In this document: piece after piece, positions 1 to 64,000 of the stretch | Numbering within the stretch: position 1 is the first letter of the stretch | Layout of the letters: each line of letters begins with the position of its first letter | Source of the DNA: an uncultured Desulfobacteraceae bacterium | Lineage (GTDB): Bacteria > Desulfobacterota > DSM-4660 > Desulfatiglandales > HGW-15 | Reading direction: 5' to 3' | Length of the DNA: 64,000 nt | NCBI GenBank assembly: GCA_964520425.1 | Contig: CAZFMX010000002.1 | Span: forward strand, 36,809-100,808 | The notes under the pieces: generated by a model | Database searches by the model: none | The model's input: only the letters and a program-made list of their open reading frames with translations | What the model was told of the DNA's origin: nothing | Made by a program: the position numbers and the translations under genes

Positions 1-177
1 TTCCTGGTTAGGCATGAATATATCTGTGAGGACAAGATCCGCGGGATGGTCTCTGTAAAGCTCGACCCCTTTTGAACCATCAGCGGCATCCATAACCTCA
101 TACCCCTCTGTTTCCAAAATCCTCCGGAGCATTCTGCGTATCTGGGCTTCATCGTCTATGACAAGTACACTTGCCAT
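1..177 (-). CDS. Response regulator receiver protein, 5' part (truncated by window edge)
   Basis: Manual translation from ATG at 177: MASVLVIDDEAQIRRMLRRILETEGYEVMDAADGSKGVELYRDHPADLVLTDIFMPNQE, with REC DD and D-x-x-MP motifs; AGGAGG SD at 184-189. Confidence 0.9.
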   Translation of the reverse strand, partial: MASVLVIDDEAQIRRMLRRILETEGYEVMDAADGSKGVELYRDHPADLVLTDIFMPNQE

Positions 178-316
178 ACCTTATCCTCCTGTAATGTTGC
201 TCTTAACTAAATGAAGGTCAAAACCTTGATTCCATTTTCAGATCATTGAAATGATCGGAAAACTCTTGGGCCAGATTTCCAGAAACCTGATCTGACCTCC
301 ATTAATCTATAGACAA

Positions 317-332
317 TGAAAGAATCGTGCCA
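317..332 (-). promoter_or_regulatory. Possible sigma54 (-24/-12) promoter
   Basis: Minus strand TGGCACG-attc-TTTCA; -24 is perfect and -12 has one mismatch to TTGCA. IHF-like ATTCAA-ttgg-TTA at 361-373. Confidence 0.4.
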
Positions 333-415
333 TCTTGTATCAACGGAATTTTCTGTCTAAATTCAATTGGTTATTTAATTCCAGCATCCCCATGGACTGG
401 TGCAATGTCTCCCGT

Positions 416-2002
416 TTAACAGTAATCTTCCTGTGAGGCGGTAATGATTCCTGTTTGAGAGGAATCTTTTTCTAAACCATTTTCTCGAGACATCTCTGAT
501 TCTCTGCGCATATTCATGCACGACCGATTGGCTCGATCGCCCCACAATCGGTAGACGTCAATATGGTTCGACATGCCTTTAAACGATTTCTTCTCGACAA
601 ACTGGGATAAATACCCCCCCTTTAATCTCTCCACCGCTTCTTTCAAAGCGAGCACTTCATTCGGTGCTGCATGTGAACACAGCCTCCTGGCGATATTGAC
701 CGTATTCCCGATAACCGTATAATCATAGCGCTTTTCCGAGCCCACGTTGCCCACAAACACTTTACCCGTATCAATACCGATCCCAATGCCCAGGCCCCCA
801 AAGTGAGGTGAAACCTCAGAAAACTTCTCCTTCAACTCCGCGAACGATGTTACCATATCAAGCCCAGCTTCCACTCCGCTTTGGGTTGTATTTTCCAATG
901 CGATCGGGGCGCCGAAAAAGGCCATGACTTCGTCTCCAATGAACTTGTTGATACTCCCCCCGGATTTAAAGACAATCCGGGTCATGGCGCTGTAGAATTC
1001 GTCAAGGAAATCGATAATAGCTTCAAGTTCCACGTGATTCATCATCTGACTAAATCCACGAATATCTGCGAACAGAACCGTCATTTCGACCTGTTCTCTC
1101 ATTCTTTTCGGTTGGTTCCACTCTTCTATCCTATTCATCAGTTCTTTGGCGACTTGGGGGGAGTGGAGTTGCTCAAGCATTGTCTGAAATCGAATGCGCT
1201 GGTGCTTTTCTCCCATAAGAATCGCATTATGAATCGCCACCGCAACATTATTGGCGAAAACAGTGATCAATTTCAGGTCGTTCTCGGAGTAACTTTTCTG
1301 CCTTTCCGTGATATTCACATTCATCACTCCAATGCATTTCTTCCCTATCTTAAGGGGTAAACACATAGCTGAGGTAATGTTCCATGCCTTCTTTTCCATG
1401 CCGGGGAAGTCGTCCGGACTCACTTCTCCATTGAGTAGAAGGGGCCTGCCGTTTTCTACCACCCACCCGGCGATCCCTTCCCCGATAGGAAGCTGAGCAT
1501 CTTCAGTAAACTCAACTCCTTTTCCATAGGAGGCTTTAGTCTGCAGTATTCTCTTTTGGTCATCGACGAGCATGATGGAAGAATGCTGAGCGTCAAAGCA
1601 TCTTAACATCTCCCTTGTGATAGTCTTTAGAATGTCTGACAATTCCTTTTGGGAATTGATGCAGGAGCTGACCTCCAAGAGGGCACTGAGGATCGTTACC
1701 TCTCTGTCCAAGTTTCTTGCCGTCACTTCTATCTTCATTAAGGCTCTGGAAAGCATCATGACCTTCCTTTGTTGGACGATCATGTAGGCGCAGAAGAGTA
1801 AAACCAGCAAAGAGAGGAAGATTGAGAGCTTATAGGTATCTCCTGAAACAATAATTCTTGACCCTCCTAAAAGAGTGAGAATCTGCATGGCGAGGAGTGA
1901 CAGTGTCAAGTAAAGAATCAAGACCACGGCAAGCAAAATCAAATGCCGGGTCCTCTTTTCTATCTTCCGAATGCTCTCCTCATGGGTTTTCATACGCTTC
2001 AT
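416..2002 (-). CDS. Membrane-anchored GAF-domain class III adenylate cyclase
   Basis: Two N-terminal hydrophobic segments, a GAF region, and cyclase motifs VLFADIRGFS, INKFIGDEVMA and YTVIGNTVNIARRL (Lys/Thr specificity pair typical of class IIIb adenylyl cyclases). Confidence 0.9.
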   Translation of the reverse strand: MKRMKTHEESIRKIEKRTRHLILLAVVLILYLTLSLLAMQILTLLGGSRIIVSGDTYKLSIFLSLLVLLFCAYMIVQQRKVMMLSRALMKIEVTARNLDREVTILSALLEVSSCINSQKELSDILKTITREMLRCFDAQHSSIMLVDDQKRILQTKASYGKGVEFTEDAQLPIGEGIAGWVVENGRPLLLNGEVSPDDFPGMEKKAWNITSAMCLPLKIGKKCIGVMNVNITERQKSYSENDLKLITVFANNVAVAIHNAILMGEKHQRIRFQTMLEQLHSPQVAKELMNRIEEWNQPKRMREQVEMTVLFADIRGFSQMMNHVELEAIIDFLDEFYSAMTRIVFKSGGSINKFIGDEVMAFFGAPIALENTTQSGVEAGLDMVTSFAELKEKFSEVSPHFGGLGIGIGIDTGKVFVGNVGSEKRYDYTVIGNTVNIARRLCSHAAPNEVLALKEAVERLKGGYLSQFVEKKSFKGMSNHIDVYRLWGDRANRSCMNMRRESEMSRENGLEKDSSQTGIITASQEDYC

Positions 2003-2044
2003 CGAGTATTAGCTGTTGTCTTGAGAATGAAGTATGTCAGAGCC

Positions 2045-3133
2045 TCAGGAAGGCAACTTGAAATCTTTCTCTCTGAATAGGCGCAAACAGGCGTCTGTTA
2101 CTTCAGAATCATAGAGTCGGCCCCTGTTGCGATTGATCTCCTCTAACGCCGCGTCAAGGCTGAGAGCGGGACGGTAAGGTCTGTGGGAGGCCATGGCTTC
2201 AATTACGTCAGCGACAGCTAGAATCTTTGATTCCAAGAGAATTTCCTTCTCGGTTAATCCCCGAGGATATCCTGAACCATCTAACCTCTCGTGATGCTGG
2301 AGCACAATCTGAGCGATCGGCCAAGGAAAGGCGATATCCTTCAGTATCTCGTAACCCAGCCGGGAATGGGTCTTGATAAGACTGAACTCTATTTCTGTTA
2401 ACCGACCCGGTTTGTTAAGAATTTCCGCGGGGACCGTTATTTTGCCCAAGTCATGGATCATTCCAGCCATGCGGATACCTTCGATCAGTGCTCCATTGAG
2501 ATCCAACTCTTCAGTAATGGCACAGGCAATCTTCGACACACGATTTTGATGCCCGGCCGTATAGGGATCTCTCATTTCAACGGTCATCGCCATAGCTTCT
2601 ACAAATCCATTCATGGCCATTACAAGGCGTTCATTAGCGACTCGAAGGGAATCTGTACGTTCGGTAATCATCGTTTCAAGATTCTTATGGTAGGTCCGAT
2701 TTTCTAACTCCAACTTCCGTCTGCGCAGCGCGCAGGACACATTGAACATCAGCTCGTCGGGACGAAAAGGTTTCACAACATATCCAAAGGCCCCATTTTC
2801 TAGGACATTTTTTGCGACGTCCATGTCGCCTACTCCTGTTATCATGATGACGGCAGTATCCGGATGCTCTTTAGATATGTGTTTTATCAAATCCACTCCC
2901 GATTCACCCGGCATCTTCATATCACAAAGAACCAGATCAAATTCCTGGCCTTTGATTAATGATCTGGCTTCCTCAGCATTTGCGGCTTGAGCATATTTAA
3001 AGCCTTGATTTTCAAGCTTGCGGCACACCAAACGACGCACGCTGGCTTCATCATCAACTACCAGGATCTTTGGAACTTCCTGAACCGTCTCACCAGAAAA
3101 TACATCGCTCAAATCAAGTTTTACACTTGCCAT
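2045..3133 (-). CDS. REC-HD-GYP response regulator (cyclic dinucleotide phosphodiesterase)
   Basis: REC (VVDD, LCDMKMP, VVKPF) followed by TAGHQNRV, HDLGK, HHERLDGSGYP and RPYR motifs. Confidence 0.93.
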   Translation of the reverse strand: MASVKLDLSDVFSGETVQEVPKILVVDDEASVRRLVCRKLENQGFKYAQAANAEEARSLIKGQEFDLVLCDMKMPGESGVDLIKHISKEHPDTAVIMITGVGDMDVAKNVLENGAFGYVVKPFRPDELMFNVSCALRRRKLELENRTYHKNLETMITERTDSLRVANERLVMAMNGFVEAMAMTVEMRDPYTAGHQNRVSKIACAITEELDLNGALIEGIRMAGMIHDLGKITVPAEILNKPGRLTEIEFSLIKTHSRLGYEILKDIAFPWPIAQIVLQHHERLDGSGYPRGLTEKEILLESKILAVADVIEAMASHRPYRPALSLDAALEEINRNRGRLYDSEVTDACLRLFREKDFKLPS

Positions 3134-3457
3134 GTCTATCTTTCTCCTCTAATTTATTTTATTTTCTCTTATACCTTAGAGAGGACCTCCTCGCCTTGAA
3201 TCTTCTTGTAGATGGTACAATTGGGGAACAAATCCCTTCAGCCCCATATGTCATATTATACCTCTCAGACACTTTCACTCACTTTTAAGAATCGAAATAT
3301 GGGACGCTCGTATTTCATACAATCAATCACGGCCAAGTACTTCATAAAGCCAAGATCTCGAAGAGGGCAATAGATATACAGGATTGAGATAGTGCTCCAA
3401 TCTGGCGTTCATATCAGATTATCGTTCACCTTGTTCAGACATCCTCATCAAGATTAC

Positions 3458-3472
3458 TCAAGATGCATGCCA
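3458..3472 (-). promoter_or_regulatory. Possible sigma54 promoter for the HD-GYP/cyclase genes
   Basis: Minus strand TGGCAT-gcatc-TTGA (GA instead of GC at -12). IHF-like TTTGAA-taag-TTA at 3503-3515, and repeated TTTTCTTGTG at 3568-3577 and 3588-3597. Confidence 0.4.
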
Positions 3473-3724
3473 AACCACCCATTGACACTATTTATCCTGT
3501 GATTTGAATAAGTTAACCCTAACTGCGGCATTGATAAAACCAAGAAATGCCTGGTGTTGAATAGCCATTTTCTTGTGAAGTGGGATTTTTTCTTGTGTGA
3601 CAGGAATCCTTACGTTGGTCACCGGGGCTTGTATGTTGGCGGGATGAGACGGCTGACTTGAGATTTTTCAAAGCAACCGTCAAACATCGAGTCTCGACTT
3701 TTCGGGATCAAATACCCGAGTTTC

Positions 3725-5131
3725 TCAAAATTTGTTTATGCCATACTTCTTTAAAAGGTAATACAGGCGGGACCGTGAAAGACCTGAAATATGACAGGCC
3801 TCTTTGAAGTCCCTTTTGGTGAGTAGCACGAGGTCGTGCAAGTACTGCTGTTCAGCGTTGGCTAGGGCGGTATCTCGCACTTCCTGCAGTTTGGGAAGAG
3901 AAAAAACCTGAGGATCCTCTTCTGAATAGATTTCCTTCTCAGACCTTTTCTTACTGACTGATGCCCTGGCTTGGTGAACTCGGAGTTCTGTGGGCAGGTG
4001 TCTGGGAAAGAGTGTCGGCTCGAATCGAGCCATGGCCAGCACTCTCTCCATGGTATTGAGTAATTCACGAACATTTCCCGGCCAATCATACACAGTCAGT
4101 GCATCGAAAAAATCAGGAGAAAATCCCTTTGTTTCAGTGCCATATCGCTCGCAGAGCTTAGCTATGTGATGGAAGGCAATCTCCTTTATATCACCGGGGC
4201 GTGTCCTTAGAGGAGGTACCTCAATGGTCACAGCCTGGATACGGAAGTAGAGATCCTGCCTGAATTGCCCTGATTGGACCATACTTCCCAGATCCCTGTT
4301 CGTGGCCGATACGAGCCTGAAATCACTCTCAACCTCCTTATTACTGCCTAGAGGACGAAAACGACGTTCTTGGAGTGCACGCAAGAAGTCCTTTTGAACG
4401 GCCAATGGAAGTTCTCCCACTTCATCTAAGAAAAGGGTACCCCCGTCAGCCTCTTTCATGAAACCCACACGTGGCCTTTCGGCTCCGGTGAAGGCTCCTT
4501 TTTCGTGCCCGAAGAGCATACTCCCAACAAGGTTCTCGGGTAGAGCAGCACAATCGAGCACAACAAAGTTCTTAGTAGCTCGAGCACTGTTTTTGTGAAC
4601 GGTTTTGGCAAAGAGCTCTTTTCCCGTGCCGGTTTCACCCGTTATGAGCACATTTACATCGCTGTTTGCCACTTGTGCCACCAGGTCCAGGCATGCCTCC
4701 AACTCCGGACTGTTTCCCACAATACCTTCCCGCCTCAGTATCGCACGTATATTCGTCTGAGACTTTTTCTCGTGGTATTGGAGGGCACGAGTTATCTGCA
4801 GACCAAGATTATCCATATTAAATGGTTTCTGAACATAGGCCCAAGCGCCGGTTTCTATGGCAAGCTCCGCGCCATCCGGATCACCCTCTCCTGTGATAAT
4901 AATAACCTCTGGAGAAGAATCCGCTTTCTGCATCATAGGAAGTGCATCCAGACCGTTTCCATCAGGCAGACGTACATCGAGAAAAACTACGTCAAATGCG
5001 TCGGACAATACTTCCTTAAGCCCGTCTTCAAGGGTCAAGACAGAGGCGCACTCGTGTCCCATACGCTCAATATAACGGGTCAGTGTCTTACATATCATCT
5101 TGTCGTCATCAACAATCAGAATCTTGGACAT
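3725..5131 (-). CDS. NtrC-family sigma54-dependent response regulator (REC-AAA+-HTH)
   Basis: REC domain; Walker A GETGTGKE; GAFTGA; Walker B LFLDEVGE; WPGNVREL; C-terminal Fis-like HTH. Confidence 0.95.
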   Translation of the reverse strand: MSKILIVDDDKMICKTLTRYIERMGHECASVLTLEDGLKEVLSDAFDVVFLDVRLPDGNGLDALPMMQKADSSPEVIIITGEGDPDGAELAIETGAWAYVQKPFNMDNLGLQITRALQYHEKKSQTNIRAILRREGIVGNSPELEACLDLVAQVANSDVNVLITGETGTGKELFAKTVHKNSARATKNFVVLDCAALPENLVGSMLFGHEKGAFTGAERPRVGFMKEADGGTLFLDEVGELPLAVQKDFLRALQERRFRPLGSNKEVESDFRLVSATNRDLGSMVQSGQFRQDLYFRIQAVTIEVPPLRTRPGDIKEIAFHHIAKLCERYGTETKGFSPDFFDALTVYDWPGNVRELLNTMERVLAMARFEPTLFPRHLPTELRVHQARASVSKKRSEKEIYSEEDPQVFSLPKLQEVRDTALANAEQQYLHDLVLLTKRDFKEACHISGLSRSRLYYLLKKYGINKF

Positions 5132-5195
5132 CTTGATTAATCCCTAGTTTTATCATTCTTTTTTTCGAGCTACGACTGGTGTTCTCATTTCCAGA

Positions 5196-8057
5196 TCATT
5201 TACCATTCTTGTCCAGTACCGCCCTTACCTTACTCGCCAGATTCTTCGGTGTAAACGGTTTTTCGATAAACTCCACCCCTCGGGTCAGAATACCGTGATC
5301 CACAATGGCGTTACTAGTATACCCGGACATGAAAATCACCTTCACACGGGGATGAATTTTTTTCACCATTCCCGCTAGTTCCTTCCCACTCATCTTCGGC
5401 ATCACCACATCGGTTAGAATCAGATCAATCGAGCCGTCGTGGGCTTCGCTAACCCGTAAAGCATTTTCTCCGTTTTCAGCCTCCAGAACTCTATATCCAT
5501 TCTTCTTGAGCGAGTTTCGCGCAAGTTTTCGAACGCTGTCATCATCTTCCACAATCAAAATAGTCTCGGAGCCGCCAAACGCCTCCGCAAAGAGTTGATC
5601 TTCACTTTCCGGATCTACACTCCCCTTTGTCCTAGGAAGATAAACTTTAAATGTGCTGCCCTGCCCCAGCTCAGTGTAAACCCAGATAAATCCTCCGTTC
5701 TGTTTCACAATGCCGTAAATAGTGGAAAGACCCAGACCTGTACCCTTGTCACTCGCCTTAGAGGTAAAGAAAGGCTCAAATATGCGTTCCTGGGTCTCCC
5801 TGTCCATGCCAGTTCCGTTATCGTTTATAGCCAACTTCACATAACTACCGATCTGCCCCGCAACACCATGTTTGCGAAAAAAGTCCTCATCCAGTTCCAC
5901 ATTAGCCGTCTCAATGATAAGTTTGCCACCCTCGGGCATGGCATCCTTGGCGTTTACCACCAGGTTCATGATGATCTGCTCTATCTGCCCTGGATCGGCT
6001 TCAACGAGCCATAATTCAGGCGCTGCAATCACAGACATCTCAATATCTTCTCCAATAAGTCTGGAAATCATCTTACCCATGTCCGTTATTACTTCATTGA
6101 TATCCATTACCCTTGGCTGAATCAATTGCTTACTGCTAAAGGCCAGAAGTTGACGGGTCAGATCAGCCGCCCTCTCGCCGGCTTTCTTGATATCTTGTAT
6201 ATCCTCGAAAAGGGGATCTTTTTCGTGCAGAGTGGTCAGTGCGAGATGGCAGTTACCGATAATCGTCGTAAGAATGTTATTGAAGTCGTGGGCCACACCA
6301 CCTGCTAGAGTACCGACGGCCTCCATCTTCTGAGACTGGAAGAGCTGGGCCTGCAATGCATCACGGTCTTTTTCCGCCTCCTTCCGTTGTGTAATGTCTG
6401 TGACAATGCCATCGATTTCTTGAAAAATCCCTTCTTTGAAATGCGATTTCTTGCTGTCGCTAACCCAACGAAGACTTCCGTCCTTTGCAGTGATTCTGTA
6501 TTCATGTACCAATTCAGACGGCTTTTGTATTAATTCCAGGCTTTCACTAAAAAACCTTGCTCTATCACCAGGATGTATCAGCTCAACCCAATTCACTTTC
6601 CTAGACTCAAATTCATTAACTGTATACCCTGAAATGGATTCACTATTGCTTATGACTTCTGTTGACCAATCTGATTCTGCTCTGTAGACCATGCCTATGA
6701 CATTACTCACTAAAGTCCGGTATTTCTCCTCACTTTCAGCAAGAATATCATCCGCCTCTTTGCGCCCCACTGCAACTGCAAAAAGCTTGGCCAAATGTGA
6801 AACGACCTCCAAATCACTGTCTGAGAAGCCCTCTTTACAGTTTGCCAACGCCAATTGACCGACCAACCTGTCCCCAAGCAGGGCCGGAACGGATAGAAAG
6901 TTTCTGATTGGAATGTGTCCCGGAGGTAACCCTCCCGATGATTCGTGGTTATCGGGAGTGTTCGTGTAAAAAGCACCTCGCGTGTTGAGTGCGTGCCCCC
7001 ACAAATTCGGATATCGTCCGTCAGGGTCCAAGGGAAAAATAAAGCGCCTATCTTTTCCCGATACGTGGCATTCTTTGTCCATCATTTTGGTAATCGTGTA
7101 ACTGATATTCGCGCCGGTCTCTCTATCAATGACTGATACATAACCATGTTCACTACCGGTCAGCAATCTTGCGTATCGGAGAGTAGTATCCGTAATATCG
7201 CTAAGCGCATCGGACATTCCAACCATATTGCTCGACATTCTGGCCAAGGCTCTATTGATCTTCAGTCCGCGTTGAAGCAGCTCTTGCTCCTCTCTTTGCA
7301 CGGTTGTGTTCCGCGCATTTACGACGAGACCTTTTGGTTCATTGTTTGGACTTAAATAGGGATAGTAACGGATCTCCATGTATCTTCTTTCGCCTTCAGG
7401 GGAAACAACCCACCTTTCGAAGAAGACATTTTTGCCTTCAAGACACCTTTCGGCATTCGGCCTAATAACGCTTTCAAAGACCTCCTCCCCAAAAACCTCA
7501 CTCATGGAATGCCCGATTACCTCGTCCTTGACCAAACCAAACGACTTCGCATACGCATCATTTATAGCCAGATAAGAGAGGTTTTTATCAATTAAAGCCA
7601 GCATATCGGTGGAGCAGGAGACAATGCTCTCGAACTGGCGAAGCCTTTCCTCCGCCTGCTTGCGTTCTGTGATGTCAGTCCCTGAACTAAGATGCCCGAT
7701 GATGTCTCCTTCTTCATTCCTTAAAAGAGTATTGTGCCACAAGATTAGCCTTTCTTCTCCATGCTTTGTTAACACGGGATTCTCAAAATACTCTATGGAC
7801 TCTGTCTTCTCAGAGAGTATCGATTCTGAAACTCCCTTTACTTCATTTTTCAAACTCTCGGGAAGGAAATGATCAAACCAATTCTTTCCAATAATCTCCT
7901 CCTCCTCGTATTCCAAAATCTCACATCCCCTTTTATTTATTTGTGTGACATTTCCTTCAGCATTGATGGCTATCAACATTACTCCTGCCAAATCGAAGTA
8001 TGCCTGCAAGGTACTCACACGATTTAACAATTCTTCGTAGGACGGTTTTTCGGCCAT
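5196..8057 (-). CDS. Hybrid sensor histidine kinase (PAS-PAS-GAF-PAS-HisKA-HATPase-REC)
   Basis: GGVAHDFNN H-box, QIIMNLVVNA N-box, DNGTGM, FEPFFT, GTGLGL; C-terminal REC (VEDD, LTDVVMP, IEKPF). No transmembrane segment seen. Confidence 0.95.
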   Translation of the reverse strand: MAEKPSYEELLNRVSTLQAYFDLAGVMLIAINAEGNVTQINKRGCEILEYEEEEIIGKNWFDHFLPESLKNEVKGVSESILSEKTESIEYFENPVLTKHGEERLILWHNTLLRNEEGDIIGHLSSGTDITERKQAEERLRQFESIVSCSTDMLALIDKNLSYLAINDAYAKSFGLVKDEVIGHSMSEVFGEEVFESVIRPNAERCLEGKNVFFERWVVSPEGERRYMEIRYYPYLSPNNEPKGLVVNARNTTVQREEQELLQRGLKINRALARMSSNMVGMSDALSDITDTTLRYARLLTGSEHGYVSVIDRETGANISYTITKMMDKECHVSGKDRRFIFPLDPDGRYPNLWGHALNTRGAFYTNTPDNHESSGGLPPGHIPIRNFLSVPALLGDRLVGQLALANCKEGFSDSDLEVVSHLAKLFAVAVGRKEADDILAESEEKYRTLVSNVIGMVYRAESDWSTEVISNSESISGYTVNEFESRKVNWVELIHPGDRARFFSESLELIQKPSELVHEYRITAKDGSLRWVSDSKKSHFKEGIFQEIDGIVTDITQRKEAEKDRDALQAQLFQSQKMEAVGTLAGGVAHDFNNILTTIIGNCHLALTTLHEKDPLFEDIQDIKKAGERAADLTRQLLAFSSKQLIQPRVMDINEVITDMGKMISRLIGEDIEMSVIAAPELWLVEADPGQIEQIIMNLVVNAKDAMPEGGKLIIETANVELDEDFFRKHGVAGQIGSYVKLAINDNGTGMDRETQERIFEPFFTSKASDKGTGLGLSTIYGIVKQNGGFIWVYTELGQGSTFKVYLPRTKGSVDPESEDQLFAEAFGGSETILIVEDDDSVRKLARNSLKKNGYRVLEAENGENALRVSEAHDGSIDLILTDVVMPKMSGKELAGMVKKIHPRVKVIFMSGYTSNAIVDHGILTRGVEFIEKPFTPKNLASKVRAVLDKNGK

Positions 8058-8722
8058 TGGACAAGACTCCTATGATACAAAATGCATGAGGTTGTACCTT
8101 CGACTTGATGGTCCATGTACACGAGAACAGACAATCAGAGTTTTGCCGTTTGCGTTTCCCTCTGATTTTAATCGAGAGGATCTGGATAATGCTCTTTCAC
8201 GCACTTCGGACAAACCCTTTGATCGGATTTAGCTTTGGAATCTCACTGGTAATGGCAACGATTCTGCCCATACGTATACTCTGGCCATCCTAAACACTGT
8301 GTTTCAAGAGTGTCTTGACGACAAACTAGCCAGATCTCGAATTGTCTTCTTAACGGAATTTCAACTAAAGTAAGACCTGTCGTGGAAGAAGAATTATCCT
8401 TAATTAAAAATATTATAGTTATAATGAACTAAATCTGTCAATAGACATTTAGAGCTTATCCACCATCGGCGCTCGAAATTGACCAGCCTCGAAAGAGAAG
8501 TCAAGAATATCTATAGGTTCACCGGCAGAAAAGAGGGCTCAGATGAGTGGGGCATTATTACATACCGGCTCAAAAACTAGGATTTTTTAGACACGGTGCT
8601 ATTCACAATATAGAAGACGAGAGATAAAGGAAGTCTTGGAAGAAAAATAGTGTGGATTGCGCCTTTCGATAGATTAAAAGAAAAGAAAAAAGGAACATGT
8701 GGGGATTATGAGGTATAGAGGT

Positions 8723-11041
8723 TCACTCTTTTTCCCTCCACCAGACAGGTCCCTCTTTTGTGTCTATCACCTCGATACCCATGTCCTTCAGTTCTTGACG
8801 AATCCGATCTGCCGCTGCCCAATTCTTCTTTTTCCTGGCCTCTTCTCTCTCTTTTACCTGTTTCTCCACTTCTTCTGCTGGTTTAGAAGGCTCTAGATCC
8901 AGAATGTCCAGAACCAAGTTAAGTTCCTGAAGTCCCTCTTCCGCCTTCTGTTTGTCCGGAGTTGAGAGACCCTTTTGATCCATGACACAGTTGACCTCTC
9001 GTGTGAACTCGAAAAGCGATGCCAGGGCGAGAGCCATGTTCAGGTCATCGTCCATAGCTTCGATAAACTTATGTTTCAGATTGTAGAGCAGTTGATCCAT
9101 CTCCGGGTGATGGCCACCGGGAGAGGAGGACCGGAGCTTTTCGACAAACAGGTCCAGATGTACGACCGTATTCTTGGCTGCATTGAGGCTTGACCAAGAA
9201 AAAGATATGGGTTTTCGATAATGACGGTTAAGAAGCCAAAATCGGATCACCCTTCCGGTGTAACCTTGCTCCAGGATTCGCCTAATGGTATAGTCATCGT
9301 GATCGGAACCATGGGATGGCTTTTTCCCTTCAACCATCACCAGCTCATTGTGAAGCCAATAATGGGCAGGCGGTTTCCCGGTGACCGCCTCGCTGATGGC
9401 GATACTGTTTTCATGATGTGGAAAGATCAGGTCAGATCCACTCATATGTATATCATAGGTATCTCCCAGGAGCTTCATTGCCATGGCCGGGCATTCCAGG
9501 TGCCAGCTCGGCCGGATGTTTCCCCACTTGGTCTTGTAGAATATGCCTTTCTTCAGTTCATGGAGAGTGGCTCTCTTGAGAAGGGTAAAGTCCCGGGGAT
9601 TCTCTTTTTCATATTCTTCCAGATCCACTGTCTTTCCCAAACGAATCTTGTCAAGGTCTATCTTGGAAAGCTTCCCATAATCTGCGAATCGAGATATGTC
9701 GAAATACACAGATCGCAATTTTTCATAGGCGTATCCCTTGTCCATGAGTTTCTGGGCTACTCTGATCATGTCCTCCACATACTCGCTGGCCTTGGGATAC
9801 TCTGAAGCCCTCTTGATTCTCAGGATATCTAGGTCTCTTAGGAACTCCTGATAGAAACCTTCTGTAAAATCCTTGAGGGATTGGCCTGCCTTATCTGCCC
9901 CTTCTATAGTACGATCATCCAGATCCGTTACATTCATGATGTGGGTGACATTAAACCCCTTGAACTCCAGATAGCGCCTTAATACATCTGAAAAGACAAG
10001 ACGTCGGCTTTGCCCAATATGAATCAACTGGCAGAGAGTGGGGCCACACGTATAGATCTTAATCCTTTTTTCAAGAATCGGGACAAACTCCTCTTTTTTT
10101 CGCGTCATCGTGTTGTATAGGCTTATTCCCGATTTTTCTTTGGCCACAAAAAGTGGGGTACTGAGATACCTCTCTCCTCCATCAGGCAGAATGACAACGA
10201 TCCGGCCTTGTTTCATTTCCTTGGCAATCTTCAGGGAAATGGCCATGGCCGCTCCCGAGCTCATGCCCACAAACATCCCCTCTTCTTTGGCCAACATCCT
10301 GGCCATGTGATAGGCCTCTTCGTCTTCAATATTGATTATCTGATCCGCCCGGCTCTTTTCAAATATCCCAGGGCAGTAGGATTCCTTCATGTTTTTCAGG
10401 CCTTGGATCTTATGCCCCAGGTAGGGCTCCACACCCACGATTTCCACTGACGGTTTAAGCTCCTTGAAGCGTCTTGAAAGCCCCATTAGAGTCCCTGTGG
10501 TTCCCATGGTGGCAACAATCACATCCAGATTCCCGTTGGTCTGCTCCCAAATTTCCGATGCCGTCCCATAATAATGGGCTCTCCAATTTGCTTCATTGTT
10601 GAATTGGTCGGCCAGCCAATATTTCTCGGGTTCTTCCCGAATCAGATTGTAGACAAACTCAATGGCCCCGTCTGTCCCCAGATGAGTAGGTGTAAAGACT
10701 AAATCCGCGCCCATAGCTCGCAGGACCTTTTTTCGCTCTTCACTGACCGCCTCAGACATGACCAAAAGGATCCGGTACCCCTTGACCGCTGCGATGAGAG
10801 ACAGCCCAATCCCAGTATTCCCGCTGGTAGCCTCAAGGATAACCTTCTCCTTTGTCAGCTGTCCCCTCCTTTCCCCTTCCTCAATCATATTTAGGGCGGG
10901 TCGGTCTTTGATGGAGCCACCCGGGTTGAAAGACTCCAGTTTTGCCAAAATTTGGACATCCTTGTTAGAGTTCAGCCGTTTGATGGGAACCAGCGGTGTC
11001 CCGCCAATATGGTCAAGGATATTTCCTAGCTTCTTTGCCAT
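8723..11041 (-). CDS. cysM-cysS: Fusion of a PLP-dependent cysteine synthase (CysM/CysK family) and a cysteinyl-tRNA synthetase
   Basis: N-terminal ~300 aa: SIKDR, EATSGNTG, GTTGT, GMSSG, PDGGERYLS. C-terminal part: CGPT..HIGQ, NVTDLDD, RPSWHLEC, DLIFPHHEN, AMDDDLN and the anticodon-domain motif ADRIRQEL. One uninterrupted ORF. Confidence 0.93.
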   Translation of the reverse strand: MAKKLGNILDHIGGTPLVPIKRLNSNKDVQILAKLESFNPGGSIKDRPALNMIEEGERRGQLTKEKVILEATSGNTGIGLSLIAAVKGYRILLVMSEAVSEERKKVLRAMGADLVFTPTHLGTDGAIEFVYNLIREEPEKYWLADQFNNEANWRAHYYGTASEIWEQTNGNLDVIVATMGTTGTLMGLSRRFKELKPSVEIVGVEPYLGHKIQGLKNMKESYCPGIFEKSRADQIINIEDEEAYHMARMLAKEEGMFVGMSSGAAMAISLKIAKEMKQGRIVVILPDGGERYLSTPLFVAKEKSGISLYNTMTRKKEEFVPILEKRIKIYTCGPTLCQLIHIGQSRRLVFSDVLRRYLEFKGFNVTHIMNVTDLDDRTIEGADKAGQSLKDFTEGFYQEFLRDLDILRIKRASEYPKASEYVEDMIRVAQKLMDKGYAYEKLRSVYFDISRFADYGKLSKIDLDKIRLGKTVDLEEYEKENPRDFTLLKRATLHELKKGIFYKTKWGNIRPSWHLECPAMAMKLLGDTYDIHMSGSDLIFPHHENSIAISEAVTGKPPAHYWLHNELVMVEGKKPSHGSDHDDYTIRRILEQGYTGRVIRFWLLNRHYRKPISFSWSSLNAAKNTVVHLDLFVEKLRSSSPGGHHPEMDQLLYNLKHKFIEAMDDDLNMALALASLFEFTREVNCVMDQKGLSTPDKQKAEEGLQELNLVLDILDLEPSKPAEEVEKQVKEREEARKKKNWAAADRIRQELKDMGIEVIDTKEGPVWWREKE

Positions 11042-11364
11042 GGGTTTCTCTCCGCGACTGTTGCAAAAGAGGCGATTCTGTAGAGTTATAATAATAACCC
11101 CTTCTTTGCAATAGTGAATTTATCTTAGTTTCCGTCCTGCGTGAACCAAGGTCCACTGCGATACTCTCTTTCTCTCACATTCGCTCGGTCGCCAGGCACT
11201 GAGATGACAGAGGTCATAGAGGACACAGACGGGTCTGACGTCCAAAGGCGCTCCTGACAGGAGCCCTCCCTTGCAGCTCTTCGCCTCAAACCACTGAAAA
11301 GAAAACGACGAAGGAAATAATTCTTGGACTCAGAATCTAAAACACGCTAAGTGGCTACAATCCC

Positions 11365-11392
11365 TTGACTTTCATATTATAATAGCAATAAT
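11365..11392 (+). promoter_or_regulatory. Possible sigma70 promoter
   Basis: TTGACT-16 bp-AATAAT, about 50 bp upstream of the epimerase start. Confidence 0.35.
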
Positions 11393-11439
11393 ACAGCCAT
11401 TCGAGATTTGTCAGACTACTTTTAACGGGAGGGTTTTTC

Positions 11440-12399
11440 ATGAAGATCATGGTAAGCGGAGGAGCGGGGTTTATCGGGTCCAATGTGGTAGACACGTATG
11501 TACGGGCAGGATATCAGGTGGCAGTAGTGGACGACCTTTCCAGCGGCAAGAAGGAAAATGTCCATCCGGAGGCGAATTTTTACGAGACGGACATCCGTTC
11601 CGAGGAGATGGACGGCATCTTCGAACTTGAGCGTCCCGATGTCTTGAACCACCACGCCGCACAGATCAGTGTCCCAGCATCCGTCTCTGATCCACTCTTG
11701 GACGCAGATATCAACATAAAAGGTTTTCTAAATCTTCTAGAAAAGGCTGTAAAATATCGAGTCAAAAAATGTATCTTTATCTCATCCGGAGGAGCCATCT
11801 ATGGTGAGGCCGATGAATATCCCACCTCCGAAACCTATCTGCCCAAACCCCTTTCGCCATACGCAGTTGCCAAATTCGCATCCGAGTACTATCTTGCCTA
11901 TTACAAACACCAGTATGGCCTTAGTTTTACAACCCTGCGATATGCCAATGTCTATGGCCCACGCCAAATACCCCATGGGGAGGCAGGGGTCGTGGCCATT
12001 TTCATGAATAATCTCCTTAATAGGAAGCCCTGCACTCTCAATCATTTCCCTGAAGATCCCAAGGGCATGATCCGGGATTACTGTTATGTGGGCGATGTGG
12101 CGGAGGCAAGCCTACTGGCCCTGAACAAAGGAAATGGTGATTTCTTCAATATCGGGACCGGTATAGAGACAAAGACGTTGGGGCTTTATCGGATCATCTA
12201 TGAGACTGTTCGGGAAATACGTCCTGATTTGCCCGAGGAACTGGCCGTGCCGGCGACAGCGTTGGCCCGACCGGGTGATGTGAAACGGAGTTGTCTCAAG
12301 GTAGAAAAGGCCGAAAATGGACTGGGTTGGCACCCCAAAACTGACCTGAGAGAAGGGATTCGGCAAACCCTTAAGTGGTGGGCTGGTGCATTCGAGTAA
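11440..12399 (+). CDS. NAD-dependent epimerase/dehydratase (UDP-glucose 4-epimerase-like)
   Basis: GGAGFIG, HHAAQ, SSGGAIYG, YAVAK (YxxxK), RYANVYGPRQ; GGAGG SD. Confidence 0.9.
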   Translation: MKIMVSGGAGFIGSNVVDTYVRAGYQVAVVDDLSSGKKENVHPEANFYETDIRSEEMDGIFELERPDVLNHHAAQISVPASVSDPLLDADINIKGFLNLLEKAVKYRVKKCIFISSGGAIYGEADEYPTSETYLPKPLSPYAVAKFASEYYLAYYKHQYGLSFTTLRYANVYGPRQIPHGEAGVVAIFMNNLLNRKPCTLNHFPEDPKGMIRDYCYVGDVAEASLLALNKGNGDFFNIGTGIETKTLGLYRIIYETVREIRPDLPEELAVPATALARPGDVKRSCLKVEKAENGLGWHPKTDLREGIRQTLKWWAGAFE

Positions 12400-12461
12400 T
12401 GGATATTCCAGGGGTTGAATAGAAACGTGAAAGAGGAATAGTAGTTTTTTCTTGCCCCCTC

Positions 12462-12489
12462 TTGACATTTCCAATGGAATTATTAGCTT
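12462..12489 (+). promoter_or_regulatory. Possible sigma70 promoter upstream of groES
   Basis: TTGACA-16 bp-TAGCTT, about 245 bp upstream of groES. Confidence 0.4.
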
Positions 12490-12734
12490 TTTCCAGTCTT
12501 AGACCTGAAGGCGGGAAGAGATCTATCCGCCACATAAAATTGAATATATATACCTCCCTAAGGTAAATACCCCCGTAAATCCATGGCCTTCACAAGCCCC
12601 TGTTTTCGGGACATCATTTAGACTGACGGGGATAACCGTTTAGCGGTGACAGTTTATTGAAGGAGTTGAAGATTTGTCTTTTTGTTTCAATAAAACCCAC
12701 ATTTTATTACTGACATCAGGAGGAGATATCGAAA

Positions 12735-13022
12735 ATGAAGATCAAACCATTGCATGACCGAGTTATTGTATCCAGAATTGAGGAGCAAGAGACAACCAAA
12801 GGGGGTATCATTATCCCGGATACCGCAAAAGAAAAACCTGCCGAGGGGAAGATCACGGCCGTGGGCGACGGCAAAACCCTTGAAAACGGCGAAAAGCAAG
12901 CTCTTGTAGTCAAAGTAGGTGATCGGGTCCTGTTCGGGAAGTATGCCGGAACCGAAATCACCATAGACGGAGAAGAACAGCTGATCATGAGAGAAGACGA
13001 CATCATTGCTATCGTGGAATAA
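12735..13022 (+). CDS. groES: Co-chaperonin GroES
   Basis: [37 protein letters not shown]; AGGAGG SD. Confidence 0.98.
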
Positions 13023-13060
13023 GCTGCATGATGGCCCAATTAAAACCCGATTACTATTAA

Positions 13061-14740
<1,680 letters not shown>

Positions 14741-14791
14741 TACCCTTGACGCATAGACCGCTGGACAAAATCCAAACCGTATTGTAAAATT

Positions 14792-14833
14792 AGATTGTAT
14801 CTGGAAGGACACTTCCGGGTACAATCTTTTTTT
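14792..14833 (+). terminator. Rho-independent terminator of groESL
   Basis: AGATTGTATCTGGAAG-gaca-CTTCCGGGTACAATCT (16 bp, two G-U pairs) followed by a T run. Confidence 0.8.
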
Positions 14834-14855
14834 GTTAAAAAAAGGAAGGAATTCT

Positions 14856-15827
14856 ATGAACGAGAATAATCTTCCGACCATATTGGTGACAGGAGCAGCC
14901 GGGTTCATTGGGTTCCATCTCAGCAGGGGACTTTTAGAAAAAGGATACCGGGTCATCGGTTTAGACAGCATGAATGAGTACTATGATGTCTCTCTGAAGA
15001 AATCCCGTCTTGAGATTCTAAAACCCTATCCGGATTTCGTATTCTGTAAAGAAGACATTCAAAATCTGTCCGGGCTCAAGAAGATCTTTCAGACCCACAC
15101 CATTGATAGGGTCTGCAATCTAGCCGCCCAGGCTGGTGTAAGATATTCTCTGGAAGATCCGTTTTCTTATCAAAAAAGCAACCTGGAAGGATTTCTCAAT
15201 CTTCTTGAAATGGCCCGTGAATACCAGGTTCAGAATTTTGTCTATGCCTCATCCTCCTCTGTCTATGGAAGCAACGAAAAGACCCCGTTTAGCGTGGAAG
15301 ATCGGGTGGACACACCCGTTTCCCTGTATGCTGCCACTAAAAAAGCCAATGAATTGATGGCTCACGCCTACCATCATCTGTTTGGTTTCCCCTGTACGGG
15401 CCTAAGATTTTTTACCGTCTATGGACCGTGGGGCCGTCCGGATATGGCCCTTTTTCTCTTTACGGACGCCATTGTGAACAACAGACCCATCGATGTCTAC
15501 AATTACGGCCGGATGCGACGGGATTTCACTTATATAGATGATATTGTCGACGGCACCATAGCCGCTATTGAAAAGCCTCATGCCTATGAGGTCTTTAATC
15601 TGGGGAACTCCAATACTACCGAGCTTATGGAGTTTATTCGGGTCATTGAAGAGGAACTGGGGATGGAAGCAGAAAAGAATATGATGCCCCTCCAGCCAGG
15701 GGACGTGCCGGCCACATCAGCAGATATCCAGAAATCAAAGGAGATGCTGGGATTCAGTCCTAAGACATCTATTCGGGAGGGGGTTCACAATTTCTTGGTC
15801 TGGTACCGGGGATATTATAAAGTCTAA
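14856..15827 (+). CDS. NAD-dependent epimerase (UDP-glucuronate 4-epimerase-like)
   Basis: GAAGFIG, LAAQAGVRYS, YAATK, RFFTVYGPWGRPDMA. Start moved to ATG 14856, which follows a GGAAGGA SD. Confidence 0.9.
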   Translation: MNENNLPTILVTGAAGFIGFHLSRGLLEKGYRVIGLDSMNEYYDVSLKKSRLEILKPYPDFVFCKEDIQNLSGLKKIFQTHTIDRVCNLAAQAGVRYSLEDPFSYQKSNLEGFLNLLEMAREYQVQNFVYASSSSVYGSNEKTPFSVEDRVDTPVSLYAATKKANELMAHAYHHLFGFPCTGLRFFTVYGPWGRPDMALFLFTDAIVNNRPIDVYNYGRMRRDFTYIDDIVDGTIAAIEKPHAYEVFNLGNSNTTELMEFIRVIEEELGMEAEKNMMPLQPGDVPATSADIQKSKEMLGFSPKTSIREGVHNFLVWYRGYYKV

Positions 15828-15902
15828 TCCGCGTTCGAGGTTTAGTCTTCTCTGTTCACAAGATTCGAAGTTTCCCGCCGATAATCATGTAGGATTTAGA
15901 GG

Positions 15903-16094
15903 CTAGTTGAAAAGCAAAGTCTTTAACTGTTTGAGATCCTTCCTCAACACAACAGCACAAGTGAATATGACCATGGCAACAGTCCAGATCCCGATGGCTG
16001 CCCAATTGTGAAAAACATCCCAGACAGCACCGGCCCCCACAAAGCCAGGGATAATCATCACAATGGCCTTACCGAGCATCCGCGGAATATCCAT
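15903..16094 (-). CDS. Small two-TM membrane protein of unknown function
   Basis: 63 aa with two hydrophobic stretches, a strong AGGAGG SD, and no overlap with neighbouring genes. Confidence 0.7.
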   Translation of the reverse strand: MDIPRMLGKAIVMIIPGFVGAGAVWDVFHNWAAIGIWTVAMVIFTCAVVLRKDLKQLKTLLFN

Positions 16095-16181
16095 ATCTTC
16101 CCTCCTGAAGTAACAACTTTCACTTTGATCCGCTATTTATCATAAACCGAGGAGAATGGCTAGGGAAAACGAGATCCCGTC

Positions 16182-17129
16182 TTATCTTCCGCTTTTCATA
16201 TCTTCTGCCGCTTTCCGGAAAAGCCTCCCCTGCCATGTATCTCTCTCTTCCAGCCGCCTTCTGATACGCTCCAGAGTATCAGATTTATGTTTGGTCCATA
16301 AAGGGGCTATCAGTTCCTCCGCTGCAGGATCTCCTGTGAGTCTTTGGATCACCATCTCTGAAGGCAGACATTCCAGAACATCCACCACCAGGTCCACATA
16401 GGTCTCTTTTTCCAGACACTGATATTCCCCCTTTTTATACAGCGACGCCAAAGGTGTATCCTTCACAATGTAAAGGAGGTGGATTTTGACACCGTCTGTT
16501 GGCAACCTTCCGAGGAACCGTGCGGTTTGAAGCATCATATCCCGAGTCTCTCCCGGAAGGCCCAAAATAATATGGGCGCAGACATTCAACCCGTACTCTT
16601 TTGCCATGTGCACACTCTTCTCAAAACAGGCCACATCATGTCCCCTGTTGATCCTAGTAAGGGTGACATCATGGGCCGATTGAAGCCCATATTCGATCCA
16701 CACCATGTGGTCCTTTTGATACGACCCTAGGAGTTGCAAGACCTCCTTAGTAACGCAATCGGGCCTTGTAGCCACGGATAGCCCCACCATGTCGGGATGC
16801 TCCAGGGCTTGATCGTACAATTCCTTTAGTTGCGAAAAGGGTGCATAGGTATTGGTGAAAGACTGGAAATAGGGCATGAACTTCCTGGCTCCGTAACGGC
16901 TGCCCAGGTATTCCCGACCTCTATCAATCTGCTCAATAATTGAAAGGCTATGATTGATCATAGCCCCGGTGCCTGAACCTCGGGAGTCACAGTAAATGCA
17001 GCCTTTGTCGGAAATGGTCCCATCCCGATTCGGGCACGAAAAACCTGCGTCCAGGGGGATTTTCTGAACCCGCTCTCCGAATATTTCTCTTAGATAATTA
17101 TTAATATCGCGATATCTTTTCACATCCAC
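16182..17129 (-). CDS. TIGR01212/YhcC-family radical SAM protein
   Basis: GFSCPNRDGT..GCIYC cluster motif, YFQSFTNTY, ATRPDC, EYGLQS, HIILGLPGE; GTG start. Confidence 0.9.
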   Translation of the reverse strand: MDVKRYRDINNYLREIFGERVQKIPLDAGFSCPNRDGTISDKGCIYCDSRGSGTGAMINHSLSIIEQIDRGREYLGSRYGARKFMPYFQSFTNTYAPFSQLKELYDQALEHPDMVGLSVATRPDCVTKEVLQLLGSYQKDHMVWIEYGLQSAHDVTLTRINRGHDVACFEKSVHMAKEYGLNVCAHIILGLPGETRDMMLQTARFLGRLPTDGVKIHLLYIVKDTPLASLYKKGEYQCLEKETYVDLVVDVLECLPSEMVIQRLTGDPAAEELIAPLWTKHKSDTLERIRRRLEERDTWQGRLFRKAAEDMKSGR

Positions 17130-17206
17130 AGCTCCTAATAGACAGAAACATACACAGATGTTGTTTTAAGAGTAATAGTTTAGCTTCTTGAAAAAATGTG
17201 TAGCTA

Positions 17207-17427
17207 AATGGGGGTTCGGGGATCTCTTGAATGGAGCGAACTTGATTCAGTGGACCTTGATCCGCAGGCATCCAGAGCTTGGCGGGCGGATGACTATAGC
17301 CAAAATGTGCTGGAAGTACAGACGTTCGCACTGCCAAAAAACAACCCGCCGCCCGCCTAGGCGGCAACGGATAATGCACTGCTTATCAGCACTTTCGCTC
17401 CTGGAAAGAGATTACCGAGCCCCCATT
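17207..17427. repeat. ~220-bp nested imperfect palindrome (rod-like hairpin)
   Basis: Collinear nested arms: 17207-17228/17406-17427, 17233-17240/17394-17401, 17248-17252/17377-17381, 17260-17264/17368-17372 and 17281-17289/17349-17357. Confidence 0.7.
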
Positions 17428-17561
17428 CAACCAGGCCTCTAAAAATCCAAGCCGATAACTAAGATTAAGAATAGGGGCAAGCTTTCTCAAAGTCAAATGC
17501 TGTGAATAGGTCGTTCTGGAATATGCAGCCTCTAATAGAAGAGACTGTGGGTTTGAAATAC

Positions 17562-17601
17562 AAAAAAGGGGGTGTTACACTAAATTGTGTAACACCCCCT
17601 T
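17562..17601 (-). terminator. Rho-independent terminator of hppA
   Basis: Perfect AAGGGGGTGTTACAC/GTGTAACACCCCCTT stem with a T run on the minus strand, 25 bp past the stop. Confidence 0.85.
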
Positions 17602-17625
17602 CGTATCGAAACGAGTTGGTTTCTA

Positions 17626-19836
17626 TTAGAAGTGGATGGCGTAGAGCACCGGCGCGATGATCATGGCCACTATACTGATCAATTTGATCAGGATGTTGAG
17701 CGACGGTCCGGATGTGTCCTTAAAAGGATCGCCTACGGTATCGCCGGTCACAGTCGCCTTGTGCATCTCATCATACTCATCACCCCACTTTTCATGGCCT
17801 TCATCCTTGACCTGCTTCTTGGAATTGTCCCAGGCGCCTCCTGCGTTGGCCTGAAAGACGGCCAGGCAGACGCCGGAGATGGTTACACCGATGAGCAAGC
17901 CGCCGAGCATGTCGGGATTGATGATGCCAACGATGACCGGCGTCAAGACGGCGATCAGTCCCGGGGCCACCATCTTCCTGACCGCGGCCTGAGTGGAGAT
18001 ATCCACACACTGGGTGTACTCGGCCTTCCCGTCAGCGGCCGTAATGATCTTGGCCTCTTCGTCGGTGGGGTTTCTTTCTTCGCTCTCCGCTCTTTGAGCA
18101 GCCTCAAGAGCCGGTCGAAGCTCGGGGATGTCACGAAACTGACGACGCACCTCCTGAATCATATCGCTCGCTGCCTTACCCACGGCCACCATGGCCATGG
18201 CTGAGAAACGGAAGGGAAGCATGCACCCGAGAAGCAGACCCACCAGGACAATGGGATTGGATGCATCGAGATCGACCTTGCCGCCCATCTTCGTCAGATA
18301 GGCGCTGGTCATAGCCAGGGCTGTGAGGGCCGCCGAACCAATGGCAAACCCCTTACCAATGGCCGCGGTGGTGTTGCCCACGGCATCGAGTCTGTCGGTG
18401 CGAGCTCGGACTTCCCTGCCTAACTGGGACATCTCGGCAATACCACCGGCATTGTCAGCCACCGGGCCATAGGCATCTACGGCAAGCTGGATACCCGTTG
18501 TACAGAGCATACCCACGGCCGAGAGGGCCACGCCGTATAGCCCTGCCATGGAGTAGGCGATCAGGATGGCTCCGCATATCAGGAAGACTGGAATGGTCGT
18601 GGAGTTCATGCCCACGGCGATCCCTTGAATGATCGTGGTGGCCGGACCCGTCTTGGAGGCCTCCACAATGGTCCCTACAGGTCTCTTCTCCGTGGCTGTA
18701 TAGTATTCCGTGACAAAGCCGATACACATGCCTGCAACAAGACCGGCAACAATGGCGATAAAGATTCCCCACCATTGATAGGTGACCGCCTTGCCGGAAA
18801 TGACACCGGTCACGGTGATTGCGTCGCTGGGAAGGAGCCATTGAATAGCGAAAAAAGTAAAGATGACCATGAGAATCCCTGCAATGGTGGTCCCCATATT
18901 GAGGGCTGTCTGCGGATTACCGCCTTCCCCGGTCCTGACAAAGAAGGTGCCGATGATGGAGGCGACGATGCCGACCACGGCGATGGCCAGGGGCAGATAG
19001 ACGCCGTTCATTCCGTTTCCGCCCGCACTCGCGATCCCGGTAAACCAGACGGCCCCGAGGATCATGGAGGAGACGATGGCCCCGATATAGGACTCAAAAA
19101 GGTCCGCACCCATGCCGGCCACGTCACCTACGTTATCCCCCACATTGTCGGCAATGGTCGCTGGGTTCAAGGGGTGATCCTCAGGAATACCGGCTTCAAC
19201 CTTACCCACGAGGTCCGCACCGACATCAGCGGCCTTGGTGTAGATACCGCCACCCACACGGGCAAAGAGTGCGATGGAAGACGCACCCAGAGAGAAGCCG
19301 GCAAGGATATTGAGAACAAGTGTCATCACTGTTGTGTCCGTAACCGATTCAGGATACATTACCGTGTAGACAATGAACAAAACGCTGAGGCCCAATAGGC
19401 CAAGTCCCACCACACAGAGTCCCATCACCGCGCCACCGGAAAAGGCCACCTGGAGAGCCGGGTTCAGGCCGTCCCGAGCTGCGGCCGTGGTGCGGACGTT
19501 GGCCTTAGTAGCCACCTTCATACCGATCCAGCCAGCGCTTCCTGAGCAGAGGGCGCCCAGAACAAAAGACAGCGCAATGAATGCATTGGAATCTTCCAAG
19601 CCCGCATTACTTACTCCCAGTAGAATCGCCACACAGACCACGAAAATCCCGAGATACTTGTACTCTGTTTTCAGGAACGCCAGGGCCCCATCGGAAACCC
19701 ATCCTGCGATCTTCTGCATCTTGTCATTGCCAGGATCCTGCTTCCCCACCCAACTCGCCTTTATGAATGCGTAAACCAGGGCAGCCAGTGCTGCGATCGG
19801 CGGGACAAAATAGAAAAGTCCATTTTCTCCGAACAT
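17626..19836 (-). CDS. hppA: Membrane-bound K+-dependent ion-translocating pyrophosphatase (probably Na+-pumping)
   Basis: [66 protein letters not shown]; about 16 hydrophobic segments. Confidence 0.96.
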
Positions 19837-19980
19837 AGAATTACCTCCTTTAGTTTAATGTCCTTCTCCCCTCCCTTTGTTGATGAAAAGAGTTGAGGAA
19901 ACGATACGTTACAGTGGAAGCCAGTCTACGAATAGTACTCAATCATCGATAGCAATCCACATTTATCCAAAAAATGGGAT

Positions 19981-20009
19981 ATCATCCTACGGAAGGGATT
20001 TCTTGTCAA
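19981..20009 (-). promoter_or_regulatory. Possible sigma70 promoter of hppA
   Basis: Minus strand TTGACA-17 bp-GATGAT. Confidence 0.45.
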
Positions 20010-20155
20010 GTCAAATTGTGAAATAATGTACAATCCAAATATATTATCAATGAATTCGCTAAAAAAGAGGAGAAACATCGAGATGTTTTCGGGATAAGCA
20101 CACCCTTGTTTTTATTTATTTTAGTTATATTCAAATAAACTAACTATGATGAGGT

Positions 20156-20618
20156 GAAGTCCCACCAACAGGAGTTAGTGACACCTCCAAATTCTTCGTC
20201 GGGTGAAACCCGCCGAAGCTCATCCACCTTCGCTCCAAAATAAGCTATAGCGCATTACCTGTAACGCATTCATCACCACACGGGAATGTGGGGGGCCTTC
20301 AGCGCAGGCGGGTAACTCTATAGACTCCATTTATCGGGAAAAACTTGATTCTGGAGTAAGAGATAGGAGGGTATTTGATTCACCGGATACTCCCTAGTCG
20401 CTACTGTGGGGTTAGCACATTTCCTTAGGACTACTGGATGTCATATTCAATAACGTATAATAATGATTTTCTCCATTTAGCGTCTACCACACAACTCAAT
20501 TCCCCGAAGGAGGCTTGGTTTGGATTTGATGTTGTAGTCTCCACTTTGTCCAGAGTATAGACTGCCTTAACCAAACCTAATACTAGGTCTCGGAAATAAA
20601 CTCATATTGGAGGACTTC
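20156..20618. other. ~460-bp ORF-free structured intergenic element with imperfect terminal inverted repeats
   Basis: 20156-20176 pairs with 20599-20618 (about 17 of 21 positions), with several internal hairpins such as CTTCGTCGGGT-gaa-ACCCGCCGAAG. Confidence 0.4.
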
Positions 20619-20700
20619 CTTTTATATACATTTTTATAATTACTTTCAATGAGTTATATTCTAAACTCACTTCTAAAGATTTTTTTTACTTATAGACCTA

Positions 20701-20755
20701 AAAAATGAAAAAATGTCATTTTTAGTTGACAAGATGCGTAATGTTAGTTTATGTT
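20701..20755 (+). promoter_or_regulatory. Possible sigma70 promoter with an adjacent palindromic operator, upstream of the chemosensory operon
   Basis: AAAAATGA-N7-TCATTTTT (20701-20723) directly before TTGACA (20726-20731)-18 bp-TATGTT. Confidence 0.45.
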
Positions 20756-20950
20756 AAATATGATGCATTAAGAACTTAATGTTAGAAAAGTCAATCTTTT
20801 CGATTTTATGGGATGAGTCTCTTTTAAATAGACAGCATATGCGGATTTGACTCAAAAATATTGTATAAAATCATAGCAACAGGAGGAATAACTGGCTAAC
20901 AACCTGACTCCTTTTGTCACAGAGACTCCGACAAAGAAAGGATGCAAAAT

Positions 20951-23584
20951 ATGATGAGACTAAAAAACATCAAATTGGGTGTGAAATTTTTGGCCGCATT
21001 TCTGACCGTGGGCATTATTCCGTTAGCGATAATTGGGATTATCTCTTATATAAATGCAAGTAGTGCACTTGAAAAGCAGGCTTTTGCCCAGCTCCAAAGC
21101 CTAAGGGATATAAAAAGGAACCAGATTGAACGGTATTTCCAAACCATCAACGATCAAATACTAACTTTTTCTCAAGATCAGATGATCGTGGATGTCATGA
21201 GAGTATTTGGGGAATATTTCCGGATATTCCGTGATGAAATCCATCTCTCATCAAATGATTTGGAGTCCATAAAACGGGAGCTGTATACCTATTATGCGGG
21301 GGAGTTCAGCACGGAATACAGAGATCAGAACAACGGTCAGTCACCCAATGCAGACCAATATTTCGCCCAACTGGACGATGACTCCATCGCCCTTCAATAT
21401 TATTACATCAGAACCAATACTCACCCCCTCGGCTCCAAGCATCTACTCGACCGGGCGGACGACAATTCTAGATACAGTGAGCTGCATGGCAAGGTCCACC
21501 CTATTATCAGAACCTATCTGGAGAAATTCGGCTATTATGACATCTTCCTGGTGGATCCAGATACAGGCGATATTGTCTATTCGGTTTTTAAGGAACTGGA
21601 CTTCAGTACCTCGTTAATTAACGGACCCTATGCTCAAACCAACTTCGGAGAAGCCTTCCGAAGGGCGAATGCAGAAGCCAACAGGGATGCGGTAGTTCTT
21701 GTGGATTATGCCAACTACACCCCTTCTTATGAGGCCCCGGCCAGTTTTATTGCTTCCCCGATCTTTGACGGAGACAAGAAGATAGGCGTTGCAATGTTCC
21801 AGATGCCTATAGATCGCCTCAACGCCATCATGGGAGAACGCGCCGGACTGGGCGAGACCGGAGAAACTTATCTGGTCGGGCCGGACAAGCTGATGCGCTC
21901 CGACTCCTACCGTGATCCGGAAAATCACAGCGTTATCGCATCATTTAGACACCCTGAAAAAGGTAAGGTCGAAACGAAATCCTCAATAGCAGCCCTTTCC
22001 GGTAAGACCGCTGCCGAGATTGTTGTCAACTATCACGGCAATCCGGTGCTTTCGTCCTATACACCCGTCAAGATCGGGAACCTCATCTGGTCCCTTCTGG
22101 CCGAAATCGATGAGACCGAGGCCTTTATCGCACTCAAACACTTTAAGTGGTTAATGGTCCTTGTGGCGGCGGGTGTGATTCTTGCCATTATTATAGTGGC
22201 CCTGGTGATCACCCGCTCCATTACAAGTCCGATCCACAAAGGAGTTGAATTTGCCAAGGCCATGTCCCAAGGGAACCTAACCCACAAGCTTGACGTTAAT
22301 CAGCATGATGAAATAGGGGACCTGGCCAGGGCCCTGAACCAGATGGGTGCAAATTTGAACCAAATGTTCAAGGATATTTCCCAGAGTGTACAGACTCTCA
22401 CCACTTCATCAACCGAGCTTTTGGGCGTCTCCAAACAAATGTCCTCCGAAGCTGAGCAAATGAGCAGCCTTTCAAGCGAGGTTACCTCTGCATCTGAACA
22501 AACGGCAGCCAATATAAGAAACATGGCAGCTTCTGCTGAGCAAGTCGGTGCCCAAGTAACGTCAGTGGCTTCCTCTTCAGATGAGGTTTCGAGCGGTATG
22601 AATGAAATTGAAACAACGAATGATGAAATTGCTAATAATATGAAGGAAATCGAAACGGCAACAAGCAATGTGTCAAACAACCTAAGCACCGTGGCGGCGG
22701 CTGCAGAGGAAATGTCGAATTCAGTGAACTCTGTAGCCGCCTCAATAGAAGAAATGTACGCCAGCCTGAACGAGGTGGCAAAAAATTCCACCAAAGGGGC
22801 CAATGTAACAGGAGAAGCATCGGAAAAGGCTGAACAGACTTCGACGCTTGTCCATACGCTAGGCGAGGCTGCCAGGGAAATCGGTGATGTTGTAGACCTG
22901 ATTAAAGGCATCGCTTCTCAGACCAATCTCCTGGCGCTTAATGCGGCCATTGAGGCGGCCGGAGCAGGAGAAGCTGGCAAAGGCTTTGCTGTGGTAGCCA
23001 ATGAGGTCAAGGAATTGGCCAGTCAGACAGCTGGTGCCACCGAGGAGATTCGCGGAAAGGTGGAAAGCATGCAGACCAATACAAATGCAGCGGTGAATGC
23101 CATAGAAACCATCGTGAGCGTCATCACCGAGACGAACACGATCATGGGCACTATTGCTTCAGCCGTGGAAGAGCAAACGGCAACGACAAACGAAATATCA
23201 AAAAGTATTAACGAAACCGCATCGACTGCCAGCTCTGTCTCGAAAAACGTCCAAGAGGCGGCCCAGAGCGCCATGGAAACCACAAAGAACGTTCAAGAGG
23301 CGACACAAAGGACTATGGGAGCAACAAAGAAAGTTCGGAAAGCAGTCCAATTAGGACTGAATATGTCTAAGAACCTGGTCGACGTGGCACAAGCTGCCGT
23401 GGGCATTGCAAAAGACGCTGCTGATGCATCAAAAGGGACCGATAAGGTTAAGGAAAGTATCGTAGTAGTAAACGAGTCGGTCATGGCAACATCTAAGGGT
23501 GCAGTTCAAGTTAAAACACAAGCGGGAGATCTCGCCAAGCTGGCAACTCAACTTCAAACAACCATCAGTCAGTTCAAGGCATAG
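20951..23584 (+). CDS. Methyl-accepting chemotaxis protein (TM-periplasmic Cache-like-TM-HAMP-MA)
   Basis: Two TM segments, HAMP ([13 protein letters not shown]), signalling hairpin [34 protein letters not shown]. Start placed at ATG 20951 for SD spacing (ORF opens at 20942). Confidence 0.95.
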
Positions 23585-23691
23585 ATCTTGATTTTGCTAC
23601 ACCTGTAATGTAGGGAACTCGTCTGCCGCTAACAGAAAGTGCGGAATCAACCCGAAGAAACAGGTCTGAAAACTTAGCAAGAGGAGAGCAA

Positions 23692-24264
23692 ATGGGTATT
23701 TTTGATGAAAGTTATTCATCTGTGGAATTGTCTAGGATTCTAGGTATCCACCGTGTAACGGTCACCACCTGGATAAAGGCTGGCGCCCTTAAGGCCATTC
23801 AGACACCGGGCGGAAGATACAAGGTTACCAAGGAAAGCCTGAAGGAGTTTTTGGTTGAGCGTGGTATGCCGATTCCCCCTGCTCTCAAGCTTGAAGACAA
23901 AAAGCTGGTAGTGGCTGTGGACGATGAGAAGTCTGTCTTGAAGGTGCTGAAAAAGATGTTTGGGAAGGGGGAGATGCCCTTTCTCTATGACCTTAAGGTC
24001 TTTGAGAATCCTTTGGAGGCGGCCCTTTTCATAGGCGATGAAAAACCGGAAATTGTCCTTTTGGATCTCCTTATGCCCCAGCTCAGCGGCTTCAATCTGG
24101 CCGAGAAGATCAAAGAGACCTGTCCCAACACCCGCATCGTTGTCATTACTGGACACCTCACAGAAGAAAACCAGGCAAAATTGAAAGAGTCCGGCATCAA
24201 GTCTATTGTGACCAAGCCTTTTACCTCTGATATCCTGCGACAAGCCATAGAGGATGGGGGCTAA
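23692..24264 (+). CDS. Response regulator with N-terminal excisionase-like HTH (HTH_17-REC)
   Basis: YSSVELSRILGIHRVTVTTWIKAG..TPGGRYKV, followed by REC (VDDE, LLDLLMP, VTKPF). Confidence 0.88.
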   Translation: MGIFDESYSSVELSRILGIHRVTVTTWIKAGALKAIQTPGGRYKVTKESLKEFLVERGMPIPPALKLEDKKLVVAVDDEKSVLKVLKKMFGKGEMPFLYDLKVFENPLEAALFIGDEKPEIVLLDLLMPQLSGFNLAEKIKETCPNTRIVVITGHLTEENQAKLKESGIKSIVTKPFTSDILRQAIEDGG

Positions 24265-24378
24265 GGTAAAGAATGAATAGCACGGTTTTGACTTCACAGG
24301 GGAATGGCAGGCGGGCTTGTTGGAGGGCCATCCAATAGGCAGAAGTAAATCGCAAAACGCTTATGAGGAGGTAATATT

Positions 24379-24753
24379 ATGCCTTCAGCCAATGTAACTG
24401 TGTCAGGGGAGCAGGCCTTCAATCTATCAAAAGCATTGGAGATCGTCGCTGGAGATATGGAGCTTCTAAAGGAGATCGCGAGCCTTTTTATCGATGACTA
24501 TTCTGCTCAATTAGAGGAAATAAGTGAAGGAATCGCCCAAGGGAATTCCGAGGCTATAAATCGTGCAGCCCACAGTCTTAAAGGCTCTGTGGCCAACTTT
24601 GCAGCCAAAGAGGTATACGAGGCGGCTAATCGCCTGGAAGTCTTAGGCAAAGATGAAAAATTAGCCGAGGCACCTGAGGCCTTTTCCGAATTGAAAACTC
24701 GACTCGAGGAGTTAGTGACTGCATTGAATGGGCTCCGAGGGAATGAGGTCTGA
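24379..24753 (+). CDS. Stand-alone Hpt phosphotransfer protein
   Basis: RAAHSLKGSVANF Hpt motif, 124 aa; GAGGAGG SD. Confidence 0.9.
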   Translation: MPSANVTVSGEQAFNLSKALEIVAGDMELLKEIASLFIDDYSAQLEEISEGIAQGNSEAINRAAHSLKGSVANFAAKEVYEAANRLEVLGKDEKLAEAPEAFSELKTRLEELVTALNGLRGNEV

Positions 24754-24797
24754 TTTCAGTTCTTCTCCGTATCCATGATGAGGAATCAGCACAGGTT

Positions 24798-27536
24798 ATG
24801 CGCGAATCAGAAAATGAAAAACTAGTGAATGAATTTGTGGCTGAGAGTTTCGATCACCTGGATGCCATAGAACCAGACCTGCTTGTCATGGAAAAAGAGG
24901 ATGGCCTGATTTCACCTGAGATTATTAATCGCATTTTTCGAGCCGTCCACACTATTAAAGGATCATCGGGTTTCTTTGGCTTCAACGCGATGATGGAATT
25001 GAGCCACGCAATGGAAAGCCTTCTCATGAAATTCCGGGATGGAGAGATACTCCCTGATGCTCACAAAATTGATGCCTTACTTATGGGCGTTGACAAGCTG
25101 CGGGCCATGCTCAATGCCCCCTTAGAAAGTGAAGACTTGGGTATCGGGGATGAACTTGATCGCCTAAAAGCCTTTTCAGAAGCCGGGGCTCCACCATCCG
25201 GAGAAAAATCGAATAACGGAACAGAGGCGCCATCCAAGGGCATCAATTGTTCAAGTGGCCAAGGTAATGGCAAGATCAAAGTTAGAGTAGAGGGCACCCT
25301 GGGTAACGCTGAGTTTGAAGTGGAAAAAAGATCGATTCCTTCACTTAGCGGGAAGTATCTATACGCCCTTTGGATCCATTCAGATCAAGACCTCAAGGTG
25401 AAAGGATGCCCTCCGGAAGAATTCTTCGCACATATGAAATCTCTCGGCCTCTGTATCGCTTCCGATCTTGAGGATATCCCTGTTTCGGATCTTGAAAAAG
25501 AACAGGAACAAGGGAGGATGATCCATGTGCTTTTTGTAACAATCTTGGAACCTGAGTTGATGGTTGAGGCTCTAGGGCTCCCTGAGGAGCAAATTCTAGC
25601 TCTCGAAAAGGGATGTCTTAATGCCGCTATGTCAGAAGAAGACCAAGCCTCCCAAGATGATAAATCACCCACTACGCAGAGCGAACCTGCCTCGGAACAG
25701 AAAAGCCCAAAGACTGACAGGAGTGCACCAAAAGAGACGATTCGGGTAAACGTAGAGCATCTAGACACGCTCATGAATCTGGCAGGTGAATTGGTGCTCA
25801 GCCGGAACCAACTCCGACAAATGGTTGCAGACGCTGTGCATCAAAACCCAAAGCTTAGCACAGTTACACAAAACCTCGATTTGGTTACAAGCGAAATTCA
25901 GGAAAAGATCTTACAGGTTCGCATGCAGCCCATAGGGAATCTACTAACTAAGTTTCAACGGGTAGTCCGGGACCTGTCCCGCCATCTCTCAAAGGAGGTC
26001 GAGATTGTCATAGAGGGCAAAGAAGTTGAACTCGATAAGTCGATCCTTGAGGGTCTTTCCGATCCCCTTACTCACTTGATACGCAATTGTGTGGATCATG
26101 GAATTGAACCGCCGGAGGAGCGGGTCAAACTCGGTAAGCCACGAGAGGGAAAAATTCATTTGAAGGCATTTCATGAAGCAGGTCAGGTCAATATCACCAT
26201 TACGGACGACGGCCGAGGAATAGACGCTGATAAAGTTGCTGAGAAGGCCGTAACGTGTGGATTTCTGGAAGGAGATAAGGCCAAGAAAATGAGTAACGGG
26301 GAGAAGCTCAATTTAGTTCTCTTGCCGGGATTTTCCACAGCAGAAGCAGTTACTGGAATTTCGGGTCGAGGTGTGGGAATGGACGTGGTGAAAACTAACA
26401 TAGAGAATCTCGCTGGTCATTTTGATATTGAAAGTGTCTTAGGCAAAGGCACTAATGTACACATTAGGCTTCCTCTTACTCTAGCTATTATCCCCTCTCT
26501 AATTGTAGGTGCAGCGAAATGCCGTTTTGCCATTCCCCAGATCAATGTTGCTAAACTTGTTTGCATCAAAGCCTGTGATGTCTCCCGCATGATTGAGAAG
26601 GTTGTGAGTGCAGATGTGCTGCGTTTTCGAGAAAGGCTCCTTCCTCTCGTTCGCCTGGCTGACATATTGGGATTGGAACGTACATTAATCCATCCCAAGA
26701 CGAAAGAGGTTATGACTGATCGGCGAATAAAGATTGCAGACCGTAGTAAGGAAAGAAAAGCCTCTGAGAAAAGGGGGCAGACTACGAAAAAACGCCGGGA
26801 ACGGCGAAAAGCCGCCACCGACCGTCGTCAAAGAAGACAGGGAGATATCTATGTAGTAGTTTTGCGTTCAGGTCCGAATAGCTTTGGGTTAATCGTTGAT
26901 GAGCTTTTTGATATTGAAGAGATTGTTGTGAAGCCGTTACTGGGACATATCAAAAATTGCGAATGTTTTTCAGGCGCTACGATTATGGGCGATGGCAGCA
27001 CAGCCATGATCCTTGACGCCCCTGGTATCGCGAATTTCGCCCGCATTCGCTTTGCTGAAATAACTTCAGAACAACGCCGCAGGGAGGAAGAGAAAGCGCG
27101 CAAGCAGAAAGTACTTTCAGGTGATCGGCGATCGATTATTGTTTTCAGTAATGCGCCTAAGGAGTATTTCGCCCTTCCACTCTCTGAAGTATCAAGGTTA
27201 GAGATGATCGATTCTACGATGATCGAGCAAATAGGAAAACAGGAGTTCATCACCTATATGGACGAGGCGTTGCCTTTGATTCGCCTAGAGAGGTTTTTAC
27301 CTGTCAGCTCCATTTATCAAAACGCGAAGGAGCTATTTATTATTGTTCCAAAGACAGGAGAATCCAGAGTCGGGATCATAGCTTCCAGGGTATTGGATAT
27401 CTTTGAGAGCGATGTGTCTATCAAAAAGGATGAATGTGAGTCTCGGGGTCTGTTAGGAGCTGCCGTAGTAGATGGGCGACTAACACTGTTTTTAAACATG
27501 AAAGAAATTTTGGCGTTATTTACCAATGGGGCTTGA
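24798..27536 (+). CDS. cheA: Chemotaxis histidine kinase CheA with two CheW-like domains
   Basis: P1 FRAVHTIKG, dimerisation LDTLMNLAGELV, HLIRNCVDHG, DDGRG, GRGVGMDVV, and two C-terminal CheW-like domains. Confidence 0.96.
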   Translation: MRESENEKLVNEFVAESFDHLDAIEPDLLVMEKEDGLISPEIINRIFRAVHTIKGSSGFFGFNAMMELSHAMESLLMKFRDGEILPDAHKIDALLMGVDKLRAMLNAPLESEDLGIGDELDRLKAFSEAGAPPSGEKSNNGTEAPSKGINCSSGQGNGKIKVRVEGTLGNAEFEVEKRSIPSLSGKYLYALWIHSDQDLKVKGCPPEEFFAHMKSLGLCIASDLEDIPVSDLEKEQEQGRMIHVLFVTILEPELMVEALGLPEEQILALEKGCLNAAMSEEDQASQDDKSPTTQSEPASEQKSPKTDRSAPKETIRVNVEHLDTLMNLAGELVLSRNQLRQMVADAVHQNPKLSTVTQNLDLVTSEIQEKILQVRMQPIGNLLTKFQRVVRDLSRHLSKEVEIVIEGKEVELDKSILEGLSDPLTHLIRNCVDHGIEPPEERVKLGKPREGKIHLKAFHEAGQVNITITDDGRGIDADKVAEKAVTCGFLEGDKAKKMSNGEKLNLVLLPGFSTAEAVTGISGRGVGMDVVKTNIENLAGHFDIESVLGKGTNVHIRLPLTLAIIPSLIVGAAKCRFAIPQINVAKLVCIKACDVSRMIEKVVSADVLRFRERLLPLVRLADILGLERTLIHPKTKEVMTDRRIKIADRSKERKASEKRGQTTKKRRERRKAATDRRQRRQGDIYVVVLRSGPNSFGLIVDELFDIEEIVVKPLLGHIKNCECFSGATIMGDGSTAMILDAPGIANFARIRFAEITSEQRRREEEKARKQKVLSGDRRSIIVFSNAPKEYFALPLSEVSRLEMIDSTMIEQIGKQEFITYMDEALPLIRLERFLPVSSIYQNAKELFIIVPKTGESRVGIIASRVLDIFESDVSIKKDECESRGLLGAAVVDGRLTLFLNMKEILALFTNGA

Positions 27537-27569
27537 GTCCAGTGGTACTATTTTGATCGCTTGAGGCAT

Positions 27570-28010
27570 ATGGGAACTAAACTGTTCGTCAGCTTCCGGA
27601 TCGACGATCATCTGGTTGGCATAGATGTAATGATGATCCAAGAAATCAATCGGGTCCTGGGTATCACACCCGTTCCTCATGCCCCGGAATATGTCCTCGG
27701 TCTCGTAAATCTGCGGGGAAAGATCCTCACCATTTTCGACCTCGGCCTTCGCTTAGGCCTTGAACCCAGAATTATGACCGAAAAAAGCCATAATGTTATA
27801 TTCAAAAATGATCTTGTTGGTCTCCTAGTGGATGACATAGGAGATGTGGTGAAGGTTGAAGAGAATATGATTGATCCCGTTCCTCCCAACGTGGATCGCA
27901 TCGAAAGCAAGTTTATCGATGGAGTGGCGAAGCTACAGGACGAACTGCTTCTCATTCTATCAACTGAAAAGCTCTTGGAATATCAGTCAGACCAAAAAAG
28001 AACTATATAA
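27570..28010 (+). CDS. cheW: Chemotaxis coupling protein CheW
   Basis: IQEINR..ITPVPHAPEYVLGLVNLRGKILTIFDL; likely ATG at 27570. Confidence 0.95.
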   Translation: MGTKLFVSFRIDDHLVGIDVMMIQEINRVLGITPVPHAPEYVLGLVNLRGKILTIFDLGLRLGLEPRIMTEKSHNVIFKNDLVGLLVDDIGDVVKVEENMIDPVPPNVDRIESKFIDGVAKLQDELLLILSTEKLLEYQSDQKRTI

Positions 28011-28019
28011 CAAGGTAAA

Positions 28020-29192
28020 ATGAAAACCGAAAAACTCAGAGTAATGATTGTGGATGCGAGTATCGACTCTGGTCGCCTTATCTCCACCGCCATAGCCGAA
28101 ATACAGGATGTTGAAGTGAATTCCACTGTTACGAGCGGAGCTGTCGCCGTTGCTAAACTCAAGCGAAAGCCGGTAGATGTGATTCTTTTCGATATAGAGA
28201 GAACTGATACAGACGCTCTGGAGACGCTTCGGGAGATCCGGGAATGCTTCCCGAGTGTAGGAGTCGTGATCGTAAGCAACGTTAGTGACTCTGTTGCCGA
28301 CAAAACGATCCAAGCGCTTGAAATGGGAGCGCTCGACTTTGTAGCCAAACCGGGAAACGACAAGAACAGCATACGTGCTTTTTGCAGGCAGCTTATGGTG
28401 CTAACGGGCATGTTTCGCAGTCGGATGAATCTCCAGCGGGAAAGGCTTGCCAGAATACAAAGAGCACCGGTAATATCCCTGCCTAACAAACGTACTGAAA
28501 TGAAACAAACGGTGTCCAGAGAAGAGGCTTCTGTTGTTCACCAGCCTTTCAGATTCGAGCGTAAACCCGATCCACGCCCCTCCGAGATTGATGTGGTAGT
28601 CTTTGGCGTCTCCACCGGCGGCCCCAATGCACTTATTGAAGTTATTCCCGGACTCCCGCATGATCTGGGTGTACCGGTGTTCCTCGTCCAGCATATGCCG
28701 GTGCTTTTTACCGCCTCCTTAGCTGTCAGTCTTAATAAAATATCGTGTCTCAGAGTTACGGAGTCCACGGACGGTCAAGAGGTCTTGCCGAATACCGTAT
28801 ACATTGCGCCAGGCGGGAAGCACATGGTGGTCCGTCGAAAGAACGACAGTCTAGGAACTCATTTAAGAGAATACATTGAACTGAACCTTGACGCCCCGGA
28901 AAACAGTTGCCGCCCTTCGGTGGATGTGCTGCTTCGTTCAGTAGCAGAAGTATATGATGGGAAGGCTCTGGTTGTCATAATGACAGGCATGGGAAATGAC
29001 GGCTTGCAGGGAGTGAAGGTCGTGAAACGCAAGGGCGGATATTGCCTGTCGCAGACCAATGAGACCTGCGTAGTCTACGGAATGCCGAAAGCTGTGGACG
29101 AAGCTGGCCTTTCCGATGAAATGGTACCTTTAGACCGAATCGCGGACCGTGTGGTCTCCTTGGTACGTAGAAGAGGAGACAGGAGCATATGA
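28020..29192 (+). CDS. cheB: Chemotaxis methylesterase CheB (REC-methylesterase)
   Basis: GVSTGGP, VQHMP, IAPGGKHM, RPSVDVL, MTGMGNDG. Confidence 0.95.
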   Translation: MKTEKLRVMIVDASIDSGRLISTAIAEIQDVEVNSTVTSGAVAVAKLKRKPVDVILFDIERTDTDALETLREIRECFPSVGVVIVSNVSDSVADKTIQALEMGALDFVAKPGNDKNSIRAFCRQLMVLTGMFRSRMNLQRERLARIQRAPVISLPNKRTEMKQTVSREEASVVHQPFRFERKPDPRPSEIDVVVFGVSTGGPNALIEVIPGLPHDLGVPVFLVQHMPVLFTASLAVSLNKISCLRVTESTDGQEVLPNTVYIAPGGKHMVVRRKNDSLGTHLREYIELNLDAPENSCRPSVDVLLRSVAEVYDGKALVVIMTGMGNDGLQGVKVVKRKGGYCLSQTNETCVVYGMPKAVDEAGLSDEMVPLDRIADRVVSLVRRRGDRSI

Positions 29193-30070
29193 CACTGCGA
29201 CTCACTGAAAATGAGTTTAAGCTGCTTCGTGATTTCATCGAAGATCAGTACGGTATTATGTTAGGGGACAATAAGGCATATCTCATTGAGAATCGTTTGT
29301 CCGACCTTGCAGAAAAATGCGGGTGTTTGACCTTTGGCGAGTTCTATCTCAAGGTCAAAAATTCATCGGAGCGGTATAAACTCCGAACATCATTAGCAGA
29401 CGCCATTACCACAAGCGAGACCTCCTGGTTCCGCGATCAGCCCCAGTTCCGAATTTTACAGGACCGTGTCTTCACGGAATTTCGTCATGAGATAAAGGAG
29501 GGAAGGCGTCAAGGAATAGACATCTGGTCTGCTGCCTGTTCTACGGGAGAGGAGCCCTATTCCATTGCTTTTTCAGCCCTCGATTTCTATCGGGCCACAG
29601 GCGGCGAGGGAGTTTGCCGCGAACAAGTAAAAATCCTGGCTACTGACATTTCCAGCACTTGTCTTCCCAAGGCCATCAAGGGGGAGTACGACAATGCCTC
29701 TATCGACCGCGGCCTGCCGAAGGAATATCTGGATCGCTATTTCCAAAAAATGTCCAGCTCTTGGATTGTTAAAGAGGAAGTGAGAAAAATGATTTCCTTC
29801 AAGCAATTCAATCTGCGAGATCCCTTAATGGGATTCGGCCCTTTTGACATCATCTTCTTGCGTAATGTCGCCATCTACTTTTCCGACCAATTCAAAAAAA
29901 CGCTTTTTAACCGAATCACCCGCCTTCTCTCTCCAGGCGGATATCTCTTTCTGGGGACAGGTGAAGTCATAAGCAGCTATAGCACCGCCTTCGATATACT
30001 TAACGAAAAAGGCGCCATCTTCTACATCCTAAAACATAATATGAGTATTGACCGAATATTATCGAATTGA
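29189..30070 (+). CDS. cheR: Chemotaxis methyltransferase CheR
   Basis: TTSETSWFRD, WSAACSTGEEPYS, ATDIS, DIIFLRNV; ATGA overlap with cheB. Confidence 0.96.
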   Translation: MTLRLTENEFKLLRDFIEDQYGIMLGDNKAYLIENRLSDLAEKCGCLTFGEFYLKVKNSSERYKLRTSLADAITTSETSWFRDQPQFRILQDRVFTEFRHEIKEGRRQGIDIWSAACSTGEEPYSIAFSALDFYRATGGEGVCREQVKILATDISSTCLPKAIKGEYDNASIDRGLPKEYLDRYFQKMSSSWIVKEEVRKMISFKQFNLRDPLMGFGPFDIIFLRNVAIYFSDQFKKTLFNRITRLLSPGGYLFLGTGEVISSYSTAFDILNEKGAIFYILKHNMSIDRILSN

Positions 30071-30106
30071 ATATTCCAAAACCTATAGAAGAAAGGTAAT
30101 GATAAA

Positions 30107-30520
30107 ATGGAAGAGAACGAAAAAAAGAGGCAAGATACATTGAACGATCAGGATGTCCCTTATAGGGTATTGGTCGTAGATGATTCTGCTATTATCAGAA
30201 AGATCATCAGGAAAATATTGACTTCCCAACAGTATGAGATCTGCGGAGAAGCAGAAGATGGAGATCAGGTGCTGGATTTATACAAGGAGCTGCAACCTGA
30301 TGTGGTTACGCTGGACATCAACATGATCAAGGTTGATGGTATTGCGGCGCTAAAGCGCATTCTTGATTATGACAGCAATGCGCGTGTGGTGATGTTGACG
30401 GCCGCTGAGGATAAAAAGGCTATTATCGAAGCCGTTTCTTTAGGTGCGAAGGGCTATATAGTGAAACCGCCCTCTCCTGATAAAGTGCTGGAAAAGATCA
30501 AGAACGCCCTTCAAGGCTGA
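30107..30520 (+). CDS. cheY: CheY-like single-domain response regulator
   Basis: VVDDS, VTLDINM, MLTA, YIVKP; last gene of the che operon. Confidence 0.85.
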   Translation: MEENEKKRQDTLNDQDVPYRVLVVDDSAIIRKIIRKILTSQQYEICGEAEDGDQVLDLYKELQPDVVTLDINMIKVDGIAALKRILDYDSNARVVMLTAAEDKKAIIEAVSLGAKGYIVKPPSPDKVLEKIKNALQG

Positions 30521-31046
30521 AGAGCCTTTCTGATGATTCGGACCATTGCAAAGGATGATCGAGGAATTGAAAGACCTCAGATTGATAAGAACTTCCTCTT
30601 CGAAACGTGAGTTTAAGGGAATTCTGGATTGAATGTCAAAAAACAAGTCCCCCCATCATACTGTTTGTGTATCTCGCTAGGCGAAGATGGAAGGCTCTTG
30701 AGGTAGAGGAGAGATATTTCCAAGGCGGGCCGAGGGCTGTTTTCTAAAAAGGGGATAAAATTGAGGAAATTTGAGTAGAAGTATCCCCTCCCATCGGCCT
30801 ATCTGACATTTTCAAACCCGTCTGGGATCTATCGCGTCTAAGGCGGGTAAATCACGCCACAGGCGGTCTCGAAATCGAAGAAATGATTTCATCACCATTC
30901 GCTCGCTGTTCAACTGAGGTGTATCTCACATCATTACGTTCTCATTATCCGGATGAATCCAATTTGAACGGAAGTCAAGGGTCTTAAGGGATAGCAGCGG
31001 GCTAAGCGGTCGATGGAACAAGGGTACTCCCTCACAGTAGTTTTGA

Positions 31047-31841
31047 TCAGCGCACCAATTTGGAACAAACCGCCTTACCGACAGGCCGTATGGATAGGCC
31101 CAGCAGGATAAACGCGCCTACCAGTTTTATCCAAAAAGGAATGACTTTCGCTGCTTGTCCTGCGATAGCTTGAGCCGAGATGCCAAGAACAGAATGGATC
31201 TGGTCCAGGGCCAAACCAAAGACCAGGGTTGAAAAGGCAACGGAAAACAGATAAATTGCTGTCGCCTTCTTTCCTAAAATCTCAAGAAGCACGGTTAAGT
31301 ACGTAATATTGGTGGCGGGCCCCACAAGAAGAAAAACCAGCGCGGCCCCGGGACTGATCCTCTTGAGGATCAAGGCGGCTGCGATAGGCGCGGAGGCCTT
31401 GGCGCAGATGTACAGGTTAATTCCTGCAACCAACATATGGAGCATCGTCGGAAGGCCACTCCCCAGGTAACGCGTCATCACCTCAAATGGAATCAGGACA
31501 GTAATCACACCGCCCAAGACAATGCCCACCAAAAACCATACGGCGATATCGTTCCACAGATCGCCAAAGGCATAGAAAAGTCCGGCTTTGGCTTTTTCCA
31601 AGAAATTGTGATGAGAAAGGTGCTCATCGGGCGAACAGTTTAATCCATCACAACATCCGTCTATCGTACAGATGAGATCCGGCACACTCTGAAAAGGGAC
31701 ATCTTCTCGCCGGCCAAACAGATTCTCTGAGATACCGGCCGCCATCGCCGTGGCAAAAGCGGCCACAGGCCTGGCTATAGTCATAATCGGGTCAAGCAGG
31801 GCATAGATGGAGGCCTCACAAAATAAGGCCCAAGATTCCAA
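31047..31841 (-). pseudogene. Degenerate SO_0444/ArsP-family heavy-metal permease
   Basis: YALLDPIMTIARPVAAF, a Cys/His-rich loop and SPGAALVFLLVGPATN are recognisable. The N-terminal ESW..EAS is joined directly to YALLDP (the usual PLCSCG segment is absent), an in-frame TAA lies 3 codons upstream, and there is no SD or ATG. Confidence 0.7.
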
Positions 31842-32329
31842 AATGATTTATAGAATAAGGTTCAAAGGATCGTTCCTTGGTTCATCCGGTTAGTAAAGAA
31901 CCGGGTCCAGAGGGCCCGGCCTTGGATTAACCCCTAGAGGGGATAAACTTGCCTTGCTCCCAATGGGGCGAGGTTTATTATTAACCACCCGTTCGCTGCG
32001 CTCTCTAAACAAACACAGACTTTTTGCTTTGCCGACGATGGCAAAGCAAAATGTGCTACCCTCCGGGAAACTCCATATGAGAGGGTTTTTCACGCGGGAG
32101 CGTGATGATGGCCGTGTCCTTCTGCATGGGTCTGTGGCCAATTAGCATATTTCTCCTTGGTTATCTTCTTAAACGGGAATATCATGTCAAGCGAGCATCC
32201 TCTAAACGTGAAGGAACGTTCAAACGCAGAGCCTATGAACTCTGACTCCCATGATACGGGATCTCCCATGGTCCCAAAGGAACAGGTTTCTTAAATTGAA
32301 TAAAGACATTCTTTGGCGTGGAGGTCGCA

Positions 32330-33220
32330 CTAAAGTCCGCGTTTCTGAGCCATTACTACCCTGTAATGACCACCATAATCCTTGATCCGGTGTTTTTCCA
32401 CGTAATCATCGTTCCTGTCCATTATTTCCATAGCTATTTCAGTCTGTTCCGGGTCCATCTCCAGCAATAGCCAGCCGCCGGCATCCAGATATCTTGGAGC
32501 ATCTTTGATGATTTCCTTGATGAAGTGCATTCCCAGCTCCCCACCGTCAAGGGCTGACCTCGGCTCATGGTCCCGAACCTCTGGTGCAAGTGAAGAGATA
32601 TGATCGGAAGCGATATAAGGGGGATTGGACACGATGACATCAAAGACAAGAGACGAATCGATCAATCGCTGCCTTATATCACTAAGCATAAATTGTATTC
32701 TCTCTTCCACACCATGTTTTTTCGCGTTTATTTTAGCGATGGCCAATGCCTCAGCAGACACGTCACTCGCCCAGACGGATGCCCTTTCAAACTCTCGAGC
32801 CAACGTAACTGCCAACACACCGCACCCAGTCCCCAGATCCAGAATTCTGAGGTTTTTACTCTTCGTGAATCTCTCTTCATCACGCAGAGAAAGGACCTGT
32901 TCCACCAAGAGTTCGGTTTCGGGCCGGGGGATGAGAACCTGCGGACCGACCTCGAAATCTAGGGACCAGAATTCCTGTATACCTGTTATGTATTGGATGG
33001 GTTCTCTCGTGAGTCGCCTTTTGATCAGTTCGCGATATGTCGCAATCTCTCTTTCGTAAAGGGGCTGATCAAAATTGAGGTAGAGTTTTACTCTGTCGAC
33101 TTTAAGCTGAAAGGCCAGAAGGACTTCCGCACTCAGGCGAGGGTTGTCAATGCCTTTTCCCCGCAGATAGTTGCTGGTGACCTCCAAGAGGCCCTTTATC
33201 GTCCATGACTTTCGGCGCAC
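32330..33220 (-). CDS. prmC: Release factor glutamine methyltransferase PrmC/HemK
   Basis: EPIQYITG, LIPRPETE, LDLGTGCG, VSNPPY, ALDGG; directly downstream of prfA. Confidence 0.96.
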   Translation of the reverse strand: MRRKSWTIKGLLEVTSNYLRGKGIDNPRLSAEVLLAFQLKVDRVKLYLNFDQPLYEREIATYRELIKRRLTREPIQYITGIQEFWSLDFEVGPQVLIPRPETELLVEQVLSLRDEERFTKSKNLRILDLGTGCGVLAVTLAREFERASVWASDVSAEALAIAKINAKKHGVEERIQFMLSDIRQRLIDSSLVFDVIVSNPPYIASDHISSLAPEVRDHEPRSALDGGELGMHFIKEIIKDAPRYLDAGGWLLLEMDPEQTEIAMEIMDRNDDYVEKHRIKDYGGHYRVVMAQKRGL

Positions 33221-33291
33221 GATATTCGTTCACCCTTATCGACAAGATTAATCAGCCTGGTGCTAACTGATCCGCCTTGGGTTTACACCGA

Positions 33292-34374
33292 TCACATAAT
33301 CTTCGTAAAGTTCTTTTCACCTTTAAGGGCTTCTGCCTGAAAATGGGTAATGATAGGATCCAGGATCAGATCCAGCTCTCCCTGAAGGATATCCTCCAGT
33401 CGATATAGGGTCAGACCGATTCTGTGGTCTGTTACCCTAGCCTGAGGAAAATTGTACGTCCTTATCTTCTCACTTCTATCCCCTGACCCGACCATCTTTC
33501 GCCGTTCCTCTGAAATCTTGTATTCCTGCTTAGCCTGCTGCCTATCCAACAGCCGTGAGCGGAGGACCTTCATGGCCTTTACCTTGTTCTTATGTTGTGA
33601 TTTCTCATCCTGACAAGAAACCACCAGACCGCTGGGTATATGGGTGATACGAACCGCGGAATCCGTCACATTGACATGCTGTCCCCCATGACCCGAGGAC
33701 CGAAAGACATCAATGCGCAGATCCTCCGGATCAATCTCCACGTCCACTTCCTCCGCCTCAGGGAGTACTGCGACCGTTACTGCAGATGTGTGGATCCGAC
33801 CTTGGGCTTCGGTTTCAGGTACTCTCTGCACCCGATGGATACCACTCTCATGCTTGAGAAGGCTGTAAACACCGTGACCCTCAATAAGGAGGATGACCTC
33901 CTTGAAGCCACCGATACCTGAACTGCTCTGGCTGAGAATTTCCGTCTTCCATCTCTTTGTCTCCGCATATCTACAATAGGCTCTGAAAAGATCTGCTGCA
34001 AAAAGGCCGGCCTCTTCACCGCCGGTACCCGCCCGTATTTCTAAAATGACATTCTTTTCATCATTTGGGTCCTTGGGAAGAAGCAATATTCTGAGTTTTT
34101 CCTGCAATTGTTCAAGGGTGGATTTAAGTGTTTCGATCTCTTCTCGAGCCAACTTTCGTATTTCCGTATCAGAGTCGTTGAGAAGAGGTTGATTGTTTTC
34201 GATCTCCTCCTGTACTGACTGGTATTCGCGAAAGGCGTTAACAATGGGAGACAGGAGACTATGTTCCTTCGCATACTCCTGATAGACTTTCCGATCATTT
34301 ATGATCTCTGGACGTGACAGCTCGCCCTCCAATTGACTGAAACGTTCCTCGATATCTTTGACTTTTGCTAACAT
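33292..34374 (-). CDS. prfA: Peptide chain release factor 1
   Basis: [21 protein letters not shown] (PxT), GGQ motif, RTYNFPQ. Start placed at ATG 34374 after a GAGG SD. Confidence 0.97.
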
Positions 34375-34635
34375 AGAGATCAACCTCAGAATATAGAATC
34401 CCGCTTTAAATGGGCGGGAATCTGAGACACAGCCTTGGGTAATCCTCAAACGCCGGATAACGTCACTTGTTCACAGCAGAACGGCAGAGCCGTACTCTCC
34501 AGAAATCTCCTTTGGAAAACTATGGGTTGATTATTTCCATCCGAGGGCTGTGCTTGCCTGTCGAATATGCCGCGTGGAGTGGGGAGAAGCCAAGAAGTGT
34601 TTCACAAGGTAGCATTCTTGCCGAGGCACGAAGTA

Positions 34636-34881
34636 TCAATTTTCTTCACTTTTGGCCGAGTCTTTTGGGGCCTGGGTGTTCTCAAATTTGGCATACTTGC
34701 GTCGAAAACGCTCTATCTTACCCGCCGAATCCACCAGTTTCTGTTTTCCCGTAAAAAACGGATGACATTTGGAGCAGATCTCTACTCTGATCTCTTTTTC
34801 AGTAGAACCTGTCTCAAATTCGTTACCGCAAGCACAGTGCACGATAGTCTTATGGTATTCCGGATGAATGTCCTTTTTCAT
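34636..34881 (-). CDS. rpmE: 50S ribosomal protein L31 (Zn-binding, four-Cys type)
   Basis: [23 protein letters not shown]. Confidence 0.97.
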
Positions 34882-34921
34882 CTTTTCTTCCTTTCCTTGA
34901 AATGATCAAAGCAAGTGAAAA

Positions 34922-36169
34922 CTATTCACTCATAGAGGCTAAGAATTCTTTATTATCTTTTGTTCCCTTAATCTTGTCCAGAAGAAATTCCATGCTATCA
35001 ACGGGGGTCAGCGGAGCCAAAAGCTTCCGGAGTATCCAGATACGATGCAGGTCTGCCTCATCCACTAAAAGTTCTTCCTTCCTTGTGCTGGAAAGATTAA
35101 TATCTACGGATGGGAAGACACGTCTTTCAGTCAGTTTCCTATCCAGATGGATCTCCATATTTCCCGTCCCTTTGAATTCTTCAAAAATGACCTCGTCCAT
35201 TCTGCTTCCTGTATCGACTAATGCCGTGGCAATAATGGTAAGGCTTCCCCCCTCTTCAACATTTCTGGCCGCCCCGAAGAAGCGTTTCGGCTTATGCAGT
35301 GCATTGGAATCAAGACCGCCGGAGAGAATCTTGCCGCTTGGTGGCACGGTCGCATTATAGGCACGGGCCAATCTTGTAATACTATCTAAAAGAATAAGGA
35401 CATCTCGCTTGTGCTCTACCAGTCGTTTTGACTTTTCTATGACCATTTCGGCCACCTGGACATGTCTCTGAGGCTGCTCATCAAACGTTGAACTGATCAC
35501 CTCTGCATCCACGGATCGCTGCATATCAGTCACTTCTTCAGGCCGTTCATCAATAAGAAGGACAATCTTGTGAATACTCTTGTCATTGGTCGTCACACTA
35601 TTGGCGATGTTCTGAAGGAGCATGGTCTTACCTGTCCTTGGAGGGGCGACGATAAGTCCACGTTGCCCTTTTCCAAGGGGAGTCATGAGATCCAAAATCC
35701 TGGACGAGAAATTGTCCGGTTTAGTCTCAAGCACGACCCTTTCATCGGGGTAAAGAGGAGTAAGATTGTCAAAAAGGATCTTTTCACGAGAGATCTCCGG
35801 ATCTTCATGATTCACCTGTTCAACCTTTAAAAGCGCAAAATACCTTTCCGTGTCTTTTGGTGGTCTGATCTGACCCGAAACCGTGTCACCGGTTCTCAGA
35901 TTGAACCGTCTTATCTGAGAAGGGGATATATAGATATCATCAGGTCCAGGCAAGTAGTTTGAATCAGTGGCCCTGAGGAAGCCAAACCCATCAGGCAGTA
36001 TTTCTAAGACACCTTCACCGTAAATGAGGCCGTTTTGATCGGAATTGGCTTGGAGCAGGGCGAAAATGAGTTCCTGCTTGGGCATTCCAGTAGCTCCCTC
36101 GATGCTGAAATCCTTCGCCAACTTCGTGAGCTCATTAATCTTCATTTTCTTGAGTTCCACAAGATTCAT
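34922..36169 (-). CDS. rho: Transcription termination factor Rho
   Basis: [55 protein letters not shown]. Confidence 0.99.
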
Positions 36170-36608
36170 AGTTTAATCTCCATCGTAGATGTATTTATCG
36201 ATGACCTCCTAAAATCCGTATCAGACCTCTTACTCGGATCCTACTTCATTCCAGATCCGTGCGGTTCTCAACCTGACGATAGACTTTTAAAGATCCACCA
36301 TGTATTAATTGATTTCCTATCGTTTTTTGAGTTCACAAGAAACGTCAGTTTCTGTGGTCAAACAGGGAAGCATACCCCAGTTTCATGTGGATTATCCTGC
36401 CCCAGAGCAAAGCTTCTTTCAGAATAGGAGAAAGGCCATAGAATTATCGGTATGCTCCGTGAGGAGGTTCTCAGATCAACCTTGTAAGTCCATTTGGATG
36501 AATGAAAGATGATAGCACAGTAGAACAACAATGGAGTTGATCATGATATCCGGTCTATACCGAATGCTCTGTTGGTAGGAAAGTATTTAGTTTATAGAAT
36601 ATAGGTAA

Positions 36609-37619
36609 TTATCGCCTTTTGTCAATCTTTTTTAGCTCTTCATCCTCACGTTCCAGTCCTCTTAAGGCTTTCAGGATGGACCTCATATCATCGGGTAAAG
36701 GCGCATTGAATTCACAATAGTCCCCGGAATCGGGATGAACAAACCCCAACTTCTCAGCATGAAGCTGCTGTCTTTTCACGTGTGGCAAGATACTATCCAT
36801 CAAAGAAAGGCGTTTCTGCCACCAATTCCGCTTGTATCCATAGACGGGATCCCCCAAAATAGGATAGTCTAGATAGGACAAATGGACCCGGATTTGATGT
36901 GTTCTCCCTGTCTTGAGAGTGACTGATAGCATTGAAAAACCCTGCTTGAACTCCTCCAACTTCTGCCATAAAGTCAGTGCCCTTTTCCCCGAAGAAGGCT
37001 GAACAGACATCTCTTTTCTTCGCTTGGGGTGACGGGCAATAGGAAGATCGATTTCTCCTTCAGTCCCTGCAGGGATGCCCCACACAATAGCCAGATACTC
37101 CTTTCTTATGGTTCTTCCCTTGAATTGTTTGGCCAAAAACTGGTAAGCCCGGTCATTCTTGGCCACAACCACAAGACCCGATGTGTCCTTATCGAGCCGG
37201 TGGACAATACCAGGCCTTAATACGCCACCTATCCCTGACAGGTCATCGCAATGCTGGAGTAGTCCATGTACCAATGTACCGTTCGAGTGTCCTGGCGCAG
37301 GGTGGATGACCAGGCCGGGAGGCTTATCCAGGACGATTAGGGATGCATCTTCATGGATAATGCTGAACTCAACAGACTCCCCCTTCAACTCATATGGAGT
37401 AGCCGGAAGGATTACAACACGGACTTCATCCCCCCTTTTCAACCGATAGCTTGATTTCGGGGATCGGCCGTTGACCGTTATGAGTTCTTTCCGTATGAGT
37501 TCTTGAACCCTGGATCGGGTCAGGTCATCGATCTGTGAAGCGAGAAAGGCATCAATACGGCTGTCTCTCTGCTCGGTTGTAATTGAAAAGGAGAAAATCC
37601 TGTCTGGTTCCTGCTCCAC
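36609..37619 (-). CDS. rluD: RluA-family pseudouridine synthase with S4 domain (RluD-like)
   Basis: S4 (RIDAFL, TRSRVQ), DKPPGLVIHP, GIVHRLDKDTSG, TGRTHQIRVH. Confidence 0.92.
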   Translation of the reverse strand: MEQEPDRIFSFSITTEQRDSRIDAFLASQIDDLTRSRVQELIRKELITVNGRSPKSSYRLKRGDEVRVVILPATPYELKGESVEFSIIHEDASLIVLDKPPGLVIHPAPGHSNGTLVHGLLQHCDDLSGIGGVLRPGIVHRLDKDTSGLVVVAKNDRAYQFLAKQFKGRTIRKEYLAIVWGIPAGTEGEIDLPIARHPKRRKEMSVQPSSGKRALTLWQKLEEFKQGFSMLSVTLKTGRTHQIRVHLSYLDYPILGDPVYGYKRNWWQKRLSLMDSILPHVKRQQLHAEKLGFVHPDSGDYCEFNAPLPDDMRSILKALRGLEREDEELKKIDKRR

Positions 37620-37645
37620 TAGATAAAAGATTGGATAACTGCTTG

Positions 37646-38125
37646 TTATGAAAAGATTCTTTCCAGATCTTCCTCTACTTGTTCCTCCTCCACTTTCCGG
37701 GCCAAGGATATCTCCTTGACAAGGAGGCTTCTTGCGGTATCCAGCATCTTTCTCTCTCCAAAAGAAAGATCTTTTTCCACCTTCAACATCAGAAGGTCCC
37801 GGTAGACCTCTGCCACCTCAAAGACTGAGCCAGTCTTGATCTTATCCATATATTCTCTGTAACGTCTGTTCCAAGTCTGGTTATCGATAATAACATCTCT
37901 CTTCTTAAGTATAGAGTAGAGTTTCGTAATATCATCCTGGCCGATGATTTCCCTTAATCCGACACTGTCTACATTCTGCTTCGGAATCATGATGATCATG
38001 TCGTTATCAAGAATTCTCATCACATAGAAATCCTGGCGACAACCCGAGATCTCCTGGCTCTCGATCTTTTCAATAATTCCCACACCATGTGCTGGATAAA
38101 CCGCCAAATCGCCTACACTAAACAT
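37646..38125 (-). CDS. carD: CarD/CdnL-family RNA polymerase-binding factor
   Basis: FSVGDLAVYPAHGVG, TWNRRYR (conserved Trp), LSFGERKML. Confidence 0.95.
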   Translation of the reverse strand: MFSVGDLAVYPAHGVGIIEKIESQEISGCRQDFYVMRILDNDMIIMIPKQNVDSVGLREIIGQDDITKLYSILKKRDVIIDNQTWNRRYREYMDKIKTGSVFEVAEVYRDLLMLKVEKDLSFGERKMLDTARSLLVKEISLARKVEEEQVEEDLERIFS

Positions 38126-38273
38126 CTCAACCCCCTGATTGCAAGAAATGAAGCGTTATCGACCCAAAGCTCATTTTATGAATCGTTTCCCAGAGGCAGA
38201 AAAGCGTTGTTGATCACACCGATACTCAAATTATCAGCGTATTGCTGAAAATCGAAGCTAACTCTTACCGGCG

Positions 38274-38855
38274 CTATGAAACTGGTAAGTCTCTGGAATT
38301 GATGTGATTCATTGCAGCGTCAACACCATTATCGACGATCAGTTCACATGCCTGAATCGCCATTTTGATTGCCCTTTCGACTACCTCCTTTTCATCCCTG
38401 TAAAAGGATTTCAAAACATGGTCCTCTACAGATTCCCCGGCGTATCGGGGCCGCCCCACACCGACCTTAATCCTTGGGAAATCATGGGTTCCTAGATGCT
38501 GAATAGTGGATAAAACGCCTTTATGTCCTCCGGCGCCCCCTCCTCTAACCACCCTAACTCTTCCCACCGGTAGATCGACATCGTCATGGACCACCAGAAC
38601 ATTCTCCGTCTGGAGATCAAAATAATCTATGCAGGCCCTAATAGAGTCTCCACTCCGATTCATAAAGGTCATCGGCCGAAGAAGGATCACTTCGACATTC
38701 TGAAACCTTGTCCGGGCGAATCTCCCTTGAAAACGCCTGCGGTCCAAACGGACCCCCAGAGATTTGGCCCACAAATCCACGACCCTAAACCCTACGTTGT
38801 GGCGCGTATTCCTGTACTTTAATCCCGGGTTTCCAAGACCTGCTATCAGATACAC
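38274..38855 (-). CDS. pth: Peptidyl-tRNA hydrolase
   Basis: GLGNPG, TRHNVGF, PMTFMNRSG, VVHDDVDL, GGHKG. Confidence 0.97.
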   Translation of the reverse strand: MYLIAGLGNPGLKYRNTRHNVGFRVVDLWAKSLGVRLDRRRFQGRFARTRFQNVEVILLRPMTFMNRSGDSIRACIDYFDLQTENVLVVHDDVDLPVGRVRVVRGGGAGGHKGVLSTIQHLGTHDFPRIKVGVGRPRYAGESVEDHVLKSFYRDEKEVVERAIKMAIQACELIVDNGVDAAMNHINSRDLPVS

Positions 38856-38883
38856 CGTTTAGGACCGACCTTCACAGAAGTCT

Positions 38884-39573
38884 TTAGTCTTTACTGGCAG
38901 CTTCTTTGTCGTCGTTCTTGTCTTCAGTCTCGGCCGCTTGAGCTTCAGGCGCCTCTTCTGCTCCTTCTGCACCTTCTACCTCTACCGCCGGGGCCTCTTC
39001 CACCTCAGCTGTTGGTGCCGCAACCGAGGCCACCGTCAGATTACCTTCCTCGAGGGTCGTGATCCCTTCGGGGAGCTTAATGTCTCTAATATGCAAGGCA
39101 TCTCCGATTTCGAGTCCGGACACATCCACTTCCAATGTGTCTATCAGTTTATCAGGCAAACAGGAGACGTTCAGTTCCCTCCTGATATGTTGGAGAACAC
39201 CTCCCTCTTTTACACCCACGGGTGTGCCTGTAAGAGATATGGGAATATGGACAGTGATCTCTTTGTCCATAGATATCTCACAGAAATCCACATGAAGATA
39301 GATGTCGTTAGTCGGATCGACCTGGAGTTCCTTTAAAATGACACTCCTGGTCTCCGACCCGCCGTCAGATTGTATGTTCAGATCAAGAATAATATTCTCC
39401 GCAGCAGATCGTCTCATGAGTCGTTCTAGCTCTGCATAACTCACAGCCAGCATCATGGGTTGCGCATTCGGGCCATAAAAACTGGCCGGTATCTGTTGGT
39501 CTCTTCTAAGTTTCCTGGCATTCCCTTTTCCTTTGGTCTTTCTGGTCAGGGCATTCAGAACCTGTTTAGCCAT
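38884..39573 (-). CDS. rplY: 50S ribosomal protein L25/general stress protein Ctc
   Basis: KGKGNARKLRR..IPASFYG, HVDF, GVKEGGVL, acidic tail; lies between prs and pth. Confidence 0.95.
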   Translation of the reverse strand: MAKQVLNALTRKTKGKGNARKLRRDQQIPASFYGPNAQPMMLAVSYAELERLMRRSAAENIILDLNIQSDGGSETRSVILKELQVDPTNDIYLHVDFCEISMDKEITVHIPISLTGTPVGVKEGGVLQHIRRELNVSCLPDKLIDTLEVDVSGLEIGDALHIRDIKLPEGITTLEEGNLTVASVAAPTAEVEEAPAVEVEGAEGAEEAPEAQAAETEDKNDDKEAASKD

Positions 39574-39644
39574 CTATTTCCTCCAAAAACGGCGCGGCTC
39601 GTCTGTGTAACGAAAAAGTCTGATCTTCTCAGGCATTGTGACGC

Positions 39645-40574
39645 TTACACAAACAACGTGCTTACAGAATCAGAATTTTGTACTCTCTTAATGGTCTCCC
39701 CCAGCAACTCCGCTACAGACAATGCTATAATCTTGGAGCCGTTCCGAGCCTTCTCGTTAAGGGGAATGGTATTGGTTACCACTACCTTGTCTAAAGGAGA
39801 GGCCTCTATCCTCTCAACTGCTGTCCCTGATAAAACGGGGTGGGTACAGCATGCATATATGTTGCCTGCGCCATTATCCTTCAATGCTTTGGCCGCCTGA
39901 GTCAATGTCCCTGCCGTATCGATCATATCATCCAGGATGATGGCTGTTTTTCCTTCCACTTCTCCAACAATATTCATGGCCTCGGAAACATTCGGAGCAT
40001 CACGCCTTTTATCGATAATAGCCAAGGACGCTTCCAGCCTCTTAGCATAGGCCCTTGCCCTTTCCACACCGCCTGCGTCAGGGGACACAATCACTAGATC
40101 CTCTTGAAAATGGGTTCGAATGTGTTTTACCAAAACAGGTGCCGCATAAAGATTATCCACTGGGATGTTAAAATAGCCCTGAATCTGACCCGCGTGTAGA
40201 TCAATGGAAACGACCCGGCTTGCCCCTGCAACGGTGATCAGGTCAGCCACCAGCTTGGCACTAATGGGTACCCTCGGCTTCACTTTGCGGTCTTGTCGAC
40301 CATACCCATAGTAGGGAATCACTGCCGTAATTCTATCGGCCGAAGCTCTTCTCAGGGCATCTATCATGATCAGAAGCTGCATCAAGTTATCGTTGACGGG
40401 AGTGCAAGTGGATTGAAGAACAAAGACGTCCCGCCCCCTTATGTTCTCATGGATCTCAATTTGTGTTTCCCCATCGCTAAAAGTCTTGGCTGCCATTTTC
40501 CCCGGCTGGACGTCCAGATAGTCGCAGACCTCTTGAGTCAAAGCTGTGTTAGATGTTCCACCGAAAAGTTTCAT
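39645..40574 (-). CDS. prs: Ribose-phosphate pyrophosphokinase
   Basis: [41 protein letters not shown]. Confidence 0.98.
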
Positions 40575-40638
40575 TGGAATCAGTGCGTCCTATAGTCTAT
40601 TAAACGTTTATCTGCCTTGGCAGTAATCGTAGCCGCAT

Positions 40639-40714
40639 TGGCTGGGGTGGGAGGATTCGAACCTCCGAATGCGGGCTCCAAAAACCCGTGTCTTAACCAC
40701 TTGACGACACCCCA
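40639..40714 (-). tRNA. tRNA-Gln(UUG)
   Basis: 76-nt cloverleaf TGGGGTGTCGTCAAGTGGTTAAGACACGGGTTTTTGGAGCCCGCATTCGGAGGTTCGAATCCTCCCACCCCAGCCA; anticodon TTG, U1-A72 pair, encoded CCA; usual ispE-tRNA-prs position. Confidence 0.96.
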
Positions 40715-40886
40715 AAAATCAAGCTCATTACAGGCAGGAGAACTCTCCTTCCACGTCCGTATACGGTAATGGGCCCTCATTCGCATTCCTAGATCCTCTA
40801 CTTGGCAAATCCTTTTTTTCATGGTCTACTTCAACGGATGAAAAATGCGGAATACTTGGTGTATCTTCTTGACTTCGTTTGCCAAT

Positions 40887-41780
40887 TCAGGAATCGGAAG
40901 GCTGGGGTCTTTTCCAGTCTGCTACAACAAAAACATCCCCCAGATTCTGGGAGATGAGCGATTTTCTTGCCTTTTCAGCTTGATCTAAGGATGAAAACAC
41001 ACCGAAAACACTGGGGCCACTTCCCGACATTAGAGCCCCCTCCGCCCCGGTTTCCATCAAACGAATCTTAATGGACTCAATGATGGGGAATCTGGCGGCA
41101 GTTACCCTTTCCAAATCATTATCAAGGACATCTGATAGCCTGAAAGGGTCACTTTTCAAGGTTTTTACTATAAAGTCATATTCTCCCCTTGTCAACTCTA
41201 ATTTAAGGTTCCTATAGACCCACGAGGTGGCTACTTGAAGGGGAGGTTTCACGATAATATACCAGAATTTAGGCCATTTTTCCAGTGGTTCCAGAATCTC
41301 GCCAATACCGGTAGCCAGTGAGGGCTTACTCTCCAGAAAAAAAGGCACGTCCGCGCCGAGGTCAACGGCCAAAGCATGGAGTTCGGAGAAACTCAACGGC
41401 CTTCCGCATATCTCATTAATGGCAAGAAGAACGGCTGCCGCGTCACTGCTTCCGCCACCTAGCCCAGCCGCCACTGGAATATTCTTTGTGAGTTTTATGT
41501 CGAGGCCCCTCTGGATTCCCGTGTGGATCAAGAAAGATTGAGCCGCCCGATAGGCAAGGTTCTCTTCATCGGTAGGGACTGAAAGTCCTTCGCAGGAAAG
41601 TCTCACCCGGTTTTGGGAGGTGAGTTTTAGCTTGAGAACATCACAGAGGTCTATTGGGATCATGATGGAAATCAGATCATGATACCCATCCGGTCGCTGA
41701 CCCGTGACTTTCAAGCGCAGGTTTAACTTGGCGGGGGTTCTGATTGTAAAAGGTGACGATTGAGAAGTGACGAGCGACAA
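40887..41780 (-). CDS. ispE: 4-diphosphocytidyl-2-C-methyl-D-erythritol kinase
   Basis: PAKLNLRL, KNIPVAAGLGGGSSDAAA, LGADVPFF, MSGSGPSVF. Confidence 0.97.
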   Translation of the reverse strand: MSLVTSQSSPFTIRTPAKLNLRLKVTGQRPDGYHDLISIMIPIDLCDVLKLKLTSQNRVRLSCEGLSVPTDEENLAYRAAQSFLIHTGIQRGLDIKLTKNIPVAAGLGGGSSDAAAVLLAINEICGRPLSFSELHALAVDLGADVPFFLESKPSLATGIGEILEPLEKWPKFWYIIVKPPLQVATSWVYRNLKLELTRGEYDFIVKTLKSDPFRLSDVLDNDLERVTAARFPIIESIKIRLMETGAEGALMSGSGPSVFGVFSSLDQAEKARKSLISQNLGDVFVVADWKRPQPSDS

Positions 41781-41853
41781 CTTATTCCCTCAGAGGCATA
41801 TATTTGGAAGACCTTCTACCCTCTCTCATCTCTTTCTTGTCACCCCCATCATT

Positions 41854-43311
41854 CTATTCCTCTACTTTCAAAGGCACAAAGAGGGTAGGACCACCCCGTT
41901 TCTTTACACGAAAAAGGATAACATCCCCCTCCTTATGTTGACGGATCTTCTCCTTATATGCTCCCACATCGTTCACTGGTTCACGGTTGATTTCCAGGAT
42001 AACATCCCCCCTGGCAATACCGGCCTTCTCCGCCGGTGAGTTACTCTCGACCCGAACAACAACCACCCCTCTTTCATCGGAAAGGTCGAGCTGACGTGCC
42101 ACCGAGGGCGTGATTTCATCTACGGTCATGCCCAAATCTCTCTTTTCTTCGGCCGGAGTCTCTCCTTCTTCTGTCTCCTCCTTTAATTCGTCAATCTTTA
42201 CCTCAAAGCGCTTTTTCTTACCTTCCCGAATGACCTCCACTGTCACAATCTTTCCCACAGGCGTGGAAGCCACAATCATGGAAAGATCGCTCATCTCCTG
42301 AACCTCTTTCCCGTCAAAGGAGACGATGACATCTCCTTCCTTTATTCCTGCCTCTTCAGCAGGCCCTCCAGGAGTGACTTCAGAGACCAGGGCGCCTTTA
42401 TCCTCTTTCAAGTCAAAACTCTCTTTGAGTCCTGGTGTAATCCCTTGAATCATAACCCCCAGCCATCCCCTGATCACCTTCCCTTTCTTGAGCTGTGGCA
42501 GTAGATCCTTGGCCATGTTGATTGGAATGGCAAAACCGATACCCATATACCCTCCACTCCGTGAAAAGATCGCAGAGTTGATACCGATTGCCTCCCCCTT
42601 CAGGTTGATCAAGGGACCGCCGCTATTGCCGGGGTTAATCGCAGCATCTGTCTGGATAAAATCTTCATAGTCGGTAATGCCAACAGATGTCCTCCCCTTA
42701 GCGCTAACCACTCCCACTGTCAAAGTGTGATCAAGACCAAAAGGATTACCAATGGCCAGGACCCAGTCACCCACCTCCAGCTCTTCCGAGTCTCCAAGGG
42801 GAAGGGGCTTCAGATCTTCCTCAGCCTCTATGCGTATTAAAGCCAGGTCTGTTTTTGGGTCGCGGCCGACGATTTCCGCGTCATACTCGGTTCCATTAGC
42901 CAGCATCACTTTGATCTCGTCAGTCTGCTCCACCACATGATTATTCGTTAGGATGAAGCCTTCTTTGTCAATGATGAAGCCGGACCCCAGACTGGTTTGC
43001 CGTGACTCCCGAGGGATCCGGTCTCCAAAGAACCGCTCAAACATATCATTGAACGGATCATTTTGACCAAACGGCGATTCAAACATCTGCTCTCGCCTGA
43101 TAATCTTGACCGTACTGATATTGACCACAGAGTCTCTCGCCTCCTTGACCAATCCGGAAAAGGATACGGGAGACGTCGGCGTGGTCCCCGCCGTTTGGGC
43201 AGAGGGTGCCGCGATGTCCGCGAAGAGTGAGGCAAACGCCAGGCCAACAGTAAAAAAAAGTATGGCCGATCCGATAAACAATAATCTCCGTCCTCTCATC
43301 ATGTTGTCCAT
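41854..43311 (-). CDS. htrA: Do/DegQ-family periplasmic serine endoprotease with two PDZ domains
   Basis: N-terminal signal/anchor; catalytic triad in TNNHVV, DLALI, GNSGGP; two PDZ-like repeats. Start at ATG 43311 after a GAGG SD. Confidence 0.95.
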   Translation of the reverse strand: MDNMMRGRRLLFIGSAILFFTVGLAFASLFADIAAPSAQTAGTTPTSPVSFSGLVKEARDSVVNISTVKIIRREQMFESPFGQNDPFNDMFERFFGDRIPRESRQTSLGSGFIIDKEGFILTNNHVVEQTDEIKVMLANGTEYDAEIVGRDPKTDLALIRIEAEEDLKPLPLGDSEELEVGDWVLAIGNPFGLDHTLTVGVVSAKGRTSVGITDYEDFIQTDAAINPGNSGGPLINLKGEAIGINSAIFSRSGGYMGIGFAIPINMAKDLLPQLKKGKVIRGWLGVMIQGITPGLKESFDLKEDKGALVSEVTPGGPAEEAGIKEGDVIVSFDGKEVQEMSDLSMIVASTPVGKIVTVEVIREGKKKRFEVKIDELKEETEEGETPAEEKRDLGMTVDEITPSVARQLDLSDERGVVVVRVESNSPAEKAGIARGDVILEINREPVNDVGAYKEKIRQHKEGDVILFRVKKRGGPTLFVPLKVEE

Positions 43312-43387
43312 CCTATCCTCATTATTAAACAATATTTGGTGCGACCAAGGCGAACACTGATCCTGAGTATTGTGACGCGCTAAAGGT

Positions 43388-43777
43388 CTATTTCTTGGCC
43401 TTCACATAACGCCATCTGAGATCAGTAAGGATTGACTCAATAAATTTGTCTTCCTCTTCGGTCAAATTTCCTTTGGTCTTTTCTTTCAACATACCGATGG
43501 TATCGATAGAGTGTTTGGCTAGGGCAAGGTCCTCTTTCTTTTCACCAGTCTGGGGATCAGCAATCTCTCCGAGATGCAGCAGGGCAGATGAGCTGAGGCT
43601 GAAAACCAGGGAACTTAGACTCACCTCCGGGAGAGGAATCCTCTGTGGTTCTTCTTCTTTTTTCTCTTCCTTCTTTTCCTCCCCTTTGATCTCTTCTTGC
43701 CCTTCTTCTTTTAACTCACCCTTCTCATTCAATGACCGTTTATCCTTTATCACAAATCCTTTCTCTTCTTCACCCAT
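43388..43777 (-). CDS. DUF1844-family protein
   Basis: ALLHLGEIADP, AKHSIDTIGMLKEKTKGNL..E pattern recognised from family knowledge. Confidence 0.8.
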   Translation of the reverse strand: MGEEEKGFVIKDKRSLNEKGELKEEGQEEIKGEEKKEEKKEEEPQRIPLPEVSLSSLVFSLSSSALLHLGEIADPQTGEKKEDLALAKHSIDTIGMLKEKTKGNLTEEEDKFIESILTDLRWRYVKAKK

Positions 43778-43810
43778 TGTTCTGGCCTCCCTGGAAACGG
43801 CTGTCTCTCA

Positions 43811-45391
43811 TTATAGCTCTATTCTTCGGGCAGAAAAAACACCTTCCAAACCACAAATGGCTTCAAGGACTTCCTCATTGACGGAAATACTTGTGGTCAG
43901 CAATACAACATTCTGCTTCTTTGCCTTTTCCTGTCCCACATGCATACGGCCTATGTTTACATTGTGTTTTCCCAAAACCGTACTGATCAGACCGATGACC
44001 CCCGGCACATCTTCATTCTCTATCATCAGGATGTGCCCTTCAGGAATGGCTTCAAGATAAAAATCATTGAGGCGTAAAATCCTGGGCAAGGTCTTGCCAA
44101 AGATGGTGCCTGAGACGATGTTCAATCCTTCCATGGATTTTACCCTAAGCTTGATGAGGCTGGCAAAATCCTCCGATGTCTTAGTTTTCGACTCCACCAC
44201 CTTAATTCCCCTGTCAGAGGCAACAAACGAGGCATTCACATAATTCACATCATCTTTAAGGATGGGAGTGAGAAGCCCCTTTAGTGTGGCCGTGGTCAAA
44301 GGGGTTACATCATATTCTGCTATCTTTCCGGCATAATTGATCTCGACCTCTAAAATCCCGCTGTCCACGAGTTGGGCCTGCAAAGAGCCCATTTTCTCGG
44401 CTAGGGATGCATAGGGTCTTAGGACATTCACAAGCTCCGGACCAATGTTCGGCACATTCACCGCATTCTTCACTGTTCCGTGCAACAGATATGCGACGAT
44501 TTGTTCAGCTGCATCTTTAGCCACATTATCTTGCGCCTCCCTGGTTGATGCACCGAGATGGGGTGTACAGATGAAGTTGGGTAGATCCATCAATTTCATA
44601 TGTCCGGGCGGTTCAGATGCAAAAACATCAAGTGCAGCACCCCCTAAATGACCCGATTTTAAGGCTTCATAGAGATCATCCTCATTGACAATTCCACCCC
44701 GGGCACAGTTGAGCAGCATAGCCCCTTTCTTCATATCAGCCAGGGTTTTTTTGTTGATTAGATTATTGGTTTCATCAGTCCTGGGAGTATGGATTGAGAC
44801 GTAATCGGCTCTCTTCAACAACTCTTCAAAAGAAACAGGCTCCACATCCAGTTCATCCAGAGTCTCCGGCTTAAGGTAGGGGTCGTAGGCAATAACTTTC
44901 ATCTTCATTCCCCTTGCCCTATCTGCCACAATTCTTCCGATCTTGCCGACACCAATCAGCCCCAGTGTCTTATTATAGATCTCTTGGCCTTGCAGTTTTT
45001 TCTTTTCCCATTTCCCCTGCTTAAGAGAAATCGTCCCCTCCGGGATATTCCGGGAAAGGGCCATCATCATGGCCACGGTATGTTCTGCTGTGGTGACGGT
45101 GTTGCCTTCCGGCGTGTTCATCACCACAATCCCCCTCCGGCTGGCCGCGGAGATATCTACATTGTCCAGACCGATACCAGCGCGCCCGATCACCTTGAGA
45201 TTGTCGGCAGCCGATATGATCTCGTCAGTCACTTTGGTGGCGCTCCGGATCACAAGCCCGTGGTATTGTCCGATAATGGTCTTCAGATCTTCGGGGCTAA
45301 GGCCCGTATTGATGTCCACCTCGATTTCGGGTGTCTCACGAAAGATCTCGATACCCAAATCCGAAAGATTATCACTCACAAGGACTCTCAT
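43811..45391 (-). CDS. serA: D-3-phosphoglycerate dehydrogenase (long form with ACT domain)
   Basis: GRAGIGLDNVD, GVGKIG, NCARGG, TPHLGAST, C-terminal ACT (NEDVPGVIG). Confidence 0.97.
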   Translation of the reverse strand: MRVLVSDNLSDLGIEIFRETPEIEVDINTGLSPEDLKTIIGQYHGLVIRSATKVTDEIISAADNLKVIGRAGIGLDNVDISAASRRGIVVMNTPEGNTVTTAEHTVAMMMALSRNIPEGTISLKQGKWEKKKLQGQEIYNKTLGLIGVGKIGRIVADRARGMKMKVIAYDPYLKPETLDELDVEPVSFEELLKRADYVSIHTPRTDETNNLINKKTLADMKKGAMLLNCARGGIVNEDDLYEALKSGHLGGAALDVFASEPPGHMKLMDLPNFICTPHLGASTREAQDNVAKDAAEQIVAYLLHGTVKNAVNVPNIGPELVNVLRPYASLAEKMGSLQAQLVDSGILEVEINYAGKIAEYDVTPLTTATLKGLLTPILKDDVNYVNASFVASDRGIKVVESKTKTSEDFASLIKLRVKSMEGLNIVSGTIFGKTLPRILRLNDFYLEAIPEGHILMIENEDVPGVIGLISTVLGKHNVNIGRMHVGQEKAKKQNVVLLTTSISVNEEVLEAICGLEGVFSARRIEL

Positions 45392-45425
45392 ATGGGGTCT
45401 CTCCCAAAAAAAGAGGGCAGCTGTT

Positions 45426-46682
45426 TTAAAATCTGTACTGAACGCTGACGCCCAGCAGCATAACGTCTTTTTCGAGCGTCATCCCAGAGCTCGTTGTTTC
45501 ATCGCCATAGAAGATTTTCGCCAAACCCACATTTGATGTCCAGGAGGAATTGAATTCATAGGCTACGCCTGCAGCAATGGTGTGCGCGTCCAACTCCGGA
45601 TACTCAGAGAGGAGGCCGTCCGGATCTAACCCGGTTTGGGTCAACAAGTACCCGACACTCCCTTTCAGCTCAGGGCTAAAGGTATATTCCAGGGCGATAC
45701 CCAGATCATACCCGTTATCCACGTGGCTGAACCTTGGATCTGACCAATCCGCGTTATCGTTCAGATAGTAAGTCAGGTCAGCTTCAAGCCTGATATTCGG
45801 CGAAACCGTGTAGGCGACGCCAAGACCGAATATGGCGGGAAGGTCTCTATTCTCGACGAAACCGGTCGGAGGAAGAATACCACCTGGATCGGGTGTAAGG
45901 GGATCCACATCATCTTTATTAATCGTGTACTCCAAATCAAGGCCTGTCTTGCTTTCATACCTCACACCAATATTCCACTCTTCCGCAGGTGTGAAATTTA
46001 GACCCAGAATAAAGCCTATTCCACTGTCGTCTTGCTCATAGTCCACAGCAAAAGTTGAATCAGGATACAAATCAGGATATGGGCCGGACAACGTGACAAA
46101 TCCATTGCCATCTTTTTCCGCATTTATATATCGGGCGGCCAGGGACACGGAACACATATCACTAAAGGCGTAGGCTCCTCCAACGGTATAACCATAATAG
46201 ACGCTTTTGCCTTCTAGATATTGATCGGAGATCGTATCGTAGGCACCCATAAAATTAGAGATCAACCCCATACCGATCCCGGTTGTCGTTGCGTTCCCCT
46301 GCTCATATTCTATGCTCCCCCCTCCGGCAGGGATGGAAAAGGCTCCAAAGGCCGACCATCGATCCTTTTTATAAAGGGCAAACAGGGCGGGAACAATGTC
46401 CTTTTTATCAGTCTCGAATTCCATGCCACTGAACCGATTCGAGGCTTCTTTGATGGCGGTATATTGAAGATCGAGTTTCAGGTACATCCCATCCTCCATC
46501 TTCATCACACCCGCGGGGTTATAGATCACGGTATCGGCTGAGTCGGTTGCGGCATTACGATTGAGAGACCGAATGTAGTCCGCGCTGTAATTGGTCTTGT
46601 TGTCTATACCGCCGGCCAGAAGAGGCGAGCTCATACAAAACACAGCACATACCACAAACACAAAGACGATAGATTTTTTCAT
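45426..46682 (-). CDS. FadL/OmpP1-family outer-membrane transporter (hydrophobic substrates)
   Basis: Signal peptide, plug motif NRNAATDSAD..YNPAG, amphipathic beta-strands, terminal Phe (VQYRF); AAGGAGG SD. Confidence 0.85.
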   Translation of the reverse strand: MKKSIVFVFVVCAVFCMSSPLLAGGIDNKTNYSADYIRSLNRNAATDSADTVIYNPAGVMKMEDGMYLKLDLQYTAIKEASNRFSGMEFETDKKDIVPALFALYKKDRWSAFGAFSIPAGGGSIEYEQGNATTTGIGMGLISNFMGAYDTISDQYLEGKSVYYGYTVGGAYAFSDMCSVSLAARYINAEKDGNGFVTLSGPYPDLYPDSTFAVDYEQDDSGIGFILGLNFTPAEEWNIGVRYESKTGLDLEYTINKDDVDPLTPDPGGILPPTGFVENRDLPAIFGLGVAYTVSPNIRLEADLTYYLNDNADWSDPRFSHVDNGYDLGIALEYTFSPELKGSVGYLLTQTGLDPDGLLSEYPELDAHTIAAGVAYEFNSSWTSNVGLAKIFYGDETTSSGMTLEKDVMLLGVSVQYRF

Positions 46683-46889
46683 CAGATACCCTCCTTAGAG
46701 TGTTCCATTATTACTGAGAATCACTTTCCTCCTGCTGAAAAGGGACCATCAAGCAAACTTCACCAAAAAGGGACTCCAGTTTCAGAGCGCAGAAAAACAC
46801 CATTTTGCAGCCAAGTCGAAAAGTTACGCCCTCTTGGTCGTTCAGGATCGATATGGCGGCAGATCGGCCCTTCCCTACCCCAAGAATAA

Positions 46890-47120
46890 TCAGAAATGAT
46901 CCATTTTATCTCCCACCGTGGTCCCACAAAATTGGCATCGGTATTCAAACTTCTCCCCCTCTGGCAAAACCAGAAGCAGAGACTTCTTGACCTGGACGGG
47001 CCGACCGCATTGGGGACAATAGAGTTCGGTGGCCTCAAATTGGTCAAAATCCGCCTGCCGCGGTGTGGACGCCCGGGACCCGGAGGATAGGAAATCGTAT
47101 GGGCTTCTCTTCACGGACAA
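46890..47120 (-). CDS. Small zinc-ribbon protein of unknown function
   Basis: CPQC...CQFC pairs separated by a beta-hairpin-like segment (FEATELYCPQCGRPVQVKKSLLLVLPEGEKFEYRCQFC); no overlap with other genes. Confidence 0.7.
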   Translation of the reverse strand: MSVKRSPYDFLSSGSRASTPRQADFDQFEATELYCPQCGRPVQVKKSLLLVLPEGEKFEYRCQFCGTTVGDKMDHF

Positions 47121-47356
47121 AACCTCTGGACTTCGAGCATTGAGTAGGTTAAAAATTTAGGGAAATCACCCTCTATCGGCCTGTTCACACCTCTCGCAAG
47201 ACCCGGATCTCTCTTCAGTGGGATTCTCCTGGACGGGCAAATTGCACCTTCGAAAGACCTTGAGGTTCACGATGTTGAGGAGATTCCCAAGGCTCGATCA
47301 ATATAATACACCTTGCCAGTAAAGGCAAGAATTTCCAGCGAAACTGAGGAGGGGGC

Positions 47357-47764
47357 ATGAAAGTAAAACGCATTGATCACATCGGCATCGCCGTAAAGGG
47401 GATCGAAGAGGCAAGCAAGTTCTATACCGATATATTGGGGCTTGAAATCGAAGACATTGAACACGTGTCAGATCAGAGAGTCAACGTGGCTTTCGTGCCT
47501 GTTGCAGACAGCGAGGTAGAATTGCTGGAATCCACTGATCCTGATGGACCGATCGCGAAATACTTGGGTTCTCGCGGAGAAGGTGTTCAGCATATCGCCT
47601 TCCGCGTGGAAGACATAGAAGAAGCACTCAGAGAGTTGAAAGAAAAAGGGGTACGGTTGATTGATCAGGCACCGAGAAAAGGGGCAGGAGGGGCAAGAAT
47701 TGCCTTTATTCATCCCAAAGAAACCAATGGGGTTTTAGTGGAACTCTGTGAGAGAGAAAATTGA
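47357..47764 (+). CDS. mce: Methylmalonyl-CoA epimerase
   Basis: [40 protein letters not shown]; GAGGAGG SD. Confidence 0.93.
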
Positions 47765-47845
47765 CGGTTCGCACGAAATCATCTAACTGATTATTAATAG
47801 GAATGTTTTTAATCGACATAGGAATGACCACTGACTGTATCAGGC

Positions 47846-47953
47846 TGTCGAAAAATGCTAAGAGCCACTATTTCATGCCTTTTACACACCTGTAAGTTGC
47901 TGGATTTAGACGGCAGGGAAACAACTGAAATGGGAGTTTTTACTTTTTCGACA
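47846..47953. mobile_element. Probable MITE (108 bp)
   Basis: Perfect 10-bp terminal inverted repeats TGTCGAAAAA/TTTTTCGACA around a non-coding core in the mce-fdhD spacer. Confidence 0.45.
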
Positions 47954-48100
47954 CTTATGAAAAAGCTATCTCCTTTAGGACCCTGTAGTAAAATAGGACC
48001 AAAAGGAAAATATTAATTTGAAGAAGGAGCTAACGTTTTCATATGATAAGTCTTTATTGAATCTTTGACACACTCTTTCGTACGTTAACATATTTTCCAG

Positions 48101-48916
48101 ATGACGCCCAAAGACATGTATTTATCCCTTCGGTCCTTCACATACACTGACGACCGGATCCTACCGGTTTCGAGTCATCTTATTCTGGAGACTCCTATCG
48201 AGATTATCGTCAATGATAAGACAAGCACTCTGATTATGTTCACCCCCGGAATGGCCAGAGAACTTGTCACCGGTTTTGTCTATACGGAAGGACTCATAAA
48301 TAAAATCTCCGACATAGAAGAATGCCTCATTACTCCTCTTGGAAAGGAGGATGGAGAAGAGATTATTCAAGCAAGGATCAAAATCCCCTCCATAGGATCA
48401 CAACTGCCTAAAAAAGAGGAGATGAGGACATCCTATTCCAGTTGTGGCATTTGTGGAAAAGAGAATTATGATGACCTGGAAAGAGGACTTGCAAGGGTAA
48501 AGAGCAAAAAGAAGTTCTCCATGAGTGTACTCAAGCACTTACCGCAAACCCTGGAACAGTGTCAACCTCTTTATAGGAAAACGGGAGGCGCCCATGCTGC
48601 TCTCCTCTTGGATTCCGACGGGAATCCACTGGTTTGTGCTGAAGATATGGGACGTCACAATGCCGTTGACAAGGTCATCGGAGCCGCCCTTATCAAGGAG
48701 ATCCCATTTCACGACAAGATTTTACTCTCCAGTGGTAGGGCCAGTCTTGAGATGATTCTCAAGACTGTACGCTCCAAGATACCCCTCTTTGTCGTCATGT
48801 CCCGACCGACATCGAGGGCCGTCCGCGCAGCCAAACTATATAACGTCACCCTCATAGATATGGCGAAAGACTCTAATCGCATATACAGTCATGTCCGTCG
48901 CATCAAAGGATTCTGA
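48101..48916 (+). CDS. fdhD: Formate dehydrogenase accessory sulfurtransferase FdhD
   Basis: ETPIEI, SSCGICG, TGGAHAA, EDMGRHNAVDKVIG, SSGRAS. Confidence 0.95.
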   Translation: MTPKDMYLSLRSFTYTDDRILPVSSHLILETPIEIIVNDKTSTLIMFTPGMARELVTGFVYTEGLINKISDIEECLITPLGKEDGEEIIQARIKIPSIGSQLPKKEEMRTSYSSCGICGKENYDDLERGLARVKSKKKFSMSVLKHLPQTLEQCQPLYRKTGGAHAALLLDSDGNPLVCAEDMGRHNAVDKVIGAALIKEIPFHDKILLSSGRASLEMILKTVRSKIPLFVVMSRPTSRAVRAAKLYNVTLIDMAKDSNRIYSHVRRIKGF

Positions 48917-49523
48917 TCCAATCATCTCATGTCCGAAAGACATCACCGGGATCATCCTCGCCGGTGGAAAGAGTCTCCGCTATGGAAGGAACAAGGCCCT
49001 GGTGGAAGTAGGCGGCATGCGGTTGATTGAGAGGGTCATCCGTGTGATGGAGCCCCTATTTGAAAACCTGATTATTATCACCAATACTCCCCGTGAATAC
49101 GACTATCTCCAGCTTCCGATGCATGAGGATGTCATCAAGGGGCTTGGCCCCCTTGGTGGCGTCTATACCGGATTAGAAACCATGTCCGGCAAATCAGGGT
49201 TTTTTGTAGCATGTGATATGCCCTTTCTTCAGAGAGATCTTATCCTTCATATGGTTGAAATAATGGATGACTTTGATGCCGTTGTTCCAAAGGTAGACTG
49301 GAAGATAGAACCGCTCCATGCTATCTATACCAGAAACTGCCTCCCTGCCGTAAAGAAACTGATTGACAGATGGGGGCATCAGATCATCAAATTCTTTGAA
49401 AACATTAGAGTACGGTATGTGAATGAGCAAGAAATTCGATCCTTTGATTCAAGGTTGAAATCTTTTCTTAATGTAAACAGTCCTAGAGAACTATCAGATA
49501 TCAGCAGACTTGAGGATAAGTAA
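48891..49523 (+). CDS. mobA: Molybdenum cofactor guanylyltransferase (start uncertain)
   Basis: ILAGGKSLRYGRNKA, GPLGG, VACDMPF, EPLHAIY, NVNSP. Confidence 0.93.
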   Translation: MSVASKDSDPIISCPKDITGIILAGGKSLRYGRNKALVEVGGMRLIERVIRVMEPLFENLIIITNTPREYDYLQLPMHEDVIKGLGPLGGVYTGLETMSGKSGFFVACDMPFLQRDLILHMVEIMDDFDAVVPKVDWKIEPLHAIYTRNCLPAVKKLIDRWGHQIIKFFENIRVRYVNEQEIRSFDSRLKSFLNVNSPRELSDISRLEDK

Positions 49524-49625
49524 CCCACTGGTCTTTCCATGACAGAATCGATCAGAATTGGGAGAAAAATGAAGGCGCATGAGTGAATATTCTTCAAAAA
49601 AGATGCTTAGGGGGTTTGACGAAAA

Positions 49626-50663
49626 ATGTTTGAACTCATCATTGCTGTAAGCTGTGCCCTCTTGATTTCAGCAGGGTGCTCTCTTTTTGAGGCGGTCCTT
49701 TATTCAACGCCCATGAGGCGCGTTGAAGCGATGGTCCATGAAAAAAAGACGAGCGGAAAAATCTTTAAAGAATTGCGACAAAATGTGGAGAGGCCGATTA
49801 CCGCCATATTATCCCTGAATACCATTGCCAATACAGCCGGTGCTGCTGTCGCCGGATCCGCCGCTACCGCCGTATTTGGGCATCAATGGCTGGGGTACTT
49901 CTCTGCCTTTTTCACCCTGATGATTTTGATCTTCTCGGAAGTCATCCCCAAGACCGCAGGGGTCATCTATGCCAGGCCTCTAGTCTCCCTGGTCGCATAC
50001 CCATTAAAAATTTTAGTTGGCTTGATGACGCCTTTCATATGGCTTTGCAGTCATATCACGGGACTCATTGCCCGAGGAAAAGCTGATGAGTCTGTATCGC
50101 CCAATGAACTTAGAATCATGGCCCAAATTAGCCTCCGGACGGGAGGAATAGAGCACTACCAGAAGAGAGTGATAGAAAATATCTTGTCCTTGGAGGAAAA
50201 AACGGTCGAGAATGTGATGACACCTAGGACCGTTATCTTTTCTCTTAGTGAGCATCTCCCTGTAGAAGTCGCGGCCAAAACGTCAAAAAAATGGGAACAT
50301 AGCCGCTTTCCGGTTTATGACAAGGATACAGAAGATGTGGTGGGCATCGTTCTAACAAAGGAACTGTTCACAGCCTTCTCTCAAGGGGAAAAAGATAGGC
50401 CATTGACCTCGCTTATGAGACCGGCGCGTTTTGTGGTCGAATCGGCCAAACTGAACGACGTTTTTGCGAAGTTTATGGATACCAGGCAGAAACTCTTCGT
50501 GGTCATCGATGAATATGGGGGTCTTTCAGGTCTGATCTCCCTGGAGGACATACTGGAAGAAATACTTGGGAGAGAAATCATTGATGAGTCAGACGAGGTC
50601 ATTGATAAGCGTGAATTGGCGAGACGCCGCCGAAGCACTCTTATTTCCAGATCTGTAACATAG
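49626..50663 (+). CDS. CNNM/DUF21-CBS membrane protein (HlyC/CorC-like)
   Basis: SLFEAVL, ILSLNTIANT, IFSEVIPK, VMTPR, HSRFPV, VIDEYGG..G.ISLEDILEEILG.EI.DE. Confidence 0.9.
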   Translation: MFELIIAVSCALLISAGCSLFEAVLYSTPMRRVEAMVHEKKTSGKIFKELRQNVERPITAILSLNTIANTAGAAVAGSAATAVFGHQWLGYFSAFFTLMILIFSEVIPKTAGVIYARPLVSLVAYPLKILVGLMTPFIWLCSHITGLIARGKADESVSPNELRIMAQISLRTGGIEHYQKRVIENILSLEEKTVENVMTPRTVIFSLSEHLPVEVAAKTSKKWEHSRFPVYDKDTEDVVGIVLTKELFTAFSQGEKDRPLTSLMRPARFVVESAKLNDVFAKFMDTRQKLFVVIDEYGGLSGLISLEDILEEILGREIIDESDEVIDKRELARRRRSTLISRSVT

Positions 50664-50705
50664 TTGCCAAGCCTTTTCTGTCCAGGGTCCTTTTTAGAAA
50701 GGAAT

Positions 50706-50898
50706 AAAGGTTATGGTGTCTTTTCTCCGATTCCGAGTCTCACGGCCTGGTTATTTCAGGACGTTAGAGCCGGGGTGAACCCTCCCCCCTCCGCTGTTCC
50801 CCTCGCTTTCACTCGGGGCCAGGGGGTCCCCCATTCTCTAACATCCTGAAATAACGAAGGCCTCCCAACAGTCACTACGAAAAGACACCATGACCTTT
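50706..50898. repeat. Nested-palindrome element, family AB, copy A (193 bp)
   Basis: Outer arms 50706-50725/50879-50898 and inner arms 50750-50769/50836-50855 (19 of 20 Watson-Crick pairs each); loops homologous to 62659-62847. Confidence 0.8.
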
Positions 50899-51030
50899 GC
50901 CGGATTTAAAAAGATCTTGTAGCTAGCGTGCTCTTTAAACGGAAGAACTGATGTTACAGGATTTGAGGCCTGCTGATTGAGATTTCATGGCGTAAGTCTC
51001 TCCTGCAGAGTCTTGAAAGCATACAGAGGA

Positions 51031-51936
51031 ATGGAACAAGAAATCATAGCTCTTATTCATGATAAAGGCCCTCTCACTGGTTCAGAGATAATGGAGTCTG
51101 TTGGCGGTGACGGCTTAATACTCTGGCGAACCTGCAGGCTCTCCAAGGACTTGGTGATTCGAATCGTTGGGACGAGGTATATGAGATTGGACCGCCGGAT
51201 CAAGGGTTTTGCCCGTCTTTCCCCTTCCATCTTAAGAGAATTCCTTACGTATTCGGTGATTGGTCTTGCCAACCAAGGCGACTCGCTGGATCAAAAAGCC
51301 CAAAGTGTCGCATCACACATTGAGACGATCAGCAAGGCAAAATCAGAGCTTGCCTACAGCATTGTCTCCACCCTGGTCGACAAACTGGGATCTGAAATCC
51401 CGATTCAGGAACAAGTCTGTTTCATCATCGGAGGGGATATCGTCTATAACATGGCCCACGACGTCCCCCGTCCCGAGCGTAGCACCGGAAAACTGGTCAA
51501 TGGTTCGGATATGGATCTGATTGTGGTGGTGGGGGACGACTTCCCGAAGGAATTAGTTGAAAGGATAGACGAAGCCATCTACAAAGAGAAACACAGGCTC
51601 TTGATCACTCCCCACTTGAGGGAGGAGATCGATTATATCGTAAAAGACCTGAACCGCATTAGAGAGCAAATCAAGTTTGACACCTTCAAACATATGGTCG
51701 CCTGTAAACTCCTTCATGAAGGGGCGTTTCTCTACGGCAGTGGGCAGGTCTTTCACAGGATCAGAGTCATACTGAAAGAGCATGGGGTCATACAAAAGCT
51801 GAATGCCCTGGAGGAAAAGGCCAAAGACTTCCGAAGACATTCAGAAAGCTTTCTCCTGCACGAGACCGGTCCGAAGATTCAGGGAGAGAGTCAATACCTC
51901 TTTTATCCCACCGAGGAGTCTGAAGAATTTGAATGA
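51031..51936 (+). CDS. Uncharacterised protein with Pol-beta-like nucleotidyltransferase motifs
   Basis: IGGD...GSDMDLIVVV and a later EIDYIV acidic motif; long clean ORF (opens at 50977, ATG at 51031). Confidence 0.65.
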   Translation: MEQEIIALIHDKGPLTGSEIMESVGGDGLILWRTCRLSKDLVIRIVGTRYMRLDRRIKGFARLSPSILREFLTYSVIGLANQGDSLDQKAQSVASHIETISKAKSELAYSIVSTLVDKLGSEIPIQEQVCFIIGGDIVYNMAHDVPRPERSTGKLVNGSDMDLIVVVGDDFPKELVERIDEAIYKEKHRLLITPHLREEIDYIVKDLNRIREQIKFDTFKHMVACKLLHEGAFLYGSGQVFHRIRVILKEHGVIQKLNALEEKAKDFRRHSESFLLHETGPKIQGESQYLFYPTEESEEFE

Positions 51937-52056
51937 GGGCTGAAAACGGAGGGAGACAGTCTGAAAGGACTTCGCAAGCCCCCTTTGCTTGCATGAAACC
52001 AGTGGCAATAGGGATGTTTAGAGGGGCTAATGAGCTAGGAACGTTCTGGCTGTCTC

Positions 52057-53430
52057 TCACCGTTTGACAAGCCGGCTCTGAATCCCCTTTGACGCCAGTT
52101 CAATATGCTCTTTTTCAGCGTCCTCCTTATAATAAAAAGCTCCGCTAAAAAGAAGAGATTCACCGTTATCTCCTTCAATTACATAGGGACAGTACCCCAA
52201 CTCTACAAGGGATAGGTTCTTTTCTGTGAGTTCTTCATCCGAACTGAAAAGGCCTATGAGGTTAGCATAAAGGACATACCTGGATCTCCCCTCAGTTATC
52301 TGATTTTTCTCGATAAATGCGTTTACTTCGTCTTTTGTCTGGAAATACCCGGCCAAGACCCTGTACCATACACCCTTCTCCCCAAGATCGACTCTCACCC
52401 AATATGGAGACAATCCCTTCTTTTTAAAAATGGAAATGGCTTCCTGAATGCGATCTATGTTTTTATAGGAGCCCAAATAGATGGAATAAGGATATGATTT
52501 TCTTTCATCCCTCTGAAACATCTCGGTCTTTGCCGCCTCGTCACTATGAGTCGACCTGGAATGTTGAGGATTTGCAGGAGAAACCTCCTGTTTTGCGGTG
52601 ACAATGGTTTCTTTGGGTGTCTCAGAAACAGGGTTATCGGGCTTTTTGGGGGTCGACCCTTCAATCATCCCCTTTTCCGGTCCGATTGGCGGTGGTTCAG
52701 GAGTTTTGTTCTCATTATCCAGTTTTACGGTCTCAACTGCCGCTGCCGAGGTCGTTGGGATGGTGACATCCTGCTTCACAGGGGCAGGATTCTCAATCAT
52801 TTCGTTTTTCGCCAACGCGATCGCCTGATCGTCATCAAATAGGTATAATGGCGCTAAACGAGTTCCCAAAAAGGTCAAAAGAACGCCCATAACAAAAGGC
52901 AATCCAATATTTAAGGTCGTCAAACTAAAAATGGACCTTCTTTGAGGATGGCTACTCACCTCTTGGGGGAGAACAAAACCTTCAGAAACAGCAGGGCTTT
53001 CTCTTTTCACAACATGGCTTTGGGAAATCCTTTTATCCCTGTTTCTCTGAATGGCAGGTACTGACCTTTTTACAGAGACACTCTTTTGAGGTTTCTCTTG
53101 TACATGGGCTTTGATCCTGGAACTCTTTATAGTGGTGTTCCCGGACACAGCAGGCTTCCTGACTTGAGTCTTCCTTTTTTTTGTCCTGGCCTCTATTTCG
53201 GAATTAAAAGGCCGCATCTGCCTCCCTCGATGATTTATTGGTATCCGCTTTTGAGCGTTTTTCATCGGTCTGACGGCTGCGCTACTCTCGCTTGTTGCTG
53301 ATTTAGGGCGTGTTTTCTCTTTGACGCGCCTAATCTTGGATTCCTTTGATTCTTCAAACAGGCTTGCCAGCAGTTCTATCGTATTAGGAGACCCCTTGCT
53401 CTCTTCATGGGCATTATCAATGTTGTTCAT
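52057..53430 (-). CDS. Single-TM protein with two C-terminal SPOR-like domains
   Basis: Basic low-complexity N-terminus, TM LNIGLPFVMGVLLTFLG, YSIYLGSYKN..YWVRVDLGEKGVWYRVLAG and YANLIG repeats. Start at ATG 53430 after an AAGGA SD. Confidence 0.82.
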   Translation of the reverse strand: MNNIDNAHEESKGSPNTIELLASLFEESKESKIRRVKEKTRPKSATSESSAAVRPMKNAQKRIPINHRGRQMRPFNSEIEARTKKRKTQVRKPAVSGNTTIKSSRIKAHVQEKPQKSVSVKRSVPAIQRNRDKRISQSHVVKRESPAVSEGFVLPQEVSSHPQRRSIFSLTTLNIGLPFVMGVLLTFLGTRLAPLYLFDDDQAIALAKNEMIENPAPVKQDVTIPTTSAAAVETVKLDNENKTPEPPPIGPEKGMIEGSTPKKPDNPVSETPKETIVTAKQEVSPANPQHSRSTHSDEAAKTEMFQRDERKSYPYSIYLGSYKNIDRIQEAISIFKKKGLSPYWVRVDLGEKGVWYRVLAGYFQTKDEVNAFIEKNQITEGRSRYVLYANLIGLFSSDEELTEKNLSLVELGYCPYVIEGDNGESLLFSGAFYYKEDAEKEHIELASKGIQSRLVKR

Positions 53431-53455
53431 TCGGTTATCCTTCTTTTCAAGAATG

Positions 53456-53740
53456 TCATAAACAAAGACCCGATTGCTGCTGTTTCTCATCGAATTGCCT
53501 GTGGGTGATCCTTCGTTCAAAGCGGTGGCCGCTCCTCAGATCAGAAAAATTTCTGTTATATAACGCTTTTCTCCGATCCTTGCCATTTCTCCGGTCCCGG
53601 CTTAACCCATAGTCTTTTCCAAGCCTTCTCTCTGGAATATGATTTGAATAGGCAAAACGCCTGCGATCTTGTCCTGAACGTCTGCCGCCATTATCCGTGT
53701 GAAATGATCTTAACATTCCGATATTTTTATACATAACCAT
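53456..53740 (-). CDS. Small Arg-rich protein with (D/E)RR repeats
   Basis: RRSGQDRRR, ERRLGKD, DRRNGKDRRK, ERR; AGAGG SD. Confidence 0.7.
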   Translation of the reverse strand: MVMYKNIGMLRSFHTDNGGRRSGQDRRRFAYSNHIPERRLGKDYGLSRDRRNGKDRRKALYNRNFSDLRSGHRFERRITHRQFDEKQQQSGLCL

Positions 53741-53785
53741 ATACCTCTTTCCGTATACTACTGACGGGCATCGTCGATAAGATGC

Positions 53786-53965
53786 CTATTGTATCACTCC
53801 CCAAGAACTCATTTTTTTGTTGTTATAGATATCTTCCTTATAAATCTGGAGCCACGATCTTCTTTCACCCATGAAAACACTTCGCAGCTTTCTCAGTGAT
53901 ATCTTGACCTTCTTCCTTTCTCCGGAACAGTCCGGGAATGAATTCCGACATTCTGTTTCCGACAT
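53786..53965 (-). CDS. Possible small basic protein (degenerate ERR-type)
   Basis: ORF open from 54025; best SD (AGAGG) precedes ATG 53965; contains SGERKK and GERRS. Confidence 0.4.
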   Translation of the reverse strand: MSETECRNSFPDCSGERKKVKISLRKLRSVFMGERRSWLQIYKEDIYNNKKMSSWGVIQ

Positions 53966-54061
53966 TCTTCCTCTTTTAGGATCCGCTATGATCTTCATGG
54001 CTTTCATCTTATTGATCTTTGTCACAAAGTAAAATGTTGCTGCCCTTCTGACTCATCTACC

Positions 54062-54077
54062 AGCAAGCAGTGTGCCA
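54062..54077 (-). promoter_or_regulatory. Sigma54 (-24/-12) promoter
   Basis: Minus strand TGGCACA-ctgc-TTGCT, an essentially perfect consensus. IHF-like TTTCAA-ccag-TTA at 54117-54129; palindrome ATGAAATTTCAT at 54188-54199. Confidence 0.8.
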
Positions 54078-54273
54078 AGAAGGGCGGATGAGAGATAAAT
54101 CGATTTATAGATATAATTTCAACCAGTTATACAACAAGCAGAAATGCGTGACAGGACTGTAAAGAAAAAGCTTCCCTTAGAAAGGAAATGAAATTTCATA
54201 TACTGGTAAGAATTTACTCAGATTTCGGGGTAGAAAAACGAAAAGAGGAGGCAGGAGAACCAAAACGGTTCTC

Positions 54274-57200
54274 TTATCTTTCAACGAGTTGGCTCTTGAT
54301 TCCCTTTGTATTCAAATCAAGCTGCGCTTTCTCTGCATCGGCCTTTTGATAAAACGCCCCCGTGAAGAGGTGAGATTTGCCATCAGATGCCTCAATGACA
54401 TATGGACTGAATTCCAGATTCAAAAGAGAAAGGCGCATCCGGTCAAGTTCCTCTTCCGAACTGTAGGTTCCTATGAGATTGGCATAGGTTGTGCGCCTGG
54501 ACTCTCCATCCGCTATTTGATAGTTATTGATGAATGTCTCGGCCTGGTCCTTGGTTTGGAAACAGCCGATATAGACCCTGTACCATATCCCTTTCTCTCC
54601 AAGGTCGGTCTTCACCCAGTAAGAAGCCCCCTTTGTTTTCAATTCGGAAGCCGCTTTCCGGGCACGATCAAGGTTTTTGTAGGAGCCGACATAGACAGAA
54701 TATGGATAGGAGAATTCAGGGGCAGCCTCAGGTATAACCCCTTGTTTCTTATGGGTTTTCACTTGAGGCGCAACATTCTTGACCGAACCCGAACCTACCA
54801 ATGCACCCGGTTCTATCTTCCGGACTTCGGCATCTACAAGCTGCCGCTCTTTGACGTATTCCTCTGCCTCGCTCCTGGTTTCGAATTGTCCTGTAAAGAC
54901 CCTGTACCATATTCCCTTGTCTCCCAGATCCACTTCTTGCCAATAGAGAGATGACAGGCCGTTCTCGTTATATTTGGAAATGGCCTTTTCTGTACTTTTA
55001 AGGGTGCTATAAGAGCCAAGGTATACCGAAAAGGGATGAGATATCGATGTCTTTATCTGATTTGACTCAGCTTTTACAGAAGCGTCACCGGGCGGAGGGG
55101 GGGTTGCGGGTTCAGGGGGTTGGGGCTGGACTTCTAGGTCAGTAGTGATAAGGGTTCTCTTCGGTGTCGTGGAGGTCGTGTTCTGATCTAGAGGAGAAGA
55201 TCCCTCAACACTCTCTTTCATCGCCAGGATGGTTGGAGGTTCAGAGGTCGAAGGTTTTACCTCCGGGATAACGGCCTTAACGGTCTCCTTCTGAGTCTCA
55301 GGACCTGCATTTCGCTTCCTGGGAACATGAGCACGAACGATTTCCTTCTCTACTGAAGCAGGAGTGGAAGGTTGAATTCCTTGTCTTGTAACTGGGGACT
55401 TCTCTCTCAAAGTCTTAGGGGTAACTCCCTGCTTCTTGGGAGAAGAGACCTCAACAGACTTGTCACTCATCAGCTTCTGCGCTTGCTCATGCTTGAAGAA
55501 ATCAAGGGGTGAATATCGGATACCCAAAATGATTGCCAGAATTCCAAATAGGATAAGGGGCAGCCCAATTCTTATGACCTTTGAGCGGTGTCCGGATCTC
55601 CTTATAAGCTGGAGATCCTCCTCAGTAAGTGCAACACCTTCCTCCAGGTCCGCGGGTTCCTCTTTCTCAGGTTTTACGGATTCAGAAACCCTCTCAAATT
55701 CATCCTCTCCCTCTGGCACGGATCCTTCTTCAGCTTCTGGTTTATGATGATGCTCCTCCTCATCCGTGCTGACTTTAGAATCCTCGGAGGACATTAAACT
55801 GGGCATGAGTATTTCTTTTAATCGAGGCTCTTCCTTTGCCGGCTCTGATGAGTCCGAAAGAGGCTCTATCTCCATGCCAACCGCCTCAGAAGTCCTTTCT
55901 ATATCTTCCTTCTTGTCTTCAAGTATCGGCCTCTCCTTGTCTTCTAGTATATGATGGACTTCAAACACATTTGCCTCGATCCCGGAAGTCTTGGAGAGTA
56001 TCGGTGTAAATGCGGCAGGTTTCTCTTGGGATAGGGTCTTCTCCTTCGTCATCTCGGCATTCGCAGAATCTGAAGGCTGCTCCTCTACAAAATCGATGGA
56101 TTGAGGAGCTTCCTCAACATCTTCTTTCCTGTCTTCTGGTATTGACTCCTCTTCATATTCAAATGTGGATTCAGGATATATTTCTTGCTTGCTTGCTTCA
56201 GGCAAGGAGTCCTCTATGATTATTGCACTGGGGGCTGCAGGTTTCTCTTGAAATAGAGGGCCTTCTTCTGCTGCTCCATCAATCCCTTCAATATCTGCAG
56301 AAACCTCTTCCTTTAGATCGTCGCTGTCAAGGGCTATTCCAACATCGACCTCTTCTTCCTCAGATGCCGAGCTTTCCCCAGCGGATGCTTTTTCGTCTCC
56401 TTGTTTTTCACTCCCTTCAAGCGCGGAAATCATCGTACTGAGAGCGGATTTCTCCAAAAGCTCCGTGATCTCCCCATCCGCCCCGGTGATGCTCTCAATA
56501 TCTGAGGAAGTCTCTTCCCTGGAATCATCACTATCAAAAAAAATCTCAATACCGGTATCCTCTTCCTCAGGTACCGGACTCTCCTCAGCCGATGCTTTCT
56601 TGTCTCCTTTCTTCCCACTCACTTCGAGTTCAGAAATCATGGAATCAAGTGTGGTTTTTTGCAGAACCTCCGTGATATCCTCATCCGCCCCGGTAATGCT
56701 CTCGATATCTGAGGAAGTCTCTTCCCTGGAATCATCACTATCAAAAAATATCTCAACACCGGCATCCTCTTCCTCAGGTACCGGACTCTCCTCAGCCGAT
56801 GCTTTACCGTCTCCTTTCTTCCCACTCATTTCGAGTTCAGAAATCATGGAATCAAGTGTGGTTTTTTGTAGAACCTCCGTGATATCCTCATCCGCCCCGG
56901 TAATGCTCTCGATATCTGAGGAAGTCTCTTCCCTGGAATCATCACTATCAAAAAATATCTCAACACCGGCATCCTCTTCCTCAGGTACCGGACTCTCCTC
57001 AGCCGATGCTTTACCGTCTCCTTTCTTCCCACTCATTTCGAGCTCGGAAATCATGGAATCAAGTGTGGTTTTTCCCATGATCTCTGTGATTTCCTCGTCT
57101 GTTCCGGGAATTACCTCAATGTCCGCAGGAGGCCTGCTCCGGTCATCCTCCTTAGAAGTTTTCTCGCCACCATCTTTTTTTATCTTGAGTCGATACCTTT

Positions 57201-57795
57201 CCTCAGGTGACAGTTCGTGATAGCGGGTATTTCTGCTCCCTTTGATTCCTGCAGCCATGGAGATCATGGAATTAAGAACAGACTGATTCAGGGATTCGGT
57301 CCTCTCATCACCCGATCCGGTGATTGTCTTGGAAGGGGGGGGCTCATTCTTTGGGCCACCAGGTCTAACAATCCTCTTACCGCCACTCTCACTGGGTTTG
57401 AAACCCGGTTTGGACCCAGCCGCTGATTTACGGCGTAACTTCTGACGTCTTTGTTCAATCCTGGAGTCCTTTTGAGCTACTGAACCGGGCAGGGGTCTTT
57501 TCGGGGGAAGGGTTTTGCTCTGGGTTGCTCCGGTACTCTTTACTGATGGCGAAGGACGCCTCAGTTTCTGGGAAGTAGTCTGGGAAGTTGCCTTACCCTG
57601 ATCTCTTCTCTCTCTCGATACGACCCTCTTCTTCACCACCGACTTGGGGCGGATTCTCCGGCGGACTACCTTAATTTCGGAGCTCTTTGTATCCTTGAAA
57701 AGGCTTTCCAACAACGACGCAGTGTCGTCGCCAGGATCGTATCTTCCCTCAGAGTCATCCTTCTTATCGTTCATTTGCTTCTCTGTAGTTGGCAA
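54274..57795 (-). CDS. Large single-TM protein with acidic tandem repeats and three C-terminal SPOR-like domains
   Basis: Basic N-terminus, acidic 69-aa repeats, TM IGLPLILFGILAIILG preceded by RRSGHRSK, and three SPOR-like units (FSVYLGSY, YSVYVGSY, YANLIGTY). Confidence 0.85.
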   Translation of the reverse strand: MPTTEKQMNDKKDDSEGRYDPGDDTASLLESLFKDTKSSEIKVVRRRIRPKSVVKKRVVSRERRDQGKATSQTTSQKLRRPSPSVKSTGATQSKTLPPKRPLPGSVAQKDSRIEQRRQKLRRKSAAGSKPGFKPSESGGKRIVRPGGPKNEPPPSKTITGSGDERTESLNQSVLNSMISMAAGIKGSRNTRYHELSPEERYRLKIKKDGGEKTSKEDDRSRPPADIEVIPGTDEEITEIMGKTTLDSMISELEMSGKKGDGKASAEESPVPEEEDAGVEIFFDSDDSREETSSDIESITGADEDITEVLQKTTLDSMISELEMSGKKGDGKASAEESPVPEEEDAGVEIFFDSDDSREETSSDIESITGADEDITEVLQKTTLDSMISELEVSGKKGDKKASAEESPVPEEEDTGIEIFFDSDDSREETSSDIESITGADGEITELLEKSALSTMISALEGSEKQGDEKASAGESSASEEEEVDVGIALDSDDLKEEVSADIEGIDGAAEEGPLFQEKPAAPSAIIIEDSLPEASKQEIYPESTFEYEEESIPEDRKEDVEEAPQSIDFVEEQPSDSANAEMTKEKTLSQEKPAAFTPILSKTSGIEANVFEVHHILEDKERPILEDKKEDIERTSEAVGMEIEPLSDSSEPAKEEPRLKEILMPSLMSSEDSKVSTDEEEHHHKPEAEEGSVPEGEDEFERVSESVKPEKEEPADLEEGVALTEEDLQLIRRSGHRSKVIRIGLPLILFGILAIILGIRYSPLDFFKHEQAQKLMSDKSVEVSSPKKQGVTPKTLREKSPVTRQGIQPSTPASVEKEIVRAHVPRKRNAGPETQKETVKAVIPEVKPSTSEPPTILAMKESVEGSSPLDQNTTSTTPKRTLITTDLEVQPQPPEPATPPPPGDASVKAESNQIKTSISHPFSVYLGSYSTLKSTEKAISKYNENGLSSLYWQEVDLGDKGIWYRVFTGQFETRSEAEEYVKERQLVDAEVRKIEPGALVGSGSVKNVAPQVKTHKKQGVIPEAAPEFSYPYSVYVGSYKNLDRARKAASELKTKGASYWVKTDLGEKGIWYRVYIGCFQTKDQAETFINNYQIADGESRRTTYANLIGTYSSEEELDRMRLSLLNLEFSPYVIEASDGKSHLFTGAFYQKADAEKAQLDLNTKGIKSQLVER
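56270..57126 (-). repeat. Intragenic 207-bp (69-aa) tandem repeat, about 4 copies
   Basis: Units 56863-57069, 56656-56862 and 56449-56655 are nearly identical; a diverged fourth unit lies below and a partial unit above. Shadow ORFs recur at exactly 207-bp spacing (56618/56825/57032). Confidence 0.95.
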
Positions 57796-57857
57796 GGAAG
57801 TGACTGCACTCTACTTTAAAAACGCAACGAGCGCTAATCCCGGTTCTTAGGAGGTAC

Positions 57858-58553
57858 TCAGACTGCCTTGAAATCCTTGAGGGGTTCATCAAACTCAATA
57901 CCGACCACATGAATATCTTCACCATCCATGCTGCGTTTGGTTTTATGTCTCGCAGTCCCCTTTACCTTGACGATAGTGTAGGCACCGTAAAGCGTGATAT
58001 CTCTAAGCTTGTCTCCCACTTCTATCATATCAAGAATGTCCATATATTTATCCCGCACCAAAATTCCAAGCCCATATGCCGTGCAATCAAAAATCTCCAG
58101 TTCATAGGTCCTGTCTTTTCGGGATTCGTCTTTTACTTTCACGACGACACTAACGAAATCCGGTATTTCATCACCTCTTCGGTCTCGTCTTCGTTTTTCT
58201 CTGATGTCTATGGATTCCGGAAAACTGGCGACAAAGCCTTCGTCCGTTTCTTCACCAGGAACACTCAGACATCGCGTGTTAAAGCGGCAAGAGGTCTCTC
58301 TTAGTGAAAATAGGGCCATCATACGTGAGCCTGACTGACAAAGGGCATTTCCTTCCTCGGGGCTCAGCCTTTCAAAAACTAGGGTGGATTCTCCTTCAGT
58401 GCCTGAAGATGTGTCTCCGTAATTGACCTCCGCAATCCTTGAAACAAATGGTTGCTCATGCCCTTCAATCTTAATGGTGATTTCTGTTTTACGGGCGATT
58501 AGGTATTCAATGGTCCCTATGATCTTTTGTCTGGCGTCTGAGGATTGAGACAT
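57858..58553 (-). CDS. PilZ-domain protein (YcgR-like two-domain layout)
   Basis: REKRRRDRR (RxxxR) followed by DCTAYGLG (D-x-S/T-x-x-G) and C-terminal VGIEF. Confidence 0.75.
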   Translation of the reverse strand: MSQSSDARQKIIGTIEYLIARKTEITIKIEGHEQPFVSRIAEVNYGDTSSGTEGESTLVFERLSPEEGNALCQSGSRMMALFSLRETSCRFNTRCLSVPGEETDEGFVASFPESIDIREKRRRDRRGDEIPDFVSVVVKVKDESRKDRTYELEIFDCTAYGLGILVRDKYMDILDMIEVGDKLRDITLYGAYTIVKVKGTARHKTKRSMDGEDIHVVGIEFDEPLKDFKAV

Positions 58554-58976
58554 GAACACTTATGTAGGGGGAACCGACAGTATCTTACAATCCCGTACCT
58601 CTTCACGAAGAATGAAGTACTGTTTTTTCTCCCCCTCCATCTCCTTCTTCCTTAATAGTTCAATACTAAAGACATTTCAACGAATTGCTGGTAATAACTA
58701 AAAGGCCTGAAAAGACTCAAACAAAGCCACTCCTCAACACCAGGCCAGACTTCTGTGTGAGGGCTCAAAACTTACGCAATCAAAAATCCTCGTCTATTAC
58801 TATCCCTTTATCACGCTAAATTAAGAAAAGCTTGAAGAACAAAGACTATCATATCGGTGCATTTCACCAACTCATCATATTCCGAATACCAATATATGAT
58901 AATACAATAACTAGGAATATTCGTCAAGAATGTTCAGTGGTTATTTGTATTTCAGAGGGATTCCCGAGGCGTCTCT

Positions 58977-61265
58977 TTAAAGGATGATATCATTTATTCT
59001 CTGACTAAGATCGGGGGAGTAACTGAGGACCTTTCCGTCGACTCCCAAAACAGGCACCACTCCCATGAGGGAGTTTGTAACAAAGACATGGGTAGCTGTA
59101 AAAAGTCCGTCAGGATCTACTCTTTCTTTTTGGACCGAGTAACCCCAATCGAGGAGGAGTTTACATACTTTTTCTTCCATAATCCCCGGCAGGACATGTG
59201 GCGATACGGGCCGAACAACCTTCTTGCCTGTGATCAGCAGAATATTGGCCGTATTGGTCTCAGAAATACTCCCATCGGTATTCATGATCAACGCTTCGTC
59301 AACACCTTGGTTTTTCGCCCATTTTCCGGCCAAATAGTAATACAGGTAGTTGAGGGTCTTGTGATCTGCGAGTGGTGAATAACGGGGGTAGGGATAGGTT
59401 GCGAGCCATAATCCTGGTTTGTTCGTCCCTGACAAGCGGTGGATGTACGGCCTCGCGGTCAAAATGACCTTGTGATCAAATGGAGGCTTTTCCCGCCCCC
59501 CCCACGCGGCAATCACCTTGACCGCCACAGTCTCTTTTTCATACCTGTTTTCATGGATCACCTGATCAATAATTTCTCTCCACGAAAGATCAGGCTCCGG
59601 GCGATCAAAAAGGGCTTGCCATGTACGAGCAAACCGAGCCATATGGGCATCCAGGTGTTTAGCCTCCCCTTGATCGACCCGTATGGTTTCGAAGAATCCA
59701 TACCCGTATTGAAACCCAAGATCAGTTATCTTTATGACGCCCTGATCAAATGGATGGATGGACCCGTTCACCCAAGCCACTTCTCCTGCACGTTCTCTTC
59801 TGCCTTTTTCTCCAAATACACCCATGAGGGTCTTACCCTTTTGCAACGTCTCGTCATACTCATCCGAAGGCTCAGAGTCATAGACAATACCTCCTCCCAC
59901 GGAAAAAAGCATGTTCCCATCACAAATCGTCGCCGTGCGAATAGCAATAGACAGGTCCAAGGTATCATGGAAACTCACATATCCTATTGAACCGGTATAG
60001 ACGTGACGCCTGTGTGGCTCCAGTTCGTCAATAATTTCCATGGCTCTTATCTTGGGACAACCGGTGATCGATCCCCCTGGAAACGTTGCCTTCAGTAGGT
60101 CTACGGAATCGCAAGTGCCGGATAGTGTTCCTTCAACAATCGAGACTAAGTGGTACACATTCTCATATACTTCTACCCTTTTGTGTTGTCTCACCCGGAC
60201 GGAACCTCCCTCGCAAACCCTTCCCAAATCGTTTCGTAAAAGATCAACGATCATGGAAAGCTCTGCATCATCCTTTCTGCTTTCCTCCAATTCAATGGCG
60301 AGGGCCCGGTCTTCGGCTTCTGTCTCTCCTCGGGGCCTGGTTCCTTTGATGGGTCTGGTCTCAACAGACCCTTGCTGCCTCTTCAGAAATCTCTCTGGTG
60401 ATGTCGAGATAATCTGGTGATCATGAGCATGGATGTAAGCAAAAAAAGGAGCCGGATTTGCATCATAAAGGGAAAGGAAGAGGCTGAAAGGATCCCCATC
60501 AAAGTCTGTTTGAAACCGCTGTGACAGATTCACCTGATAGACATGGCCGGAAGTGATATAGGCCCTGATCTTTTCGATCTGAATCATGTAATCAACCCTG
60601 TCAAAATTGGAGCTAAACCCACGCAGACTTCCCTTAAAGGGGCCTCGAATCAAAGGTCTTGTATCAAGGACGGATCGAAACCATTCCAAATCGTCATTCA
60701 GGCTTTCTTGCCCATCACATACACGATTCGAAACAGAAAGCCATGTGTGCCCGCTTCTTTTGTCCTGGGTCACAATGACCGACGGGGCGAAAAGGCAGAT
60801 ATCCGGAAGGCCAAGGTCATCAAACGATGTACGGGGGAGATTCTCCAGGAAATCCTTTAGATCATATGAAAAGTACCCCATAAGGCCGGACCCAATAGGG
60901 ACCGGTAGGCCGGGATCTTCCATGTGGAAGGTTTTGAGTATCATACGAAGCGTGTCAAAAGGATCTGCTTCGAATCGAATAACCTGCTCTCCGATGGTAA
61001 GGACCATCTGACGGCCACGGCCCAAGAAGCCAAACCACGGTTTTGTGCCAAGGATATGATATTGAGCACAATCGAGTTCACCTCCGCTCAGAAGGACGAC
61101 CGTCCCGGGGATTGAAGCAAACCGGCAAGAAAAATCCTGAAAGGGAGCGCCCGGATTAATCTCCTCCAGGTGAATATTCCCGATCTCCCCCGCTATTTTT
61201 CTCAGGTCATACACGGTGCACCCTCTTACTGCAGGAATTGAGATGCCTCCCAGCCATCCTCTCAC
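58977..61265 (-). CDS. pabB: Aminodeoxychorismate synthase component I fused to ADC lyase (PabB-PabC)
   Basis: YQVNLSQR, SPERFL, TRPIKGTRPRG, MIVDLLRNDL, FPGGSITGCPK, GGGIV; then a class IV PLP domain (YGYGFFETI, HKTLNY, ETNTAN, LPGI). GTGA overlap with the pabA stop. Confidence 0.93.
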   Translation of the reverse strand: MRGWLGGISIPAVRGCTVYDLRKIAGEIGNIHLEEINPGAPFQDFSCRFASIPGTVVLLSGGELDCAQYHILGTKPWFGFLGRGRQMVLTIGEQVIRFEADPFDTLRMILKTFHMEDPGLPVPIGSGLMGYFSYDLKDFLENLPRTSFDDLGLPDICLFAPSVIVTQDKRSGHTWLSVSNRVCDGQESLNDDLEWFRSVLDTRPLIRGPFKGSLRGFSSNFDRVDYMIQIEKIRAYITSGHVYQVNLSQRFQTDFDGDPFSLFLSLYDANPAPFFAYIHAHDHQIISTSPERFLKRQQGSVETRPIKGTRPRGETEAEDRALAIELEESRKDDAELSMIVDLLRNDLGRVCEGGSVRVRQHKRVEVYENVYHLVSIVEGTLSGTCDSVDLLKATFPGGSITGCPKIRAMEIIDELEPHRRHVYTGSIGYVSFHDTLDLSIAIRTATICDGNMLFSVGGGIVYDSEPSDEYDETLQKGKTLMGVFGEKGRRERAGEVAWVNGSIHPFDQGVIKITDLGFQYGYGFFETIRVDQGEAKHLDAHMARFARTWQALFDRPEPDLSWREIIDQVIHENRYEKETVAVKVIAAWGGREKPPFDHKVILTARPYIHRLSGTNKPGLWLATYPYPRYSPLADHKTLNYLYYYLAGKWAKNQGVDEALIMNTDGSISETNTANILLITGKKVVRPVSPHVLPGIMEEKVCKLLLDWGYSVQKERVDPDGLFTATHVFVTNSLMGVVPVLGVDGKVLSYSPDLSQRINDIIL

Positions 61266-61939
61266 ACCGATCCCGAGGTATCAATAGAGAGTCTTTGGCA
61301 ATGTGTCCCGTCAGGGTAGGAGTCGATACGATCCTCCGGCAGTGGTTTTACTTTGCAGGAGTTCAGAGATCCCAGCCCAAGAAAATTTTCCACCACCAAA
61401 AAACCGTACTCCGTGAGAAAGCTTTCAGGATGGAACTGGACACCATGAAGAGGAAACGAGGGATGCGATATTCCCATGACCACCCCGTCCTGGCTCCGGG
61501 AGGTAACCAGTAGCTCATTCCCCTTCAACCGAACAACAAGTGAATGGTAGCGGGCCGCAGCAAAAGGAGAAGGAATGCTCTTGAAAAGCCATTGTTGACG
61601 ATGTTCAATGAGACTTGTCTTCCCATGCATGGGAATGGGGGCCCGAACCGTTTTCCCGCCGAAGGCCTCATTCATGCATTGCATTCCCAGGCACACCCCC
61701 AAGATAGGGACTTTGCTGCAAAAGGCCTTAATCAATTGAACAGATATCCCCGCATGGGCCGGGTCTTTAGGTCCCGGACTGATAAGGATGTAATCAGGAT
61801 CATGCTCTTCGACCTCTTCTATTGATATTTTGTCACATCGATGCACCTCAATATCAAGGTCATAGTGCATGAACATCTGGACCAAATTGTAGGTAAAGGA
61901 ATCGTAATTATCGATGACCAGCAGCTTTGCCGATTTCAT
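61262..61939 (-). CDS. pabA: Glutamine amidotransferase PabA/TrpG
   Basis: IDNYDSFTYNL, SPGP, LGVCLGMQ, RYHSL, QFHPES; GAGGTG SD. Confidence 0.93.
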   Translation of the reverse strand: MKSAKLLVIDNYDSFTYNLVQMFMHYDLDIEVHRCDKISIEEVEEHDPDYILISPGPKDPAHAGISVQLIKAFCSKVPILGVCLGMQCMNEAFGGKTVRAPIPMHGKTSLIEHRQQWLFKSIPSPFAAARYHSLVVRLKGNELLVTSRSQDGVVMGISHPSFPLHGVQFHPESFLTEYGFLVVENFLGLGSLNSCKVKPLPEDRIDSYPDGTHCQRLSIDTSGSV

Positions 61940-61948
61940 TTACACCTC

Positions 61949-61981
61949 AAAAAAAGCCACCCGGACACGAGTCTGGGTGGC
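61949..61981 (-). terminator. Intrinsic terminator-like hairpin immediately upstream of the pabA SD
   Basis: Minus strand GCCACCCAGAC-tcgt-GTCCGGGTGGC-TTTTTTT-GAGGTG-taa-ATG. Confidence 0.7.
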
Positions 61982-62012
61982 TTTCGCCTATGGCATAACT
62001 CAGTTAGATGGG

Positions 62013-62041
62013 AAGATATAGGATTTACCCCTATGCGTCAA
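62013..62041 (-). promoter_or_regulatory. Sigma70 promoter of the pab leader
   Basis: Minus strand TTGACG-17 bp-TATCTT. Confidence 0.6.
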
Positions 62042-62090
62042 GGATTTTACTCTAAAAAACAACAGGGAGGTAAAAGAGCCTAGTGCTCTA

Positions 62091-62352
62091 TACCATATAT
62101 TCACGGATCAAGTAGAAGATGAGGCATAGACTATTCCCTCAAGACGATATCTCAGAAAGAAATTCCACAGAATCCCGCCGTGATCTGAACTTTGAGGGAG
62201 TATGCCCCGGGGTGCGCCCCGGGGGGTACTCCTCCAAACCTATCGCAGAATGTATAGCTCGCTTAAAAGGAACAGCCTCTTAAACCCTTAAAGTTCAGAT
62301 CACCTTCACTGGCCCCTATCAATATCGTCTTGAGGGAATAGTCCATGCCTTA
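62091..62352. repeat. Nested-palindrome element, family C, copy 1
   Basis: 31-bp arms 62120-62150/62322-62352 (29 matches), 19-bp arms 62180-62198/62285-62303 (18 matches) and an internal GC hairpin; homologous to 63861-64000. Confidence 0.85.
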
Positions 62353-62658
62353 TTGCACATTAGAATAATCTGGAATTCTGTTAAGAACCTCGAATATCAA
62401 TCCAAGTAACTATAATAGGAGGCACTAGGATTCCCGGAGAACCTCTCGAACGTTCATTCCGCACACATCTCTTGACTTTCTCACCTTTTTTGAAGAGATT
62501 CAATTAAGAATCCCGGGAACTAAAAAATAAGGCTCCTTAAAAGAATTTGTGGATTCATATATGATATGGAAAAACAGAACAAGTTGAAGATTCAAGGATT
62601 TTTGATGATTATGTTGGACCCGTTATTCCAGTCCAGAATTCTAAGTAGATATTTGGGA

Positions 62659-62847
62659 AAGGTGGCGAAATTTTTTCTTCGGTTCCAAGGCTCCCGGACT
62701 GGTCTTTTCTACGACTTATCTGCGAGGGAAACGCCCCCTCCGCTGTCCTCCCGCTCCTTTGATGCGTGAGTCAGGGCTTCCCCCACAGATAAATCGTGAA
62801 AAGACGGCGGCCTCCCACCAGTCACTCCGAAAAGACCTCGCCACCTT
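62659..62847. repeat. Nested-palindrome element, family AB, copy B (189 bp)
   Basis: Outer arms 62659-62677/62829-62847 and inner arms 62702-62722/62786-62805; loops 18/24 and 19/23 identical to copy A. Confidence 0.8.
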
Positions 62848-62948
62848 ACCAGAATTTCCACTTTGTTCTATTATTCCGCTTTACATATAGACCCACAGAT
62901 TCTCGTGAGGGGCCAAAAAATGGAAAGGACCCGGTTTTACCTGAAAAA

Positions 62949-63818
62949 ATGAAGAGATTACTTATTACAGGCGCCAGCGGCTTTTTGGGGTGGAACGTCA
63001 GTCGAATAGCAAAATCAGATTGGACCGTGTTCGGCACCTCCCTCTCCCACCCCTTGTATATCCAAGATGTCACCCTCATAACAGTGGATCTGACTCTATT
63101 CAGAGACCTCAAACAGCTTTTTGATGATGTCAAACCAGATGCTTTAATCCATACGGCTGCTATGGCAGATCCGAACTTCTGCCAACAAAACCGCACTATA
63201 TCCCACAGTATCAACACGAAAGTCCCCATAAACATCGCTGGTCTCTGTTCAGAGCTTAAGATTCCGTGTCTTTTCACGTCTTCAGATCTAGTCTTCGATG
63301 GGTTGACTCCACCCTATTCGGAAGACGATGAACCCTCGCCGACTTCTTTCTATGGGGAGCAGAAGGCCATGGCGGAAACCGGCATGAAGGATCGATATCC
63401 TTCGACGGTAATCTGCCGCATGTCCCTGATGTTTGGCGATCCAGGACCGGTAGCCACAAGTTTTATTCAGCCCATGCTTCATGCCATTCAATCAGGCAAG
63501 ACTATTAACCTCTTTACCGATGAATTCAGGACACCTGTGAGTGGGAGAAATGCGGCAAAGGGGCTTTTGATTGCTTTAAATAAACGGCCTGGAATGATTC
63601 ACCTTGGAGGGCTTGAGAGAATTTCTCGCTATGAATTCGGGAAACTGCTGTGCGAAAGTTTTGGATTGTCAAATGCGCAATTAAACCCTTGCCGACAACA
63701 AGACCTGAAGATGTCCGCACCCAGACCCCCTGATGTCTCCCTTGATATTTCAAAGGCCCGAGCCCTAGGATATAATCCTAAATCGCTCAAAGAAGAGATG
63801 GAAGCACTGAAGGCTTGA
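62949..63818 (+). CDS. RmlD-like (dTDP-4-dehydrorhamnose reductase family) NAD(P)-dependent oxidoreductase
   Basis: ITGASGFLG, IHTAA, SSDLVFDG, YGEQK, FTDEFRTP, RPPDVSLD; real start at ATG 62949. Confidence 0.88.
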   Translation: MKRLLITGASGFLGWNVSRIAKSDWTVFGTSLSHPLYIQDVTLITVDLTLFRDLKQLFDDVKPDALIHTAAMADPNFCQQNRTISHSINTKVPINIAGLCSELKIPCLFTSSDLVFDGLTPPYSEDDEPSPTSFYGEQKAMAETGMKDRYPSTVICRMSLMFGDPGPVATSFIQPMLHAIQSGKTINLFTDEFRTPVSGRNAAKGLLIALNKRPGMIHLGGLERISRYEFGKLLCESFGLSNAQLNPCRQQDLKMSAPRPPDVSLDISKARALGYNPKSLKEEMEALKA

Positions 63819-63860
63819 GTCTCAGGGCGAACGGAGGATTTACTTAATAAAATTGTCGTT

Positions 63861-64000
63861 TATCATATATTCGCGGAGCAAGTAAGAAATGAGACATGGG
63901 CTGTTCCCTGAAAACGATATCTCAGAAAGAAATTCCACTGAATCTCGCAATGGTCTGAACTTTGAGGGTTTACGCCTCCGAACCTATCGCAAAATGTATA
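63861..64000. repeat. Family C element, copy 2 (runs off window end)
   Basis: Aligns with 62091-62255, e.g. ACGATATCTCAGAAAGAAATTCCAC and TCTGAACTTTGAGGG are identical. Confidence 0.85.

Follow-up and report, generated by a model that had tools for sequence, protein, structure and literature searches.

The window, by which we mean the whole stretch of 64,000 nucleotides that was analyzed, contains a gene in which a CysM-type cysteine synthase is joined to a CysRS-like module. It is one of a large clade of CysRS paralogues associated with CysM, which are either fused to their partner or adjacent to it. Across this clade the catalytic motifs of the synthetase are free to vary, and the residues that contact the tRNA are fixed. 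On the strength of these sequence comparisons we favor, with some reserve, the view that the fusion is a cysteine synthase carrying a tRNA-Cys-binding pseudo-synthetase, of the kind represented by HisZ and GCN2, and not a housekeeping CysRS. Since the ATP motifs have been lost and the tRNA-reading residues have been kept across the relatives, this relic most likely binds or senses tRNA-Cys rather than charging it.

The original prediction of a 772-residue reading frame that joins a PLP-dependent cysteine synthase to a CysRS was confirmed. The gene is a single frame from ATG to stop, and all of the domains were recognized by Pfam, including PALP at residues 8–287 (E = 1.5e-71), tRNA-synt_1e at residues 319–623 (E = 2.3e-87), DALR_2, and CysS_C. 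Two independent metagenome assemblies (runs X1 and X2) agree on the uninterrupted frame. In run X2, a contig of 11 kb spans positions 8500–11300 with 0 differences and no indels, and thus there is no frameshift or stop between the domains; run X1 is concordant, and neither kind of break was found when the contigs from both runs were inspected. An assembly chimera is ruled out by these matching, uninterrupted contigs. The AF2 model of the fusion protein has a pLDDT of 80.7. The coordinates of the features are collected in Table 1.

A GGAG sequence is located 9–12 nt ahead of the ATG. In the window, the fusion gene has as its neighbors groES/groEL and genes for an epimerase and a histidine kinase, and the sole tRNA within the 64 kb is a tRNA-Gln. 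A search with Rfam returned no riboswitch or T-box near the fusion gene, and none of the RNA runs contains it. A conserved operon partner for genes of the window type was considered and rejected; just the divergent epimerase gene and groES/groEL are recurring neighbors.

Table 1. Features of the fusion gene and its upstream region (positions in the window)
Feature	Position	Strand	Basis
Whole CDS, CysM-type cysteine synthase and CysRS-like module, 772 aa	8723..11041	minus	Single ATG-to-stop ORF; domain matches; assemblies
CysM-like PLP module, residues 8-298	10148..11020	minus	NCBIfam cysKM subfamily score, PDB matches, motifs
Short linker, residues 299-305 (~7 residues)	10127..10147	minus	Alignment to E. 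coli CysRS
CysRS-like Rossmann/CP1 core, residues 306-625	9167..10126	minus	PF01406, TIGR00435, E. coli CysRS identity, dN/dS
HIGH-equivalent HIGQ, residues 341-344	10010..10021	minus	Alignment to 1li5
CP1 (acceptor-stem side) segment, residues 430-512	9506..9754	minus	Family conservation, dN/dS 0.053
WHLEC (513-517; Trp205 and Cys209 equivalents) and DIHMSGSDLIFPHHENSIA (530-548)	9398..9505	minus	Alignment to 1li5
KMSKS-equivalent KKPSH, residues 573-577	9311..9325	minus	Alignment to 1li5
C-terminal region	8732..9166	minus	PF09190, PF23493
Anticodon-contact residues Arg732, Arg736, Trp741, Asp745, Arg748, Asp760	8762..8848	minus	Equivalent to E. coli Arg423, Arg427, Trp432, Asp436, Arg439, Asp451
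Candidate sigma-70-like promoter, TTCACT-16-TATTAT (9/12)	11091..11118	minus	Consensus match alone, no evidence of function; ~50 nt upstream of ATG

The N-terminal module was found to contain all of the elements required of a cysteine synthase, which are the PLP lysine (Lys45, encoded at positions 10907–10909), the Asn loop, the Gly-rich phosphate loop, and an equivalent of Ser272. The recognizable motifs are SIKDR, TSGNTGIG (the Asn loop, residues 72–79), DQFNN, GTTGT, HKIQGLKNM (residues 210–218), and GMSSGAA. The CysM motifs, the PLP lysine among them, are invariant in every fusion class and are intact across 81 species-level members of the family. The module scores 365 bits against TIGR01136, the NCBIfam cysKM subfamily (cutoff 344), and 370.8 bits against the cysM equivalog TIGR01138, which is below the cutoff of 394.2 and does not reach the equivalog level. 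The best matches in the PDB are the CysM proteins from E. coli (2bhs) and Salmonella (2jc3), which align without gaps; all of the PLP fold-type II catalytic motifs are shared with these two enzymes and with M. tuberculosis CysM, an OPS sulfhydrylase (3dki).

The lid loop is of CysM length. It aligns gap-free with E. coli CysM and more weakly with the CysM/OPS sulfhydrylase from M. tuberculosis, whereas a gap of ~7 residues is needed for the CysK types, and the loop is thus closer to CysM and the OPS sulfhydrylases than to E. coli CysK, as had been proposed. Its sequence combines a CysK-like HKIQG with LKNM, and Lys217 is positioned opposite Arg210 of E. coli CysM. After the short linker, the CysRS-like module begins at LYNTMTRKKEEF, which aligns with residues 4–15 of E. 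coli CysRS. Residues 290–300 have pLDDT values below 50. In the split forms of the family, the same junction consists of a stop codon followed by a start codon 2–4 nt further on.

For the CysRS-like module, E. coli CysRS (1li5) served as the reference for residue numbering and alignment. The core is 36% identical to the E. coli enzyme and scores 293.6 bits with PF01406 and 409 bits with TIGR00435 (cutoff 340); the class I catalytic fold and the CysRS anticodon-binding domain are both present (PF01406, PF09190, and PF23493). The fold and the domain order, with a Rossmann domain, CP1, a helical bundle, and a C-terminal anticodon domain, are shared with canonical bacterial CysRS (E. coli CysS, 1li5/1u0b; TIGR00435). 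The window protein keeps 59 of the 75 positions that are invariant in the canonical enzymes, including Cys28, Cys209, His234, Thr68, Trp205, and the anticodon contacts, and is altered at Glu238, Gly226, Gln241, Arg168, Trp184, and the KMSKS-LGN loop. Since KMSKS and PHH..E were among the criteria by which the canonical sequences were chosen, their invariance at positions 238, 266, 269, and 270 is partly by construction. Differing from the canonical enzymes, the fusion family has no conserved HIGH or KMSKS, and the module is fused to CysM.

The motif changes listed in the original prediction are of unequal weight. The degeneration of KMSKS to KKPSH was borne out by alignment to 1li5: His577 occupies the position of Lys269, and the LGN that follows KMSKS is also lost. 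The mean pLDDT at residues 571–580 is 61. The HIGH motif does read HIGQ, but this deviation is small because 55 of the 82 canonical CysRS sequences sampled have HIGN instead of HIGH; His37 and Gly39 are found in all 82. Similarly, DIHGGG has become DIHMSG, but the first Gly is already variable in canonical enzymes and the clade-specific change is that of Gly226 to Ser. The Zn ligands, said to be retained, are present at Cys28 (Cys332, just upstream of HIGQ and within TCGPT), Cys209, and His234. However, the fourth ligand, Glu238, which is provided by the second Glu of PHHENE, has been replaced by Ser546 in the window and by Ala, Thr, Ser, Asp, or Val in relatives within the subfamily, and thus the Zn site is not fully kept. 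Within DIHMSGSDLIFPHHENSIA, His542 corresponds to His234, Ser546 replaces Glu238, and Ser534 replaces Gly226. The window protein is among the least degenerate members of the family, with HIGQ, Cys332, Cys517, His542, and Lys574 present and a passing score for TIGR00435. The loss of Lys269 alone is no proof of inactivity, since translation in the PURE system was still possible with E. coli CysRS that carried K266A/K269A (PMC5660078).

The anticodon domain, by comparison, is retained as predicted. Both PF09190 and PF23493 were matched, and the equivalents of six anticodon-contact residues, one of which (Asp451) we take to be such a contact, are all present in the window and are invariant or nearly so in all fusion classes. 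Among the 81 species-level members, conservation is 95% or higher at Arg423, Arg427, Asp436, Arg439, and Asp451, and position 432 (Trp) has an aromatic residue in every case. The C-terminal domain as a whole has a mean identity to the window of just 45% across 78 species and a dN/dS of 0.158; eight of its 59 positions are invariant, and these include five of the six contact residues (hypergeometric P = 6e-5). In the protein from Desulfovibrio ferrophilus (WP_126381224.1), Cys28, His37, Cys209, His224, and KMSKS are all gone, but the anticodon-contact residues are kept. Arg423, Arg427, Trp432, and Asp436 contact G34 in 1U0B (PMC12684709), and Arg427, Trp432, Asp436, and Arg439 have been targeted as residues of the anticodon-binding domain, with position 439 termed distant from the anticodon (PMC13449415). 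No stretch of the CysRS-like module is conserved better in the family than the CP1 segment, which includes G[KA]TVDLD where the canonical enzymes have GARV (Arg168 to Thr); in spite of this conservation, residues 444–484 have low pLDDT. Recognition of the first acceptor base pair has been assigned to a neighboring CP1 motif (PMC5389517).

The suspicion that similar fusions already exist in the databases proved correct: they are annotated as 'cysteine--tRNA ligase', and no description of a CysM-CysRS fusion was found in the literature or in curated families. At least 486 species genomes carry the fusion, mostly from the Desulfobacteraceae/Desulfobacterales. In a neighbor-joining tree, the degenerate forms make up one clade that is separate from canonical CysRS, and its members are fused to a CysM-like gene or are found directly downstream of one. 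Each of the four unfused members examined either overlaps, or is 2–4 nt downstream of, a cysM-like gene with the HKIQGLK signature. Degeneration is a trait of the whole family and is not private to the window gene. The numbers of species-level members that retain the canonical residue are 41/81 for His37, 61/81 for Gly39, 46/81 for Lys266, 71/81 for Cys28, 72/81 for Cys209, and 81/81 for both His234 and Trp205; Lys269 is essentially lost. Among the 33 positional orthologues of the window gene, defined as loci that share its divergent epimerase/groES neighborhood, His37 is lost in 21. The survey of KMSKS across homologous fusions showed this loop to be unconstrained in the family, with differences even between relatives that are 70–90% identical, and the Zn ligands are gone in some members.

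The dN/dS values are 0.078 for the CysRS-like core (against L005), 0.089 for the CysM module, and 0.053 for CP1, or ~0.08 overall. The CysRS-like core is under the same constraint as CysM and is thus not a decaying remnant; recent pseudogenization is rejected by the overall value.

For members without catalytic residues, such as that from D. ferrophilus, it would follow logically that a canonical CysRS is encoded in the same genome. A tblastn search with E. coli CysRS for a second canonical cysS in the window and 84 other loci returned the fusion only; taken over the window and 88 loci, which are small parts of their genomes, there was no second cysS. The homologues returned for a canonical CysRS (P0148), a candidate Desulfobacterota enzyme, are from Zixibacteria and Acidobacteriota, with none on the chromosomes of 4,195,354 and 3,677,055 bp. 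A wild-type cysS has been reported beside cysS* in the Desulfobacterales (PMC5389517).

Of the two functions suggested in the original prediction, the channeling of newly made cysteine onto tRNA-Cys is disfavored. It would require a truly bifunctional enzyme, in which the CysRS part remains able to produce Cys-tRNA-Cys, if perhaps at a low rate or by means of noncanonical transition-state residues, and hands the new cysteine straight to the tRNA. The window protein itself gives this explanation some substance, with His341, Gly343, Cys332, Thr372, Trp513, Cys517, His542, Lys574, and a complete anticodon domain retained, a TIGR00435 score above the cutoff (409 bits against 340), an HIGQ that is near to the common HIGN, and a very short linker. 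A fusion from a Nanoarchaeota MAG (P0123) has fully canonical motifs, and E. coli CysRS with the Lys residues of KMSK changed to Ala still supports translation (PMC5660078). However, Glu238, Gly226, Gln241, and the entire KMSKS-LGN loop are altered, the loop varies between close relatives, the histidine of HIGH is missing in 21 of the 33 positional orthologues (and is kept in 41 of the 81 species-level members), and Zn ligands are missing in other members. A function that depends on adenylation could not outlast such losses, and yet the module is under purifying selection. We therefore regard a bifunctional enzyme as unlikely.

The conservation of the anticodon and CP1 surfaces and of the residues in the 3'-end pocket (DxDD, WH, and FPHHEN), but not of the ATP motifs, would also suit a tRNA-dependent chemistry without ATP. 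The module would hold aminoacyl-tRNA-Cys and either pass the cysteinyl group on to an acceptor, in the way that aminoacyl-tRNA is used by cyclodipeptide synthases, or bring the aminoacyl terminus to the PLP domain to undergo β-replacement, in analogy to SepCysS but with an enzyme of fold type II. The use of aminoacyl-tRNA by proteins resembling class I aaRS is a precedent (PMC2922099), and the very short linker is predicted to place both active sites on one rigid body. Against this, there is no variation in DQFNN or in TSGNTGIG, the Asn loop that binds the carboxylate, which argues for a free amino acid as the substrate; SepRS is not reported for these taxa in published surveys, the Zn/Cys pocket is also lost in some members, and genes for making an acceptor are not conserved near the fusion loci. 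Such chemistry is considered improbable. The same low probability is given to a module for which tRNA has no role, either as a sensor of free cysteine only, with HisZ-style feedback through the Zn pocket, or as a scaffold for structure or oligomerization. Most members have retained Thr68, Trp205, and three Zn ligands, and CysM-type enzymes are not known to come under the usual control by a complex with CysE. That HisZ operates without tRNA (PMC9437257) is in keeping with this possibility. However, the invariant residues of the poorly conserved C-terminal domain are mostly anticodon contacts, and these contacts persist where the Zn/Cys pocket is entirely lost, which is hard to explain without tRNA.

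The other function that had been suggested, a weakened CysRS acting on the synthase as a sensor of Cys or tRNA, fits the comparative data, namely the invariant anticodon contacts, the conserved CP1, the dN/dS of ~0.08, the intact CysM motifs, and the adjacency to cysM, although the function itself is one that we infer. In the pseudo-synthetase model, the N-terminal part is predicted to be a catalytically intact CysM-type synthase (PLP fold type II) that would use an activated serine, either OAS or OPS, and reduced sulfur, perhaps supplied as sulfide, thiosulfate, or a thiocarboxylate, to form cysteine. The C-terminal part would be a pseudo-synthetase derived from CysRS, still with a CysRS-like fold, that keeps the residues for reading the GCA anticodon of tRNA-Cys and the acceptor-side CP1 surface; in the window species, its cysteine pocket has retained three Zn ligands out of four. 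In the clade, selection no longer maintains the machinery for ATP activation (HIGH, KMSKS, and Glu238). The module may bind tRNA-Cys and possibly also Cys, or the cysteinyl end of the charged tRNA, at the Zn pocket. Binding could then make the synthesis of cysteine depend on how much tRNA-Cys is available or how far it is charged, as HisZ is coupled to HisG and the HisRS-like domain of GCN2 to its kinase, and the coupling might operate either way, through activation by uncharged tRNA or through inhibition by charged tRNA or Cys. The housekeeping Cys-tRNA-Cys would be made by a separate canonical CysRS encoded elsewhere in the genome. More tentatively, the fusion may be a bacterial counterpart of the principle found in GCN2 and HisZ that is dedicated to a single amino acid. 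A dead CysRS domain would read tRNA-Cys at its GCA anticodon and its 3' end and set the activity of the fused synthase, whose output would follow the charging of the tRNA.

GCN2 is a eukaryotic protein with a kinase as its effector, and its HisRS-like domain binds many uncharged tRNAs. The window protein is similar in that a degenerate synthetase-like domain is attached to an effector enzyme, with tRNA binding proposed as the signal; it differs in having a metabolic enzyme as its effector and in retaining contacts with specificity for the anticodon GCA. HisZ lacks an anticodon domain and senses free histidine, whereas nothing in the window family is kept more strictly than the residues that contact the anticodon. 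As a paralogue of HisRS and the regulatory subunit of HisG, HisZ is the precedent for an aaRS paralogue that controls the synthesis of its own amino acid (PMC9437257). In both cases, an aaRS paralogue is physically tied, by fusion or as an adjacent gene, to the biosynthetic enzyme for the cognate amino acid, and the synthetase reaction, which is absent in HisZ, is predicted to be absent here. The hallmarks of a HisZ-type protein, unconstrained catalytic motifs and physical coupling to the cognate biosynthetic enzyme, are found together in this family, in the motif losses, the fusions in at least 486 species genomes, and the adjacency of all four unfused members.

The ATP motifs are retained in MshC, which has no need of tRNA for its reaction. 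With TIGR03447, for which the cutoff is 485.1 bits, the window protein reaches 167.9 bits, and it is not a member of the MshC family. Both MshC and CysRS* were derived from CysRS, as was the window module, and CysRS* is from the same order, the Desulfobacterales (PMC9437257, PMC5389517). In the Desulfobacterales, CysRS* is devoid of an anticodon-binding domain and has a linkage to selB*/selC* (Mukai et al., PMC5389517). Membership in this group was rejected for the window protein, which has an anticodon domain and a linkage to cysM, with epimerase, groES/groEL, and histidine kinase genes as neighbors and tRNA-Gln as the sole tRNA in the window. Searches of the literature for CysRS-like paralogues returned nothing beyond MshC and CysRS*. 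The cysteine persulfide synthase activity of CARS requires Lys73, Lys76, Lys266, and Lys269 as PLP sites (PMC5660078). CysRS is linked to PLP and sulfur chemistry in both cases, but here the PLP is in a separate and ordinary CysM domain, and a CARS-type persulfide synthase was rejected on the basis of the Arg, Glu, Lys, and His at positions 73, 76, 266, and 269 in the window.

The fusions pass TIGR00435 and bear the name 'cysteine--tRNA ligase' in several hundred MAGs, and thus marker-gene analyses and metabolic reconstructions can mistake them for the housekeeping CysRS. If the proposed function is correct, the family would join MshC and CysRS* as a third class of CysRS paralogue. It would also be a rare case of a bacterial pseudo-synthetase domain wired to the biosynthetic enzyme for its own amino acid, with tRNA, beyond the free amino acid, as the likely signal. 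A system that is now annotated as an ordinary cysteine--tRNA ligase would then be widespread in the sulfate-reducing Desulfobacterota (at least 486 species genomes), and it would provide a testable model for how sulfate reducers that live in sulfide regulate cysteine synthesis other than through the usual CysE-CysK complex.

The cysteine synthase and the CysRS-like module are encoded by one uninterrupted open reading frame, as the original prediction had claimed. With the NCBIfam models, the protein scored 409 bits for TIGR00435 (cysS; cut-off 340), 365 bits for the cysKM subfamily (cut-off 344), and 370.8 bits for the cysM equivalog, which is below the cut-off of 394.2. A search of the PDB found no chain that spans the CysM and CysRS halves together. 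The identical gene sequence was found in two sediment-metagenome runs. In one of these (X2), a single 11-kb contig covers window positions 8500-11300 with 0 differences and 0 indels, which excludes both an artefact of assembly and a frameshifted pair of genes. In the other (X1), the assembly breaks into short alternative contigs, one of them with 2 differences, which suggests strain-level variation within the CysRS-like core. The long ORFs on the strand opposite the fusion gene are in all likelihood not real genes; 57 related loci have a similar one, which the conservation of codon structure would lead one to expect.

Positions of the features discussed (window coordinates unless a locus, L, or residues are named)
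Feature	Position	Strand	Detail
Fusion ORF	8723..11041	minus	ATG to stop, 772 aa
PALP domain	residues 8-287		Pfam, E 1.5e-71
CysRS catalytic domain	residues 319-623		Pfam, E 2.3e-87
DALR_2 and CysS C-terminal domain	within the fusion ORF		Pfam
CP1	9506-9754 (residues 430-512)		acceptor-stem side
Break in X1 assembly	9656-9748
Long antisense ORFs	9221-9805, 10208-10450, 10758-11114	plus
Hybrid histidine kinase-receiver gene	5196-8057	minus	PAS/GAF, 953 aa
Gap between kinase and fusion genes	8058-8722		665 bp
Sigma-70 consensus	8441..8412	minus	TTGACA-18-TATAAT, 12/12
Two adjoining SPOR-domain proteins	52057-57795		one of 1173 aa
Chorismate-binding (PabB/TrpE-like) plus class IV aminotransferase (PabC-like) ORF	58977-61939		762 aa
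ThiF/MoeB-family E1-like gene	L085:6553-7293		246 aa, C-terminal CxxC
Downstream ORF	L054:5280-6296	same as fusion	~340 aa
groES-groEL pairs	L001:6554-8372 and 14325-15754		groEL calls of 490 and 374 aa

Alignment to E. coli CysRS gave the same reading of the degenerate motifs as the original prediction: HIGH is HIGQ, DIHGGG is DIHMSG, and KMSKS-LGN is KKPSH-GSD. HIGN occurs in 55 of 82 sampled canonical CysRS sequences, and HIGQ is therefore a mild change. Of the GGG glycines, the first varies among canonical enzymes, but the second, Gly226, does not vary in the canonical sample and is Ser in the window protein. Cys28, Thr68, Trp205, Cys209, and His234 are retained. The zinc ligands, described as kept, are so at Cys28, Cys209, and His234 but not at the fourth, Glu238 (the second Glu of PHHENE), which is replaced by Ser. 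The canonical set was pre-filtered on K[MIL][SAG]KS and PHH..E, so that its invariance at positions 238, 266, 269, and 270 is partly by construction; His37, Gly39, Gly226, and Gln241 lie outside this filter.

Similar fusions are indeed already in the databases. Searching for homologues gave at least 120 full-length examples (69-89% identity) from Desulfobacteraceae, Thermodesulfobacteriota, and "Deltaproteobacteria" MAGs, labelled cysteine--tRNA ligase. At least 486 loci encoding a relative were found by scanning one genome per GTDB species; the best 80 of these are 54-92% identical and nearly all from Desulfobacteraceae or Desulfobacterales. Representative proteins at 50% identity form a graded series from canonical motifs to the loss of all catalytic motifs. 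P0121 and P0280 are fusions with KMSRS, the window type has KKPSx and has lost Glu238, other fusion types lack Cys209 or Cys28, and Desulfovibrio ferrophilus WP_126381224.1 (named "cysteine synthase") lacks Cys28, His37, Cys209, His224, and KMSKS. The degenerate forms all fall in one clade of a rough neighbour-joining tree. P0123, a 768-aa CysM-CysRS fusion from a Nanoarchaeota MAG (MFW6014224.1) with canonical HIGN, Glu238, and KMSKS, clusters with canonical CysRS; it is probably an independent fusion and possibly a truly bifunctional one in a DPANN archaeon.

Of the degenerate clade's unfused members, four were looked up (P0287/P0138, P0142, P0145, and P0139), and each has a PALP gene 2-4 nt upstream or overlapping. 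The fusion thus represents a conserved pair of cysM and cysRS-like genes that has become joined. All three fully readable PALP products carry the HKIQGLK.. signature and the ...ERYLST.L end; the fourth is a short fragment at a contig end. At one split locus (L085) the pair is followed after 16 nt by a ThiF/MoeB-family gene, not seen at the other three, a hint that some members have a connection to cysteine synthesis by the sulfur-carrier (thiocarboxylate) route.

Among the loci compared, no conserved operon partner of the window-type gene was found, and the only recurring neighbours are a divergent epimerase gene and groES/groEL. On CP070840.1 (L001), a complete MAG chromosome, the fusion gene is flanked by two groES-groEL pairs, each with a seemingly shortened groEL call, and a SPOR-domain protein lies directly downstream. 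A fast-evolving ORF directly follows Desulfonema/Desulfococcaceae-type fusions (56-58% identity to the window protein) in L054 and, at the corresponding place, in about 19 loci (L057, L061, L068, L073, and L083 among them); it has no Pfam match, is absent 3' of the window gene, and may be a class-specific partner. Given the perfect sigma-70 match, the histidine kinase gene probably has its own predicted promoter. No regulatory RNA was found near the fusion gene with Rfam, and none of the RNA-seq runs contains this gene. Elsewhere in the window, the PabB/PabC-like ORF, whose start is overlapped by 4 nt by an upstream glutamine amidotransferase gene, probably encodes a fused aminodeoxychorismate synthase/lyase.

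The CysM motifs (PLP lysine, TSGNTGIG, DQFNN, GT[TS]GT, HKIQGLKNM, and GMSSGAA) are intact in every fusion class. Across 81 species-level members, the CysRS-like module retains (E. coli numbering) His37 in 41, Gly39 in 61, Cys28 in 71, Cys209 in 72, and both Trp205 and His234 in all; the degeneration of KMSKS extends through the family, with Lys266 kept in 46 and Lys269 in essentially none. His37 is replaced by P, D, R, N, T, G, or E in 21 of 33 positional orthologues, defined as genome loci with the epimerase gene and/or groES divergently upstream as in the window. CP1 is the best-conserved stretch of the module, more so than in canonical enzymes, yet is partly of low confidence (444-484) in the AlphaFold2 model (67 sequences; mean pLDDT 80.7, pTM 0.70), as are the CysM lid (208-224) and the linker (290-300); confidence is also reduced around the former KMSKS loop. 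Mean identity in the C-terminal domain is only 45%, and 5 of the 6 anticodon residues are among its 8 invariant positions of 59 (hypergeometric P = 6e-5). Arg423, Arg427, Asp436, Arg439, and Asp451, the last of which we take to be an anticodon contact, are at least 95% conserved, Trp432 is always aromatic, and these residues are still found in the D. ferrophilus form, whose catalytic motifs have all gone. Arg423, Arg427, Trp432, and Asp436 contact anticodon base G34 in 1U0B (PMC12684709); Arg427, Trp432, Asp436, and Arg439 have been targeted to alter anticodon recognition, position 439 being called anticodon-distant (PMC13449415). In all fusions, Thr takes the place of Arg168 within G[KA]TVDLD of CP1, and the adjacent CP1 motif recognises the first acceptor base pair (PMC5389517); G[KA]TVDLD could reflect a changed preference for the acceptor stem, or a separate tRNA-Cys isoacceptor as partner. 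Between the window gene and its 92%-identical relative, dN/dS was 0.089 for CysM, 0.078 for the CysRS-like core, 0.053 for CP1, and 0.158 for the helical bundle plus anticodon domain. Strong purifying selection acts on the module, though not on its ATP-activation motifs.

Residual true aminoacylation with channelling, one option of the original prediction, is unlikely. An ATP-independent, tRNA-dependent chemistry is quite improbable, and the invariance of CysM's carboxylate-binding loop tells against it. We give equally little credence to readings in which tRNA plays no part and the module senses cysteine alone or serves as a scaffold; these are weakened by the invariance of the anticodon-contact residues.

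In the best-supported reading, the CysRS-like module would couple CysM, the cysteine synthase, to tRNA-Cys, and perhaps also to Cys or the cysteinyl end of the charged tRNA, with charging presumably left to a separate canonical CysRS. In GCN2, a HisRS-like domain plays this part for the kinase. HisZ does so for HisG (PMC9437257). For orthologues that lack His37 or zinc ligands, a separate canonical CysRS follows logically, and wild-type cysS has been reported alongside cysS* in Desulfobacterales (PMC5389517); searches of the window and related loci, which are small parts of the genomes, did not find a second canonical cysS directly. Too much should not be read into the motif losses of the window protein: it is among the least degenerate members of the clade, and E. 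coli CysRS K266A/K269A still supported translation in vitro (PMC5660078). For CysRS, a 2022 review gives CysRS* and MshC as the sole aaRS paralogues (PMC9437257), our literature searches found no description of a CysM-CysRS-like fusion, and NCBIfam has no dedicated model; the sequences are public, annotated as ordinary cysteine--tRNA ligase. We rate the fusion among the aaRS-derived regulatory or pseudo-enzyme modules, a known kind. Much of the cysteine/Zn pocket is also retained in most members, the window protein included, and what the clade as a whole conserves is a predicted tRNA-Cys-reading, CysRS-shaped surface on a predicted active CysM, rather than adenylation.

Follow-up and report, generated by a model that had tools for sequence, protein, structure and literature searches.

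The question raised by this locus is what kind of element is represented by two sequences of about 190 nt in the window (the whole stretch of 64,000 nt analyzed here), whose hairpin stems differ between the copies while their loops are conserved. The sequence-only reading placed them in an undescribed family of structured RNAs or single-stranded DNA (ssDNA) recombination sites, and argued that they are not MITEs, as MITEs conserve their terminal repeats. Our analysis points to another identity: the two sequences are very probably hairpins from the interior of a MITE, a small and non-autonomous element spread by ISL3-type transposases in sediment Desulfobacterota. As mobile DNA the element is thus of an ordinary kind, and its internal fold is unusually well kept.

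Both copies were found at the positions first reported (Table 1), and their pairwise alignment showed conserved loop and apex blocks next to divergent stem arms. Each core folds as had been described, with outer and inner stems of ~20 bp each, separated by an internal loop, and with ~65 nt of apical domain, except that the inner stem is longer by five pairs (GGCCU/AGGCC), which reduces the described 24/23-nt bubble to ~18/16 nt. Copy A folds with −91.7 kcal/mol (z −7.2) on the plus strand and −101.2 kcal/mol (z −6.4) on the minus strand, and copy B with −81.4 kcal/mol (z −5.5) and −100.8 kcal/mol (z −6.5), respectively; in none of the four copy/strand cases did a shuffle fold as well as the real copy. 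A scan of the 64 kb found the two loop motifs exactly twice, with no occurrence expected.

Table 1. Positions of the MITE copies and their parts in the window.
Feature	Position	Strand	Remarks
Copy A, MITE without ~55 nt on the left, the left terminal repeat among them	50698..50949	.	
Copy A core hairpin	50706..50898	-	first copy of the sequence-only reading
Copy A core, outer arms	50706-50725 and 50879-50898		
Copy A core, loop strands	50726-50743 and 50855-50878		
Copy A core, inner arms	50751-50769 and 50836-50854		
Copy A core, apex	50770-50835		
Copy A right terminal inverted repeat, degenerate	50928..50949	+	GTGCTCTTTAAACGGAAGAACT; 4 mismatches vs GTACTCATTAACCGGAAGAACC
Copy B, complete MITE	62531..62914	.	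384 bp, GGCTCC... end subfamily
Copy B left terminal inverted repeat	62531..62554	+	GGCTCCTTAAAAGAATTTGTGGAT; inverse of 62891-62914
Copy B core hairpin	62659..62847	-	second copy of the sequence-only reading
Copy B core, outer arms	62659-62677 and 62829-62847		
Copy B core, loop strands	62678-62695 and 62806-62828		
Copy B core, inner arms	62702-62722 and 62786-62805		
Copy B core, apex	62723-62785		
Copy B right terminal inverted repeat	62891..62914	+	ACCCACAGATTCTCGTGAGGGGCC
Copy C, fragment	30868..30959	-	terminal-repeat match and sequence reading

In size (~190 nt), rod shape, and large central internal loop, the cores resemble 6S RNA (RF00013). A free-standing family of 6S-like small RNA genes, in which the central bubble of a ~190-nt rod mimics an open promoter, would agree with this outline; its probability is nevertheless close to negligible, considering the many copies per genome, the truncated copies, the terminal repeats, and the target duplications described below, as well as the absence of a conserved promoter. 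The stems of 6S RNA are bulged, unlike the perfect 20-bp stems found here. Rfam, including RF00013, gave no match for either copy on either strand, at the gathering score or at E values up to 10. Assignment to the 6S family was rejected on account of this missing match and of the multi-copy, mobile character of the element, which also has no promoter of its own.

A free-standing RNA gene of any kind is contradicted by the position of the core, which is only the interior of a MITE 300-385 bp long. The true ends lie 50-130 nt outside the core limits first assigned, where conserved repeats and 8-bp duplications are found; the argument against a MITE fails because the base of an internal hairpin was mistaken for the end of the element. 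The terminal inverted repeats comprise 22-24 nt and read GGTTC[TA]TCCGGTTAATGAGTAC, or GGCTCCTCACAAGAATTTGTGGGT in the copy B subfamily, the two types being wholly different from each other. Both terminal repeats are present in 29 copies; complete copies measure 304-313 bp in the standard forms, 335-364 bp when they carry apical insertions, and 384 bp in copy B, all far short of ~600 bp, the upper size taken here for a MITE, and no open reading frame is contained within them. Among 27 distinct insertions, the flanking 8-bp target duplications match at 8/8 positions in nine, at 7/8 in seven, and at 6/8 in four, whereas no control 8-mers taken farther out reached 6/8; L021, a member of the copy B subfamily, shows the exact duplication AAAACTTT. 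The target sites are AT-rich (75% A+T).

A search with a loop motif yielded 7 loci in metagenome-assembled genomes (MAGs) and 58 in metagenomes, corresponding to ~64 distinct copies, dispersed next to unrelated housekeeping genes and numbering at least five in one MAG. The host range of the family is sediment Desulfobacterota. In the source sediment metagenomes, the depth of the MITE part is 10-20x that of its flanks, and contigs break within the cores. Empty sites were sought in the contigs of four sediment runs over window positions 50000-63500; no joint skipping a whole copy was found there, and the contigs break in the repeats.

The window holds three copies, of which B is complete, A lacks the left end, and C is a fragment; their neighbors are housekeeping genes, with no recombinase among them. 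Both ends of copy B were set by alignment with L020, L021, L056, and L038; folded end to end, this copy reaches −160.7 kcal/mol (z −9.7), and the ATG of an RmlD-like gene (62949) lies 35 nt past its end. Its flanking 8-mers, AAAAATAA (62523-62530) and AAAAAATG (62915-62922), match at 5/8 positions, or at 7/8 with a 1-nt shift, which suggests an A-rich duplication that is decayed or ambiguous. Copy A aligns at 86% identity with the complete copy of L058 (306 bp; positions 56-305), and its homology ends, by alignment, ~35 nt beyond the stop codon (50663) of a CNNM/CBS gene. Copy C retains the left terminal repeat and subterminal region, followed by the outer 5′ arm and the first part of the 5′ loop strand, the remainder being absent; it aligns with positions 3-93 of the complete L045 copy at 89% identity. 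As the left end is missing in copy A and copy B has an imperfect duplication, mobility is demonstrated for the family and not for these two copies. Their common orientation upstream of a plus-strand gene, noted previously, holds in the window and is not a family property: across the family, orientation relative to neighboring genes is random, without bias.

A match to an IS end, which the sequence-only reading had named as speaking against its proposal, was found. The end of the MITE is identical at 22/22 positions to an ISL3-type right end: the same 22-mer closes a transposase gene (...KRQAYGFRDMEYFKLRLYHLHTQRYSLTG*) in L066, L067, L068, L070, L075, and L076, the stop codon of the transposase falling inside the terminal repeat. 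The peptide ending in this repeat matches PF01610 (DDE_Tnp_ISL3) over positions 224-240 of 240, i.e., the last 17, with an E value of 0.018; there are hundreds of transposase homologs with PF01610, and the longer ones are all annotated with this domain. L071 contains a related IS that is full-length (1287 bp) and carries GGTTCATCCGG... at both ends. The search for a full-length IS with the exact MITE repeat on both sides yielded 3′ relics only, as the assemblies break in the repeat. In addition to the identical 22-nt ends, the MITE resembles ISL3 family elements in its AT-rich duplication of 8 bp, the classical length in ISL3 (PMC7643977), and in a terminus beginning with GG. It shares with the IS these 22 nt only and is no simple internal deletion of it; the core covariance model gave no match on the IS loci. 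From the shared ends we infer that the MITE is mobilized by this ISL3 transposase.

Such ends also bear on the second half of the original proposal, a ssDNA recombination site of the HUH (IS200/IS605, REP/RAYT), IS110, tyrosine recombinase, or attC-like type. A hairpin with conserved unpaired bases and strand polarity would suit such a site. However, these systems are not known to leave 8-bp duplications or to carry terminal inverted repeats, both of which are present here, no HUH, IS110, or tyrosine recombinase gene adjoins any copy examined, and the ends are those of a DDE ISL3 element; we consider this explanation very improbable. The candidate was set aside as contradicted by the 8-bp duplications and the ISL3 ends.

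The closest known counterpart is the ISL3-type MITE of Microcystis aeruginosa (187 nt, 8-nt duplications; PMC11448079), which is likewise non-coding, with terminal repeats that begin with GGCTCTTCG, comparable to GGTTCTTCCGG and GGCTCCTCAC here, and match ISL3, a stem-loop fold, and inferred mobilization in trans by ISL3. The family described here occurs in another phylum, is longer (300-385 bp), and differs in its two-storey internal hairpin with conserved bubble and apex, in several exchangeable stem types, and in two end types on one core. MITEs typically fold as long stem-loops, and compensatory changes are known in bcr1 (reviewed in PMC3184786, PMC10969869). Correia/CREE elements of Neisseria, ERIC, RUP, and bcr1 of Bacillus are comparable as scattered intergenic repeats that have terminal repeats as well as target duplications (PMC3184786, PMC2229807, PMC10969869), that form very stable long stem-loops once transcribed and that, in the case of bcr1, are reported to preserve their RNA fold by compensatory base changes. 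They differ in transposase partners and duplication lengths (5 bp in bcr1); no sequence similarity to these four families and no Rfam match was found.

The fold of the core was examined in 30 distinct copies, two from the window and 28 from MAGs and sediment metagenomes. These copies keep the fold: 97.1% of stem cells are paired, and 26 of the 57 pairs show two-sided changes, with 0/500 shuffles as good and slid controls at no more than 51%, so that the reported combination of covarying stems and conserved loops stands far above both controls. The loop and apex blocks are invariant or almost so in these copies; the stems vary, and so do even the terminal repeats. The copy B subfamily has the core alone in common with the other copies. 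For the 3′ loop, the degree of conservation is overstated, since its motif served as search bait. Each stem is represented by only 3-4 types, and L051, L021, and L026 are chimeras with exchanged stem modules. Shortened copies that lack inner stem and apex have spread as well, sharing one deletion junction at different loci (L008, L050, and L063), and extra hairpins are inserted in the apex of some copies. The copies represent few lineages (the effective sequence number of the covariance model is 1.27), and the arms are swapped as modules, so that independent covariation events are few.

The mechanism that we propose for the MITE would start with a DDE transposase of the ISL3 family, provided in trans by an IS of full length with the same ends, which would recognize the 22-24-nt terminal repeats and insert the element into AT-rich intergenic DNA via an 8-bp staggered cut, leaving the 8-bp duplications. 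The whole element, which folds end to end with −165 kcal/mol (z −13.6), is one long palindrome-like rod with the outer stem, bubble, inner stem, and apex as its middle part. Recombination between copies, which exist in few types per stem, falls within the conserved loop sequences, so that both arms of a stem are swapped together, and only lineages with intact hairpins seem to have multiplied; these features together would account for the covarying stems and conserved loops seen between any two copies. Our best guess is that the hairpin is kept for an action of the G-rich (window minus) strand in single-stranded form: as in other MITEs of bacteria, read-through transcripts may form perfect duplexes of at least 20 bp that are processed, or that stabilize or terminate transcripts. 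As an observation on this MITE interpretation, the needs of transposition leave unexplained why loops and apex are better conserved than terminal repeats across the subfamilies.

The same covariation might have arisen without structural selection, a tentative explanation to which we give appreciable weight while not favoring it. Palindromes would be kept perfect by intrastrand template switching or gene conversion between arms, recombination between copies would swap whole hairpins, and every copy seen would be young. The 3-4 types per stem, the low effective sequence number, the module exchange in the chimeras, and unrepaired mismatches in individual copies are consistent with it, as is the finding that a search for a conserved promoter or terminator inside the element revealed none. 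However, template switching should produce arms that are perfect by Watson-Crick pairing; it explains neither the mismatches that keep their positions and polarity in stem types in which every neighboring base has changed, nor why conservation is highest in the loop strands, which are not palindromic.

This polarity, which had been called slight, is clear. The consensus fold reaches −60.5 kcal/mol on the minus strand and −39.4 kcal/mol on the plus strand, a gap of 21 kcal/mol, and 76 A.C mismatch cells compared with 21 G.T cells give a G.U polarity in favor of the minus strand, on which several stem sites alternate between G.U, G.C, and A.U and are never broken. Scores of the covariance model are 185-226 bits for the minus and 31-57 bits for the plus strand, with 212.3 vs 52.8 bits for the core of copy A and 184.6 vs 31.5 bits for that of copy B. 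The polarity derives mostly from ~3 ancestral sites; if these were the sole informative ones, the chance of all three pointing in the same direction would be 0.25. Its consistency hints at a strand-specific function beyond the MITE label.

These data bear on a further reading, which we regard as unlikely: a functional module of structured RNA (or RNA-like ssDNA) would make up the core and travel as cargo on ISL3-type MITEs with at least two end types. Transcribed from the G-rich strand, it would use its stems as mere scaffolds, free to change while pairing, and expose invariant GGAGG, GGGAGG, and CGGAA loop motifs for binding to a protein or to the ribosome, for instance as a decoy of the CsrA or anti-Shine-Dalgarno type. 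The better folding, intact G.U/G.C/A.U sites, and higher model scores of the minus strand argue for it, as do the near-invariance of loops and apex while stems and terminal repeats change, the sharing of the core alone by the copy B subfamily, and the tolerance of extra apex hairpins, which recall variable regions of RNAs. Against it stand the absence of a conserved promoter or terminator within the element and of an orientation bias toward neighboring genes, the spread of short forms without inner stem and apex, the free decay of single copies (L031, L060, and L051), the small number of sites that carry the polarity, and the inflated conservation of the 3′ loop. For the ISL3-type MITE identified here, the better fold of the minus strand and the stronger conservation of loops than of terminal repeats leave room for a possible RNA or ssDNA role of the core; if the cargo reading were true, a transposon would be distributing, over many Desulfobacterota loci, a decoy or regulatory RNA with GGAGG/GGA motifs exposed on the G-rich strand.

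Both copies of the folded core, an outer stem, a bubble, an inner stem and an apex spanning about 190 nt, are present in the window (50706-50898 and 62659-62847) as reported by the sequence-only reading, and each folds into the architecture it described. Alignment of the two copies, A and B, also bore out its contrast between loops and stems, in that both internal-loop strands and the apex blocks are shared, whereas the stem arms differ. On the plus and minus strands, respectively, the core folds at -91.7 and -101.2 kcal/mol in copy A and at -81.4 and -100.8 kcal/mol in copy B (z -5.5 to -7.2 for both copies and strands, with no shuffle as stable), and neither loop motif is found anywhere else in the window, the number expected by chance being zero. 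The fold, the alignment and the motif counts thus show that the observation is real and beyond chance. Five extra pairs (GGCCU/AGGCC) lie beneath the inner stem in the consensus fold, so that the open bubble is about 18/16 nt.

The proposal that the copies belong to a new family, either of RNAs or of ssDNA sites, can be upheld only in part: the fold is kept, but the element itself is an ISL3-type MITE. The earlier argument against a MITE, that such elements conserve their terminal repeats, rested on misplaced ends, the true ends lying further out. Similarity in the flanks extends some 70 nt beyond the outer stem, or some 50 nt in the truncated copy A, and stops at GTACTCATTAACCGGA[AT]GAACC, with the inverse sequence on the opposite side. 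Both ends are present in 29 copies, the standard length being 304-313 bp, and 8-bp direct repeats lie immediately outside the GG...CC ends (for example AAGACTAA, TTGTCATT, ATCAAATA, ACCGTTTT, CTTTCTAT, AAATTGCT, TTTAAAAG, GTTAAAAA and ATCAAAAA). Among 27 distinct insertions, the duplication matches at 8/8 positions in nine, at 7/8 in seven and at 6/8 in four, while the next 8 nt outward, used as a control, never reached 6/8; the target sites are 75% A+T. Terminal inverted repeats, a duplication of fixed length, no ORF, small size and many dispersed copies together identify a MITE. The element is thus a non-autonomous transposon whose ends are of the ISL3 type and which generates 8-bp duplications in AT-rich intergenic DNA. 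The whole MITE at L045, a locus outside the window, is predicted to fold end to end (-165 kcal/mol, z -13.6), as is the whole of copy B (-160.7 kcal/mol, z -9.7), and in these models the core is the middle part of an end-to-end rod.

Coordinates of the MITE copies and other features in the window
Feature	Position	Strand	Description
Copy A	50698-50949		86% identical to positions 56-305 of the copy at locus L058; degenerate right end kept (50928-50949), left ~55 nt lost
Copy B	62531-62914		Complete element with the second end type; ends GGCTCCTTAAAAGAATTTGTGGAT and ACCCACAGATTCTCGTGAGGGGCC
Copy C	30868-30959	minus	Fragment: left end and outer 5' arm
tRNA gene	40642-40714	minus	Rfam, 61.5 bits; the window's sole Rfam match
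Second, unrelated MITE-like palindromic element	62119-62353		Immediately to the left of copy B; terminal inverted repeats of 32 nt (ATGAGGCATAGACTATTCCCTCAAGACGATAT and the inverse sequence; 94% complementarity); a 19-nt inverted repeat nested within (62180-62198 / 62285-62303); GC-rich centre
High-depth region	61726-62627		In the source metagenomes, 7-8x as deep as its flanks; 62119 is the end point of many contigs
Inverted repeat	61953-61984		14 bp, GC-rich, 4-nt loop (AAAGCCACCCGGAC ... GTCTGGGTGGCTTT); A and T runs on either side; directly after the glutamine amidotransferase gene; from its sequence, looks like a bidirectional intrinsic terminator

The flanks of copy B are A-rich and match only partly, and its relative at L021 has an exact AAAACTTT duplication. 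The genes around copies A and B are housekeeping genes (CNNM/CBS, SPOR proteins, PilZN, PabB, glutamine amidotransferase and an RmlD-like reductase), with no recombinase among them. A scan of public genomes with the 3' loop motif found seven loci, four of which are contigs of one Deltaproteobacteria MAG that jointly hold at least five copies, and metagenomes added 58 further loci, chiefly from marine or estuarine sediment, giving about 64 distinct copies; these adjoin unrelated metabolic genes. No match to the element was found by blastn in a plasmid collection. In sediment metagenomes containing this genome, parts of the MITE are covered 10-20 times as deeply as the flanks, and contigs break within the MITE cores; the contigs from four runs, which break in the repeats, showed no empty sites.

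The family also varies in form. At L001 (2371-2640) and L019 (1-140), two copies abut head to head, with the 3' part of one subfamily, inverted, immediately beside a full copy of another, as a result of nested or adjacent insertion. The core tolerates apex insertions of one or two GC-rich hairpins (e.g., GCCCGCCGCCAAAAAACCGGCGGGC), which add 30 nt at L022, L033, L053 and L061 and 35 to 115 nt at L024, L055, L054 and L038; such copies scored 157-208 bits with the covariance model, except L038, which has the largest insertion (59.6 bits). A more divergent core at a contig end (L018, 7034-7140) has its 3' loop altered to TCCTTCCACCACCAGTCACCTCAGAAAAG, which shows that the family includes members that the search motif misses. 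A short-form core at L013 and L048 (~1300-1400 and 2930-3010) lies between other inverted sequences (GATCACGGGG ... CCCTGTGATC), which hints at a putative third end type with these loop motifs. Short forms, which have neither inner stem nor apex, show one common junction at different loci (L008, L050, L063), so the lack of the inner hairpin did not keep them from spreading. The inner hairpin has an 8-nt direct repeat, G[TG]CTCCCG, on either side, and we therefore considered that it may be a MITE in its own right that entered a short copy; deletion between the repeats would yield a sequence identical to the short form, a search of 384 kb found no inner hairpin alone, and we favor neither order of events.

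A partner for the MITE was found when viral contigs were scanned with the terminal repeat. One contig starts inside a gene whose final codons (...KRQAYGFRDMEYFKLRLYHLHTQRYSLTG-stop) extend into the repeat, and the peptide ending there aligns with the 17 C-terminal positions of Pfam PF01610 (DDE_Tnp_ISL3). Protein searches returned hundreds of PF01610 fragments from MAGs of Syntrophobacteraceae, Desulfobacteraceae and other Deltaproteobacteria, and the loci L067, L068, L070, L075 and L076 carry the same repeat at the end, identical at 22/22 positions to the ends of the L045 MITE. Since the repeat breaks assemblies, most ISL3 loci are relics or lie at contig ends, and the search for a full-length IS with GGTTC[AT]TCCGGTTAATGAGTAC at both ends yielded only 3' relics and contig-end fragments. 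Related full-length ISL3 elements were recovered at L071-L074, the one at L071 being 1287 bp long, bounded on either side by GGTTCATCCGG..., with two ORFs that carry PF01610. A duplication of 8 bp is classical for ISL3 (PMC7643977), and the nearest known system is an ISL3-type MITE such as that of Microcystis, with GGCTCTTCG ends and 8-nt duplications (PMC11448079). MITE and IS share only 22 nt, and the core covariance model found no matches in the IS loci. Transposase genes related to the partner are split (L071-L073, L078), either by a frame change at a nine-A run (CTAAAAAAAAATCC; L071 826-861, also L072 and L073) that separates ORFs of 201 and 193 aa, or by an in-frame TAG (L078, ~470-480); programmed slippage or recoding, decay, or homopolymer sequencing error could account for this.

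The core structure is kept, and better so on the minus (G-rich) strand of the window. In the minus-strand consensus of 30 distinct cores, 97.1% of cells are paired and two-sided changes occur in 26 of 57 pairs, which outdoes 500/500 shuffles; sliding the partners by 1-3 columns gave at most 51% pairing. The slight preference for this strand in the sequence-only reading agrees with the consensus energy (-60.5 kcal/mol on the minus vs. -39.4 kcal/mol on the plus strand), with the 76 A.C vs. 21 G.T cells of the two long stems on the plus strand, where A.C corresponds to G.U on the minus strand, and with a covariance model built on the minus strand (185-226 bits on that strand, 31-57 on the other). 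This covariation weighs less, however, because there are only three or four types of each stem (effective sequence number of the model, 1.27), the polarity comes mostly from about three ancestral sites, single copies have unrepaired mismatches (L031, L060), short forms exist, orientation to genes is random, and mosaics occur. L021 and L026 combine an outer stem of one type with an inner stem of another, and in L051 the two outer arms differ in type and the stem is broken; mosaic copies are what would be expected from recombination within the conserved loops, which would move both arms together. Counting toward selection, the best-conserved parts of the element are the non-palindromic loop strands and apex blocks, which are common to subfamilies with unrelated terminal repeats and subterminal regions, and mismatch sites keep their polarity across stem types whose neighboring bases have all changed. 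The conservation of the 3' loop is inflated by its use as the search key, whereas the 5' loop and apex played no part in the search.

A specific RNA function of the loops, with GGAGG/GGA motifs putatively exposed on the G-rich strand, seems to us improbable. In an Rfam search of the whole window at the gathering score, the tRNA, away from both copies, was the sole match, and with the threshold relaxed to an E of 10, copies A and B matched only chance lncRNA fragments; 6S RNA, which the sequence-only reading had already set aside, was absent. The element resembles 6S RNA in outline only and fails the 6S family test. Promoter and terminator scans of both window copies and two complete reference copies found no site conserved across copies, copy B having three promoter-like sites without counterparts in its relatives, and a by-eye check for sigma-54 and IHF consensus gave no convincing match. 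A search for RNA runs containing the locus yielded none. The conserved downstream sequence and nearby gene starts had raised the suspicion of a cis-regulatory leader, which was rejected because of the same sequence recurring inverted across the element, the target duplications and the random orientation to neighboring genes (25 gene starts vs. 28 gene ends on the right side; 13/6 and 10/9 in a stricter set).

We propose that an ISL3 transposase from a full-length element elsewhere in the genome would bind the terminal repeats and move the MITE, the hairpin most likely being kept because multiplication or persistence is better in lineages whose rod is intact. RNase III requires about two helical turns. 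Read-through transcripts would hold perfect duplexes of at least 20 bp, which, by analogy with other bacterial MITEs, may stabilize them, terminate them or lead to their cleavage (PMC3184786, PMC10969869). In behavior the element is similar to Correia, ERIC and bcr1.

Such repeats break metagenome assemblies of sediment Desulfobacterota and may be misread as small-RNA genes or riboswitch-like leaders; with the ends, the 8-bp duplication and the ISL3 partner known, they can be masked and counted. The RmlD-like gene starts 35 nt past the end of copy B; insertions of this kind can therefore rewire promoters. What goes beyond an ordinary MITE is that the transposase-binding ends are less well conserved than the non-palindromic loops, and that a strand polarity accompanies this. 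If this loop conservation reflects an RNA function, the MITEs would be vehicles spreading a structured RNA.

What the first reader, a model, noticed from the sequence alone, without database searches (positions are those of the whole stretch)
52057..58553. Candidate c-di-GMP/sigma54-controlled cell-wall landmark module: PilZ, giant SPOR protein, DRR proteins, second SPOR paralog
Seen: five co-oriented genes. The two SPOR proteins share an N-terminal motif (LLESLFKDTKSSEIKVVRRRIRPKS versus LLASLFEESKESKIRRVKEKTRPKS), an IGLP-starting TM helix and 3 versus 2 SPOR-like domains. The long paralog follows a PilZ gene by 62 bp; the short one follows a consensus sigma54 promoter and two Arg-rich small ORFs. 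Established: SPOR domains bind denuded septal glycan, PilZ binds c-di-GMP, and HubP/FimV-type landmarks combine a peptidoglycan-binding domain with long acidic cytoplasmic repeats. Inference: a SPOR-anchored analogue of a polar/septal hub, with a constitutive long form and an inducible short form that dock the same partner through the shared N-motif.
Basis: partly seen in the sequence, partly recalled or inferred. Interest (0 to 1): 0.66.

Follow-up and report, generated by a model that had tools for sequence, protein, structure and literature searches.

The report
SPOR cell-wall proteins paired with PilZ
An uncultured sulfate-reducer relative carries two related membrane proteins that bind the division-site cell wall, next to a sensor for the signal molecule c-di-GMP; the pairing recurs in distant relatives, so it may link that signal to the cell envelope, though no experiment has tested this.

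Summary
On the minus strand lie five ORFs:
- a 231-aa protein;
- a 1166-aa SPOR protein with an acidic 69-aa repeat array;
- two small ORFs behind a perfect sigma54 -24/-12 element;
- a 457-aa SPOR paralog.

The 231-aa protein is a two-domain YcgR/MrkH/MotI-type PilZ receptor, judged by fold and by intact RxxxR and DxTxxG motifs.

Both SPOR proteins end in SPOR plus a divergent SPOR-like domain. The giant has one extra SPOR, giving 3 versus 2.

The shared N-motif is not private to this locus. It is a family signature, [YF]SD[ST]xE[LI][FL]xx[LI]F[RK], found in 110 of 120 Desulfobacterales-type relatives.

The PilZ–SPOR adjacency recurs in three deep lineages, with PilZ only 39-44% identical between them and the gene order changed. 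Bactofilin and FHA-GAF genes are often nearby.

The sigma54 element is conserved only in the window's clade.

The second small ORF belongs to a large unnamed family of Arg-rich "DRR" proteins, which elsewhere occur fused to PilZ domains. The first small ORF is doubtful as a gene.

Best reading: a lineage-specific SPOR-anchored scaffold linked to c-di-GMP. The HubP/FimV comparison is an analogy only. Function and localisation are untested.

The parts
57858..58553 (-). YcgR-like two-domain PilZ receptor gene (231 aa). The RxxxR arm REKRRRDRR is encoded at 58176-58202 and DCTAYG (the DxS/TxxG motif) at 58071-58088.
   Evidence: Pfam PilZN scores 23.1 bits against a cut-off of 23. The AlphaFold model built from 77 homologs has pLDDT 82. 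The top 14 Foldseek PDB hits are all PilZN-PilZ c-di-GMP receptors: MrkH, PP4397, YcgR, MotI and PlzA. The motifs are conserved in the family.
58899..58927 (-). Sigma70-like promoter candidate (TTGACG-17-TATTAT) upstream of the PilZ gene. Weak evidence.
   Evidence: Consensus scan. The number of such sites in the region is not above the shuffled expectation.
54274..57774 (-). Giant bitopic SPOR protein (1166 aa from ATG 57774; the alternative TTG start is at 57795).
   Evidence: ORF list; Pfam SPOR, 90 bits; orthologs in L161, L087, L001 and L002.
57640..57723 (-). N-terminal cytoplasmic motif of the giant protein (aa 18-45, TASLLESLFKDTKSSEIKVVRRRIRPKS).
   Evidence: Nearly identical in the L161 ortholog. 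It matches the family signature found in 110 of 120 relatives.
56340..57073 (-). 207-bp (69-aa) acidic tandem repeat, 3.5 copies, within the acidic cytoplasmic region (aa 216-735, pI about 4.1-4.3). Each unit carries an L(D/S)(S/T)MIS(E/A)LE motif.
   Evidence: Tandem Repeats Finder; composition and motif positions. There are fewer copies in L161 and L087. Short-read contigs break inside the array.
55513..55578 (-). Transmembrane helix of the giant protein (VIRIGLPLILFGILAIILGIRY), preceded by basic residues, which indicates an N-in topology.
   Evidence: Sequence and hydropathy.
54277..55038 (-). Three periplasmic SPOR-type domains of the giant protein (54838-55038, 54514-54708, 54277-54489).
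   Evidence: Pfam SPOR found twice. The third domain matches the SPOR profile by hhalign, 95% probability, E 4e-8. There are weak matches to the CwlC and DedD SPOR structures.
54255..54273 (-). Hairpin GAGAACC-N5-GGTTCTC directly after the giant gene's stop codon, followed by a T-rich tract. Possible weak terminator.
   Evidence: Inverted-repeat search; sequence.
54095..54204 (-). Conserved upstream block with palindromes (ATGAAATTTCAT core at 54183-54204; ATAAATCGATTTAT at 54095-54108). Candidate activator or IHF sites.
   Evidence: Inverted repeats; conservation in five loci.
54062..54077 (-). Sigma54-type -24/-12 promoter element TGGCAC-N5-TTGCT.
   Evidence: It is the only perfect match in the window. 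The GG and GC elements are invariant in the window, L001, L002, L161 and L087, while the spacer varies. There are 11 strict matches in 2.0 Mb of fetched loci searched on both strands, four of them this site.
53786..54025 (-). orfA, a 79-aa Lys/Arg-rich ORF. It may be a dispensable small protein or part of a long leader.
   Evidence: Intact in the window, L161 and L087; frameshifted in L001; deleted in L002. Substitutions show no codon-position bias. No Pfam hit.
53456..53734 (-). orfB, a small Arg-rich 'DRR' protein (92 aa). The core DNGGRRSGQDRRRFAYSNHIPERR...DRRNGKDRR is encoded at 53567-53695.
   Evidence: Substitutions are biased to the third codon position in four orthologs. An exhaustive HMMER search found 380 related clusters at E<=1e-3. 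There is no Pfam, NCBIfam or PDB match.
52057..53430 (-). Short bitopic SPOR paralog (457 aa): N-motif at 53299-53382, TM helix at 52855-52914, SPOR at 52297-52494, SPOR-like domain at 52060-52272.
   Evidence: Pfam SPOR, 40 bits. There are 17 full-length orthologs at 48-84% identity. The C-terminal 146 aa are 59% identical to the giant protein. hhalign result.

Best explanation
The locus encodes a lineage-specific (Desulfobacterales-type) SPOR–PilZ module.

Shown:
- There are two paralogous N-in bitopic proteins whose periplasmic ends are SPOR/SPOR-like domains. Members of that domain family bind denuded septal glycan.
- The only widely conserved cytoplasmic element of these proteins is a short acidic-flanked amphipathic motif, SD[ST]xE[LI][FL]xx[LI]F[RK], near the N-terminus.
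- An adjacent gene encodes a YcgR/MrkH/MotI-type two-domain PilZ protein with intact c-di-GMP-binding motifs.
- A conserved sigma54-type promoter lies in front of orfA, orfB (a DRR small protein) and the short paralog.

Inferred:
- The SPOR proteins anchor at the septum or new pole through their SPOR domains.
- Their disordered cytoplasmic arms act as scaffolds. The giant paralog adds about 500 acidic residues with five copies of an LxSMISxLE motif.
- The c-di-GMP-loaded PilZ protein binds to this scaffold or controls it. The N-terminal helix is the most obvious docking site. This would couple c-di-GMP level to a septum- or pole-associated process such as division, local peptidoglycan remodelling or cytoskeleton positioning.
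- In the window's clade the ancestral-type SPOR gene was duplicated. The PilZ-adjacent copy grew into the giant form. The copy that kept the ancestral size is co-transcribed with the DRR protein from the sigma54 promoter, and so is produced on demand.
For: - PilZ identity: model pLDDT 82, and every top PDB hit is a PilZN-PilZ c-di-GMP receptor. RxxxR and D/NxS/TxxG are conserved across 77 homologs.
- SPOR identity and domain counts.
- Conserved adjacency of this PilZ family with N-motif SPOR genes:
  - the window clade (W, L087, L161, the P0135 contig);
  - L169/L170, where PilZ precedes SPOR and PilZ is 43% identical;
  - L084, L163/165 and L167/168, where the order is SPOR, 118-aa PilZ, 233-aa PilZ.
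  - PilZ identity between these lineages is 39-44%.
  - Five exact contig-length matches between the SPOR and PilZ hit lists point to further co-resident pairs.
- The 118-aa neighbour is a stand-alone PilZ domain (hhalign 98.6%, E 1e-15).
- Two family members replace the N-motif with a cyclic-nucleotide-binding domain. The cytoplasmic end of this SPOR family is therefore a recurrent input point for nucleotide signals.
- The DRR core is fused to PilZ domains in P0183, whose N-terminal part is 39% identical to the syntenic 118-aa PilZ (E 6e-23), and in P0281.
- N-motif conservation.
- Sigma54 element conservation.
- Metatranscriptome contigs from related organisms cover orfA, orfB, the PilZ gene and parts of the SPOR genes.
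- Precedent for docking through an N-terminal peptide in a bitopic envelope protein: the first 13 residues of PbpC bind bactofilin BacA (PMC12448750).
Against: - No interaction, localisation or ligand-binding data exist. All organisms involved are uncultured.
- The N-motif is also present in SPOR genes with no adjacent PilZ, in AIR-synthase/SLT contexts and in the complete genome behind L171.
- Some PilZ family members are not next to a SPOR gene: L162 at 61% identity, and L173 and L174/175 at 31-37%.
- Only three deep lineages show the pair, and two of them share the same gene order, so inherited synteny explains part of the signal.
- Pfam's PilZ model itself does not reach E<=0.1 on the window protein, and a sequence profile found no PilZ structure in the PDB.
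- The window protein has Thr where the canonical motif has Ser.
- No sigma54 activator gene is nearby.
- The sigma54 element is absent from the other PilZ–SPOR loci.
Confidence: 0.45

Rival explanations
1. These are ordinary DedD/DamX/FtsN-class divisome accessory proteins. They would be the lineage's septal SPOR proteins, with the N-motif contacting a core divisome protein such as FtsA or FtsZ. The neighbouring PilZ gene would then have an unrelated role and sit there by inherited gene order.
For: The architecture is the same as DamX, DedD and FtsN: bitopic, N-in, with a C-terminal SPOR domain. Source databases name relatives DedD, FtsN or DamX. Many N-motif SPOR genes have no adjacent PilZ. 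One close PilZ homolog lies a few kb from ftsZ and not next to a SPOR gene.
Against: The NCBIfam DedD and RlpA equivalog scores are far below their cut-offs: 15.9 against 150, and 19.6 against 201. No FtsN-like essential periplasmic motif was recognised; the juxtamembrane motif here is G(I/V)VDFGxLLG. None of the fetched loci lies in a division/cell-wall gene cluster. The PilZ adjacency survives a change of gene order across lineages whose PilZ proteins are only about 40% identical. Fusions to a cyclic-nucleotide-binding domain argue for signalling input.
Confidence: 0.25
2. One reading: a HubP/FimV-like polar landmark hub, with a constitutive long form and a sigma54-inducible short form that compete for, or share, one client through the N-motif and recruit ParA-like or chemotaxis clients.
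For: The giant protein has a long acidic repeat-bearing cytoplasmic region (pI about 4.1, 69-aa units) plus cell-wall-binding domains. The N-motif is shared. A conserved sigma54 element precedes the short paralog.
Against: The topology is opposite to HubP/FimV: here the cell-wall-binding domain is C-terminal and is SPOR, not LysM. No FimV C-terminal motif or TPR was found. No ParA, Che or pilus genes occur in the window locus or the related loci examined. SPOR domains are known for septal rather than old-pole targeting. On the P0135 contig the small ORFs are present but the short paralog is absent.
Confidence: 0.15
3. The SPOR proteins are bactofilin adaptors. The N-terminal motif would dock bactofilin polymers, as the first 13 residues of PbpC dock BacA. 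This would tether a cytoplasmic bactofilin scaffold to septal peptidoglycan, with the PilZ protein as a modulator.
For: Bactofilin genes lie within a few kb of the SPOR–PilZ pair in L163/165, L167/168 and L007. There is published precedent for a conserved N-terminal peptide in a bitopic cell-wall protein binding bactofilin (PMC12448750).
Against: No bactofilin gene is present in the 64-kb window, nor in L161, L087 or L169/170. No sequence comparison with the PbpC peptide could be made because the paper text read here does not give its sequence. The adjacency is seen in only one deep lineage.
Confidence: 0.1
4. The proteins are accessories of envelope polysaccharide export or secretion, in the manner of ExeA/GspA: a peptidoglycan-binding partner of an AAA ATPase that helps assemble an export machine.
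For: More distant proteins that share the SPOR/SPOR-like C-terminal domains sit next to an AAA_22 ATPase and a Poly_export/SLBB protein in 13-15 loci.
Against: Those proteins lack the N-motif. No AAA_22, export or glycosyltransferase genes flank the window locus; its neighbours are PabAB, CNNM, MobA and FdhD genes.
Confidence: 0.03

Closest known systems
DamX / DedD / FtsN (bitopic SPOR-domain divisome proteins of Proteobacteria)
   Same: N-in single-pass membrane proteins with a largely disordered cytoplasmic and periplasmic body and a C-terminal SPOR domain. Relatives are annotated with these names.
   Different: - They end in a tandem SPOR plus divergent SPOR-like domain, and the giant protein has three.
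- They carry a distinct conserved N-terminal motif and a juxtamembrane VDFG motif.
- They do not reach the DedD or RlpA equivalog cut-offs.
- No FtsN essential-domain motif was recognised.
- They are genetically paired with a PilZ receptor.
- The giant form has a cytoplasmic arm of about 730 aa with acidic repeats.
YcgR / MotI (DgrA) / MrkH / PP4397 / PlzA (two-domain PilZN-PilZ c-di-GMP receptors)
   Same: The two-domain fold is the same, with Foldseek E values of 1.8e-9 to 6e-4. The inter-domain RxxxR arm and the D/NxSxxG motif are present.
   Different: Sequence identity to solved structures is only 9-16%. The gene context is a SPOR protein rather than flagellar, fimbrial or DNA targets, so the 'flagellar brake' label carried by some database entries is probably not its role. 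The window protein has DxTxxG.
HubP (Vibrio) / FimV (Pseudomonas) polar landmark proteins
   Same: A peptidoglycan-binding domain, one TM helix and a long, very acidic, repeat-containing cytoplasmic region.
   Different: The topology is reversed and the cell-wall-binding domain is SPOR instead of LysM. There is no FimV C-terminal motif. No known client genes are nearby. This is an analogy of design, not membership.
PbpC–BacA (Caulobacter), Csd5–CcmA (Helicobacter), LmdC–BacA (Hyphomonas): bitopic cell-wall proteins recruited by a cytoplasmic scaffold
   Same: A bitopic envelope protein whose short conserved N-terminal cytoplasmic peptide is the docking element (PMC12448750). Bactofilin genes neighbour the SPOR–PilZ pair in one related lineage.
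   Different: The periplasmic part is a SPOR binder rather than an enzyme or an SH3 domain. There is no bactofilin gene in the window. No evidence of binding exists.

Membership tests
SPOR-domain bitopic division proteins (FtsN/DedD/DamX class) | SPOR domain (Pfam PF05036) above the gathering score at the C-terminal, periplasmic end | tested here: met
   Giant 90.1 bits (two stretches) and short 40.1 bits, against a cut-off of 21. The extra C-terminal domain matches the SPOR profile by hhalign, 95% probability.
SPOR-domain bitopic division proteins (FtsN/DedD/DamX class) | Single TM helix with the N-terminus in the cytoplasm | tested here: met
   There is one strongly hydrophobic segment per protein, with basic residues on its N-terminal side. 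This is a prediction from sequence only.
FtsN specifically | Short periplasmic essential (E) domain motif between the TM helix and SPOR | tested here: inconclusive
   The only conserved periplasmic element outside SPOR is a juxtamembrane G(I/V)VDFGxLLG-type motif. No FtsN-like motif was recognised by inspection, and no FtsN profile was available to score.
DedD / RlpA equivalogs (NCBIfam) | Score above the curated equivalog cut-off | tested here: not met
   DedD 15.9 bits against 150; RlpA 19.6 bits against 201.
SPOR-domain bitopic division proteins (FtsN/DedD/DamX class) | Binding to denuded glycan and septal localisation | not testable with these tools
   Requires sacculus-binding assays and fluorescent fusions.
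YcgR-like PilZN-PilZ c-di-GMP receptors | Two-domain PilZN plus PilZ beta-barrel fold | tested here: met
   Model pLDDT 82. The top 14 Foldseek hits are MrkH, PP4397, YcgR, MotI and PlzA. The YcgR N-domain alone gives a target-normalised TM-score of 0.72.
YcgR-like PilZN-PilZ c-di-GMP receptors | RxxxR arm and (D/N)xSxxG motif | tested here: met
   REKRRRDRR and DCTAYG in the window, with Thr in place of Ser. Canonical DRSPDG and DCSAAG occur in syntenic homologs. R121, R125 and G161 are invariant in 77 sequences.
YcgR-like PilZN-PilZ c-di-GMP receptors | Pfam PilZN / PilZ models above the gathering score | tested here: inconclusive
   PilZN scores 23.1 against a cut-off of 23. PF07238 (PilZ) gives no hit at E<=0.1 on the window protein. 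A few homologs carry precomputed PF07317, and one carries PF07238.
YcgR-like PilZN-PilZ c-di-GMP receptors | Flagellar or motor gene context (for a 'flagellar brake' role) | tested here: not met
   No flagellar or mot genes occur in any of the fetched loci. The neighbours are SPOR, PilZ, bactofilin and FHA-GAF genes.
YcgR-like PilZN-PilZ c-di-GMP receptors | c-di-GMP binding | not testable with these tools
   Requires a binding assay.
Sigma54-dependent promoter | -24 GG and -12 GC elements with the TGGCAC-N5-TTGCW consensus and spacing | tested here: met
   Perfect match at 54077..54062, the only one in the window.
Sigma54-dependent promoter | Conservation at the orthologous position | tested here: met
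   The -24 and -12 bases are invariant in five loci while the spacer bases vary. The strict motif is rare in 2 Mb of loci.
Sigma54-dependent promoter | Cognate enhancer-binding protein and upstream activator sites | tested here: inconclusive
   Conserved palindromes lie 20-130 bp upstream. The only activator gene in the window is 49 kb away, at 3725-5131.
HubP/FimV landmark proteins | N-terminal periplasmic LysM domain and FimV C-terminal motif | tested here: not met
   Pfam finds SPOR only, at the C-terminus. There is no LysM or FimV hit.
HubP/FimV landmark proteins | Long acidic repeat-rich cytoplasmic region | tested here: met
   aa 216-735 have a pI of about 4.1-4.3, with 3.5 units of 69 aa.
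Bactofilin client proteins (PbpC type) | Bactofilin gene in the genome neighbourhood, and binding through the N-terminal peptide | tested here: not met
   There is no bactofilin gene in the window. Bactofilin genes are present near the pair only in the L163-L168 lineage and in L007. Binding is not testable.
Unnamed 'DRR' small-protein family (orfB) | Core DNGGRRSGxDRRxFSYxxHIPERRxGxDRR followed by DRR repeats | tested here: met
   380 related clusters at E<=1e-3, and orfB scores 85 bits against the family HMM. The invariant and near-invariant columns include G16, G17, R18, R19, P34, E35, R36 and R37.

The most novel reading that the evidence does not exclude
A previously undescribed c-di-GMP output pathway in Desulfobacterales.

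- A YcgR-like PilZ receptor, in some lineages together with a stand-alone PilZ, docks on the conserved N-terminal helix of a septal-peptidoglycan-anchored SPOR scaffold. The second messenger would then act directly at the division site or new pole.
- The unnamed DRR small-protein family (380 or more clusters, with no Pfam or PDB relative, and fused to PilZ domains in some proteins) would be a new class of PilZ-associated partner or c-di-GMP-related effector. In this clade it is expressed from a sigma54 promoter.
Probability: 0.3. Interest if true: 0.75.

Novelty: new variant of a known kind. Interest (0 to 1): 0.52.

Why it matters
SPOR proteins and PilZ receptors are each well known, but full-text searches of the paper library found no report of a conserved genetic pairing between them.

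If the pairing is functional, it would give c-di-GMP a direct handle on a septum-anchored scaffold in a large, environmentally important and poorly studied group of anaerobes.

It would also supply three ready-made objects for experiment:
- a 13-residue docking motif present in 110 of 120 family members;
- a natural pair of long and short scaffold paralogs;
- an uncharacterised, widespread Arg-rich small-protein family linked to PilZ domains.

If the pairing is not functional, the locus is simply a lineage-specific pair of DedD/DamX-like proteins.

Tried and rejected
- A single-sequence AlphaFold run of the PilZ protein gave an unusable model (pLDDT 45). It was replaced by a run on a 77-sequence alignment.
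- A sequence-profile search of the PDB with the PilZ family found only a chance fatty-acid-binding-protein hit.
- Rfam scans found nothing beyond a tRNA in the window, and nothing credible in L161/L087, including the long PilZ–SPOR spacer of those relatives.
- The metagenome and genome scans seeded with the short paralog returned mostly distant SPOR proteins and few close orthologs.
- The DRR HMM found no family member near SPOR genes outside the window's clade in 2 Mb of loci.
- A tblastn search of the DRR consensus against plasmids found nothing.
- Literature searches for the DRR motif strings and for Arg-rich sigma54-dependent small proteins were uninformative.
- orfA shows no similarity to the 73-76-aa basic ORF that follows PilZ in other lineages.
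- The 118-aa PilZ shows no BLAST similarity to the PilZ domain of P0281.
- The strict sigma54 motif is absent from the other PilZ–SPOR loci.
- L172 was rejected as a family member. It pairs a truncated PilZ with a different, signal-peptide-type SPOR protein.
- The hairpin between orfA and orfB is conserved but shows no compensatory changes, so it was not pursued as an RNA element.

Full report
**What is there**

The region lies on the minus strand. It sits between a pabB–pabC fusion and pabA upstream, and a convergent block downstream made of a conserved 301-aa gene with no Pfam match, then CNNM/CBS, MobA-like and FdhD genes.

In the direction of transcription the region holds:
- a 231-aa ORF (58553..57858);
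- a giant ORF (57774..54274 from the conserved ATG, or 57795 from a TTG);
- a perfect sigma54 -24/-12 element (54077..54062);
- orfA (54025..53786);
- orfB (53734..53456);
- a 457-aa ORF (53430..52057).

Two start codons differ from those in the mechanical ORF list. All 17 orthologs of the short protein begin at MNNID/MSNID. Orthologs of the giant protein begin at MNDKKDD.

The window comes from an uncultured Desulfobacterales-type bacterium. The nearest species-level genome is a 'Deltaproteobacteria bacterium' MAG, and all relatives are Desulfobacteraceae, Desulfatiglandales or Thermodesulfobacteriota MAGs. Two sediment metagenome runs contain the region at 100% identity outside the repeat array.

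**The two SPOR proteins**

Pfam finds SPOR twice in the giant protein (90 bits in total) and once in the short one (40 bits). The last ~75 residues of both proteins are not recognised by Pfam. A profile of that segment from the family aligns with the profile of the adjacent Pfam-positive SPOR domain at 95% probability (E 4e-8, 54 columns). The count of 3 versus 2 SPOR-like domains is therefore correct.

The C-terminal 146 residues of the paralogs are 59% identical. The TM region and periplasmic linker also align, and the N-termini align at E 1e-4.

Each protein has one hydrophobic helix containing IGLP, with basic residues on its N-terminal side. This predicts an N-in topology.

The cytoplasmic arm of the giant protein has four parts:
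- the N-motif;
- a basic segment (aa 61-215, pI 10.9);
- an acidic segment (aa 216-735, pI about 4.1-4.3) that contains 3.5 units of 69 aa;
- five L(N/D/S)(S/T)MIS motifs in all: one in the basic segment and four at 69-aa spacing in the repeats.

Orthologs have fewer repeat units. Two related contigs end inside the array. Short-read contigs of the source samples also break there, so the copy number is unverified.

**The N-motif is a family signature**

110 of the 120 best relatives of the short paralog carry [YF]-S-D-[ST]-x-E-[LI]-[FL]-x-x-[LI]-F-[RK] about 20 residues from the N-terminus. Glu is present in 95% and the last Phe in 93%. Five relatives carry two copies.

The hydrophobic positions fall at i, i+1, i+4 and i+5, flanked by acidic residues. 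From this I infer an amphipathic docking helix rather than a membrane anchor.

The motif occurs in SPOR genes in several different genomic contexts. It is absent from more distant proteins that share the SPOR/SPOR-like C-terminal domains and sit in AAA_22/polysaccharide-export loci.

Two family members lack the motif and carry a cyclic-nucleotide-binding domain at the N-terminus instead.

**The PilZ gene**

Sequence evidence alone is thin:
- Pfam PilZN scores 23.1 bits against a cut-off of 23;
- the Pfam PilZ model gives no hit;
- a family profile finds nothing in the PDB.

A model built from 77 homologs has pLDDT 82. Its 14 best PDB matches are all two-domain PilZN-PilZ c-di-GMP receptors: MrkH, PP4397, YcgR, MotI/DgrA and PlzA (E 1.8e-9 to 6e-4).

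The inter-domain arm REKRRRDRR (RxxxR) and DCTAYG (D-x-S/T-x-x-G) are conserved. Syntenic homologs have the canonical Ser.

Some database entries call relatives 'flagellar brake protein'. No flagellar genes occur in any locus I fetched.

**Synteny**

The full module (PilZ, giant SPOR, orfA, orfB, short SPOR) is present on a 7.7-kb metagenome contig, L161.

Partial versions are as follows:
- L087 holds pabB, PilZ, giant SPOR and orfA up to the contig end.
- L001 and L002 hold giant SPOR, the small ORFs and short SPOR.
- The contig of P0135 holds PilZ, a 1026-aa SPOR protein and two small ORFs, but no short paralog.

Beyond this clade the same PilZ family sits next to an N-motif SPOR gene in two further deep lineages:
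- In L169/L170 the order is PilZ then SPOR.
- In L084, L163/165 and L167/168 the order is SPOR, a 118-aa protein, PilZ, then a basic 73-76-aa ORF.

PilZ identity between these lineages is 39-44%.

The 118-aa protein is a stand-alone PilZ domain. hhalign gives 98.6% probability (E 1e-15) against the C-terminal domain of the 231-aa family, with both binding motifs aligned.

Five exact contig-length coincidences between the SPOR and PilZ hit lists indicate further co-resident pairs.

There are exceptions:
- A 61%-identical PilZ lies near ftsZ with no SPOR gene.
- The most distant PilZ relatives (31-37% identity) sit next to HNH and tadA genes.
- Many N-motif SPOR genes have other neighbours.

Bactofilin and FHA-GAF genes recur near the pair in one lineage. 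Neither is in the window.

**The sigma54 side**

The -24 and -12 bases are identical in the window, L001, L002, L161 and L087, while the five spacer bases vary. The strict motif occurs only 11 times in 2.0 Mb of loci searched on both strands, and four of those are this site. Conserved palindromes lie upstream.

No activator gene is close. The only one in the window is at 3725-5131. The element is absent from the other PilZ–SPOR lineages.

orfB shows third-position-biased substitution in four orthologs, which indicates coding. orfA shows a flat pattern, a frameshift in L001 and a deletion in L002.

orfB ends 25 nt before the start of the short SPOR gene, so the two are probably co-transcribed (inference).

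A wetland metatranscriptome contains contigs at 80-95% identity that cover orfA, orfB, the PilZ gene and parts of both SPOR genes. This is weak evidence that relatives transcribe the region.

**The DRR protein**

An exhaustive HMMER search found 380 related clusters at E<=1e-3. Most are 55-140 aa. They share the core DNGGRRSGxDRRxFSYxxHIPERRxGxDRR followed by DRR repeats.

The family has no match in Pfam, NCBIfam or the PDB.

Two members are fusions:
- P0183 joins a PilZ domain to the DRR core. That PilZ domain is 39% identical to the syntenic 118-aa PilZ (E 6e-23).
- P0281 joins pentapeptide repeats, a Pfam PilZ domain and the DRR core.

This links orfB to the PilZ theme of the locus. Only 2 of 150 listed representatives are such fusions, and DRR genes are not near SPOR genes outside this clade.

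**Interpretation**

Shown:
- the domain identities;
- the conserved motifs;
- the conserved sigma54 element;
- the recurrence of the PilZ–SPOR pair with rearranged gene order.

Inferred:
- the SPOR ends bind septal glycan;
- the N-terminal helix docks a cytoplasmic partner;
- the PilZ protein delivers a c-di-GMP input to this scaffold.

The short paralog keeps the ancestral size and domain count. Its C-terminal domains are slightly closer to those of other lineages than the giant's are: 61% against 55% identity to L163. The giant is therefore probably the derived copy.

A published precedent exists for an N-terminal peptide of a bitopic cell-wall protein docking a cytoplasmic scaffold: residues 1-13 of PbpC bind BacA (PMC12448750).

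The HubP/FimV comparison is an analogy of design only. The topology, the type of cell-wall-binding domain and the C-terminal motif all differ.

Full-text searches for SPOR with PilZ, and for bactofilin with PilZ, found no description of such a module.

**Verdict**

The c-di-GMP link and the sigma54 element gain support from comparative data. The hub mechanism remains a hypothesis. I rate it a new variant of known kinds, of moderate interest.

Noticed in passing
window 53456-53734 (-); proteins P0146-P0295: orfB belongs to a large unnamed family of small Arg-rich proteins with the core DNGGRRSGxDRRxFSYxxHIPERRxGxDRR and DRR repeats. The search found 380 clusters at E<=1e-3. The family has no match in Pfam, NCBIfam or the PDB. 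Two members (P0183, P0281) are fused to PilZ domains.
   Followed up: partly
P0069, P0091 (relatives of the short SPOR protein): Two family members carry a cyclic-nucleotide-binding domain (PF00027, aa ~15-93) at the N-terminus in place of the N-motif, followed by the TM helix and the SPOR domains.
   Followed up: partly
window 57775-57857, compared with L161:1465-1937 and L087:7056-7519: The PilZ–giant SPOR spacer is 83 bp in the window but about 465-473 bp in two relatives. The window lacks two blocks that are well conserved between those relatives. No Rfam family matches them.
   Followed up: partly
window 53760-53780 (-), between orfA and orfB: A conserved hairpin GGCATC-N8-GATGCC is present in all five loci. 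It shows no compensatory changes. In L161 and L087 it is followed by a T-run.
   Followed up: no
L021, L033-L036, L043-L050, L097-L099: More distant proteins that share the SPOR/SPOR-like C-terminal domains but lack the N-motif sit next to an AAA_22 ATPase, a Poly_export/SLBB/FG-GAP protein and Wzy_C and GT4 genes. This is an ExeA/GspA-like arrangement in polysaccharide loci.
   Followed up: partly
L163-L168, L084, L009, L014, L015, L020, L027, L007: In related lineages the SPOR(–PilZ) genes are flanked by FHA-GAF proteins (one with a HisKA domain), by bactofilin genes and by a conserved basic 73-76-aa ORF.
   Followed up: partly
window 50977-51936 (+): A conserved 301-319-aa gene with no Pfam match lies convergent to the short SPOR gene. 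It is also next to a distant SPOR gene in L021 (64% identity).
   Followed up: no
window 56340-57073: Assemblies break inside the 207-bp repeat array: two related MAG contigs end there, and Logan contigs of the source runs fragment there. A metatranscriptome contig from a relative skips 221 bp. Copy number therefore probably varies between strains, and the copy number in the window is unverified.
   Followed up: partly
window 3725-5131 (-): This is the only sigma54 activator gene in the window, an NtrC-type response regulator with a GAFTGA motif. It lies 49 kb from the sigma54 element, and no link between them has been established.
   Followed up: no
L162:180-6171: A 61%-identical PilZ homolog lies about 4 kb downstream of ftsZ, after a radical-SAM gene and a DksA/TraR-type zinc-finger gene. 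No SPOR gene is nearby.
   Followed up: no
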